64,000 bases of DNA from Malacoraja senta (taxonomy: Eukaryota). The notes beneath the pieces are model-generated. The model had not been told where the DNA came from and made no database searches. It saw nothing but the letters and a program-made list of their open reading frames with translations. This document shows positions 1-64,000 of this stretch, piece after piece. Where the stretch lies: positions 8,744,001 through 8,808,000 of the forward strand of contig CM075994.1 of the NCBI GenBank assembly GCA_038087875.1. The letters run 5' to 3'. Position 1 is the stretch's first letter. Each line of letters begins with the position of its first letter. Both the position numbers and the translations under genes were made by a program.

Positions 1-852
1 TAGCAAGGTATGGTATGGACGTAGAGAAAAAAAGACAAGACATCAGAACTCCAAGTACTCACGGAACCGAGCAGTTGTCAATGGGAACTTCCAATTGACT
101 TTTTAATTAAAAAAAACTTACAAGAATATAAATAAGCTTAAAGTATGCAAAGGTTTTATCGTCAGATCGCAGTGCGCTAAGTGTTATTTGGCTGCTGCGC
201 TCAGCACAGCCAACATTTAGTTGTCACTGGGTTACTTTGGCAGGTCGGGAGACAGCTGGAATAAAGTTAAAATACTCACAACTTGCCATCTTCCAGCATC
301 AGAGGAAGAGCATCTTTTAACAGCATTACTTAAGAGCATAGCTTCTCAAAATAACCTGCTGTTAAAAATCGTTTTTGAGTAGGTGAATCGAGGACCAGGG
401 GACATAGGTTTAAGATGAAGGGGAAGAGATTTAATAGGAATCTGAGGGGTAGCTTTTTCACACAAAGCATGGTGGGTGTATGGAAAGAGCTGCTAGAGGA
501 GGTAGACAAAAATGCTGGAGAAACTCAGCGGGTGAGGCAGCATCTATGGAGCGAAGGAATAGGTGATGTTTCGGATCGAAACCCTTGTTCAGGAGGAGGC
601 AGTTGAGGCTGGGACTATCCCAAAGTTTAAGAAACAGTTAGACAGGTACACGGATAGGACAGGTTTGGATATGAACCAATCTCGGACAGGTGGGACTAGT
701 GTAGCTGGGACATGTTGGCCGATGTGGGCAAGTTGGGCCAAATGGCCTGTTTCCACGCTGTATCACTCTATGGCTCTAAGTGGTAGCATAGTTGTAACAT
801 TGCAGTTAATAACAATAGTGAGATCCCATCAATGGTAATGAAACTGCTGTCA

Positions 853-1302
853 TATGGGACTGTCATATGCTGAGAGAATGGAGCAGCTGGGCTTGTATAC
901 TCTGGAGTTTAGAAGGATGAGAGGGAATCTTATTGAAACATATAAGATTATTAAGGACTTGGACACGCTGGAGGCAGGAAACAGGTTCCCGATGTTGGGG
1001 GAGTCCAGAACCAGGGGCCACAGTTTATGAATAAGGGGTAAGCCATTTAGAACAGAGACGAGGAAACACTTTTTCTCACAGAGTGTCGTGAATCTGTGGA
1101 ATTCTCTGCCTCAGAGGACGTTTCTCTGGATGCTTTCAAGAGAGAGCTAGATAGCGCTCTTAAAGATAGCGGAGTCAGGGGATATGGGGAGAAGGCAGGA
1201 ACGGGGTACTGATTGGGGATGATCAGCCATGATCACATTGAATGGCAGTGCTGGCTCGAAGGGCCGAATGGCCTGCTCCTGCACCTATTGTCTATTGTCT
1301 AT
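853..1302 (+). mobile_element. CR1/HER1-type LINE 3' fragment; similar pieces at ~6185-6582, 8270-8480, 9205-9455, 20468-21438, 26874-27335, 58850-59582, 60895-61322
   Basis: GESRTRGHSLRI…FFTQRVV.LWNSLP motif and (TATTGTC)n tail. Confidence 0.9.
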
Positions 1303-2436
1303 AAGGCACCAGAATTGACACAAACTTTGAATCAGTAGCAAAGGCTTCCAAACATGGAACTAGTGCGAGAACGGGTGATTGAAGGTCAGCATGGACTCAG
1401 TGAGCTGAAGGGTTAGTTTCCATGTTGTGCCTGTAAACTAAACCAAACACAATAGACAACAGGTGCAGGAGTAGGCCATTCGGCATATCCCCTGACTCCA
1501 CTATCTTTAAGAGCCCTATCTAGCTCTCTCTTGAAAGCATCCAGAGAACCGGCCTCCACCGCCCTCTGAGGCAGAGAATTCCACAAACACGTGCTTGGAT
1601 TGCAAAGAATCAGAGCAGTGGCCAAACTGCTTGGCTCTGGTGCGGCAATTAGCTTGGGGGAATTCTGGAGACCTTCCCAAAACACAAAAAGAAACCCAAC
1701 CAAACCCGTTCCACCCCATTTGTTCAGTGCCAAACATAGAAACGATAGACCCTGCTCGAAGGCTCAGTGGTACGCTGGTCTCTCCATCCATCACAGGCAC
1801 ATTTAGACAGGTACATGGATAGGATAGGTTTAAGGTAGACAAAATTGCTGGAGAAACTCAGCGGGTGCGGCAGCATCTATAAAAGCAGACAAAGAGATGC
1901 TGCCGCACCCGCTGAGTTTCTCCAGCAATTTTGTCTACCTTCGATTTTCCAGCATCTGCAGTTCCTTCTTGAACGATAGGATAGGTTTAGGAGGGTATGG
2001 GCCAAACGCAGGCAGGTGGGACTAGTGTAGATGGGGCATGTTGGTCGGCGTGGGCAAGTTGGGCCGAAGGGCCCCGTTTCCACACGGTATAACTCATCAG
2101 GGTAAATAGCTCATAAGAACAGAGGAGACATTTGAGTCTGAAGAAGGGTCTCGACCCGAAATGTCACCTATTCCTTCGCTCCATAGATGCCGCCTCACCC
2201 GCTGAGTTTCTCCAGCATTTTTGTCTACCTTCGACTTTTCCAGCATCTGCAGTTCCTTCTTAAACTCTTAGGCATTTTTAATGTGGGCTTGAAGGTTCCA
2301 AGGATTGGAGAGATCATGGCCAAACACAGTTCATTGCCCACTGCCCACTTACCATGAAGGTGAACCTGGCAGCAGATTTGAAAATATGTAAGATATCGTC
2401 AACCATTTGAGAACATGCTAGCAATAATTTAATTAA

Positions 2437-3147
2437 AGGGCCTGTCCCACACTTAGGCGATTTTTCAGCGGACTGCCAGCGACTGTCAAGCTCGCGGCAC
2501 TTGCTGAAAAGCCGGGAAGTGGAACGGCGAGTGTCAAGAGTGGAACGCGCGCACACACAGCAAAGCGGAGCGCCGTCTGAAATTCACACGGTGCAAAGCC
2601 AAGGTGATACAGACATACCGCGATGAACAGGAAGGTTAAGACGGCTGGCACAGGTAAGTCCTTTAAAAGAGCGGGGAGGGGGGGGGGGGGAAAACACTTT
2701 TAAGAAGCCAGACAACTTTTAAGAAGCCAGAGATACACAGCTGTGAAGTTTGGCAGGCATTTAACTTTACCGGTCAGTTTTCCTTGATTCTGAAAACTCG
2801 TGCTTACGCTTTCCCCCCCCCCCCAATGATCCAATAGAAATGCCCGGTCAGCAAAGGCGATTAACTAAAACTACCTACGACTACCTCGACTACCCACAAC
2901 TATATGGCGACCCCACTACAACTGCACCAACGACTACAGGATTATCGATTTTCTCCATGGCGACCAATTTTTGGTGGCAGAAAATTGTTGAACATTTTTC
3001 GGCGAACATACTGAGGTCGCGACTAGTTCCCAGAATGCGAGAACTCCTCGCGACCATGAAGGAGACCTACCAGAGACCACCAGCGAACATGTGGCGAGCG
3101 CAGTCTCCTGCACTCGCCTAAAAAGTCGCCTAAGTGGGACAGGCCCT
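2437..3147. mobile_element. PIF/Harbinger-type MITE
   Basis: TIR AGGGCCTGTCCCAC; TAA TSD. Confidence 0.8.
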
Positions 3148-3405
3148 TAAGTGCAACAAAGATAATGCTGGGAATCCGAAAACAAGACACAACAATGGAA
3201 ATACTCAGGCTGCCAGGAAACATCTGTGAAGAGAGAAACAGTTACGTTTCAGGATCATGATCTTTCCGTTATCTTTATACTGCAGGTTCCCAGTGTCTTA
3301 TGCAAAGCCTTTCAGCTTGTGTGCAAGATATCCAAAGATACTCGCATGACCAGTTGCATGCCGTGCTATCTATACGCCAGCAATTAACTTGCCACGACCA
3401 CGTGA

Positions 3406-3920
3406 CAGACACAAAATGCTGGAGTAACTCAGCGGGTGAGGCAGCATCTCTGGAGAGAAGGAATGGGCGACGTTTCGGGTCGAGACACTTCTTTAGACTG
3501 ATGATGTCAGGGGAGGGGGCGGTACAAAGATAGAATGTAGTCGGAGACAGTAAGACTAGTGGGAGAAGCGGGGAGCGGAAAGAAAGCAAGGGCTATCTGA
3601 AGTTAGAGAAGTCAATGTTCATACCGCTGGGGTGTAAGCTGCCCAAGCGAAATGCGAGGTGCTGTTCCTCCAATTTGCGCTGGGCCTCGCTCTGACAATG
3701 GAGGAGGCCCAGGACAGAAAGGTCAGATTGGGAATGGGAGGGGGAGATGAAGTGCTGAGCCACCGGGAGATCAGGTAGGTTAAGACGGACTGAGCGGAGG
3801 TGTTCAGCGAAACGATCACAGAGCCTGCGCTTGGTCTCGCCGATGTAGAGAAGTTGGCACCTGGAACAGCGGATACAGTAGATGAGGTTGGAGGAGGTGC
3901 AAGTGAACCTCTGCCTCACC
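3406..3920 (-). mobile_element. Penelope-like element fragment (GIY-YIG endonuclease + terminal repeat)
   Basis: IYCIRCSRCQLLYIGETKRRL.DRF.EH GIY-YIG motif. Confidence 0.88.
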
Positions 3921-4090
3921 AGGAACTCTGAACCACATGGTGCTTTGGAGACTTCTAAGCTTGAGAGTCAGAGTCATAGAGTGGAAACAGGACCTTCAAC
4001 CAAACTTGCCTACACTAGTCCCACCTGCCTGCTTTTGGCCCATATCCCTCTAAACCTGTCCTATCCATGAACCTGTCTAAATGTTTCTTA

Positions 4091-4281
4091 AGGGCCTGTC
4101 CCACTTAGACAACTCTTTCGGCGACTGCCAGGGACTAGTTTTAATGGAATTCACCTACGACACATGGCGACAATCTACAACAGCACCTACGTCAACAAAA
4201 ATTATCGCCACTGTCGCCGAAAATTTTGCAGCAGTCGCCTGGTCGGCCCCCCCCAAAAATCACCTAAGTGGGACAGGCCCT
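4091..4281. mobile_element. PIF/Harbinger-type MITE, short
   Basis: Same TIR; TTA TSD. Confidence 0.8.
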
Positions 4282-4420
4282 TTAAACGTTGCGATAGTAC
4301 TTGATAAACGTTGAGAGTATTTGAAGTTTTTTTTTGAGAATTACTGATACAATTAAAAAACACATACTATTGTGTCCACAACTTGACGCTACCTTCCTAT
4401 TGTATTGCAGCATCACATAC

Positions 4421-4589
4421 CGGAATGTGTGGTATTCCAGATCCGAGTTCCCAGGTCAGTCGTATTACTCTGACCCTTGGTGCTTTCGTCCGACTTGCTG
4501 GTGGAGAGCGTCACCTTCTTCGATTGCTTCTTGGGGAAACCAGGCAAGGAAGCTTGCAGAGTGTCCATCCCACAGATTTTAACTGCCTT
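4421..4589 (-). CDS. PRRC2A: PRRC2A coding exon (KAVKICG…LPGFPKKQ…LGTRIWNTTHS)
   Basis: ctcgccag acceptor, G|GTATGT donor; 169 nt, phase 0 to 1; resembles family LPPRFAKKQ and LGTxIW motifs. Confidence 0.75.
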
Positions 4590-4686
4590 CTGGCGAGTAA
4601 ACAGCATTGTTGTGTTACAGATGCCACACACACACACCGTCCCAAGACACGAACCATTCCATGTGCTCTGAGGCTGCAGCTCTGCT

Positions 4687-5076
4687 CAAAGATCCTATAG
4701 CGGAGCATGATAGATCACTCCTGCTAAATGCAATGGGCTGACGTGTAGTACGCAACGGAACGGAATGTGGGCCTTTTTTTCATCCATTTCCGTAACCCGA
4801 CCCGACCCGCAGTGTAATCAACGTTGCCGGGGAACAGTTTGTGTTAATAAATTAAAATTCCGAAAATGAGGAGAAGATTTTTCCCAAGTAACTTTTATTT
4901 TTAAGAGGATGTTTCCGTAACCGGCTTCCGTCTCCGCACTATTAACCTATGGGTTCTTTGGTGCGGAGACGGAAGCCGGTTACGGAAATGGGGCTTTAAA
5001 TTACCCATGAATCTGCCCATGACCGTACTACGTCTTTTTCGTTGAGTGGACTATCTTGCTCGCTATAGGATCTTTG
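4687..5076. mobile_element. hAT-like MITE with internal hairpin
   Basis: TIR CAAAGATCCTATAGCG; 8-bp TSD gctctgct/gttctgct. Confidence 0.8.
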
Positions 5077-6939
5077 GTTCTGCTGGCCCTGTTGCACAAT
5101 CAGTTCCAGCACCACCTTCAGTCTCAGTTGTCAAGCATGGTTCGTACTTTAGACTAGCGCTTCTCAACCTTTTAACCCCGGTGGAACCCTTGAAATAACT
5201 TTCATGTCTCAGGGAACCCCTACATAAAAATTGTTATTTATCATTATTAATCTTTCTTTCTCTTTCATAAACTTAAATTCCGTAAGGCAAACATATAATA
5301 TTTTTCTGATAACTGGTTTGAGCAAAAAAATAGCGCATGTTTTTCTCAAGTTTATTGACAATGCAAAAAACTGAAATCAAAACCAGCATCTGCAGTTCCT
5401 TCTATTCACCACCGGAAATTGGAGGAGCAGCACCAGCAGTCTGCACCCTAGCGGCATAAACATTGAATTCTCCAATTTCCGGTAGCCCTTGCTGTCTCCT
5501 CCCCTTCTCAGCTCTCACTCAGCCCTCGGGCTCCTCCTCTTCCTTTTTCCTTTCTTCTCCCCGTCCCTCCCCCCAACCTACATCAGTCTGAAGAAAGGTT
5601 TCGGCCCGAAACATTGCCTATTTCCTTCGCTCCATAGATGCTGCTGCACCCGCTGAGTTTCTCCAGCACTTTTGTCTACCTTCCTTCTTAAACATGTTCT
5701 CTCTGGGTTTGTTTACTGATGTAAATCAGCTTACTAGGGACAGGCAGCATCTCTAGATTGAAGGAACGGGTGACGTTTCAGGCCAAGACCCTTCTTCAGA
5801 CTGAGGGGAGAGGAAGACACAGATAAGGAAGATGTCTAAACGAGACCTCAAAAGAGATGCAGATTGAGATGAAGATAAAGAGAGAAGAGATCCCCGCACA
5901 TTAACACCATCCTACACACACTCGGGACAATTTACTTTTATAGCGAGCAAATTCATCTACAAACCTGTACGTCTCGAGTGTGGGAGGAAACCGCAGCACC
6001 CTGAGAAAACGTACAAACTCCATACAGACAGCACCCACCCGTAGTCGGGATCGAACCCGGGTCTCCGGCGCTGCAAGGCAGCAACTCTACCGCGACACCA
6101 CTGTGTCGCCCTTTACTCCAGCATTTCGTGTCTATCTTCGGTGCAAACCCGCATCTGCGGTTCCTTCCAACATAAACGGTCAAATGCTGAGAGAATGGAG
6201 CAGCTGGGCTTGTACACTCTGGAGTTTAGAACGATGAGAGGGGATATTATTGAAACATACAAGATTGTTAAGGGTTTGGACAAGCTAGAGGCAGGAAACA
6301 TGTTCCCGATGTTGGGGGAGTCCAGAACCAGGGGCCACACAGTTTAAGAATAAGGAGAAAGCCATTTAGAACGGAGACGAGGAAACATTTTTTCTCACAG
6401 AGAGTTGTGAGTCTGTGGAATTCTCTGCCTCAGAGGGCGGTTCTCTGGATACTTTCAAGAGGGAGCTGGATAGGGCTGATTGTGGATGATCAGCCATGAT
6501 CACATTGAATGGTGGTCGGTGCTGGCTCGAAAGGCCGAAAGGCCTACTCCTGCACCTATTGTATATTGTTTATTGTCTATTGTTTGGGGTCGAGATGCAT
6601 CTTCAGACTTAAGAAGTATTCGGGCCTTCAGTCTGAAGAAGGGTGTCGACCCGAAACGCCGCCCATTCCTTCTCTCCAGAGATGCCACCTGAGTGACTCC
6701 AGCATGTTGTGTCTATCTTCGGTATGAACCAGCATCTGCAGTTCCTTCCTCATTTGCACTCTTGAAATAACAACTTACATGAAAGGACTCGGTCAGCGGA
6801 ATTATAATGCAACATTGAAAATGATTAATTTTGAATTAGCTTCAATTGAGGATGTTTCCACGTGACTCAGTGTGTACAAATATAGCAGGGACGATTAACC
6901 TATTGTCTATTGTCTATAAACCAGCGCGCTGTCGTTTAC

Positions 6940-7088
6940 CTGAAGCAGGTGCTCCTCTTTTTTGCGGCGCTCGTCATCCATGATTCTCCTCTGCCGCTTG
7001 GAAATAACTCGGGTGAAGCCATCGTTCATGGGGGATATGGTGGCGTCGTCCGCAGAGACCGTCGGGTGATCATCAATGATCACCACAC
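6940..7088 (-). CDS. PRRC2A: PRRC2A coding exon (GVVIIDDHP…DGFTRVISKRQRRIMDDERRKKEEHLLQ)
   Basis: PRRC2-family VVIIDDHP/DGFTxVxSK/ERRKKEE motif; ctgcag acceptor, GTAAAC donor; 149 nt, phase 1 to 0. Confidence 0.9.
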
Positions 7089-9617
7089 CTGCAGCGCGGA
7101 GGAAAGAACGGTGAGACGAGAAGCAAAACAAACAGTACTGCAGATGTTGCAAATCTGAAACAAAAAAAAAACCACCAGAAAATCCTGGGAACCCTCAGCA
7201 TGTGTGGAGAGAGAGAAAAAAACCAAGTCCCTTCGTCACCTCTCAAACACGTTTCTGATGAAAGGTCATTAAACAAATTTAATTTCCTCTTCCCACAGAT
7301 GCAGCTCAACCTGATGAGTTGATAAGTTCACAAATTCACACGTCATAGGAGCAGAATTGGGCTATTCAGGCCATTGAGTCTACTCCACTATTCAATCGTG
7401 GCTCAACCCCATTTTCTTGCATTCTCCCTATAACCCTGGATACTGCTACCATTCAAGAATCTGTCAACCTCCGCCTGAAAAATAACCAATGTCGTGGCCT
7501 CCACAACCGCTTGCCGCAATCAATTCCACAAATTCCTCACCCTCCGACTAAAGAAATTCCTCCTCGTATCCTTTCTAAAGGTACATCTTTTTATTCTGAT
7601 GCGGTGCCCTCTGGTTTTAGACTCTCCCATTGGTAGATGCATACTCTCTACATCCACTGTATGCAGGCCTTTCACTCTATGGTAAGCTTCAAATAGGTGC
7701 CCCCTCATCCTTCTATACTCCAGCGAGTACAGGCCCAGTGCCGTCAAAAGGTCAAAATACGTTTACTCAATCAACCCACAGATAATTTTAGATCTGGCAT
7801 TTCTGTTTACCTGACAGGAACGCAATTGTTCCACAATCCCCCTGTACATGGCAGATTAATAATAGCACAGTGATTAAAATCCCATACACGACCCATCAAT
7901 TAGCCTTCTTAGGCCCGCCTCGGTCATGGCTGACCATAGGTGTCTCCAGGGTGCTATTCCCTATATGGAGGACGCCTGTGCGTGACTTTGTTCCACGTGG
8001 TTAACTCATGGCGCAGACAGCCACCCCATGGTCCTAGATCTGGGTCAAGACGACCGGAGACCCTTTTCTGCTGCAGCCTTCATCCGCCTTCCCAGCCGTT
8101 GTGATGCTCCACTAAGGCCAGCCATCGTCCTCCACCTGTTCCACCGTTGAGGGCTTGGTTGGATTGCTCTTTGTCAGAGACCCCCTCTCCCCCTTAACCA
8201 TACCACCTTGGGTGGCCCTACCAGGAGCGTGGCTGCAGACGGCAAGTTTCTCAGGATCTCAGGTCCTCAGGAATTCTCTGCTTCAGAGGGCGGTGGAGGA
8301 CGGTTCTCTGGATACTTTCAAGAGAGAGCTAGATAGGGCTCTTAAAGATAGCGGAGTCAGGTGATATGGGGAGAAGGCAGGAGCGGGGTACTGATTGGGG
8401 ATGATCAGCCATGATCACATTGAATGGCGGTGCTGGCTCGAAGGGCCGAATGGCCTACTCCTGCACTTATTGTCTATTGTCCACACATGCTTCTCCACCA
8501 CGACAAGGTGACAATCCACCACGACAAGGTGACAATCCACAGCCATCACGTGGGCATAGCCCTCTTTCAAACACTAAATGATAACCTCGACTAATATATC
8601 GAAGTGGTAGAGAAAGGGCGGCAAGAATATCTGACAGCATCGAAGCTTTATTCAATGTGTAGTGGACCCAGCTTTCCAAGTCAATGGGACTTCATGTATA
8701 AACAGTCTCACGCGCCCATACTAAAAAGGACTGAAGGGTCTCAACCCAAAACGTCACCCATTCCTTCTCTCCAGAGATGCTGCCTGTCCCGCTGAGTTAC
8801 ACCAGCAATTTTGTGTCTATCTTAGAACTGCATAGAAAGTGGTTTCCCCAACACCAGGCCAAAACAGCCTGCAACATTATCTATAGACTTGAAGGTAATT
8901 AAACTTAAACAAGGCACCTAATGGTTGTGGTGAAACAGTTCAGTTAATGGGACAACAGTAAACCGATACTCTCGACACGTTTGGGACTTTGGTGAAAATA
9001 TTTCCAGTGAGCGCAAGTCGAAAGGAACGCAGACACAAAGTGCTGGAGTAACTCAGCGGGTCAGGCAGCATCTCTGGAGAACGTGTGATAAGGTTCACTT
9101 CTTAATAAACAGACAACTCACAAAAACGTGAGGTAAACCAAGCTTTACTGATCATTAGCCGGCAGAAGTGACGGGGATACACCAGTCAAGTAAGCTACAG
9201 ACAATTAGAAACATAGAAAATAGGTGCAGGAGGCCATTCGGCCCTTCGATTCATTGCGATCATGGCTGATCGCCCCCCAAGCAATAACCCATGCCTGCCT
9301 TCTCCCCATATCCCTCGATTCCACTAGCCCCTAGAGCTCTATCTAACTCTCTCTTAAATCCATCCAGTGACTTGGCCTCCACTGCCCTCTGTGGCAGGGA
9401 ATTCCACAAATTCACAACTCTCTGGGTGAAAACTTTTTTTCTCACCTCAGTCTTGAATTCCCCATGCCACCATTTCAATGAACAAAGATTTGCATGGTGT
9501 TCTATACTGTGTGTGTGTCACTTAGTCACATTCCAAAGATATTAGTCATTGTCACAAGATGCAGCCAATATCCATCACTACAGGACAAGTCTGAGCTTGT
9601 CTCTTATCAATTAGTAG

Positions 9618-9766
9618 ACACATTTCAAAGGCATCTTATCAGTTGGTACTTCCAGGAGAAGACATTTCAAAGGCATCTGTCTCTTATCAGAAGATACTTT
9701 CGGGACAAGACATTTCAAAGGCATCTTATCAGTTGGTACTTCCAGCACAAGACATTTCAAAGGCAT
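9618..9766. repeat. Minisatellite, four copies of gacatttcaaaggcat at ~42-48-bp spacing
   Basis: Units start at 9618, 9661, 9709 and 9751. Confidence 0.8.
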
Positions 9767-9854
9767 TGGTCATTGTCTCAATATATATCACCCGAGGCAA
9801 GCCTGGGCTTGTCTCTCTCTCTTGGAATACAAGCTACAACCTAGTCAAGTAATT

Positions 9855-10144
9855 GAAACACTGCCCAGTCCATCATCGGCTCTGACCTCCCCTCCTACCA
9901 TCGAGGGGATCTATCGCAGTCACTGCCTCAAAAAGGGTGGCAGCATCATCAAGGACCCACACCATTCTGGCCACACACTCATCTCCCCGCTGCCTTCAGG
10001 TAGAAGGTACAGGAGCCTGAAATCTGCAACATCCAGGTTCAGGAACAGCAGCTTCCCCACAGCCATCAGACTATTAAACACAACTTCAAACAAACTCTGA
10101 CTATAACAGCTTATTGCACTTTATCTGTTTATTTATGTGTGTGC

Positions 10145-10180
<36 letters not shown>

Positions 10181-10320
10181 CATATTCAGTGGTATATGGT
10201 CACACTGATCTGTTCTGTATTATTTATGCCTACTATATTCTGTTGTGCTGAAGCAAAGCAAGAATTTCATTGTCCTATTTGGTACACATCACAATAAACT
10301 CTCTTGAATCTTGAATCTAT
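9855..10320 (+). mobile_element. Rex1/Babar-type LINE 3' fragment
   Basis: IIKDPHHSGH..ISPLPSGRRYRS…RFRNSSFPTAIRLLN. Confidence 0.7.
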
Positions 10321-10832
10321 TCCACCATGTATCTTTCATATATCTAAAAGCATTTAACCGTTTCACGTGGATAGGTGACATTTCAGGTTTGGGACCCTTC
10401 TTCAGGTTAATTGTGGAGGAGTGGGGGGATGAAATGAGAAGAAAGTTGGAAGAAAGAGGGGCAAGAAAAGTAAAGTAGGTAGGTGGCCTGAGTCACTCCA
10501 GCACTGCCTCTTTTTTGTAAACAAGCATCTGCCATTTCTTGTTTCCACAAGGAACAGAGGCCTGGTCAATATCAAGAAAACAGGCAATGAGACAGGAATC
10601 CTTTTAATGGGTGCTTTGAGAATCAGGGCTCTAGCAGGTTGAGAGTGAACCAGATGCAGAACCATCAGGATTTCCAAACAGTTGGATAGCAAATGACTGG
10701 AGTTTCACCGCAACTGAATTGTTCCACAAAGAACTGGTACGGCTGAACAACCGTTGCCACTTTAGAATTGCAGATCCCAGCTGGGATTATAACAAAATGA
10801 GAGTATAACAAAAGTGGCCTAGTGTGTTTGTA

Positions 10833-11250
10833 AGTAGACAAAAATGCTGGAGAAACTCAGCGGGTGAGGCAGCATCTATGGAGCGAAGGAATAGGTGACG
10901 TTTCGGGTCGCGACCCTTCTTCAGTCTGATGTGGAGGTGGGGGGTGGGAGAAGAAGAAATGAAGATGTGGAGATAGCGGGCTGTGGGAGAGCTGGGAAGG
11001 GGAGGGGAAGGAGGGAGAAAGCAGGGACTACCTGAAATTGGAGGTCAATGTTTCATACCGCTGGGGTGTAAACTGCCCAAGCGAAATATGAGGTGCTGCT
11101 CCTCCAATTTGCGGTGGGACTCACTCTGGCCATGGATGAGGCCCAGGACAGAAAGGTCGGATTCGGAATGGGAGGGGGAGTTGAAGTGCTGATCAGGTTG
11201 GTTAATGCGGACTGAGCGGAAGTGTTGGGCGAAGCCTGTGCTTGGTCTCA
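10833..11250 (-). mobile_element. Penelope-like fragment with intact hammerhead core (10897-10924)
   Basis: HFNSPSHS…RKLEEQHLIFRLGSLHPSG plus terminal repeat. Confidence 0.85.
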
Positions 11251-13343
11251 CCGTGTGTTTGTAAAATTGGGACAAGGATCCTTCTTGAGTACTGGCAGAG
11301 ATAAGAAAGCTGGACGGCCATGAAGCAGTTCATTCATAATTCCTGTTACATGTGAACAGTGGTGTCACAGAATGCCTTCTACAGGTTCCCTCAACAACTT
11401 CAAGCATTAAAATGCTCCAAGCGTTTAGAAATGCTTCAATGCGATGCCATAAAATTATACGAAAATGCAAATACAAAGATACAAAAGCCGAACGAAAGTC
11501 AGTGTAATCTAATTTGACGTGCGGATCAGAGCATTTAACCAGGGGAACGACATTCAACATTTGCAATTTATCAGGCTCTTATCTGGGCCTCGGCACTTTC
11601 ATTAGGAGCAATCTATAAAGGAAGAGCAGGAGCCTGATCTGCTTTGAATATCCATTAAGATCTCATCGTCAGAGGCAACGGCAGCAACAGTACCTCAAGG
11701 TCAGTCAGGCTTAGTCACAAGAGCAAGCTTTGACAACTGAACCGAAAGCTGTTGTGAACAATTTTCAGCTCATTGTTCAAGCAGTCAAAGGGACTGACTG
11801 ATACCGTGAGCAGCCATGCAGTGAAGATCAAACTGCCTATTTCTTAGGTAGACAAAAATGCTGGAGAAACTCAGCGGGTGAGGCAGCATCTATGGAGCGA
11901 AGGAAATAGGCAACGTTTCGGGCCGAAACCCTTCTTCAGACGCTTAGTTTAGAGATACAGCGCGGCAACAGGCCCTTCGGCCCACAGCGACCAGCGATCC
12001 CCGCACACAAACACTATCCCACACACACACTAGGGACAATTTACATCCATACCAAGCCAATTAGCCTACAAACCTTTGGAGTGTTGGAGGAAACCGCAGA
12101 TCTCGGAGAAAACCGGCGCAGGTCACGGGGGGAACGTACAAACTCGGTAAAGACAGCACCCATACTCAGGGTCGAACCCGGGTCTCTGACGCGGTGAGGC
12201 AGCAACTCGACCGCAACGCCACCGTGCCGCCGTGTGCAAGTAGAGGGAAGGCAGCCGGCATCCGTGGAAACTGGAAACCGTTGGCGTGTTTAGCGCAGAA
12301 GATTTAATCGCAGAGGATCAGGACGGTGGAGTTCCTGCCTTGCAGCGCCAGAGACGCTGGTTCGATCCTGACTACGGGTGCTGTCTGGGCAGAATTTGCA
12401 CGTTCTTCCCGTGACAGCGTGGGTTTGCCCTGGTTTCCTCCCACATCCCAAAGACGCGCAAGCTTGCAGTTTTATTTGGCTTTGGTCACAAGTAGCAAGC
12501 TGTCCCGAGTGTGTAGGAATAGTGTTAGTGCACGCGGATCGCTGGTCGGTGCGGACTCAGTGGGCCGAAGGGCCTGTTGCCGCGCTGTATCTCTAAACTA
12601 AGCTAAGAAATGAGCTGTTTCCGCATTGTATCTGTAAACTTGAAACATTGTAGCTTTGCTGAATATATCTGAGGATAATATAATAAGTATTAAAGAAGGA
12701 ACTGCAGATGCTGGAAAATCGAAGGTACACAAAAATGCTGGAGAAACTCAGCGGGTGCAGCAGCATCTATGGAGCGAAGGAGATAGGCAACGTTTCGGGC
12801 CCAAACCCTTCTTCAGACTGATATAATATAATTAGACAGACAATATAATAAGTATGATGAGTATTTGATGAAACTGGCACTGTACTTGCCGGAGTTTAGG
12901 ATGAGAGGGTGGGTGGGTGGAAACCTCATTGAAACTTACTGAATAGCGAAAGGCCTGGATAGAGTGGATGTGGAGAAGATGTACGTTCCCCCCTTACCTA
13001 ACCTAACCCCTAACTCGATGGGCCATACAGCCTAAATCTGCTCCTATGACGTATGAAGATCACAAGTACTTGAACATGCTTGATTCAACTGCTGAGGATT
13101 TGAATTATCACACACACAAGCAAATCACTTGTCGAGTGCAGCGAGATGCGATTATCAGACGGTGCAACGTTTGAGATTTGGGCATTTCAAATGTTGCCAG
13201 CAGGTCTTGAACATGGACACAGAATGCTGGAGTAACTCAGCGGGACAGGCAGCATCGCTGGAAAGGAACGGGTGAAGTTTCGGGTCAAGAGCCTTCAAAC
13301 CGTGCGACTCCGCGGCGTTACGGAAAACTGCTCCTGCACTTAC

Positions 13344-13558
13344 CCGCATAATTATTCAGGTCAAACTGCGTCAGCATGTCGCTCTTCTCCTTGGCTTTGC
13401 CGGGAACCAGCTTGCGGTCCTTCTGCCGGCTGTTGACCTCTGCGATGGCCTGCTGGATGGCAGCCGAATCGCTGGGGATGATGCGATCCACTCTGAACAC
13501 GGCGCTGGCGTTCTGAGAGAGAGCTGCAGGAAGGGGCGGTCCACGTTCTTCCACAGGC
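13344..13558 (-). CDS. PRRC2A: PRRC2A coding exon (PVEERGPP…SAVFRVDRIIPSDSAAIQQAIAE…FDLNNYA)
   Basis: Matches PRRC2A [22 protein letters not shown]; ggcag acceptor, G|GTAAGT donor; 215 nt, phase 2 to 1. Confidence 0.93.
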
Positions 13559-13802
13559 CTGCCAATGAAATCGCGTCAACTCTTTGAGCACACCCTCATT
13601 CCTTCACTTCAGTGTGTGAACGAAATAGAATAGAATGCAGGAGTAGGCCATTCGGCCCTTCCAGCCAGCACGACCAACAATGTGATCATGACTGATCATC
13701 TGTTCCTGCCTTCTCCCCATATCCCCTGACTCTGCTATCTTTAAGAGCCCTATCTTGCTCTCTCTTGAAAGTAGCATAAAACTCATGGCCTTAAAAAGGG
13801 AG

Positions 13803-14653
13803 TACGGTCCACCACCGATTTTCCAGCAACTGGTGGTCCGGCACCTCCTTTACAACCACGAGAGCGCACTTGAAATCTCCCCTGGAAGTCTGCACACGGA
13901 TGTTGCCAGGACTAGAGGGTGTGAGCTATAGGGAGAGGTTGAGTAGGCTGGGTCTCTATTCCATGGAGCGCAGGAGGATGAGGGATGATCTTATAGAAGT
14001 GTACAAAATCATGAGAGGAATAGATCGGGTAGATGCACAGAGTCTCTTACCCAGAGTAGGGGAATCGAGGACCAGAGGACATAGGTTCAAGGTGAAGGGG
14101 AAAAGGTTTAATAGGAATCCGAGGGGTACCTTTTTCCACAGAGGGTGGTGGGTGTATGGAACAAGCTGCCAGAGGTGGTAGTTGAGGCTGGATCTATCGC
14201 ACCGTTTAAGAGGCAGTTGGACAGGTACATGGATAGGACAGGTATGGAGGGTTATGGAGCAAGTGCAGGCAAGTGGGACTAGTGTAGCTGGGACATTGTT
14301 GGCCAGGTGTGGGCGTCGAGCCTGTTTCCACACTGTATACTCTACAAGTCCACCCCAAAAATATGACGCCTAGGCCGGGTGAGGCGTCCAAACACGACCT
14401 CATCGGGACTTCCGCAGCCGATCTGCGGGTCGAATTCACCCCCTGCAGCCGGTCCTCTGGAACTCCGGCCCGGCCAGAGCCGGCTGATCCGTTCCCATGG
14501 CTGACTTTGCTGGCCGGTATCTCGGCCCCTCAGCGGACCGTTCCAGTACCGTTGGGACTCCTCTCAGAGGCCGTGACCTCTGTTGGCCCGGCAAAACGGA
14601 TAGTCCAGAATGCCTCTGGAACAAAGGGTGCCGGAAAATCGGTGGTGGACGTG
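13803..14653. mobile_element. TIR element (possibly pogo/Tigger-like) interrupted by a CR1; related copy ~30297-30660
   Basis: Inverted ends tccaccaccgattttcc / ggaaaatcggtggtgga. Confidence 0.55.
13890..14340 (+). mobile_element. Second CR1 subfamily 3' fragment (also ~380-770, 29228-29580, 42506-42946, 60388-60780)
   Basis: LPRVGESRTRGHRFKVKGKRFNRN motif. Confidence 0.85.
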
Positions 14654-14929
14654 CAAGTCTCTCCCTCTCTCCCCTCACCTTGTGAACCTACGCTGCACTC
14701 CCTCAATAGCAAGAATGTCCTTCCTCAAATTAGGGGACCAAAACTGTACAACATACACCAGGTGCGGTCTCACTAGGGCCCTGTACAACTGCAGAAAGAC
14801 CTCTTCGCTCCTGTACTCGACTCCTCTTGTTATAAAGGCCAACATGCCATTCACTTTCTTCACTGCCTGCTGTACAGTATACATTCTTGGTGTAATATCA
14901 TTTATCATTTATCATGCTCTATCATTTAT

Positions 14930-15400
14930 TCTGCACCTCCTCCAACCTCATCTATTGCATCCGCTGTTCTAGGTGTCAACTGCTCTACATCGGTGAGACC
15001 AAGCATAGGCTTGGCGATCGCTTCGCCCAACACCTCCGCTCGGTTTGCTTTAACCAACCTGATCTCCCGGTGTCTCAGCACTTCAACTCCCCCTCCCATT
15101 CCGTATCCGACCTTTCTGTCCTCCATGGCCAGAGTGAGTCCCACCGTAAATTGGAGGAGCAGCATCTCGTATTTCACTTGGGCAGTTTACACCACAGCAG
15201 TATGAACATTGACCTCCAATTTTAGGTAGTCCTTGCTTTCTCCGTCCTTCCCCTCCACTTCCCAGCTCTCCCACAGCCCACTCTCCGCCTCTTCCTTTCT
15301 TCTGCCCCCCCACCCCCACATCAGTCTGAAGAAGGGTCTCCACCCGAAACCTCACCTATTCCTTTGCTCCATCGAAGCTGCCTCACCCGCTGAGTATTTG
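14930..15400 (+). mobile_element. Penelope-like GIY-YIG fragment
   Basis: ORF 14914-15225 GIY-YIG plus terminal repeat. Confidence 0.85.
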
Positions 15401-15496
15401 TCTATCTATCATTTATTACCAATGTTCCTTGACTCCTGCATTCTTAATGCGCCTTCCTGATCGTTTACCCATGTCCCCGTGCTCCCCTTCACCCAC

Positions 15497-17806
15497 CTCC
15501 TGTTCTTTGGAGAAGACCAGTTGCGTTTGTCATTCCTCATGGATCCGGCACTGTTGCGGCTGCTCCTGCCGCCAGAATCGCCGGGATTCGAGCGCCGATT
15601 CTGCCGATCCATGCCGGGCCTCTGGCTGGAGAAGCTACGCTTGGACGACTCCTTCTTCTGGGCGGCGCTGGGATCCATCGACTTGACGCCGCCAGGGGCG
15701 CCCTTGACGAAGACGCCGTCCTTGTCCCGCCTCTCGGTGAAGTCGCTGCTCTCGGAGGCCGTCTCCCACTCCTCGTTGGCCTGGTCGGAGTTCTGGTTGG
15801 ACAGGTCGGGGGACTTGGTGCCGGCGGCGCTGTGGACCACCTCCTTGATCTCCTCGGTCTGGGGGTTGGGCGGGGGGGGGTTGGCCGGCGGCAGCTCGTC
15901 GGCCGGGTACGGGTTGCGCTCGCCGTTCATCCTGGCCGCCACCTCGCGCTCCTGCTTGAGCCGGCGGAAGCGGGGCGGCTTGTCCTGCTGCTGGGACCGG
16001 CCGTGGCGCCGCCGGCGAGGGGGCCGGTCCATGGGCCGGTCCAGCCGGTGCAGCGGAGGAGCCTCGGGGAAGCCGCCCGGGTCGGCAGCCGGAGCCGGCC
16101 TGTCCGCCAGGCTGCGGTCGCTCTCCTTGCACGACACCGGGGCGTCCGGGGGCTTGTTCTCTGGCCCCCTCACCTGCTCCTTGGAAGGCTGTTTCTTGGG
16201 TGGGGACATCTTGGAAGGCGGGCCCCAGCCACCTTGCTGGGGACGGCCCCCACCCCCACCGCCACCACCACCACCACCACCACCACCACGGGGCACCCCC
16301 CCTCTGCCCCTCCTAGAAGGCACACCCCGCGGGGTGAAGACCCTACCGCGGGAGGAGTCGCTGAGCCGGGGAGGCATTTTGTCGGCAAACTTCGGCGGCG
16401 GCTCGGACCAGTTCCTCTTGTCCACCCGGCCCTGGTCAGAGTTGCGGAACTCCTTGGGCGGCTCCTTGGAGCTGGAGGAGGCCTCCTTGTCGGAGTGGGC
16501 CACGTCACTGGCGCTCTCGTGGGTCTCACTGCCCGTCTCCGAGCCCCGCTGGCGCCGGCGCTTGGGGATCTCCTCGTACTCCGAGCCCTCGCTGCGCGTC
16601 TCGCTGGGGTTGCGCGGGCGGAAGGCGCCCTTGGGGCCGTCCTCCTCGGCACGGTACACCTGCTCGCGGTAGCCCCGGAACTCCCGGCTGCGGCCCCGGC
16701 CGCCCCGCCCCCGGCCGCCGTAGGCGCCGCGGTAGCCCCGGCCCCGCGAGAAGAACTCCCCCCGGCCCCTGGCCCGGCCACGGCCAGAGAAGTTGCGTTC
16801 GAATGAGTGGTCGCGGTCCCGGTTGCGCCGCGGCGGCGGTGGGCCGCCACCGTAGTCCTTCGGGGGCGGCTTGGACGGCTTGATCTTCTCCGGCCGCTGC
16901 TCCTTGCCAGAAGGCTTGGCCTTCCCTCGATCGTCCTGCATGTTGGCCGCGGGGGGGCCCGGCAAGGACTTGTTGGAGGCAGCCGCAGACGGACCGGGCT
17001 GGTTCACCTTCAAACTGATGGAAGAATCCGACTTGGAAAGGTCGCTCGATTCCGGTGGTTTGTCCTTCCCTTTGACGGCAGCTTTCTCTCCGGCCGCCGG
17101 CTTCCCCCGTTCAACCTCCTGTTCGCTGTCTTCTCTCTTCAGCTCCTTCAGCACCGGCTTCTTGATGGGGCCGGCACGGCGGGCCGGCTTCTCCCCCATC
17201 TCGTCGCGGTTCTTGCTGCCCGGCCGTGGGCCCCAGCGGGTCTCCGTCTTGGAGTCCTTCCGCTGAGGCCGGTGCATGTCTCCCTGGCGGCCCGGCTTGT
17301 CTCCCTTCCTGCCCTCGTCCTGCTTGCCCTCTTTGGCCCCGTGGTCTTCCTTGTGCTGCAGCAGCTCCAGGGGCTGCGAGTGGGGCCCCGCTTTCTTCAC
17401 GCTGTTGGCCGAGAGCTGCGCGGACTCCCGCTGCACGTGCATGGCGTGGGCCTCCATCTTCTTGTCCTCGTGCGGGTGCGCGTGAGGGTGCGGGTGAGGG
17501 TGCGGGTGAGGGTGCGGATGCGATACAGCGTCCCTGCGGGCGATCATCGGCTCCTGGTCCGCCTTGCGCTGGGCATGCTGGAGGTGGACAGACATCTCCA
17601 TCCGCCTGTCCCGCCCCACCTCCGCCTGCACGCCGGGCAGCGAGTTCTGCCAGGGGCTCTGCCTCTGATCGTCCAGCCGCTCCACCAGCGGGTAGCGCTG
17701 CATCTGCGCCATGTGGCGAGGCCCAGCGTCCGGGACCTGCTGGAGGCCGCCCATGAAGGACTGCGGATGCCCAGAGTCTCGGTGTCGGACCGGTGGTGTG
17801 TCACTC
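15497..17806 (-). CDS. PRRC2A: PRRC2A large central exon (2,310 nt; RG-rich; SETRSEGSEYEEIPKRRRQRGSETGSETHES; SPDLSNQNSDQANEEWETASESSDF; KRSFSSQRPGMDRQNRR)
   Basis: Within the 827-aa ORF; several PRRC2A-diagnostic motifs; cccgcag acceptor, AG|GTGGGT donor; phase 2 to 2. Confidence 0.97.
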
Positions 17807-19545
17807 CTGCGGGACAAACAGAAAGCTGTTGGGAACAAGAACGGAAACAAGGAACTGCAGACGCCGGTCGAGACGCGCGCGCGCGCACACAATAAAGGAA
17901 TAACTCGAAGACGAACACAAAAAGTTGGAGCAGCTCAGCGGGTCAGGCAGCATCTCTGGAGAGAAGGAATGGGTGACGTTTCGGGTCGAGACCCTTCTGT
18001 CGTGGCCATTTGTCTTTATTTTGTGTGTCATTTATTATGGCATTTGTCTTTAAATTTTAGTAATTATGTGGAGGGGATTTATTACATAGTTGGTGGCACT
18101 GGTAGTGAGAGACTCAGTAGAACTGAGAGTCTGGGGAAAGGATGACGCGAGATTTAGACGGCCATGTAGATATAGAACAAATGAATGAAAGATGCAAAAA
18201 AAGTAATGATGATCAAGGGATAACTGAGCGGTTCTGCTACAGTCAGGCATTATTTTAGCAATGAGAGGAGAAACGTCTTTAGTCAGAGGCTAGTTAATCT
18301 GTGGAAACTCATTGCACGAGGAATGCGGAGGCCAAGTGTGGATATTTTTAAGGCAGAGATAAGACAAATACTTGATTAAAATGGGTGTCAAGGGTCATAG
18401 GAGAAGGCAGGAGAATGGGGTTAGGAGGGGGAGATATATCAGCCATGATTGAATGGCGGAGTGGACTTGATGGGCCGAATGGCCTAATTGTACTCCTATA
18501 ACTTGTGATCTTGTGAAAACGTGGAAAGGCGACGTTTCGGGTTAGGATCCTTCTCCAGATCTGAAGATCGTTGTGGGTCCTGACCCAAAATGTCACCTGT
18601 CCATGTTTAGTTTAGTTTAGTTTAACGATACAGCTCGGAAACAGGCCCTTTGACCCACCGGGTCGGCACCGACAAATGATCCCCGCATATCAACACGATC
18701 CTACACACTAGGGACAATTTTTTTTACATTTACCAAGCCAACTAACCTACAAACCTGTACGTCTTTGGAGTGTGGGAGGAAACTGAAGACCTCTGAGAAA
18801 AACCCACGCAGGTCACGGGGAGAATGTACAAACTCTGTACAGCCAGCACCCGTAGTCGTGGGTCGAACCAGGGTCTCCGTCGCTGCATTCGCTGTGAGGC
18901 AGCAACTCTAACGCTGCGCCCAAATAGACACATCCTGAAGCCGTGGTCTCCGGTAAGAAAGCGCCGATTCTGGACCTCCAAGAGTGTGTTCGACCCTCCC
19001 GACGTCGGAGATTTAAATCATCCCGACGAGAGGGCCAGTGGCCGTCTGTAGCGGCGACTACGGAGGGTTTATGGTTTATGGCCCCGACCACGGGTGAACA
19101 AAGGAGGAGAACTGACTGAACTTTGTTGCCGTCCACCACAGTCAAGAAAGATGTGGTGGATGTTTGTGTTAAATTCTATTGTGTACTGTGTGTTCTTTTT
19201 AAGTGTATCGCTGCTGGCAAATTCATTTCACTGCACCTTCGGGTGCATGTGCCGAATAAAATTGACTTTGACAAAATGCTGGAGCAACGCATGGCGAGAG
19301 GCAGTACCTCTGGAGAAGTTGGATATCGCCTCGTGTCGGGACACCTCCTCGGACCCACTGCGGGGCACGGAAGCGAGAAAAGACCGGGACAGATCAGGGG
19401 TGGCAACAGAATGACCTCAGGCAGGTTCACAGCTGCATTTCTGTTGGGCAGACTGCTGGCTAGGGACTGGATAACTGAATTTTAGTGGGGGGGGGAAGGG
19501 GGCGGAGGGGGATAAGAAAGAGGAGGAGAAAGTTTGTAGAAGTTA

Positions 19546-19839
<294 letters not shown>

Positions 19840-21730
19840 CTAGCTACACAATAGAACGGAAGATCGACACAAAAAGCTGGAGTAACTCAGCGGGACAGGC
19901 AGCATCTCTGGAGAGAAGGAACAGGTGACGCTTCGGGTTGAGACCCTTCTTCAGACGGGTCCGACTGTTGTTGTTCAAACTAAGAGTCTATTGTCAGGTC
20001 TCCTCCACTGTCAGAGTGAGACTAAATGCAAATTGGAGGAACAGCATCTCATATTTTGCATGGGCAGCTCACAGTACAGAGGTATGAATATTGATTTCTC
20101 TAACATCAATTTACCCCGGCATTCCCCCCCCCCCTCTCTCTCTCTCTCTCTATCCCTCACCAAGCCACACCAGCTTCTCGTTTTCACCCAACAAACAGCT
20201 GACAATGGCCTGTTTCCTTTATCATCGTTACTTTTTTGCGCATTTTTCATTCATTGTTCTTTATCTCTCTACATCATCTTCCAGATCTCTCGTTTCGCTC
20301 TCCTGTGACTCAGTCTGATAGAAGGGTCTCGACCCGAAACGCTACCCATTCCGTCTCACCGGAGATGCTGCCTGTCCCGCTGAGTTACTCCAGCTTTGTG
20401 TCTAACAGTCTACTGAGCAGATTTTACACATGGACCTGTTCATTTTCAATAATAAATGAATAATGTGTTACATAGAAACATAGAAAACAGGTGCAGGAGG
20501 CCATTCGGCCCTTCGAGCCAGCACCGCCATTCATTGTGATCATGGCTGATCGTCCTCAATCAATAACCCGTGCCTGTCTTCTCCCCATCTCCCTTGATTC
20601 CACTAGCCCCTAGAGCTCTATCTAACTCCCTCTTAAATCCATCCAGTGATTTGGCCTCCACTGCCCTCTGTAGCAGGGAATTTCACAAATTCACAACTCT
20701 GGGTGAAAACGTTTTTTCTCACCTCAGTCTTAAATTACCTCCCCTTTATTCTAAGACTGTGGCCCCTGGTTCTGGACTCGCCCAACATTGGGAACATTTT
20801 TCCTGCATCTAGCTTGTCCAGTCCTTTTATAATTTTATACGTTTCTATAAGATCCCCTGACTGAAAAAAATATATTGAAGGTTCCTTTAACTCATTTTCT
20901 CTCTGAATTTTATCACTGTCAATTTCCACAATAATAATGTTGCTACCTTTAAAGAAAAAGAGTAACTCAGCAGGTCAGAGCTTCCCTGGAGAACATTACG
21001 TATAAACATAGAAAATAGGTGCAGGAGTAGGCCATTCGGCCCTTCGAGCCTGCACCACCATTCAATATGATCATGGCTGATCATCCAACTCAGTATCCCA
21101 TACCTGCATTCTCTCCATACCCCCTGATCCCCTTACCCACAAGGGCCACATCTAACTCCCTCTTAAATATAGCCAATGAACTGGCCTCAACTACCTTCTG
21201 TGGCAGAGAATTCCACAGATTCACCACTCTCTGTGTGAAAAATGTTTTTCTCATCTCGGTTCTAAAAGACTTCCCCCTTATCCTTAAACTGTGACCCCTT
21301 GTTCTGGACTTCCCCAACATTGGGAACAATCTTCCTGCATCTAGCATGTCCCAACCCCTTAAGAATTTTGTAAGTTTCTATAAGATCCCCCCTCAATCTT
21401 CTAAATTCTAGCGAGTACAAGCCGAGTCTATCCAGTCTAACATTGTTAAGTCACGTTTCAGGACGGAAGCCTACTGACAAGTCCCGACCCAAAATGTCAT
21501 CTATCCATCTTCTCCAGAGATGTTGCCTGACCTACTGAGTTATTCCAGCACTTGGAGTCTTTTATTCATAATCAAGGTGGTTGTTTGTTTTTACATGTTG
21601 CTCCCCATCCCCTTTTGTTACTAAAGCAGGCTATTCTGGCAAATGGACTTAAACTGGAACTCATTGCCACAGAAGGCTGTGGAGGCCAAGTCACTGGATA
21701 ATTTTAAGACAGAGATAGATAAGATTCTTG

Positions 21731-22497
21731 TTTAAAAAAGAACTGCAGATGCTGGAAAAATTGAAGGTAGACAAAAATGCTGGAGAGATTCAGCGGGTGA
21801 GGCAGCATCAATAGAGGGAAGGAATAGGTGACGTTTTGGGTCGAGACCCCTCTTCAGACTGACGAGGAGGTGGGGGGTGGGGGGGGGGGCGGCTGGAAGA
21901 AGAAAGGAAGAGGAGGAGACACTGGGCTGTGGGAGAGCTGGGAAGGGGAAGGGAAGGAGGGAGAAAGCAAGGACTACCTGAAATTGGAGAAGTCAATGAT
22001 CATACCGCTGGGGTGTAAACTGCCCAAGCGAAATATGAGGTGCTGCTCCTCCAATTTGCGGTGGGATTCACTCTGGCCATGCAGGAGGCCCAGGACAGAA
22101 AGGTCGGATTGGGAATGGGAAGGGGAGTTGAAGTGTTGAGCCACCGGGAGATCAGGTTGGTTAGTGCGAACCGACCGGAGGTGTTGGGTGAAGCGATCGC
22201 CAAGCCTGCGCTTGGTCTCACCGATGTAGAGCAGCTGATACCTGGAGCAGCGAATGCAATAGATGAGGCTGGAGGAGGTGCAGGTGAACCTCTGCCTCAC
22301 CTAGAAAGACTGCTTGGGTCCTTGGATGGAGTCAAGGTGGCAGGTAAAGCGACAAGTGTAGCGTTTCCTGCGGTTGCGAGGGAAAGTACCGGGGGGGGGG
22401 GGGTGGTGGTTTGGGTGGGAAGGGACGAATTAACCAGGGAATTACGGAGGGAGCGGTCTCTGTGGAACGCCGAAAAGGGGAGGAGATGGCAAGATGT
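21731..22497 (-). mobile_element. 5'-truncated Penelope insertion with 13-bp TSD (duplicate at 34998-35764)
   Basis: GIY-YIG ORF 21974-22300; TSD gataagattcttg at 21718-21730 and 22498-22510. Confidence 0.9.
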
Positions 22498-22845
22498 GAT
22501 AAGATTCTTGGTTATTACGGTGTCAGGGGTTATGGGGAGAAGGCAGGATTGTCAGATTGAGAGGGAAAGATAGATCAGCCATGATTGAATGGCAGAGTAG
22601 ACACGATGGACGAAAAATCAGAATTTTTACCAAGCCAATTAACCTACACGCCTTGATTAGTCAGGGTGTCAGCGGTAATGGGGAGAAGGCAGGATAGTGG
22701 GATTGAGAGGGAAAGATAGATCAGCCATGATTGAACGGCGGAGTAGACTTGATGGAACAAATGGCCTAATTCTGCTCCTATGACTGGTGGACTGATAGAG
22801 TCCTGCACTTGTTAAAGGTAGAGGGGAGCGAGTGTTTTTTTTTAC

Positions 22846-23246
22846 CAAAGATCCTATAGCGGAGCAAGATAGACCACTCCTGCTAAATGCAATGGGCTGA
22901 CGCGTAGTACGCAACGGAGCGGAACGCGGGCCTTTTTTTCATCCATTTCAGTAACCGACCCGACTTTGGGTATCCCTCTCGCAGTGTAATCAACGTTGTG
23001 TGGGGGGGGGGACAGTTTGTGTTAATAAATTAAAATTCTGAAAATGAGAAGATTTTTACCAAAGAACTTTGATTTTTACCAGGATGTTTCCCGTAACCGG
23101 CTTCCGTCTCCGCACTAGTATCTTTGGTGCGGAGACGGAAGCCGGTTACGGAAATGGGGCCGAAAATTACTCATGAATCTGCCCATGACCGTGCTACATC
23201 TTTTTCGTCGAGTTGTCTATCTTGCTCGCTATATATAGGATCTTTG
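22846..23246. mobile_element. Same hAT-like MITE abutting the GC donor (duplicate 36113-36513)
   Basis: Same TIR; 8-bp TSD ttttttac/gtttttac. Confidence 0.8.
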
Positions 23247-23253
23247 GTTTTTA

Positions 23254-23685
<432 letters not shown>

Positions 23686-23828
23686 TTACCATTGATGTAT
23701 AACCGCTTTTTAAAAGAAAACCCTTTGTAACGTGCAATGGAACGTCCAATTTTTCCTCTCCAGCTTCCAAAAGGAGGCGGCTGAAATTCCTCAAGCAAAC
23801 TACCTACACTGACCCCTGCAGGTTAGAG

Positions 23829-24200
23829 CAGGGGTGGGGAACCTTTTCATGGTGGAAGGCTGCATTAAGTTAGCTGTGATCTAATAAGGCCTCATCCTAG
23901 AAACTTCAATTAGATATACTTCAAAATGTACATTATCTTGTTAAAATAGCCCTCATGACTTACTAATGTTTTAATTGTGGCCGTCAGTCGGGGAGGATTA
24001 TTTTGTTGAATCGTCTTTTACTCTTTGGTATTTTAAATACTTTCATTTTAAGATTAAAATAAAAATAATAAAAGATGAACAAAAACATATTAATAATAAT
24101 AAAAAGATTTGTTCTCCAAAATTTGGATTCATTCAAAAGGCCGCACTTAATGGCTTAGAAGGCCGCATGTGGCCGTTAGGCCGCAGGTTCCCCACCCCTG
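23829..24200. mobile_element. hAT-Charlie-type MITE (duplicate 37096-37467)
   Basis: TIR CAGGGGTGGGGAACCT; TSD ggttagag/ggttagaa. Confidence 0.85.
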
Positions 24201-24537
24201 GGTTAGAATCTTAGTTTAGTTCAGAGATGCAGCGTGGAAATAGGCCCTACAGCCCACCGAGTAAACCGAAGATCTCTTGAAGAAAACCCACACAGGTCAC
24301 GGGGAGAACGTAAAACTCCGTACAGACAGGCATCCATAGTCAGGATCGAACCAGGGTCTCTGGCACTGTGAGGCAGTAGCTCGACCGCTGTGCGACCAAG
24401 TTGTCCAATTGAATAAAAGTATTCCTCCGTCGCTACCCTCTGCCTCCTGTCACCAAGCCAGTTTTAGAGGCGGTATGGTGGCGCAGCGGTCTTACAGCGC
24501 CAGAGAACTGGGTTCGATCCTGACAACGGGTGCTTGT

Positions 24538-25003
24538 CTCAGCCACCAAGCACGACATCCGGAGGCTGCAGCGCATCGTCCGATCAGCTGAGAAGGCTGT
24601 TGGCTGCAACCTTCCCTCCATTGACGAACTGTACACTGCAAGGGCCAGGAAGCGAGCGGGTAAGATCATCTCTGACCCCTCTCACCCTGGCCACAAACTC
24701 TTTGAATCACTTCCCTCTGGAAGGCGACTCCGGACTGTCAAAGCTGCCACAGCTTGACATAAAAACAGCTTTTTTCCACAAGTAGTAGCTCTACTCAATA
24801 ACCAAAAATCTGTAGCCTCGTTTTGTTCTAGTATTATATTTAATTCACATGTTTAATCAATAATGTTTTATTATTAATGTTTAATGTTTTATGTGTCATT
24901 CCTAACTGTCACTGTATGTCGATGTCACTTGTGGGCGGAGCACCAAGGCAAATTCCTTGTATGTGAATACTTGGCCAAAAAACATATTCATTCATTCATT
25001 CAT
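24538..25003 (+). mobile_element. Rex1/Babar-type LINE 3' fragment nested in a SINE (related copy 27335-27695, minus)
   Basis: LQRIVRSAEK…DPSHPGHKLF..LPSGRR; (ATTC)n tail. Confidence 0.72.
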
Positions 25004-28000
25004 TGACTGTACATTCTCCATGACCAGTGTGGGTTTGCTCAGAGATCTCCGGTTTCCTCGCACACTCCAAAGGTGCACAGGTGTGTAGGTTAATTGGCTT
25101 AGTATAACTGTGAGGTCAAGGAAAGAGCGTTCACGTCACGGCTCTGTTTCCACCAATCTTTCCACCACCACGCACAAGAAGCGCAAGACGGACACCATTG
25201 TATGCAGATGCCGAGAAGTGTGTTCAGCTCTGGCTGAACAACTTCTAATCTTGTGTGTGGACTCGATAAGAAGTATCATTGTAAATTGTCCCCAGTGTGC
25301 AGGATAGTGCAAGTGTGCGGGGATCGCTGGTCGGCGTGGGCTCAGTGGGCCGAAGGGCCCCGTTTCTGCGCTGTATCTCTAAACGAAACTACGTGCAACT
25401 TGTTTCAGATGATTTTTTGTGCACCAGTGTACACATTGAGTAGATTACAGGCGACTAACACTGTTCGCTCGGTACATTGCAACAAGAAACGCAGCAAGCA
25501 GGTCATCAATTGAAACCAGTTAAAACGTCCGAAAATGGATATCACTTTCTGATCAAGTGCCAGAACTCAGCTGAAGCAGTATTTGTGGAAAAAGTAACCA
25601 TGAAAAAGAAACGTGATAGTAGCAGAATTAGGCCGTTCGGCCCATAACGTCTACTCCACCATTCAATCATGGCTGATCTATCTCTCCCTCCTAAACTCAT
25701 TCTCCTGCCTTCTACCCATAACCCAGAGCTTCTGTTTTGTCAGAGCATTTCAGTATTCTAGTACCTGAAAATCAGTATTTTGCTGAGGAAATCAGTATTT
25801 TTACATGGTGCCATTTTGCTGAAAAAAATGTTATTATTTATGTGCGGTCATACCCATGTACGAGTGCAAGAATGCATAACCTTGCTACTAATTGACATGT
25901 CTTCTACGCACCTTACTTCACCGTGCATTCATTTCCATCTCTTTGTATACTGCTGATTGAATGGCTGTTTTCTGCTTTTAGCACCAGATGATGATGATGT
26001 AGAAGCCATTTTGGAAGCCTCCCTCTCACTCACTCGCTCCCTCTTTCCTCTCTTCCCCCCTCCCTCCATTCGTCTCTCCACCCCCCCCTCCCTCTTTCTC
26101 TCTTCCTTCCTTTTTTTCTCCCTCCCTCTTATTCCCTCCCTCCCTTCCTCATTCATTCTCCCGCTCTCCATCCCCCTCTCTCTCCTTCTCCCTCCTGTCT
26201 CCATCCTCTCCCTCTCTTCCTTTCACCCCCTTGAGCCCACCCACCGTTCTGTAAAATCAAGGCCAATCCCAATGTAACTGCAATCTCACTGGTAACCTTT
26301 CACCACTAGGCTTATCCAGAATTCTACCACTGCCTAAAAAATAATCAAAGGCTCAACTTCCACTGAGAAAGAGAATTCCAAAGACCCATTGTTATACGAG
26401 AATTTTCCTGAACAGTCTGTGACCCATAGCGCTTTGTTTAAAGCCCATAGCGCTCCAACCAGTAGTAATATATTTATAACCCACAGCGCTTCGTTTAAAT
26501 TTGCGTTAAACAGAACGTGTTAAACTTACAGCGGGACAGGCAGCAACTGTGGAGAGAAGGAATGGGTGGCGTTTCTGGTCAAGACCTGCTTCAGACTGAA
26601 CTGAACTCCGTATTTAAGATCCGTATTTAACAACACAAAATCGTACATCAGCATTCTAATCGCATTTCCGCACAAAATAGGGAATATCCGTACTACTTGG
26701 CAGCTCTGCATAACCTGACAACCATACTAATCAAGAATTTATCTATCTCTGCCTTAAATATATCTAAGGCCTTCTGTGGTTGAGAATTCCACAGATTCAC
26801 CACTCTCTGACTAAAGAAATTCATCCTCATCTCCTTCCTAAACCAGTTAACATTTCACATCAAGAACTGGAAGAAACATAGAAAATAGGTGCAGGAGTAG
26901 GCCATTTGGCCATTCGAGCCAATATGATCATGGCTGATCATCCACAATCAGTACCCTGTTCCCGCCTTCTCCCAATATCCCTCAAATCTGTTAGCCCTTA
27001 AGAGCTATATCTAACCCTCTCTTGAATACATCCAATGAATTGGCCTCCACTGCCTTCTGTGACAGAGAATTCCACAGATTCACAACTCTCTGGCTGAAAA
27101 TATCTTTCCTCATCTCAGTCCCAAATGGCCTACCCCTTATTCTTAAACTGTGGCCCCTGGTTCTGGATTCCCCCAACATGGGGAACATTCTTCCTGCAAC
27201 TAGCCTGTCCAATCCCTTAACAATTTTATATGTTTCCGTAAGATTCCCTCTCAATCTTCTAAATTCCAGTGAATACAAGCCCATTCTTTCATCATATGTC
27301 AGTCCCGCCATCCCGGGAATTAACCTGGTGAACCTAAGTTAGTAAGTATGTAAGTTTATTGGCCAAGTATTCACATACAAGGAATTTGCCTTGGTGCTCC
27401 GCCCACAAATAACAACATGACATAGTGACAGTTACGAAAACACTAAACATTAATAATAATAAAAGATTAATGATAAAACACCATTGATCAAGCATGTGAA
27501 CCAATAAAATACCAGAACAAAGGGAGGCTACAGATTTTTGGCTGTTGAGTAGAGCAACTACTCGTGGATAAAAATGATTTTTATGTCTGGCTGTGGCAGC
27601 TTTGACAGTCCGAAGTCGCCTTCCAGAGGGAAGTGATTCAATGAGTTTGTGGCCAGGGTGAGAAGGGTCAGAGATGATCTTACCCACTCGCTTCCTAACG
27701 TACGCTGCACTCCCTCAATAGCAAGAATGTCCTTGCTCAAATTAGGAGACGAAAAATGCACACAATTTGCAGGTGTGGTCTCACCAGGGCCCTGTACAAC
27801 TGCAGTAGGACCTCCTTGCTCCTATACTCAAATCCTCTCGCGATGAAGGCCAACCTGCCATTAGCTTTGAGGGTAGACAAAAATGCTGGGGAAACTCAGC
27901 GGGTGAGGCAGCATCTATGGAGCGAAGGAAATAGGCAACGTTTCGGGTCGAGACCCTTCTTCAGACTTACATTAATTTTGAGGGAATGAGGGATGATTTA

Positions 28001-28343
28001 CAGTTTTTTTTGCTCTCCATCAGAGAATTCACACAGCTACGTATCAAGTCTTTCCCATTTGAGACATCACCTATCTAGGGCAACCTGCTGACAACATGCC
28101 ACGTTGGAAGCAGGTCTCAGAGAAGCGTTCTTTATTGCAATCAGCCAGAAGAGTCTATTTATAAGCAAACAGCCTCTTACTGACGGCAGTAAACTGAAGC
28201 CTTGACTGAGGTCACTGCACCATATTCAGATAAAAGTGGGGCAATTTCACCTGAAGATCCAATGTATGCATTATATCTATTAGATAGAAATTGCACCGGC
28301 CTTGATAGAAATTGCACATATAAAATGACCTGTAAAATAAATA

Positions 28344-28649
28344 CTCCCCCGTTGGATTGCAACCTTGTCGTGGTCGGGGAGCTGGTGTGTCTCAGTGACC
28401 CCTGGAGCTATGCCAGCGGGAGATTTGTCTCCTGTTAGGGTCTCCCATGCTGGACAGGTCGAAGGGTAGAGGCTAGACGAAGAGCTATCCTCCACTGGTC
28501 CTCCAGGTTGGAGGTTGAGCACAGGGCTAACAACCCTGTCTCGTAAAACAAATATGTTATGGAAACAGCAACTGAAGGAATCAACACTACTGAGTGGAGG
28601 ACCTTCGTTGCTGCCCTACATGCCAGGAGGCATAATAGGCAGTAAGTAA
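28344..28649 (+). mobile_element. Non-autonomous bipartite RTE-derived element
   Basis: RTE-like 5' UTR, (AGTA)n tail, 12-bp TSD gtaaaataaata. Confidence 0.65.
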
Positions 28650-28734
28650 GTAAAATAAATAGCGAGTTAGGGGAATTATCCAACTACGTGCACACAGGAT
28701 AGTACTCGAGATTAAAATCGAGATGTAAATGAGT

Positions 28735-29027
28735 GTGGGCTGTGGAGTCCTGGGAGAGCCTTGCAGCTGACCGCACGAGGTGGAGAGGTACCCTGAACCA
28801 ACGTCTCAAAACGGGGGAAGAGAAACTGTTGAACGCAGCAGCAGAAAGGAGTGCAGCAACTTCAACAGACCAGAGACCACACACAAATGTGACCTTTGCC
28901 ACAGAGACTGTCACTCCCGCATTGGTCTCTTCAGCCACAAGGGACGCTGCTCCAGCCGGGGTTTGGAGCAAGCAGCCAACTACTAGGATGCATCACCCAT
29001 GGTCAGCTATGACCGAGGGGGCCTACA
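28735..29027 (+). mobile_element. RTE-clade LINE 3' end
   Basis: WESLAADRTRWR and CDLCHRDCHSRIGLFSH zinc-finger-like terminus. Confidence 0.75.
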
Positions 29028-29582
29028 AATGGGCTGTGTTACTGGGGACACTTGCTATCTTATACTTAAACCCAAAACTAAACTTAACAGAAGTTTCTCC
29101 GGGCACATCGAGGGGGCAGCGGTGGAGGTTGATACGATAGCTGCATTTAAGAGGCATGCGGGGTATGGAGGGAAATGGACTCAGTGCAGACAGATAGGAG
29201 TTGAGCTGAAAGGGTTCAGAGAAGATTTACAAGGATGTTGCCAGGACTAGAGGGTGTGAGCTGTAGGGAGAGTTTGAGTAGGCTGGGTCTCTATTCCTTG
29301 GAGCGCAGGAGGTTGAGGGGTGCTCTTATAGAGGTGTACAAAATCATGAGAGGAATAGATCGGGTAGATGCACAGAGTCTCTTGCCCAGAGTAGGGGAAT
29401 CGAGGACCAGAGGACATAGGTTCAAGGTGAAGGGGAAAAGATTTAATAGGAATCTGAGGGGTAACGTTTTCACACAGAGGGTGGTGGGTGCATGGAACGA
29501 GCTGCCAGAGGAGGTAGTTGAGGCTGGGACTATCCCATCGTTTAAGAAACAATTGGACAGGTACATGGATACGACAGGGATA

Positions 29583-30090
29583 CTAGACCAAGTAGGACCC
29601 TTTCGCACGGGAGGCCTGGTCCCCCAACGCAATATTCGACCACTCACCCATAGCCCCCACCGGAGGCCTGGTCCCCCAATGCAACAGCGTTCCCCAACAC
29701 AATATTCCACCACTCACCCGTTCCCCCAACGCAATCTGCTCCCCCAACGCAATATTCCACCACTCACACCGTTCCCCCAACGCAATATTCCACCACGCAC
29801 GCATAGCCCACAATTGTGCAGAGCGGCTCATTTCCCCTTATTCACCCTCCCTCAATTTAAAAAAAAAAAAGCGATTGCACTCCAAGTGCCACCCGTTGGG
29901 TCCCTGTCACACGGGAGGACTGGTCCCTCAATTCAACCCGTTCCTCAACGCAATATTCCACCACTGACACATTCCCCCAACGCAATATTCCACCACGCAC
30001 CGATAGCTCCTAACTGTGCAGGGGGCTGCTCATTCCCCCTTATTCACCCTCCCTCATTTTAACTTTAATAAAAATGCAATTGCACTTGCT
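29583..30090 (-). repeat. Helitron-end-like sequence with cccccaacgcaatattccacc minisatellite (duplicate ~42949-43454)
   Basis: ctagaccaagt end shared with the Helitron; repeated ~32-bp units. Confidence 0.5.
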
Positions 30091-30908
30091 AGGGCTGCCA
30101 GGACTAGCGGGCAGGGGATATGGATCAAACGGATATGGCAGGTGGGACAAGTGTGGCTGGGACATGTTGGCCGGTGTGGGCAAAGTGGGCCAAAGGGCCT
30201 GTTACCACACTGGATCACTCTATGACTCCATGCATCTTCTATGTTCGTCAGATGCAACCATCCACACTGCGGTTCAAAGAGCTCTCAATGTGTTGTACTG
30301 GTCCACCACCAATTGTGCAGCAACTGGTGGTCTGACATCTCCTTTAACACGGACAAAATGCCGAGTGCACGAAAATGTGCCTCCTAGGCCGGGCAAGGCG
30401 GACGATCTCGACCTCATCGGGATTTCCGCGCCGATCGGCATGTTGTATTTGCCGCCTGCAGCCGAGGCTCTGGAACCCCAGCCCGGCCGGAGCTGGAAGA
30501 TCCCTTCCCATAGCCGACTTTGCGGGCCAGAATCTCAGCCCCTTGGCAGACTGTTCCAGCTACCGTCGGGACTCCTCTCAGAGGACGCGTCCACAAGTTG
30601 GTCTGACAGAACGGATAATCCAGAAGAAAGGCTCTGGAAGCAAAGATGCCGGGGAAGAGTGAAAAGCGTACTTCAAAAATAAATATTCCAGCGCCATTCT
30701 TTGGAAAGCGAACTGAAACCGTCACACACATGACCAAATGGCATCACAGAAAGTAATAGTAAGAGATTCATCTGACTCATTGCCATTTTCCAACCTACAG
30801 AACTATAACGCATGTCTGCTAAAGACATGAACATTCAAGCAGAATTTGCGAGATAAAACCGAGTTATGAGAAAAATGCTTCCGGGTGAGATCACACACGT
30901 GACCAGTC

Positions 30909-31640
30909 ATAGACAATAGGTGCAGGAGTAGGCCATTCGGCCCTTCGAGCCAGCACCGCCATTCACTGTGATCATGGCTGATCATCCACAATCAGTACCC
31001 CGTTCCTGCCTTTTCCCCATATCCCCTGACTCCGCTACATTTAAGAGCCCCATCCAGCTCTTTTGAAAGCATCCAGAGAACCAGACTCACAACTCTCTGT
31101 GAGAAAAAGTGTTTCCTCACCTCCGTTCTAAATGGCTTACCCCAATTCTTAAACTGTGGCTGCTGGTTCTGGACTCCCCCAACATCGGGAACACGTTTCC
31201 TGCCTCTAGCGTGTCCAAACCCTTAACAATCTTATGTTTCAATAAGATACCCTCTCATCCTTCTAAACTCCAAGTGTACAAGCCCAGCCGTTCCATTCTC
31301 TTAGCGTATGACAGTCCCGCCATCCCGGGAATTAACCTTGTAAACCTACGCTGCACTCCCTCAATAGCAAGAATATCCTTCCTCAAATTAGGGGACCAAA
31401 ACTGCACACAATACTCCAGGTGTGGTCTCACTAGGACTCTGTACAACTGCAGAAGGACCTCTTTGCTCCTATGCTCGACTCCTCTTGTTATAAAGTCCAA
31501 CATGCCATTCGCCTTCTTCACTGCCTGCTGTACCTGCATGCTTACTTTCATAGACTGATGAACAAGGACCCCCAGATCACGTTGTACTTCCCCTTTTCCC
31601 AACGTCGCCATTTAGATAGTAATCTGCCTTCCTGTTTTTG
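30909..31640 (-). mobile_element. CR1 LINE 3' fragment (duplicate ~44273-45005)
   Basis: [19 protein letters not shown] motif. Confidence 0.88.
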
Positions 31641-32153
31641 CTACCAAAGTGGCTTTGACATCGGGAGAAGAATGGAGAGCAGGGGAGAGACAAGACTTTG
31701 CCTTCCATCACAGTGAGGAGGAGATTCACTGTGATGGATGTTTGTGTGAACTGTGTTGGTTGTATGTCTTGTTAATTGTTTCTTTTTGTTGTATGACTGC
31801 AGAAACCAAATTTCGTTGAACTTCATTTGAGGTTCAAATGACAATGAATTAAATTGTAATTGTAACCTCACATTTATCTGCCCATTAAACTTCATCTGCC
31901 AATGCATCTGCCCACTCCCCCAACCTGTCCAAGTCACCCTGCATTCTCACAGCACCCTCCTCACAGTTCACACTGCCACCCAGTAAATTTCCCTAAAATT
32001 ACCCGAAGGCAACCAGAATTTCCCAAATTTCGGGTAACTTCCTTCAAAGTGGAAACACTGAAGAGATGTATTCCACAATTTTTTTCATATTTTTGGCCAC
32101 GCACGTGACCAAGAATTGGGGGCCATCACCGACGACTCAATCACAAGGCTTAC

Positions 32154-32326
32154 CTGCTGCTGCCTTTGAAACCTGGGCGGCAACGACTTCTGGTACTTGG
32201 AGTAACCCTGCGAAGTCTGCGGCGGCCTCCCCTGCACTATCACCTCTACTTTTGACTCGACTCTTGCCACCCCCGTCTCCTCTTTCACTTCAACCGTCTC
32301 CTTTTCAGGAGGAGGTGGAGGTTCAG
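32154..32326 (-). CDS. PRRC2A: PRRC2A KYQKSLPPRF exon, left duplicate copy
   Basis: Same sequence as 45519-45691; one copy is probably an assembly artefact. Confidence 0.8.
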
Positions 32327-33484
32327 CTGGAGAGAAACAAAAAAAAGATTCAATAAATAGAGTCATCTGCATTTAATCGAACCTCCCGTGCTTATCATTT
32401 CCAGTCTAACCAGGCAAGTCCCCAAGTTGACGTGCAAGTTTTGCACATTGACGTGACTGCACAGGTGGGGGGGGGGGGGGGGGGGGGGGGGGAAAGGAAC
32501 TGCAGATGCTGGTTTAAACCGTAGACACAAAACCGAAGATAGACATAATGATAAGGCTGAATGATGTTTAATATAAATATGTATTAAATATCATTCAGCC
32601 TTACCATTCCCTCCTTTAAAAAAAAAATCAGTTTTGATAACAATTACAGTGCTTGCCGAGTACATAAGAAAGACCATAAACCTCTCAACAGACAAATTAA
32701 TAGTACAACTAGTAATACAATCAATCCATAGTGGACAATAGTTCCCTAAGACGTTCCAAACATATTAAAAGGCCACCAACGTCTGATAAGGCTGAATGAT
32801 ATTTAATATATACTAGACCAAGTGCAGACCCGTTGGGTCTGTTTCCCCAACGCGCGTTTGCAGAGGGGGGCTGAGGCGTCGCACTAACCATCCCTCGTTG
32901 GGTCTGTTCCTCCAAAGCACGGTGCGGGGTGGGAATCTGGCACCTACAAACACACACACTCATCACACCCCCTTGATATTATCTTAATTATATTAATTGG
33001 CTTCTTTTATCCCATCTCCACCCTATCCACTGACGAATAGCCCTCACCTCTCAGGTGCGTCTAGAGGGGGGGGGGGGCAGAGAGAGTGTGCACAGACAGA
33101 GTGGAAGAGAGAGAGAGAGGGCAGAGAAAAAGATAAAGATCAAAGAGAGAGAGCAGAGAGGGGGTAGAGGGGGAAGAGTGTGGATGGAGGGGGAAGAGTG
33201 GGGAGGGAAGGTGGGTGGGGGAGGGAAGGTGGTGCGGGAGAGAGGGAAGGGGTGGGGGAGGGAAGGAGGGAGAGGGAAGGGGGTGGTGGAGAGAGGGATG
33301 GGGTGGGAGGAGGAGGGGGAGGAGAGGGAGAGGGTGAGGAAAGAGGGATGGCGAGAGAGGGATGGGGTAGAGGTGTGGGGGAGGGGGGGAGAGGTGTGGG
33401 GGAGGGAGGGAGATGGGGTAGGTGAGGGAGGGGAAGAATGTGGAGGGAGGGGGGAGAGGTGTGGGGGGGAGAGAGGGGAAATAG

Positions 33485-33684
33485 NNNNNNNNNNNNNNNN
33501 NNNNNNNNNNNNNNNNNNNNNNNNNNNNNNNNNNNNNNNNNNNNNNNNNNNNNNNNNNNNNNNNNNNNNNNNNNNNNNNNNNNNNNNNNNNNNNNNNNNN
33601 NNNNNNNNNNNNNNNNNNNNNNNNNNNNNNNNNNNNNNNNNNNNNNNNNNNNNNNNNNNNNNNNNNNNNNNNNNNNNNNNNNNN
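33485..33684. other. Assembly gap (200 N)
   Basis: Run of N. Confidence 1.
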
Positions 33685-36520
33685 CAGATTTTACACATGG
33701 ACCTGTTCATTTTCAATAATAAATGAATAATGTGTTACATAGAAACATAGAAAACAGGTGCAGGAGGCCATTCGGCCCTTCGAGCCAGCACCGCCATTCA
33801 TTGTGATCATGGCTGATCGTCCTCAATCAATAACCCGTGCCTGTCTTCTCCCCATCTCCCTTGATTCCACTAGCCCCTAGAGCTCTATCTAACTCCCTCT
33901 TAAATCCATCCAGTGATTTGGCCTCCACTGCCCTCTGTAGCAGGGAATTTCACAAATTCACAACTCTGGGTGAAAACGTTTTTTCTCACCTCAGTCTTAA
34001 ATTACCTCCCCTTTATTCTAAGACTGTGGCCCCTGGTTCTGGACTCGCCCAACATTGGGAACATTTTTCCTGCATCTAGCTTGTCCAGTCCTTTTATAAT
34101 TTTATACGTTTCTATAAGATCCCCTGACTGAAAAAAATATATTGAAGGTTCCTTTAACTCATTTTCTCTCTGAATTTTATCACTGTCAATTTCCACAATA
34201 ATAATGTTGCTACCTTTAAAGAAAAAGAGTAACTCAGCAGGTCAGAGCTTCCCTGGAGAACATTACGTATAAACATAGAAAATAGGTGCAGGAGTAGGCC
34301 ATTCGGCCCTTCGAGCCTGCACCACCATTCAATATGATCATGGCTGATCATCCAACTCAGTATCCCATACCTGCATTCTCTCCATACCCCCTGATCCCCT
34401 TACCCACAAGGGCCACATCTAACTCCCTCTTAAATATAGCCAATGAACTGGCCTCAACTACCTTCTGTGGCAGAGAATTCCACAGATTCACCACTCTCTG
34501 TGTGAAAAATGTTTTTCTCATCTCGGTTCTAAAAGACTTCCCCCTTATCCTTAAACTGTGACCCCTTGTTCTGGACTTCCCCAACATTGGGAACAATCTT
34601 CCTGCATCTAGCATGTCCCAACCCCTTAAGAATTTTGTAAGTTTCTATAAGATCCCCCCTCAATCTTCTAAATTCTAGCGAGTACAAGCCGAGTCTATCC
34701 AGTCTAACATTGTTAAGTCACGTTTCAGGACGGAAGCCTACTGACAAGTCCCGACCCAAAATGTCATCTATCCATCTTCTCCAGAGATGTTGCCTGACCT
34801 ACTGAGTTATTCCAGCACTTGGAGTCTTTTATTCATAATCAAGGTGGTTGTTTGTTTTTACATGTTGCTCCCCATCCCCTTTTGTTACTAAAGCAGGCTA
34901 TTCTGGCAAATGGACTTAAACTGGAACTCATTGCCACAGAAGGCTGTGGAGGCCAAGTCACTGGATAATTTTAAGACAGAGATAGATAAGATTCTTGTTT
35001 AAAAAAGAACTGCAGATGCTGGAAAAATTGAAGGTAGACAAAAATGCTGGAGAGATTCAGCGGGTGAGGCAGCATCAATAGAGGGAAGGAATAGGTGACG
35101 TTTTGGGTCGAGACCCCTCTTCAGACTGACGAGGAGGTGGGGGGTGGGGGGGGGGGCGGCTGGAAGAAGAAAGGAAGAGGAGGAGACACTGGGCTGTGGG
35201 AGAGCTGGGAAGGGGAAGGGAAGGAGGGAGAAAGCAAGGACTACCTGAAATTGGAGAAGTCAATGATCATACCGCTGGGGTGTAAACTGCCCAAGCGAAA
35301 TATGAGGTGCTGCTCCTCCAATTTGCGGTGGGATTCACTCTGGCCATGCAGGAGGCCCAGGACAGAAAGGTCGGATTGGGAATGGGAAGGGGAGTTGAAG
35401 TGTTGAGCCACCGGGAGATCAGGTTGGTTAGTGCGAACCGACCGGAGGTGTTGGGTGAAGCGATCGCCAAGCCTGCGCTTGGTCTCACCGATGTAGAGCA
35501 GCTGATACCTGGAGCAGCGAATGCAATAGATGAGGCTGGAGGAGGTGCAGGTGAACCTCTGCCTCACCTAGAAAGACTGCTTGGGTCCTTGGATGGAGTC
35601 AAGGTGGCAGGTAAAGCGACAAGTGTAGCGTTTCCTGCGGTTGCGAGGGAAAGTACCGGGGGGGGGGGGGTGGTGGTTTGGGTGGGAAGGGACGAATTAA
35701 CCAGGGAATTACGGAGGGAGCGGTCTCTGTGGAACGCCGAAAAGGGGAGGAGATGGCAAGATGTGATAAGATTCTTGGTTATTACGGTGTCAGGGGTTAT
35801 GGGGAGAAGGCAGGATTGTCAGATTGAGAGGGAAAGATAGATCAGCCATGATTGAATGGCAGAGTAGACACGATGGACGAAAAATCAGAATTTTTACCAA
35901 GCCAATTAACCTACACGCCTTGATTAGTCAGGGTGTCAGCGGTAATGGGGAGAAGGCAGGATAGTGGGATTGAGAGGGAAAGATAGATCAGCCATGATTG
36001 AACGGCGGAGTAGACTTGATGGAACAAATGGCCTAATTCTGCTCCTATGACTGGTGGACTGATAGAGTCCTGCACTTGTTAAAGGTAGAGGGGAGCGAGT
36101 GTTTTTTTTTACCAAAGATCCTATAGCGGAGCAAGATAGACCACTCCTGCTAAATGCAATGGGCTGACGCGTAGTACGCAACGGAGCGGAACGCGGGCCT
36201 TTTTTTCATCCATTTCAGTAACCGACCCGACTTTGGGTATCCCTCTCGCAGTGTAATCAACGTTGTGTGGGGGGGGGGACAGTTTGTGTTAATAAATTAA
36301 AATTCTGAAAATGAGAAGATTTTTACCAAAGAACTTTGATTTTTACCAGGATGTTTCCCGTAACCGGCTTCCGTCTCCGCACTAGTATCTTTGGTGCGGA
36401 GACGGAAGCCGGTTACGGAAATGGGGCCGAAAATTACTCATGAATCTGCCCATGACCGTGCTACATCTTTTTCGTCGAGTTGTCTATCTTGCTCGCTATA
36501 TATAGGATCTTTGGTTTTTA

Positions 36521-36952
<432 letters not shown>

Positions 36953-39900
36953 TTACCATTGATGTATAACCGCTTTTTAAAAGAAAACCCTTTGTAACGT
37001 GCAATGGAACGTCCAATTTTTCCTCTCCAGCTTCCAAAAGGAGGCGGCTGAAATTCCTCAAGCAAACTACCTACACTGACCCCTGCAGGTTAGAGCAGGG
37101 GTGGGGAACCTTTTCATGGTGGAAGGCTGCATTAAGTTAGCTGTGATCTAATAAGGCCTCATCCTAGAAACTTCAATTAGATATACTTCAAAATGTACAT
37201 TATCTTGTTAAAATAGCCCTCATGACTTACTAATGTTTTAATTGTGGCCGTCAGTCGGGGAGGATTATTTTGTTGAATCGTCTTTTACTCTTTGGTATTT
37301 TAAATACTTTCATTTTAAGATTAAAATAAAAATAATAAAAGATGAACAAAAACATATTAATAATAATAAAAAGATTTGTTCTCCAAAATTTGGATTCATT
37401 CAAAAGGCCGCACTTAATGGCTTAGAAGGCCGCATGTGGCCGTTAGGCCGCAGGTTCCCCACCCCTGGGTTAGAATCTTAGTTTAGTTCAGAGATGCAGC
37501 GTGGAAATAGGCCCTACAGCCCACCGAGTAAACCGAAGATCTCTTGAAGAAAACCCACACAGGTCACGGGGAGAACGTAAAACTCCGTACAGACAGGCAT
37601 CCATAGTCAGGATCGAACCAGGGTCTCTGGCACTGTGAGGCAGTAGCTCGACCGCTGTGCGACCAAGTTGTCCAATTGAATAAAAGTATTCCTCCGTCGC
37701 TACCCTCTGCCTCCTGTCACCAAGCCAGTTTTAGAGGCGGTATGGTGGCGCAGCGGTCTTACAGCGCCAGAGAACTGGGTTCGATCCTGACAACGGGTGC
37801 TTGTCTCAGCCACCAAGCACGACATCCGGAGGCTGCAGCGCATCGTCCGATCAGCTGAGAAGGCTGTTGGCTGCAACCTTCCCTCCATTGACGAACTGTA
37901 CACTGCAAGGGCCAGGAAGCGAGCGGGTAAGATCATCTCTGACCCCTCTCACCCTGGCCACAAACTCTTTGAATCACTTCCCTCTGGAAGGCGACTCCGG
38001 ACTGTCAAAGCTGCCACAGCTTGACATAAAAACAGCTTTTTTCCACAAGTAGTAGCTCTACTCAATAACCAAAAATCTGTAGCCTCGTTTTGTTCTAGTA
38101 TTATATTTAATTCACATGTTTAATCAATAATGTTTTATTATTAATGTTTAATGTTTTATGTGTCATTCCTAACTGTCACTGTATGTCGATGTCACTTGTG
38201 GGCGGAGCACCAAGGCAAATTCCTTGTATGTGAATACTTGGCCAAAAAACATATTCATTCATTCATTCATTGACTGTACATTCTCCATGACCAGTGTGGG
38301 TTTGCTCAGAGATCTCCGGTTTCCTCGCACACTCCAAAGGTGCACAGGTGTGTAGGTTAATTGGCTTAGTATAACTGTGAGGTCAAGGAAAGAGCGTTCA
38401 CGTCACGGCTCTGTTTCCACCAATCTTTCCACCACCACGCACAAGAAGCGCAAGACGGACACCATTGTATGCAGATGCCGAGAAGTGTGTTCAGCTCTGG
38501 CTGAACAACTTCTAATCTTGTGTGTGGACTCGATAAGAAGTATCATTGTAAATTGTCCCCAGTGTGCAGGATAGTGCAAGTGTGCGGGGATCGCTGGTCG
38601 GCGTGGGCTCAGTGGGCCGAAGGGCCCCGTTTCTGCGCTGTATCTCTAAACGAAACTACGTGCAACTTGTTTCAGATGATTTTTTGTGCACCAGTGTACA
38701 CATTGAGTAGATTACAGGCGACTAACACTGTTCGCTCGGTACATTGCAACAAGAAACGCAGCAAGCAGGTCATCAAATTGAAACCAGTTAAAACGTCCGA
38801 AAATGGATATCACTTTCTGATCAAGTGCCAGAACTCAGCTGAAGCAGTATTTGTGGAAAAAGTAACCATGAAAAAGAAACGTGATAGTAGCAGAATTAGG
38901 CCGTTCGGCCCATAACGTCTACTCCACCATTCAATCATGGCTGATCTATCTCTCCCTCCTAAACTCATTCTCCTGCCTTCTCCCCATAACCCAGAGCTTC
39001 TGTTTTGTCAGAGCATTTCAGTATTCTAGTACCTGAAAATCAGTATTTTGCTGAGGAAATCAGTATTTTTACATGGTGCCATTTTGCTGAAAAAAATGTT
39101 ATTATTTATGTGCGGTCATACCCATGTACGAGTGCAAGAATGCATAACCTTGCTACTAATTGACATGTCTTCTACGCACCTTACTTCACCGTGCATTCAT
39201 TTCCATCTCTTTGTATACTGCTGATTGAATGGCTGTTTTCTGCTTTTAGCACCAGATGATGATGATGTAGAAGCCATTTTGGAAGCCTCCCTCTCACTCA
39301 CTCGCTCCCTCTTTCCTCTCTTCCCCCCTCCCTCCATTCGTCTCTCCACCCCCCCCTCCCTCTTTCTCTCTTCCTTCCTTTTTTCTCCCTCCCTCTTATT
39401 CCCTCCTCCCTTCCTCATTCATTCTCCCGCTCTCCATCCCCTTTCTCCTTCTCCCTCCTGTCTCCATCCTCTCCCTCTCTTCCTTTCTCCCCCTTGAGCC
39501 CACCCACCGTTCTGTAAAATCAAGGCCAATCCCAATGTAACTGCAATCTCACTGGTAACCTTTCACCACTAGGCTTATCCAGAATTCTACACTGCCTAAA
39601 AAATAATCAAAGGCTCAACTTCCACTGAGAAAGAGAATTCCAAAGACCCATTGTTATACGAGAATTTTCCTGAACAGTCCCGTGACCCATAGCGCTTTGT
39701 TTAAAGCCCATAGCGGCTCCAACCAGTAGTAATATATTTATAACCCACAGCGCTTCGTTTAAATTTGCGTTAAACAGAACGTGTTAAACTTACAGCGGAC
39801 AGGCAGCAACTGGGGAGAGAAGGAATGGGTGGCGTTTCTGGTCAAGACCCTGCTTCAGACTGAACTGAACTCCGTATTTAAGATCCGTATTTAACAACAC

Positions 39901-42900
39901 AAAATCGTACATCAGCATTCTAATCGCATTTCCGCACAAAATAGGGAATATCCGTACTACTTGGCAGCTCTGCATAACCTGACAACCATACTAATCAAGA
40001 ATTTATCTATCTCTGCCTTAAATATATCTAAGGCCTTCTGTGGTTGAGAATTCCACAGATTCACCACTCTCTGACTAAAGAAATTCATCCTCATCTCCTT
40101 CCTAAACCAGTTAACATTTCACATCATGAACTGGAAGAAACATAGAAATAGGTGCAGGAGTAGGCCATTTGGCCATTCGAGCCAGCACCGCCATTCAATA
40201 TGATCATGGCTGATCATCCACAATCAGTACCCTGTTCCCGCCTTCTCCCAATATCCCTCAAATCTGTTAGCCCTAAGAGCTATATCTAACCCTCTCTTGA
40301 ATACATCCAATGAATTGGCCTCCACTGCCTTCTGTGACAGAGAATTCCACAGATTCACAACTCTCTGGCTGAAAATATCTTTCCTCATCTCAGTCCCAAA
40401 TGGCCTACCCCTTATTCTTAAACTGTGGCCCCTGGTTCTGGATTCCCCCAACATGGGGGAACATTCTTCCTGCAACTAGCCTGTCCAATCCCTTAACAAT
40501 TTTATATGTTTCCGTAAGATTCCCTCTCAATCTTCTAAATTCCAGTGAATACAAGCCCATTCTTTCATCATATGTCAGTCCCGCCATCCCGGGAATTAAC
40601 CTGGTGAACCTAAGTTAGTAAGTATGTAAGTTTATTGGCCAAGTATTCACATACAAGGAATTTGCCTTGGTGCTCCGCCCACAAATAACAACATGACATA
40701 GTGACAGTTACGAAAACACTAAACATTAATAATAATAAAAGATTAATGATAAAACACCATTGATCAAGCATGTGAACCAATAAAATACCAGAACAAAGGG
40801 AGGCTACAGATTTTTGGCTGTTGAGTAGAGCAACTACTCGTGGATAAAAATGATTTTTATGTCTGGCTGTGGCAGCTTTGACAGTCCGAAGTCGCCTTCC
40901 AGAGGGAAGTGATTCAATGAGTTTGTGGCCAGGGTGAGAAGGGTCAGAGATGATCTTACCCACTCGCTTCCTAACGTACGCTGCACTCCCTCAATAGCAA
41001 GAATGTCCTTGCTCAAATTAGGAGACGAAAAATGCACACAATTTGCAGGTGTGGTCTCACCAGGGCCCTGTACAACTGCAGTAGGACCTCCTTGCTCCTA
41101 TACTCAAATCCTCTCGCGATGAAGGCCAACCTGCCATTAGCTTTGAGGGTAGACAAAAATGCTGGGGAAACTCAGCGGGTGAGGCAGCATCTATGGAGCG
41201 AAGGAAATAGGCAACGTTTCGGGTCGAGACCCTTCTTCAGACTTACATTAATTTTGAGGGAATGAGGGGATGATTTACAGTTTTTTTTGCTCTCCATCAG
41301 AGAATTCACACAGCTACGTATCAAGTCTTTCCCATTTGAGACATCACCTATCTAGGGCAACCTGCTGACAACATGCCACGTTGGAAGCAGGTCTCAGAGA
41401 AGCGTTCTTTATTGCAATCAGCCAGAAGAGTCTATTTATAAGCAAACAGCCTCTTACTGACGGCAGTAAACTGAAGCCTTGACTGAGGTCACTGCACCAT
41501 ATTCAGATAAAAGTGGGGCAATTTCACCTGAAGATCCAATGTATGCATTATATCTATTAGATAGAAATTGCACCGGCCTTGATAGAAATTGCACATATAA
41601 AATGACCTGTAAAATAAATACTCCCCCGTTGGATTGCAACCTTGTCGTGGTCGGGGAGCTGGTGTGTCTCAGTGACCCCTGGAGCTATGCCAGCGGGAGA
41701 TTTGTCTCCTGTTAGGGTCTCCCATGCTGGACAGGTCGAAGGGTAGAGGCTAGACGAAGAGCTATCCTCCACTGGTCCTCCAGGTTGGAGGTTGAGCACA
41801 GGGCTAACAACCCTGTCTCGTAAAACAAATATGTTATGGAAACAGCAACTGAAGGAATCAACACTACTGAGTGGAGGACCTTCGTTGCTGCCCTACATGC
41901 CAGGAGGCATAATAGGCAGTAAGTAAGTAAAATAAATAGCGAGTTAGGGGAATTATCCAACTACGTGCACACAGGATAGTACTCGAGATTAAAATCGAGA
42001 TGTAAATGAGTGTGGGCTGTGGAGTCCTGGGAGAGCCTTGCAGCTGACCGCACGAGGTGGAGAGGTACCCTGAACCAACGTCTCAAAACGGGGGAAGAGA
42101 AACTGTTGAACGCAGCAGCAGAAAGGAGTGCAGCAACTTCAACAGACCAGAGACCACACACAAATGTGACCTTTGCCACAGAGACTGTCACTCCCGCATT
42201 GGTCTCTTCAGCCACAAGGGACGCTGCTCCAGCCGGGGTTTGGAGCAAGCAGCCAACTACTAGGATGCATCACCCATGGTCAGCTATGACCGAGGGGGGC
42301 CTACAAATGGGCTGTGTTACTGGGGACACTTGCTATCTTATACTTAAACCCAAAACTAAACTTAACAGAAGTTTCTCCGGGCACATCGAGGGGGCAGCGG
42401 TGGAGGTTGATACGATAGCTGCATTTAAGAGGCATGCGGGGTATGGAGGGAAATGGACTCAGTGCAGACAGATAGGAGTTGAGCTGAAAGGGTTCAGAGA
42501 AGATTTACAAGGATGTTGCCAGGACTAGAGGGTGTGAGCTGTAGGGAGAGTTTGAGTAGGCTGGGTCTCTATTCCTTGGAGCGCAGGAGGTTGAGGGGTG
42601 CTCTTATAGAGGTGTACAAAATCATGAGAGGAATAGATCGGGTAGATGCACAGAGTCTCTTGCCCAGAGTAGGGGAATCGAGGACCAGAGGACATAGGTT
42701 CAAGGTGAAGGGGAAAAGATTTAATAGGAATCTGAGGGGTAACGTTTTCACACAGAGGGTGGTGGGTGCATGGAACGAGCTGCCAGAGGTGGTAGTTGAG
42801 GCTGGATCTATCGCACCGTTTAAGAGGCAGTTGGACAGGTACATGGATAGGACAGGTATGGAGGGTATGGAGGGTTGAGGTAGTTGAGGCTGGGACTATC

Positions 42901-45518
42901 CCATCGTTTAAGAAACAATTGGACAGGTACATGGATACGACAGGGATACTAGACCAAGTAGGACCCTTTCGCACGGGAGGCCTGGTCCCCCAACGCAATA
43001 TTCGACCACTCACCCATAGCCCCCACCGGAGGCCTGGTCCCCCAATGCAACAGCGTTCCCCAACACAATATTCCACCACTCACCCGTTCCCCCAACGCAA
43101 TCTGCTCCCCCAACGCAATATTCCACCACTCACCCGTTCCCCCAACGCAATATTCCACCACGCACGCATAGCCCACAATTGTGCAGAGCGGCTCATTTCC
43201 CCTTATTCACCCTCCCTCAATTTAAAAAAAAAAAGCGATTGCACTCCAAGTGCCACCCGTTGGGTCCCTGTCACACGGGAGGACTGGTCCCTCAATTCAA
43301 CCCGTTCCTCAACGCAATATTCCACCACTGACACATTCCCCCAACGCAATATTCCACCACGCACCGATAGCTCCTAACTGTGCAGGGGGCTGCTCATTCC
43401 CCCTTATTCACCCTCCCTCATTTTAACTTTAATAAAAATGCAATTGCACTTGCTAGGGCTGCCAGGACTAGCGGGCAGGGGATATGGATCAAACGGATAT
43501 GGCAGGTGGGACAAGTGTGGCTGGGACATGTTGGCCGGTGTGGGCAAAGTGGGCCAAAGGGCCTGTTACCACACTGGATCACTCTATGACTCCATGCATC
43601 TTCTATGTTCGTCAGATGCAACCATCCACACTGCGGTTCAAAGAGCTCTCAATGTGTTGTACTGGTCCACCACCAATTGTGCAGCAACTGGTGGTCTGAC
43701 ATCTCCTTTAACACGGACAAAATGCCGAGTGCACGAAAATGTGCCTCCTAGGCCGGGCAAGGCGGACGATCTCGACCTCATCGGGATTTCCGCGCCGATC
43801 GGCATGTTGTATTTGCCGCCTGCAGCCGAGGCTCTGGAACCCCAGCCCGGCCGGAGCTGGAAGATCCCTTCCCATAGCCGACTTTGCGGGCCAGAATCTC
43901 AGCCCCTTGGCAGACTGTTCCAGCTACCGTCGGGACTCCTCTCAGAGGACGCGTCCACAAGTTGGTCTGACAGAACGGATAATCCAGAAGAAAGGCTCTG
44001 GAAGCAAAGATGCCGGGGAAGAGTGAAAAGCGTACTTCAAAAATAAATATTCCAGCGCCATTCTTTGGAAAGCGAACTGAAACCGTCACACACATGACCA
44101 AATGGCATCACAGAAAGTAATAGTAAGAGATTCATCTGACTCATTGCCATTTTCCAACCTACAGAACTATAACGCATGTCTGCTAAAGACATGAACATTC
44201 AAGCAGAATTTGCGAGATAAAACCGAGTTATGAGAAAAATGCTTCCGGGTGAGATCACACACGTGACCAGTCATAGACAATAGGTGCAGGAGTAGGCCAT
44301 TCGGCCCTTCGAGCCAGCACCGCCATTCACTGTGATCATGGCTGATCATCCACAATCAGTACCCCGTTCCTGCCTTTTCCCCATATCCCCTGACTCCGCT
44401 ACATTTAAGAGCCCCATCCAGCTCTTTTGAAAGCATCCAGAGAACCAGACTCACAACTCTCTGTGAGAAAAAGTGTTTCCTCACCTCCGTTCTAAATGGC
44501 TTACCCCCAATTCTTAAACTGTGGCTGCTGGTTCTGGACTCCCCCAACATCGGGAACACGTTTCCTGCCTCTAGCGTGTCCAAACCCTTAACAATCTTAT
44601 GTTTCAATAAGATACCCTCTCATCCTTCTAAACTCCAAGTGTACAAGCCCAGCCGTTCCATTCTCTTAGCGTATGACAGTCCCGCCATCCCGGGAATTAA
44701 CCTTGTAAACCTACGCTGCACTCCCTCAATAGCAAGAATATCCTTCCTCAAATTAGGGGACCAAAACTGCACACAATACTCCAGGTGTGGTCTCACTAGG
44801 ACTCTGTACAACTGCAGAAGGACCTCTTTGCTCCTATGCTCGACTCCTCTTGTTATAAAGTCCAACATGCCATTCGCCTTCTTCACTGCCTGCTGTACCT
44901 GCATGCTTACTTTCATAGACTGATGAACAAGGACCCCCAGATCACGTTGTACTTCCCCTTTTCCCAACGTCGCCATTTAGATAGTAATCTGCCTTCCTGT
45001 TTTTGCTACCAAAGTGGCTTTGACATCGGGAGAAGAATGGAGAGCAGGGGAGAGACAAGACTTTGCCTTCCATCACAGTGAGGAGGAGATTCACTGTGAT
45101 GGATGTTTGTGTGAACTGTGTTGGTTGTATGTCTTGTTAATTGTTTCTTTTTGTTGTATGACTGCAGAAACCAAATTTCGTTTGAACTTCATTTGAGGTT
45201 CAAATGACAATGAATTAAATTGTAATTGTAACCTCACATTTATCTGCCCATTAAACTTCATCTGCCAATGCATCTGCCCACTCCCCCAACCTGTCCAAGT
45301 CACCCTGCATTCTCACAGCACCCTCCTCACAGTTCACACTGCCACCCAGTAAATTTCCCTAAAATTACCCGAAGGCAACCAGAATTTCCCAAATTTCGGG
45401 TAACTTCCTTCAAAGTGGAAACACTGAAGAGATGTATTCCACAATTTTTTCATATTTTTGGCCACGCACGTGACCAAGAATTGGGGGCCATCACCGACGA
45501 CTCAATCACAAGGCTTAC

Positions 45519-45691
45519 CTGCTGCTGCCTTTGAAACCTGGGCGGCAACGACTTCTGGTACTTGGAGTAACCCTGCGAAGTCTGCGGCGGCCTCCCCTGC
45601 ACTATCACCTCTACTTTTGACTCGACTCTTGCCACCCCCGTCTCCTCTTTCACTTCAACCGTCTCCTTTTCAGGAGGAGGTGGAGGTTCAG
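45519..45691 (-). CDS. PRRC2A: PRRC2A coding exon (EPPPPPEK…GYSKYQKSLPPRFQRQQQ), right copy
   Basis: KYQKSLPPRFQRQQQ hallmark; tctccag acceptor, GTAAGC donor; 173 nt, phase 1 to 0. Confidence 0.93.
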
Positions 45692-46174
45692 CTGGAGAGA
45701 AACAAAAAAAAGATTCAATAAATAGAGTCATCTGCATTTAATCGAACCTCCCGTGCTTATCATTTCCAGTCTAACCAGGCAAGTCCCCAAGTTGACGTGC
45801 AAGTTTTGCACATTGACGTGACTGCACAGGTGGGGGGGGGGGGGGGGGGGGGGAAAGGAACTGCAGATGCTGGTTTAAACCGTAGACACAAAACCGAAGA
45901 TAGACATAATGATAAGGCTGAATGATGTTTAATATAAATATGTATTAAATATCATTCAGCCTTACCATTCCCTCCTTTAAAAAAAAAAATCAGTTTTGAT
46001 AACAATTACAGTGCTTGCCGAGTACATAAGAAAGACCATAAACCTCTCAACAGACAAATTAATAGTACAACTAGTAATACAATCAATCCATAGTGGACAA
46101 TAGTTCCCTAAGACGTTCCAAACATATTAAAAGGCCACCAACGTCTGATAAGGCTGAATGATATTTAATATATA

Positions 46175-47336
46175 CTAGACCAAGTGCAGACCCGTTGGGT
46201 CTGTTTCCCCAACGCGCGTTTGCAGAGGGGGGCTGAGGCGTCGCACTAACCATCCCTCGTTGGGTCTGTTCCTCCAAAGCACGGTTGCGGGGTGGGAATC
46301 TGGCACCTACAAACACACACACTCATCACACCCCTTGATATTATCTTAATTATATTAATTGGCTTCTTTTATCCCATCTCCACCCTATCCACTGACGAAT
46401 AGCCCTCACCTCTCAGGTGCGTCTAGAGGGGGGGGGCAGAGAGAGTGTGCACAGACAGAGTGAAGAGAGAGAGAGAGGGCAGAGAAAAAGATAAAGATCA
46501 AAGAGAGAGAGCAGAGAGGGGGTAGAGGGGGAAGAGTGTGGATGGAGGGGGAAGAGTGGGGAGGGAAGGTGGGTGGGGGAGGGAAGGTGGTGCGGGAGAG
46601 AGGGAAGGGGTGGGGGAGGGAAGGAGGGAGAGGAAGGGGGTGGTGGAGAGAGGGATGGGGTGGGGAGGAGGAGGGGAGAGGGAGAGGGGAGGGATGGGGG
46701 GGAGGTAGAGGTGTGGGGGAGGGGGGAGAGGTGTGGGGGAGGGAGGGAGATGGGGTAGGTGAGGGAGGGGAAGAATGTGGAGGGAGGGGGAGAGGTGTGG
46801 GGGGAGAGAGGGGAAATAGTGGGAGGGAGAGTGGAAGGGGTAGGGACAGTCCATCTGTTCCCCTTTCCCTATCACCCCCAATCCTCTTTCTCTATTCCCA
46901 CAAACGTGATGACGCGCTTTGACACAGGCTGCGGGGGTGGGGGGGAGGGGCAGGGGCATATGTAAATGGATCCATTCCCATTGGACATCTGTGAGCATTG
47001 GGCATTGTGACATCACACGATTGAACGTTCACCAACATTCTATGGGTGAGAGCTGTTTTTTTTAAAAAACATTTTGAAATTTGGGGGGGGGGGGCGGGGG
47101 GGGGGGAAGAGAAGGATTTGATTTAAAATGTGTACATAAACACGACAACATTTAATCAGGAGTGGATACTTGGAATGAAAAGTGAAATCTCTACCGAAAT
47201 GGAAAAATCTCGGCGTTTCTGCGTGTGGTGTTGGCGTAGCAAGGAATCAAAGGAAGGCTGGCATCCACAAGACAGGCAGAAACACAGCCAGAAACACACA
47301 CACACACAGAGTTTTAAATATAGATAGATAGATAGA
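46175..47336 (-). mobile_element. Non-autonomous Helitron (truncated duplicate from ~32813 to the gap)
   Basis: 5' TC-TAT start, 3' CTAG|T end, subterminal hairpin cagaccc-gtt-gggtctg (46187-46203). Confidence 0.7.
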
Positions 47337-47370
47337 TATTTATATAAAACATAATTCAGCCTTATCAATA

Positions 47371-47660
47371 GGGCGGTCACGGTGGCACAGCGGTTGCTAC
47401 CTTACAGCGAATGCAGCGCCAGAGACCTGGGTTCCATCCCGACTACGGGTGCTGTCTGTACGGAGTTTACACCTTCTCCCCGTGACCTGTGTGGGTTTTC
47501 TCCGAGATCTTCGGTTTCCTCCCACACTCCAAAGACGTACAGGTTTGTAGGTCAATTGGTAAATGTAAAAAATTGTCCCTAGTGGATGTAGGATAATGTT
47601 AATGTGCGGGGATCGCTGGTCGGCACGGACCTGGTGGGCCGTATCTCTATACTAACCTAA
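47371..47660 (+). mobile_element. tRNA-derived HE1/V-SINE; other copies ~5892-6110(-), 11945-12232(-), 12322-12605(+), 18605-18920(-), 24210-24395(-), 24466-25390(+, interrupted), 53200-53340(-)
   Basis: A box GGTGGCACAGCGG, B-box-like GGTTCCATCC, V-SINE core ggtttcctcccaca. Confidence 0.85.
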
Positions 47661-48122
47661 AATGGAGTTATCAGCGGGACAGGCAGCATCTCTGGATAGA
47701 AGGAATGGGTGATGTTTCGGGTCGAGACCCTTCTTCAGACTGAAACGGTACCCATTTTCCTCTCCTGAGATGCTGCCTGTCCCGCTGAGTCACCCCAGCA
47801 TTTGGTGCCAACACACAGCGGAAGTACCTTCACTAGATTGACTGCTTCAGTTAGAGGAGATCCGTCGTCATTAGGGATGAGCACTAAATACCAGAGGTAG
47901 ACAAAAAATGCTGGAGAAAACTCAGCGGGTGAGGCAGCATCAATGCAGCGAAGGAATAGGTGAAATTTCGGGTCATGACCCTTCAGAAGAAGAAGAGACC
48001 CTTACTCGCTGGAGTTTAGAAGGTTGAGGTACAGAGGTAGAACATGAACAGCCATGTTGTTGGTGCATGGTACGATCCATACTGTATATTTCATCCTACT
48101 TTCCCTTTGCTGTTGTTTTCAG

Positions 48123-48243
48123 TACCGATGCATCGACATCTCAGCAGCCGGAATCGCAGCAGCCGCCGGCTTCACAGACGTCTGGCTCCAGTCAGCCGAA
48201 ACGTCCAGTAGCAGCAACAGCAGTGGTAGTAACACCACAGGAG
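48123..48243 (+). pseudogene. PRRC2A: Inverted copy of an N-terminal (BAT2_N region) PRRC2A exon: TDASTSQQPESQQPPASQTSGSSQPKRPVAATAVVVTPQE
   Basis: Matches mammalian PRRC2A [28 protein letters not shown]; intact ttttcag acceptor and GTATGA donor, but on the strand opposite to the gene. Confidence 0.8.
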
Positions 48244-49057
48244 GTATGACTCGACGTAGCTTGCAAAGAAATCCGGGTGGGCCCGTAATTCACTTTGCTT
48301 AATCTTTCTGTTTGTAATACAAAATGTAGCTGGCCTTTTCTTTAAGAAAAAAAGAGCTTTCATTCCAGCTTTGCGAGGTAGATAAAAATGCTGGAGAAAC
48401 TCAGCGGGCGAGGCAGCATCTATGGAGCAAAGGAATAGGTGACGTTTCGGGTCGAGACCCTTCTTGAGACCTCCTCTCTCACGGACCCCTCTTTAACAAC
48501 CTCCTCTCACTGCCCCCCCCCCTGTGATTTCCCCTTCCCTCGATCTCTACGGCCACATCTTAACCCAGAAACAAAAACCTATTTCCTTCGCTCCATAGAT
48601 GCTGCCTCACCCGCTGAGTTTCTCCTGCATTTTTGTCTACCTTCGATTTTTCCAGCATCTGCAGTTCTTTCTTAAACTAAATACCAGAGGTTGGTTGAAC
48701 GGGTGGACTGAAGGTGTAGATAACGGTAATGCTTGCTAACAATGTGTAGATCACAGCAGTCTGTTAAACTGGCGTTGCACGCCATTTGGAAACACTCCAA
48801 CTGATCAATGCCAATCTAACTGGGCAGTTGAGGACAATTATAAGCGCCAGGTTGGTGGCTGAACATACTAATTTTTAAAGTGCGTGAATGCAGTACACGA
48901 ACTGTTGCCCTGCCTAATGCAGCAAATGCATCATTTCCTGAAGGCAGCTACTGTGCGCGGGTGCTGCAGGGTCATCTCGATGGGTGATATGTGGACATGA
49001 TTATTTGCCAGGCCTGCCACAGGGCACAAAGCAGAGAATCACTTGTGCACCCACTTT

Positions 49058-52000
49058 AATAATAATAATAATAATAGATTTTATTTATATAGCGCTTTTC
49101 AGGACTCAGTCGCTTTACATTGAGAGTCAAGAATAAACAAAACAAAATAGAGCAGTAAGACAGAGATGCAAAGGGGAGGGGAACATGGGACTAAGGGTAT
49201 GCAGAGGTGAAGAGATGGGTCTTGAGGCGGGACTGGAAGATGGTGAGGGACTCAGAATTTCGGACCAGTTGTGGGAGGGAATTCCAGAGCCTGGGAGCTG
49301 CCCTGCTGAAGGCTCTGCCTCCAAAAGTGCAGAGGTTTGATTTCGGAGTGGAGAGGAGACCAGCTGATGTGGATCTGAGGGACCGTGAGGGTTGGTAGGG
49401 GGAGAGGAGGTCAGTGAGATAAGGGGGGGCCAAGTTGTCGAGGGCTTTGTAGGTGAGGACCAGGATTTTGTAGGTGATCCGGTGGGAAATGGGAAGCCAG
49501 TGAAGTTCTTTGAGAACTGGGGTGATGTGGTGCCAGGATTTGGTGTGGGTGATGAATCGGGCGGCTGCATTCTGGACCAGTTGGAGTCGGTTGATGTTGC
49601 TGGAATTGATTCCAAAGAGAAGAGAGTTACAGTAGTCCAGTCGGGAGGAGATGAAGGCATGGATGAGTCTTTCAGCAGCGGGGGGTGTGAGAGAGGATCT
49701 GATTTTGGCAATGTTGCGGAGGTGAAAAAATGATGTTTTGACAACATGGCGGATGTGAGGCTCAAGGGAGAGGGTTGAGTCAAAGATCACGCCAAGGTTG
49801 CGTGCCTGAGGAGATGGGGAGACAGTGGTGCCGTCAATAGTGAGAGTGGGGTTGTTAATTTTAGTGAGTGTTGATTTGGAGCCAATGAGGAGAAATTCTG
49901 TTTTGCTACCGTTTAATTTAAGGAAGTTGAGTTGCATCCAAGATTTGATGGCTGATAGGCAGGAGTTGATATGGGAGAGAGGGGGGTGGTGGGGGGACTT
50001 GGTGCTGAGATAGATCTGGGTGTCATCAGCATAGCAGTGGAAGTCCAGGTTGAAGTGACGGAGTATATGACCAAGGGGGAGGATGGGAGTATATGACCAA
50101 GGGGGAGGATGTAGATGATGAAGAGGAGGGGACCAAGAACGGAGCCTTGGGGAACGCCTTGAGTGACAGTGGCTGTGGCAGAGGTGTGGTTATGGAGAGA
50201 GATGAAGTGGGATCGGTTGGAAACGTAGGAACGGAGCCAGCTGAGTGCAGAACCTTCAATGCCAAGGTCCCTAAGTCTGGTGAGCAGGATGTTATGGTTG
50301 ACGGTATCGAAGGCTGCACTCAGGTCGAGGAGGATGAGGATATTGAGGGAGCCAGTGTCAGCAGAGGTAAGGAGGTCATTGAGGACTTTGAGGAGTTTCT
50401 GTGCTATGGAGGGGGCGAAAGCCAGATTGGAGGGGTTCGAATAGGTTATACGCGAGGAGGTGGGAATGAAGTTGTGACGCGACGATACGCTCCAGGGTTT
50501 TTGAAAGAAAGGGGAGGTTTGAGATAGGGCGGTAGTTAATGAGAGAGGAGGGATTAAGACCAGGTTTCTTTAAGATTGGTGTGACAGCAGCAGTTTTGAA
50601 AGCAGAGGGGACAATTCCTTGGGACAATGAGGAGTTGAAAAGATTAGTGAGGTAGGGGCAGAGAGCAGGGAGGCAGGACTTCAGCAGGGGAGTGGGGAGA
50701 GGGTCAAGGGAGCAGGTAGTGGGTTTGGAAGAGCTGATGAGTTTGGAGATTTTAGTAGGGGTGACCGGGTCAAACTGGGAGAGGAAGCAGTGAGGGGGAG
50801 GGGTATGGAGATCAGCGGAGATGTTGAAAGGAGGGGCCTTGGCAGGTGGTGGAGTAGATGCTGGGGAGTCGGGTACAGGGGATAGGGATTGATAGATGGT
50901 GCTGATTTTGTCAGCAAAAAAGTGGAGGAATGAGTTGCAGAGATCCAGAGTGGAGATAGGGAGAGTGTTGGCTCGAGGCTTGAGGAGGTTGCACACGGTG
51001 AAGAGGGTTCTGTGGTTTAGGCAGGGGTCAGTGAATATGGAGGAGAAGTATGCAGATTTAGCAGCAATGAGGGCATCTTTATAGGCAGTGAGGTGGAGTT
51101 TGTAAGCTTCATAATAGACTGAGAGGTGATTTCTTTATGAGTCGTTCAAGTCGGCGACCAATCTGTTTCAGCTTACGAAGTGCAGGTGTGTACCAGGGTG
51201 AAGATTTATCAAAAATTACGGTTCTTGTTTTGAGGGGAGCCAGAGTGTTAAGGGAGGTAGACAAGGTGGAATTGAGATGGTTTGTAAGATCATCAGGTGA
51301 GATGTGGGTTGAGTCCAGGGGGAGAGTGGTGGAGAGCAGGTCAGAGAGATGGTGAGGGTCGATGGATTTTAGATTACGGAAGGTGATTTCTCAGAGGAAG
51401 CGGGGGCGAGGTGTCGGAGAAGGGATGGTGAACCGTATGAGCTTATGATCAGAGAGGGGGAAGAGGCATGGATGGAGGTTGAGTACCGGTTGATTTGTGG
51501 AGCAGACCAGGTCAAGGATGTGACCTTTGTCATGAGTGGGAAAGGTGACGTGCTGAGTGAGAGAGAAGTTGTCAAGTAAAAAAGCGAATTCAGATGCGAG
51601 CTTGCAGGTGGGGGAGTCCATATGAATATTTAAGTCACCAAGTAGCAGCAGACGTGGGGTGAGAGATGAGACAAGTGTGAGGAATTCAGTGAAGTCAGAT
51701 AGGAAGGAGGGGTTTGGTTTAGGTGGCCGGTAAATGAGGATGACTGTCATGGAGGAAAGGGCTTTGAAGGCAAGGAATTCAAATGATGCTGCTGGGGGGA
51801 GGGGGAGTTCAACGATAGGAAAGTTCTGGTTGAAAATAACAGCGAGGCCGCCTCCATGGCGGGAGGGGCGGGGTTTGGAAATATAATTAAATCCAGATGG
51901 GGATGCTTGGTTGAGGGAGAAGAAGACATTGGGTTGTTGCCAGGTTTCAGTGAGCAGAAGGAAGTCAAGAGTGTTGTCAAGGATTAGTTCATGGAGGGCA

Positions 52001-52390
52001 AGGGCTTTGTTGTTGAGCGACCGGGTGTTGAGGAGGGCAAAGTTGGCATTGTGAGAGGGTGGAGGGATGGGGGCAGGCTGGAGAGATCTGAGGTTGTCCC
52101 AGTTGACAGTGCATGTGGTCAGCTAGGATGGGGGGTGACACGGTTGAGGGGGGGCAGAGCGTGATAGTGAGCAGATGGATGGAATGGAATGTCCATGGCC
52201 GGGGCAAACAAGCTTGCGTCGAGAGCCTCTATGGATGTAACGGGGTCGACGCAGAAGTCCAAATTGTTTAATGATTGGGATGCAGGATGGGGTGTGATTG
52301 TTGGAGAGACCAGTCAGCCGCAGAGCCGAGTATTTGATCATGATGAAGCGGCAGAGAGGTTGTCCAGCGGTGAGGGCGCAGAGAGGTGGG
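49058..52390 (-). mobile_element. L2-clade LINE, near-complete ORF2 (APE endonuclease + RT) with frameshifts
   Basis: LLRRPRYIHRGS N-terminus, IYRPPK/GDLNIH/GHILDLV endonuclease, YRPISNLPFLSK, QSGFR, FHCYADDT, SRLDYCN, (ATT)n tail. Confidence 0.92.
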
Positions 52391-52616
52391 TTTAGTTGGG
52401 TTCAAAGATACAGCATGGGCACAGGCCAGTCGGCCCACCGATCCGCGCCTTTCTCACCCACTCCCCACATACAGGGGGCAATTTAGAGAGACCAAACGTA
52501 TGTTCAGAGATATAGCATGGAAATGGGGCCTTCGGCCCACCCAGTCCACGCCGTCCATACACGTTCTACGTTATCTCATCCGCTCTATATACACAAGGGG
52601 CAATGTACAGCGGGGC

Positions 52617-53195
52617 AACCTGACCTTTCTGTCCTGGGCCTCCTCCATTTTCAGTGAGGCCCAGCGCAAATTGGAGGAACATCACCTCATATTTCGCTTG
52701 GGTAGTTTACACCCCAGTGGTATGAACAATGACTTCTCTCACTTCAGATAGCCCTTGCTTTACCTCTCCGACCCCTTCCCAGTTCTCCCACTGGTCTGAC
52801 TGTCTCCACCTACATTCTATCTGTCCCGCCCTCTCCCCTGACATCAGTCTGAAGAAGGGTCTCGACCCAAAACGTCACCTATACCTTTGCTCCATAGATG
52901 CTGCCTCATCCACCGAGTTTCTCCAGATTTTTGTCTATCTCATATTTTGCATGGGTAGTTTACACCCCAGCGGTGTGAACATTGACTTCTAACTTCAGAT
53001 AGCCCTTGCTTTACCTCTCCGTCCCCTTCCCAGTTCTCCCACTAGTCTTACTGTCTCCGACTACATTCTATATCTGTCCTGCCCCCTCCCCTGACATCAG
53101 TCTGAAGAAGGGTCTCGACCCGAAACGTCACCCATTCCTTCTCTCAAGAGATGCTGCCTCACCCGCTGAGTTACTCCAGCATTTTGTGTCGACCT
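52617..53195 (+). mobile_element. Tandem Penelope 3' fragments
   Basis: Two consecutive copies of the endonuclease C-terminus plus terminal repeat. Confidence 0.8.
53102..53129 (+). ncRNA. Minimal hammerhead ribozyme motif in a Penelope terminal repeat (representative of many)
   Basis: CUGAAGA-A-GGGUCUCGACCC-GAAA-CGUC: core, stem II and palindromic ACGU in place of stem III; stem I only ~2 bp. Confidence 0.6.
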
Positions 53196-53401
53196 ACATA
53201 CCCGCACGACTTTGGGACATGGGAGGAAACCCACATGGTCACATGGAGAACATGCAAACTCCACGCAGAAAGCACCAGAGGTCAGGATCAAACCCGTGTC
53301 TCTGGCGATGTGAGGCAGCAGTACCAACAGCTGCACCATGATGCCAGCTAATTGGGGAACATTGTACCCAAGCTTATTGAGGAGGAACCGGCAGCAAGTT
53401 C

Positions 53402-54686
<1,285 letters not shown>

Positions 54687-54819
54687 TTAAAACTCTCACG
54701 TCAGGAGGCATAGGTTCACAGACAGAGATAGGTCTCTCATGGACTATTGCAGGAGCATATAACAGTGACCACCCTCAATAGATAGAGCATTAAAACTCCA
54801 ACTTAATGCAGATGGATAA

Positions 54820-55221
54820 AGGGCCTGTCTCACTTACGCGGCCTTTACAGGCGACTGTCGGCACCCGTCATAGGTCGCCGAAATTTTCAACGTTGAAAAT
54901 TCAGCGGCGACCAGAAAGACGCTACGACTCTTTGGAGACCTCTCACGACCATAGGAGACCTCTCACGGTCATACAGGCTGTATGGTCTTGAGAGGTCACG
55001 CGCGACAGCTCGCCTGTATGGTTGTGAGGGGTCTCCTATGGTCGTGAGAGGTCACCAGGGGTGACATGTCGCCAGGGGTCGCCTGTATGGTCGTGAGAGG
55101 TCTCCAAAGAGTCGTAGCATCTTTCTGGTCACTGCTGAATTTTCAACACGTCGAAATTTTCGGCGACCAATCACGGATGCCAGCAGTCGCCTGTAAAGGT
55201 CGCATAAGTGGGACAGGCCCT
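54820..55221. mobile_element. PIF/Harbinger-type MITE, largely palindromic
   Basis: Same TIR extended to ~130-bp inverted arms; TAA TSD. Confidence 0.82.
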
Positions 55222-55727
55222 TAATACGGCAAGTCTTAGCCGAAGAGATGCACTAGGAACGGATCAGACAAGAGCTTAGCCAGCAAAGGGGAAGGGTGTA
55301 TAAAAGACCCTGATCTACTCTGGACATCTGAACGCAGAAAAATCGCCTAAGGTAGCCCAACCAGTTCAGGTCCTCAAGATACTGGGCTAGACAGTCTGAA
55401 CCTTTTTTTATTTAGTAAGTCAGAATCTCCCCCCCCCCCCCGGGATGAAAATATCAAATAATAGAGGGCACAACGTTAAGGTGAGGGGGGTAAAGTTTAA
55501 AAAGGTGATGCACCGGGCAAGTTTTTGCTTAACAACCACAGAGGCTGATGAATGGCCTGGTGGTGGTCGAGGCAGATATGATGGCGGCATTAAAAAGATT
55601 TTTGGATAGGCATATGGTTATGCAGGGAATGAAGGGATATTGATTACATTCAGGCAGATAAGAGTTCGCCTTGTCATCATGTTTGGCACAGACATTGCAG
55701 GCCGAAGGACCTGTTCTTGTGCTAGAC

Positions 55728-56538
55728 CAGCGTTTCTCAACCGGGGTTCTCCGAAACGCGAGGGTTCCACGAGAGGTCGCTACGGGTTTCGAGAGGAATA
55801 GTGATAAATTGGCTAATCCTTTGTAAATGCTTTTGAGTCATTTTTGTGTTTAATTTCATATTTGTAATTTTATTTCACATGTACGTCATATTTAGCGACA
55901 TCATATTCAGCGACGTCTATACGGCGCCAGTGTGAAACTGCCTTTAGTGGTCAGTGGAGAGGAGCTGTACGTGACGGATGTGTGTATCATCCAAGTGACT
56001 CACTCGAGTACAGACGCACGCACAGTCTCCATCAGTCCTGTCTGTGCTTCCTGCCTTGCAGGTACAGTCCCTCATTCACCCACATTATTTAGTAATATTT
56101 ACCCATCATTTAGGGATGCAATATGAATTTTTTAAATGTAAGTACGTTTATGTATATTTTTTGTTCGTGTATCAAAAGTTTATTTATGTATGTTTTTGTT
56201 AGTTTATGTAAAGTCTGTGTGTTGTTTTCTCTTTCTCTCTCTCTCTCTCTTCCACCAGTTCTTCTGTTTGCCTTTATTTGCTTCTGTTTTGAACAAGCAG
56301 TTTGATTTCAGTTATTTTTAATAACCTTCAATTATTAATAAACTTGTGGAAAAACATACGTTATTTTTTGCTCAAACCAGTTATCGGAAAAATATATTAT
56401 GTTTGCCTTATGAACTTTAAGTTTATGAAAGAGAACGAGATTAATAAAGATATATAATCATTTTTTTATGCAGCGGTTCCGAGACATGAAAATCACTTCA
56501 AGGGTTCCGCAAAGGCAAAAAGGTTAAGAAGCACGACT
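55728..56538. mobile_element. hAT-Charlie-like non-autonomous element (related fragment ~5156-5360)
   Basis: CAGCGTTTCTCAACC…GGTTAAGAAGCAC ends and GGGTTCC subterminal motifs. Confidence 0.6.
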
Positions 56539-57317
56539 GTTCTGTTCTGTTCTAAGACAAAGAACTGGAGAGCAGCTAAGTAAAAAAAAAAAAAAGACCA
56601 TCGCAGTGGCGCACTAAAGATTTCTCCATCTTGGGCACCACTCTTGCTCAAAGGGTGGAAAAAGTGGACATAACACGTCGCACCAAACAAAAAAACATTG
56701 AAAGGAAAAAGAAAAGGATTGAGGATGATGGATGACTGATGTCAGGGAAGATAACACAAAAGGGAGATGAGAATTGAGTCGGAAAGATGGAGGGACTTAT
56801 TTTGAAACTTTTACTTCACTTTGAAAGAAATCTTATCCATCAGCCGCTGTAAGATTAGCAGCACCGTCCTGGGGCTGTGCAGGTTCTGACCGGCTGAAGG
56901 GCAAGTCCAAAATCGCAGCCCCCACCATATTATCTCCTGTCGTCTTCAAAAGAAGCCTCTGCCACACACCTAGTGCTTTAACTTCAGGCTGCCTCACAGA
57001 TCAAGTGTCAGGTCTCTTACAAAGGTATACTGCCTCAAAAGAGACCGCAAAAAAAAACCCAGTGCACTCTGGTGGATTTCACGGGAAGATTGCCTCCCAG
57101 CGCTCATTCACAAAATTCTCAGGAATGTCCCTGAATGGGTTTTAAAACCTCAGCAGTTTCTTTCATGTTACCAGACTCTGGACACATCCCTCGCCTCCGG
57201 ATCAAAAGACGAAAGATTGTTTCAAAGCTGGTTTTAACTCAAAAAACCTGAAACACACCTTTGTGAAGCTTGAACTAAGTCAGTCTAGTGTCTTAACCTA
57301 CAGCTGGCCCTACAAAC

Positions 57318-57416
57318 CTGGTGTACGCTGGGGAAAGCCTGCCTGCAGATGCGGTATGGCCCTGGAGCAACCTGATGCTCGTGGGGCGAGACCATGCCTG
57401 ATCCTGTTCTTCGACC
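57318..57416 (-). CDS. PRRC2A: Candidate in-frame 99-nt cassette exon (GRRTGSGMVSPHEHQVAPGPYRICRQAFPSVHQ)
   Basis: tgtctttttag acceptor, CAG|GTTTGT donor, phase 0-0 fits the flanking exons, lies in ~1 kb of repeat-free sequence; no homology recognised with certainty. Confidence 0.5.
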
Positions 57417-57596
57417 CTAAAAAGACACATTAGTTACTGAGTTTTAATACGTTAGGATAGTTTGCTCCAACCTCGTGGTAGCCATTGGGGCGAGGGGAAG
57501 GAGAAAGATTTATAACGCCACGAGCTTCCTTCCTTCAACGCCAGAAATCATTAGCGCAAAAACAAAATAAGTAGCAAAGACTTGTCCCACCCCAGT

Positions 57597-58300
57597 CAAT
57601 AGACAATAGGTGCAGGAGTAGGCCATTCGGCCCTTCGAGCCAGCACCACCATTCATTGTGATCATGGCTGATCATCCACAATCAGTACCCCGTTGCTGCC
57701 TTCTCCCCATATCCCCTTGACTCCGCTTTCTTTAAGAGTTCTATCTAGCTCTCTCTTGAAAGCATCCAGAGAATTGGCCTCCACCGCCCTCTGAGGCAGA
57801 GAATTCCACAGACTCACAACTCTCTGTGTGAAAAAGTGTTTCCTCGTCTCCGTTCTAAATGGCTTACCCCTTATTCTTAAACTGTGGCCCCTGGTTCTGG
57901 ACTCCCCCAACATCGGGAACAGGTTTCCTGCCTCTAACGTGTCCAAACCCATAATAACCTGGTATGTTTCAATAAGATACCCTCTCATCCTTCTAAATTC
58001 CAGAGTGTACAAGCCCAGCCGCTCCATTCTATCAACATATGACAGTCCCGCCATCCCGAGAAATAACCTAGTGCACTCCCTCAATAGCAAGAATGTCCTT
58101 CCTCAGGTTTGGAGACCAAAACTGCACACAATACTCCAGGTGTGGTCTCACTAGGGCCCTATACAACTGCAGAAGGACCTCTTTGCTCCTATACTCAACT
58201 CCTCTTGTTATGAAGGCCAACATGCCATTCGCTTTCTTCACTGCCTGCTGTACCTGCATGCTTACTTTCATTGACTGATGAACAAGGACCCCCCAGATCC
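57597..58300 (-). mobile_element. CR1 LINE 3' fragment
   Basis: ORFs 57662-58090 and 58068-58271. Confidence 0.88.
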
Positions 58301-59275
58301 CGGGTAGTCATTCTACCTCCTCCCTGCTCCAGTCCGCCAGAAGGAACAGAACCTTGAAACTCAGGATTCAGCAACAACTTATTCCCCTCTTATTAGACTT
58401 TGAACTACGTTCCGCAAGCAAGAGTACAGTCCGATTCACCTCTACCCCACTATGTATTGGATGTTCTCTCTGGAACTCAAGTGCTACAGTTCTGAGAAAT
58501 ATATTCTGCACTCTGCATCGTCTCTCAGCTCTATCTACAACGCTTGAATTTGACGATTATATTTGTGCATGGTATATCTGATCTGTTTAGATAGTTTTGC
58601 GCAGCACCTCTGTACACGTAACAAGAATAAACCTAAAACGTGCACATTAAAACTCCCACAACACTTTCTGTGAACTTCCACCATCAATGACCTTGTTGCG
58701 AAAGGAACACTTTCATCTTTTGGCACACAGATCCAAATCAATAGACAATAGAAGGTAGACAAAAGTGCTGGAGAAACTCAGCGGGTGAGGCAGCATCTAT
58801 GGAGCGAAGGAAATAGGCAATGTTTCGGGCCGAAACCCTTCTTCAGACTATAGACACAGGAGTCGGCCATTCGAGCCAGCACCACCATTCAATGTGATCA
58901 CGGCTGATCATCCCCAATCAGTACCCCGTTCCTGCCTTCTCTCCATATCCCCTTGACTCCGCTATCTTTAAGAGCTCTATCTAGCTCGCTCTTGAAAGTA
59001 TCCAGAGAATTGGCCTCCACTGCCTTCTGAGGCAGAGAATTCCACAGACTCACAACTCTCTGGGTGAAAAAGTGTTTCCTCATCTCAGTTCCAAATGGCC
59101 TACACCTTATTCTTAAACTGTGGCCCCTGTTTCTGGACTCCCCCAACATTGGGAACATGTTTCCTGCCTCAAGCGTGTCCAATCCCTTAATCTTCTTCTT
59201 ACATATGGCGTGCACAGCCTAAAGTTGTAGGACAACTTGTTCTATTTGATCTTATTTGATTGTGCACGCCAGGTT

Positions 59276-59329
59276 GATTGCATTCGTCGAAACAGGGCGG
59301 ACCACGTGATGGTTGCAATCTCCCACCCC
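59276..59329 (-). ncRNA. Minimal HDV-like ribozyme fold at the 5' end of a short retroposon (59192-59329)
   Basis: P1 GGGGUGG/CCGCCCU, P2 GAUUGCA/UGCAAUC, P3 ACC/GGU, L3 AUCACGU, J4/2 CGAA; 12-bp TSD caatcccttaat. Confidence 0.75.
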
Positions 59330-62001
59330 CAATCCCTTAATAATCCCACAAGTTTCAATAAGATCCCCTCTTATCCTTCTAAATTCCAGTGTATACAAGC
59401 CCGGTCGCTCCATTCTTTCAACATATGACAGTCCCGCCATCCCGGGAATTAACCTGGTGAACCTACGCTGCGCTCCCTCAATAGCAAGAATGTCCTTCCT
59501 CAGATTTGGAGACACAATACTCCAGGTGTGGTCTCAATAGGGCCCTGTGCAACTGCAGAAGGACTTCTTTGCTCCTATACTCCTCAAAACATGACAGTAT
59601 CGACTCCTCTTACAACACTCCCAGCCCAGGTAAGCCAACAATGACGGTTGCTACACACCTAGAGATACCCAGGCCAGATGTAACACAGAAACCGAAACTT
59701 TAGACCCAGATGCTGTTTAGAGATATTTACTTGCATCTGCCAAGCCATCAGTGGTTTGGTTTCCTTCCACATTCGGAGGAGTTGATTAATTTCTGTGGAT
59801 TACATTACATTCTGTGGATGGTAAATGGCAGAGGGAGTCAGTGGGGGAAAATAGAATTTAGATACAAAGTGCTGGAGTAACACAGGTCAGGCAGCATCTC
59901 TGGAGAACATGGATAGGTGACGTTTCGGGTCGGTCGTGTATCCGATGGGCTGAATGGCCTGACGTGTCATTGCAAATACTGGATAGAAGCGGCAAATTAT
60001 ACCACAAGCTTTCATTCCCCATTGTTAAATTGCCAAATAATTATTTTAATTCGAAGCAAGGTCAGGTTGGGATTTATAGCCAGCTAGGAAGTGGCCACGA
60101 GTGACTTTCCATAACATGGAAGAGCCAAGCAGTCAACTTTGGACTTGGATGAGATCCGGAATGGCCCTGGGTTTGCGTCAGTTTAGTTTTATACCTCGGC
60201 AGTTTTTAGCAAACGAGGAATATAAACTTGACAGCCTGTGGTTTTCAAATTTGCTCGTCCTATGCATCATTTCACCAGGCAGATATCAACGTGGTCACCT
60301 GGTACTACATCAGCCCACTCATCACATCCAGCACAGAAAACCAGCTTGGTAAAGGGTCTGAAGGTAGGCACAAAATGCTGGACCTTAGGTTAAGCAGGCT
60401 GGAGCACTGGAGGATGAGGGGAGATCCTATATAGGTGTACAAGACCATGAGAGGAATAGATCGGGTAGACCCACAGAGTCCCTTGCCCAAAGTAGGGGAA
60501 TAGAGAACCAGAGGACATAGGTTCAAGGTGAAGGGAGAGGAGAGATTTAATAGGAACCTGAGGAGTAACCTTTTCACACAGAGGGTGGTGGGTGTATGGA
60601 ACAAGCTGCCAGAGGAGGTAGTTGAGGCTGGGTCTATCCCAACGTTTGAGAAACATTTAGACAGTACACAGATAGGACAGGTTGAGTGATATGGACCAAA
60701 CGCAGGCAGGTGGGCCTAGTGTATGGTCGACATGGGCAGGTTAGGACCTTCATTGGTCCCTGTTCTATGCTGTAAGATTCTATAACTCAACGGGTCGGGC
60801 AGCATCTCTGAGCAAAATGGATAGGTGATGATTTGGGTTGCAACCCTTCTTCAGACCGAAAGACAAAGGTGGCAAAGAGAGACAATAGCCATTAAACAAT
60901 AGGTGCAGGAGTAGGCCATTCGGCCCTTAGAGCCAGCACCGCCATTCATTGTGATCATGTCTGATCATCCACAATCAGTACCCCGTTCCTGCCTTCTCCC
61001 CATATCCCCTGACTCCGCTGTCTTTAAGAGCCCTATCTAGCCCTCTCTTGAAAGTATCCAGAGAACCGGCCTCCACCGCCCTCTGAGGCAGAGAATTCCA
61101 CAGACTCACAACTAAATGGTTTACCCCTTATTCATAAACTGTGTGGCCCCTGGTTCTGGACTTCCCCAACATCAGGAACATGTTTCCTGCCTCTAGCGTG
61201 TCCAAACCCTTAATAATCTTATGCGTTTCAATAAGATCCCCACTCAACCTTCTAAACTCCAGAGAGTACAAGCCCAGCCGCTCCATTCTCTCAGCGTACG
61301 ACAGTCCCTCCATCCCGGGAATTCTTTTGCAAAGACAACTCTTGGGAAAGTCATCAGGAAAGTGATTCACAAAGTGGCAGGCAACCAATTCGCCAACAAA
61401 TAGTACATAGATAAAAGTTAGTTTGAGGTTTACAAGATACTTACCATGCCCCTAAAAGACTCCCTTCCTCCCGCTCCCCCCCCCCCCCCTCCCCCACCAC
61501 ACTCACAGCTGCAGCTATAGAGCACCCTTCATTATTTTACCAGTTGCAACACTCCCTTACCAAGTATGCAGTGCCTGGATACTTGCCAGTAGTAATTCCA
61601 TCCACAGACTATGCCACAGGAAAGATTTGTCATAAACACCCTCACATCTTACTAAACATCTACCACAAGAATCCTAACGTCCCAACTTAATTCCAATATG
61701 CCCATATGACAAGAGGAAAAAAAAAAGATAGCTTTAAAACACATCGGCAACATCAAAGTTTATCCCTACGGCAATGCACATTTACTGTGGTCCCACTGAT
61801 TAAATCAGCCTCACGCAAACCCCTTGTAACTGATGAGCGCACTGGTTTCATGGCTCAGGTTACAATTCGCACACCAGGGTTAGGAACACACACACACACA
61901 CCCCCGAGCTGCGGGGAGAGTTTGAGCAGGCTGGGACTCTATTCCTTGAAGCGCAGGAGGATGAGGGGGTGATCTTATAGAGGTGTGTAAAATCACAAGA
62001 G

Positions 62002-62877
62002 CAGAGCTGCCAAGTTTTGTCAGAGCATTTCAGTTTTCTAGTACCTGAATATCAGTATTTTGCTGAGGAAATCAGTATTTTTACATGGTGCCATTTTGCT
62101 GAAAAAAATGTGTTTTTTTTAATGTGCGGTCATACCCATGTAAGAGTACAAGGATGCATAACTGTGCTACCAATTGACGTGTCTTCTACGCACCTTACTT
62201 GACAGTGCATTCATTGCCATCTCTTTGTATACTGCTGTTTGAACGGCTGCTTCCTGCTTTTAGCACCAGATGATGTAGAAGCCATTTTGGAAGCCACCCT
62301 TTCCCTCCTTCCTCTCTTGCCCTCCCTCCCTCCCACCCTCCCTCCTTTTTTCTCTCCCTCCCTCTCTTACTCCCTCCCTCCCTCTCCGTCTCCTTCTCCC
62401 CCCCCCTCCCTCCTTCCCTCCCCAAACAGTCTGTGACCCATAGCGCTGTGGCCATAGCGCTTTGTGTAAAGCCCATAGCGCTATGTTTAGAGCCCATAGC
62501 GCTATGTTTAGAGCCCATAGCGCTCCAGCTGGTAGCGCTATATTTAGAACCCATAGAGCTGTTGCCGACAGCTCTTTGTTTAAATTCCCACGCGCTAAAC
62601 TGACAGCGCTGTTTAAACCTGGAGCGGGACAGGCAGATTAAAGCTTTAAAAAATAATCATCTAGATCTTGAAATTTAAAATACTGATAGATTAAAATGCT
62701 ATAATTTTTAGTTACAGTATGACTTTATATATCCTTGCATTTTTTAAGCAGCAAGATGAAACAGGAAGTCAGGCCGATTAAAAAAAAATCCGTATTTAAC
62801 AAAGCAAATCCGTACATCCGTATTCTGATCGCATTTCCAGACAAAATAAGGAAAATCCATACTACTTGGCAGCTCTG
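62002..62877. mobile_element. Non-autonomous DNA transposon, TIR CAGAGCTGCCAAGT (related copies 25724-26708 and ~38992-39972)
   Basis: Interrupts a CR1; TSD caagag; internal ~21-bp cccatagcgct repeats. Confidence 0.75.
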
Positions 62878-63247
62878 CAAGAGGAATAGATCGGGTAAAC
62901 GCACAGATTCTCTTGCCCAGAGAAGGGGAATCTAGAAGTAGAGGACATAGGTGAGGGGGGAAGGATTTCCTGAGACAACTTTTTTTTTTTACACAAAAGG
63001 TGGTGGGGTGGATGGAACGAGCCGCTGGAGGAGGTAGTTGAGGCTGGGACTATCGCAGCAATGTTTAGGAAACATTTACAGGTACATGGACAGGACGTAT
63101 TTCGAGGGATATGGGATGAGTTCAGGCAGGTGGGACAGGTGTAGATGGGGGACGTGTTAGTTGTTGTGGGCAGGTTGGGCCAAAGGGCCTGTTTCCATGC
63201 CGTATGATTCTACGACACACACACACTGTTAATTCTCTGGTCCGTAC

Positions 63248-63428
63248 CTGGTATTCTGCAGCAGGCCCCCAGTTGGCGGGGACTCGGCCTGGCCCGAGCT
63301 CGGTCGCGGCAGGGGCTGGACCCTCACCCCGAGCTGCCTTGACATTCGAGTGCTCATCCGAGGGGGTCTCCTTCCTGTGCTCAGAGTTGCGCAGCTCTTG
63401 CCGTTCAGGCCGACTCAACTGGCCGCTC
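63248..63428 (-). CDS. PRRC2A: PRRC2A coding exon (…SGQLSRPERQ…GRVPANWGPAAEYQ)
   Basis: AG acceptor (gtgaag) and GTACGG donor; 181 nt, phase 2 to 0; ANWGPAAEY resembles mammalian PRRC2A GNWGPPGDY. Confidence 0.75.
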
Positions 63429-63687
63429 CTTCACAGAACAAGATGATCATTTTCAGCATCCGCCCCCGACAATGTTATACCTACGCACCATAACGGCAGT
63501 GCCACATAAGCTTTTCAAAATCGGACGCCACACAACACCAGAAAAAGATAGTAGACAAAAATGCTGGAGAAACTCAGCGGGTGAGGCAGCAGCATCTATG
63601 GAGCGAAGGAAATAGGCAACGTTTTGGGTCGAAACCGAAGTTTCAGTTTCGACCCGAAACGTTGCCAATTTCCTTTGCTCCATAGAT

Positions 63688-63741
63688 GGGGTGGAAGATT
63701 GCAACCTTCACGTGTTCCGCCCTGTTTCGACTAATGCAATC
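63688..63741 (+). ncRNA. Minimal HDV-like ribozyme fold, second copy (element 63688-63828)
   Basis: Same fold with L3 UUCACGU, one P3 mismatch, J4/2 CUAA; (GAA)n tail; TSD gctccaYagat. Confidence 0.72.
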
Positions 63742-64000
63742 AACTCGACGTGCACAAACGGAAGATCAAATAGAACAAGTTGTCCAACAACTTTAGGCTG
63801 TGCACGCCACACGAAAGAAGAAGAAGAAGCTCCACAGATGCTGCCTCACCCACTGAGTTTCTCCAGCATATTTGTCTACCTTCGATTTTTCCATCCTCTG
63901 CAGTTCCTTCTTAACCAGAAAAAGATGCGCTGGAAACAATGATGCTATATTGCTGGAATATAAATGTTGAGAGAAGCGATTTGTACTGACAGCCTGACCA

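Follow-up and report, generated by a model that had tools for sequence, protein, structure and literature searches.

An inverted local copy of PRRC2A exon 3, probably homogenized by gene conversion, lies inside a target-site-duplicated Penelope fold-back insertion in Malacoraja senta

The window analysed here is a stretch of 64,000 nucleotides of the Malacoraja senta genome (C18:8744001-8808000; all C18 coordinates below refer to the same contig). The host gene is PRRC2A, which is carried on the minus strand; its large exon in the window was closest to sawfish PRRC2A (81%) among the matches listed in the protein search, and no PRRC2A closer than that of the sawfish was present among the 120 matches listed in each of the longer and shorter searches. 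Genes on the plus strand near the insertion described below were judged from the long open reading frames listed. Sawfish residues 98 to 138 matched twice, once at C18:8835408-8835530 on the minus strand, in exon order, and once at positions 48121 to 48243 of the window on the plus strand. The second match sits in the intron that follows the eleventh coding match, between the exons for approximately residues 457 to 575 and 576 to 637 of the sawfish protein. The initial annotation had described this plus-strand copy as a 121-nt exon with intact splice dinucleotides, facing away from the gene and downstream of its proper place, and had called for a native copy upstream. All of this was borne out, since AG precedes position 48123 and GT follows position 48243 and since an identical native exon of 121 nt (C18:8835408-8835528, minus strand), encoding TDASTSQQPESQQPPASQT...PQE, was found 43,165 nt away; the copy is inverted with respect to it and retains intron sequence on both sides. 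The native exon is flanked by introns of 7.8 and 1.2 kb and runs from phase 2 to phase 0, because the exon before it breaks off after the second letter of a codon and exon 3 ends on a codon. Both exon copies (window positions 48159 to 48161 and the native equivalent) encode ESQQPP where the six cartilaginous-fish homologues compared have ESQLP. The sole other BAT2_N locus matched in the genome, at G000:C11:20614245-20615027, is a PRRC2 paralogue.

The exon copy is part of a 779-nt insert, here called the cassette, which is bracketed in the PRRC2A intron by an exact 16-nt direct repeat (Table 1). As the initial annotation had stated, the repeat is exact at both positions; moreover, the 16-mer occurred at just these two sites in 984 kb on both strands, and a chance pair within 1 kb is expected with a probability of about 3e-7. 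Strictly, the target-site duplication (TSD) measures between 10 and 16 nt, since two of its letters are also the last two of the element and four are also the first four of the inverted arm; it is 14 nt long if the element ends at 48677. The earlier proposal of Penelope ends on both sides, with a TSD of the size usual for the family, was supported.

Table 1. Features of the cassette (window positions)
Feature	Position	Strand	Evidence or remark
Left TSD	47883-47898	+	Exact repeat; last 4 nt in common with the inverted arm
Inverted Penelope pseudo-LTR arm, short end outward	47895-47984	-	Source copy not found
Junction filler, rich in AAG and repeating about 8 nt from the arm end	47985-48003		Sequence; absent from the donor
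Host intron copy, end of the CR1-like remnant, not homogenized	48004-48036	+	7/33 differ from native
Homogenized core: 86 nt of intron, exon, 103 nt of intron	48037-48346	+	Differs from native at 1 position
Copy of PRRC2A coding exon 3, 121 nt	48123-48243	+	Residues 98-138 of the sawfish protein; AG and GT dinucleotides preserved; phase 2 to 0; in antisense orientation relative to the gene
5' member of the donor insertion's 11-nt TSD pair, carried along	48362-48372	+	Donor's 3' TSD copy left behind
Copy of the donor fold-back Penelope insertion	48376-48677	+	Alignment to the donor
Fold-back sub-part: inverted arm	48376-48470		
Fold-back sub-part: ORF start, about 100 nt	48471-48576		
Fold-back sub-part: sense arm with tail	48577-48677		
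Right TSD	48676-48691	+	Exact repeat; first 2 nt in common with the element end

Most of the cassette was found to be one continuous copy of the native locus. A single 674-nt block (48004 to 48677) aligned in inverted orientation to C18:8834975-8835647 at 95% identity, and the sequence foreign to this donor consisted of the left arm and the 19-nt junction only. At the native site, the intron carries a fold-back Penelope insertion with an 11-nt TSD of its own, 132 nt downstream of the exon, and the copied block ends at the 3' tail of this fold-back, where the new TSD begins. The initial annotation had placed the repeat, the exon, and the Penelope ends correctly, but its reading of the CR1 scrap and the right fold-back as separate additions had to be given up, as both lie in the block copied from the donor. 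The CR1-like scrap continues upstream at the native site and so belongs to the host intron; a separate CR1 insertion was thereby ruled out. The inner junctions of the fold-back were full-length in 2 of 40 scored matches, namely, the cassette and its donor. Across the genome (1.94 Gb) the exon block had two matches, 43 kb apart, the donor being the only other copy, and a family of such cassettes was ruled out on this count. For the left arm no source in the same pre-mRNA was found among 468 other matches in 984 kb plus 32 loci, and none of the 468 carried more than two of its six rare letters. Folding of the left junction gave a z score of -1.0. By eye, the filler looks like the end, made of AAG repeats, of another short repeat found inside the insert at C18:8807550, and with about 7 repeated letters around it the filler possibly represents a tiny later insertion.

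On sequence criteria, the family that supplied the termini is a Penelope-like element (PLE). A 611-amino-acid frame at C12 matched RVT_1 (E = 5e-5) and GIY-YIG (E = 7e-4), both below the Pfam curated cut-offs, and contained the CX4CxxC linker; a GIY-YIG piece preceded the terminus in 6 of 18 loci, and the ORF start came after the tail. Partial tandems, an inverted 5' copy, and a tail of 30 to 40 nt, as expected of PLEs, were all present in the family, and an inverted arm began 17 of the 31 TSD-bounded inserts and is hence the usual 5' layout here. A search of positions 47600 to 48800 against Rfam returned no hammerhead, and its three matches were all of hairpin type and below the gathering score; what we presume to be a hammerhead-like core was recognized by eye in the donor and is altered in the cassette copy. 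Matches to the terminus stopped at about position 66 or 101, two points some 35 nt apart, which may be likened to the two start sites of reverse transcription described in the available text on a lizard element (PMC11167929). With the endonuclease-bearing PLEs of the Neptune type, as set out in the accessible parts of PMC8557442, the family has in common a reverse transcriptase with a C-terminal GIY-YIG domain, the CX4CxxC linker, pseudo-LTRs, an inverted truncated 5' copy, and a tail of 30 to 40 nt at one end. The family is probably of the Neptune type; the cassette differs from such elements in that it consists only of termini and about 100 nt from the beginning of the ORF. In the window, other tail-ended copies of Penelope had TSDs of 12 to 15 nt, so that the family-sized TSD proposed earlier was upheld with a range slightly wider than the 13 to 15 bp first given; over 1.78 Mb, scores of TSDs of 10 to 17 nt were recovered. 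About 19 tandem copies of a unit of 66 nt that stems from the Penelope terminus form an array in a PRRC2A intron (window-equivalent positions 64135 to 65435).

Differences between the copy and its donor were distributed very unevenly, with 7 in 33 positions on the left, 1 in 310 in the core around the exon, and 28 in 331 on the right. The contrast between the core (1/310) and the sequence outside it (35/364) was significant (Fisher P = 4e-9) and persisted when only the intron part of the core was counted (1/189; P = 5e-6). A clean run of 272 nt was reached in none of 200,000 shuffles, or in 74 of 200,000 when clustered changes were merged. The native intron was evidently not frozen, since its CR1-like scrap had changed at 3 of 31 positions at which the copy keeps the letter of the family (9 matches). 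Private changes in the Penelope part were found in donor and copy alike. At positions 48098, 48105, 48259, and 48333, the two loci of this genome have one letter in common that is absent from three other organisms represented by short-read contigs (organisms B, C, and D, described below); at 48098 and 48105, for instance, the contigs of organism B read C and T and both loci here read A and C. At 48333, roughly one quarter of the depth in one run, X1, still carried the other letter. At least 9 differences would be expected in the core without conversion, compared to the 1 observed (P of about 1e-3). Local identity far above that of the flanking duplicate, together with paralogues that have species-specific letters in common, is what ectopic gene conversion leaves behind, and the step from 1/310 to 35/364 points to the same process. 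We therefore regard gene conversion as the simplest cause of the core identity, with considerable confidence, and it is likely, as far as sequence comparison can tell, that conversion keeps the core identical to the original. Concerted evolution by conversion is well known from the inverted repeats of FLNA-EMD and F8 int22h; here the repeat is only 674 nt long and the unique core alone is homogenized.

To place the cassette in time, contigs from 4 of 24 listed short-read runs were compared, namely, X1, X2 (organism B), X4 (organism C), and X6 (organism D), using the differences and joints listed, beyond which lay 59 further differences and 2399 further joints. In X1 (share 0.70), which is possibly derived from the assembly's own sample, a 406-nt contig (47927 to 48332) spanned arm, junction, intron, and exon with 1 difference, at a depth of 51 compared to 27 on the flank, or about twice, and a flank contig ran into the tail with 0 differences and an overhang of 23 letters. 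A contig of X2 bridged the arm-to-intron junction (47966 to 48112) with 19 differences and no gaps, and X2 flank contigs reached 21 and 19 letters into the Penelope ends at the two TSDs. X6 ran 22 letters into the Penelope end at the right TSD, and its depth over the core was 44 versus 27. The overhangs at the TSD junctions (19 to 22 letters in the relatives, 23 in X1) fall below the bar of 31 letters, and the arm-to-intron junction is thus the sole one formally bridged. The right flank, which is single-copy in the genome, diverged from the window at 24 of 382 letters in organism B and at 27 of 385 in organism D (6 to 7%), a comparison that covers these two organisms, the contigs of organism C ending at 48768. 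Because contigs with flanks so diverged carry its junctions, the cassette is likely old and likely predates the split from organisms B and D, as judged from these contigs. The exon contig of organism B had a depth of 28, the single-copy level, which counts against this reading; two loci in that organism are suggested by the branching of its contigs. The donor Penelope insertion was also present in contigs of B, C, and D. No empty allele with a single TSD was seen among the joints listed, and the contigs of B and D ran into the Penelope ends.

We considered how host DNA could have come to lie between Penelope ends. In the reading that we favor, and to which we give roughly even chances, the cassette arose by DNA gap-filling from a nearby homologous donor. 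An ordinary fold-back Penelope element would first have inserted at 47883 to 47898, producing the TSD and the left arm. A break inside this hairpin-forming insertion, either at the time of insertion or later, would have allowed its sense arm to invade the homologous arm of the donor, and copying would then have proceeded through the donor insertion, intron, and exon until release and untidy joining to the left arm. This capture would predate the split from organisms B and D, and ectopic conversion between the inverted copies would subsequently have overwritten about 310 nt around the exon. Gap-filling is supported by the position of the donor, the only other copy in a genome of 1.94 Gb, at a distance of 43 kb; a bias toward cis is described as a signature of gap-filling capture in animals in the available text of PMC8277862. 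It is supported as well by the left arm, which has no donor counterpart, by the many nearby duplications of DNA (109 pieces of low copy number in 984 kb), and by the evident exchange of sequence between the native and cassette loci. Among those 109 pieces, only the PRRC2A cassette and its donor were tail-ended in both copies. Some observations count against gap-filling. The sense arm of the copy departs little from the family majority (1 private change in 101 nt), unlike the left arm (about 6 in 90; P = 0.05), a disparity not expected of the two arms of one old acceptor; no Penelope-only allele lacking the exon was seen, although one is predicted in some outgroup; and the exact end at a tail that is sense to the pre-mRNA is what reverse transcription predicts on both counts.

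The main competing explanation, less probable in our estimate and yet a serious one, is that a Penelope reverse transcriptase started at the donor tail in unspliced, chromatin-bound PRRC2A pre-mRNA, copied 674 nt in the 5' direction, and inserted the product into the same gene, the other strand being primed on a second Penelope RNA to yield the left arm and conversion following later. The copy stops precisely at the family tail without the donor's 3' TSD, the TSD is of a size typical of the family, and the tail is sense to the pre-mRNA. The enzyme of the lizard element starts cDNA within its own RNA, at two sites separated by roughly the length of a tail, and extends the two strands of the target, according to the available text of PMC11167929. 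As a precedent, the accessible parts of PMC3846280 and PMC6431247 describe rotifer host DNA that retains its introns, lies between pseudo-LTRs and within a TSD, and has an empty allele. However, strong cis targeting would be required, which the PLE literature consulted, as far as its available text goes, does not show. The lizard enzyme, which belongs to a different clade, needed about 55 nt beyond its start sites when tested in vitro (PMC11167929, available text), and the donor offers no such downstream RNA; no element sequence follows its tail, and 66 of the 101 nt of its sense arm fall in a predicted long hairpin. Orientation contributes a factor of just 2:1, as tails within PRRC2A are sense in 9 cases and antisense in 8; the co-orientation of exon and element 3' end noted in the initial annotation is real, but as a pointer to mechanism it amounts to a coin flip. 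That annotation had proposed that Penelope reverse transcriptase copied pre-mRNA or local DNA and reinserted it in cis. The native copy, the introns, and the inversion agree with this proposal, and we lean toward its DNA alternative, but the TSD, the precise stop, and the presence of introns fit either process, and the sequence does not tell the two apart cleanly.

To learn how often such capture occurs, fold-back insertions with a TSD were collected over 1.78 Mb, giving 48 cases (27 in 984 kb of C18, several of which are copies within segmental duplications, and 21 in 800 kb of C11). The presence of an inverted arm was required because a looser pass, in which 31 of 67 tail ends had a TSD, gave 13 of 67 false TSD matches in its control. 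Host DNA with a unique donor was found in 1 of the 48, the cassette from which the analysis started, and in 0 of the 21 in the unselected C11 stretch. Four further fold-backs held low-copy stretches, two of them short, one in a duplicated or repeat-like stretch, and one of 514 nt that by eye resembles a nested LINE end, and no unique local donor ending at a tail was found in any of these four. Penelope capture of host DNA is rare here. Three fold-back Penelope copies (C18:8826165, 8688913, and 8438163) have one common TSD, two of them lying in an inverted duplication and the third in a PRRC2A intron, and a second TSD is common to four others; such sharing could stem from a target preference or from transport within duplications or other repeats. 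A TSD-bounded Penelope insert of 1390 nt at C18:8866631-8868020 begins with 295 nt that had no other match in 984 kb, which may be either an unrepresented element body or another captured piece.

Among known systems, the cassette resembles the host DNA mobilized by PLEs in rotifers (PMC3846280, available text), in which intron-bearing host DNA likewise lies between pseudo-LTRs of mixed orientation, within a TSD and with little or no element coding sequence. The rotifer case comprises a whole gene module at a new site, for which the empty allele was found; the cassette comprises one exon, in a vertebrate, and has a homogenized core. Its donor is in its own right a Penelope insertion, its target belongs to the same gene, and the cassette has neither a spliced junction nor a poly(A) tract by which RNA could be told from DNA. 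Single-copy Pack-TIRs formed by transposition-independent gap-filling (PMC8277862, as far as accessible) also hold nearby host DNA in a TSD-bounded element with inverted ends and show a cis bias, and the cassette, too, is a single copy with its parent nearby on the same chromosome. Their container is a DNA transposon, however, whereas the ends of the cassette belong to a reverse transcriptase/GIY-YIG family, so that the cassette resembles Pack-TIRs in its working without being one of them. Furthermore, one cassette junction has about 100 nt of homology instead of microhomology, and the donor lies at 43 kb compared to the 15 kb within which 57% of Pack-TIR cases fall in that text. We see the cassette as a variant of known capture events, a real and likely old local duplicate of the exon that has Penelope ends and a core likely altered by conversion. 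In SVA and L1 5' transduction, upstream flank travels with the element; the cassette is alike in this, but shows no poly(A) or splicing. A literature search, conducted mostly at title level and with subscription papers outside its coverage, found no Penelope exon capture in a vertebrate, and the accessible text of a preprint on animal retrozymes (10.64898/2026.07.22.740005) contained no match for transduction.

Whatever its origin, the copy might be kept matching by selection, through pairing with exon 3 in the nascent transcript that leads to A-to-I editing, to skipping, or to circularization of the exons between, a possibility that we consider improbable. The identical tract is centered on the exon, a near-perfect duplex of 310 bp is possible on paper, the cassette seems to persist in three organisms, and in human genes long-range pairs have been associated with editing and with circular RNAs (PMC8052449, available text). 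Nevertheless, the partner is transcribed 43 kb later, by which time splicing of an exon between introns of 7.8 and 1.2 kb would probably be committed; skipping the 121-nt exon would shift the frame; conversion explains the identity without selection; and the donor insertion, presumably neutral, persists in the contigs of B, C, and D as well. Editing of the already spliced exon would be the most plausible effect, if there is any, and the cassette is likely without function. The combined version, in which Penelope reverse transcriptase copied nascent pre-mRNA into the same gene and the antisense exon, kept matching across ray and skate species, pairs over 43 kb and edits or regulates PRRC2A, seems very improbable; if true, it would describe a retro-made, self-updating cis-antisense regulator, and a regulatory role would be much more interesting. 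The suggestion that the cassette offers a route to exon shuffling was not supported, given an exon that runs from phase 2 to 0, lies antisense in an intron of its own gene, and represents 1 capture in 48 insertions; being frame-asymmetric, exon 3 is a poor unit for shuffling, and shuffling via the cassette is unlikely. Taken as a whole, an inverted local duplicate of exon 3 inside a TSD-bounded Penelope fold-back, made by gap-filling, converted in its core, and devoid of function, is an account to which we would give about even chances.

A recent capture of the exon core into an old Penelope insertion, with youth in place of conversion accounting for the 99.7% identity, is similarly hard to credit, since diverged sequence from the donor, with its TSD and its unique junctions, flanks the core left and right and since the arm-to-intron junction is present in organism B. 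Least probable of all is that the cassette, or its identity to the native exon, is an artefact of assembly or polishing, which flaws nearby (single-base frameshifts in two exons, and a near-identical 13.3-kb tandem duplicate that spans a gap and stops 1 kb from the cassette) might suggest, but which is largely ruled out by the contigs of X1 and by two TSD-bearing ends and private changes beyond what polishing can make; the misassembly named earlier as grounds for rejection is likewise countered by these contigs, and the native copy does exist upstream.

The cassette would represent a vertebrate host-exon capture bounded by Penelope ends in which the donor, the old TSD, and both junctions are still readable, so that retrotransposition in trans, as published for rotifers, can be cleanly tested against repair copying among closely packed repeats of the neighborhood. 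A further suggestion is that a pseudo-exon can be held identical to its parent by conversion long after it arose; dates drawn from identity would then be wrong for such copies, and reads derived from the exon align at two places.

Several features of the surrounding assembly were also recorded. The tandem duplicate (window positions 20418 to 33484 and 33685 to 46819; 99 to 100% identity) flanks a gap of 200 N and doubles two PRRC2A exons, and likely represents both haplotypes assembled in line. The frameshifts lie in C runs of two PRRC2A coding exons (C18:8843280-8843490 and 8825460-8825730) and are likely residual assembly errors. Several long, mostly inverted segmental duplications with 86 to 96% identity occur near PRRC2A, at 8.35 to 8.70, 8.94 to 8.98, and 9.07 to 9.14 Mb of C18.
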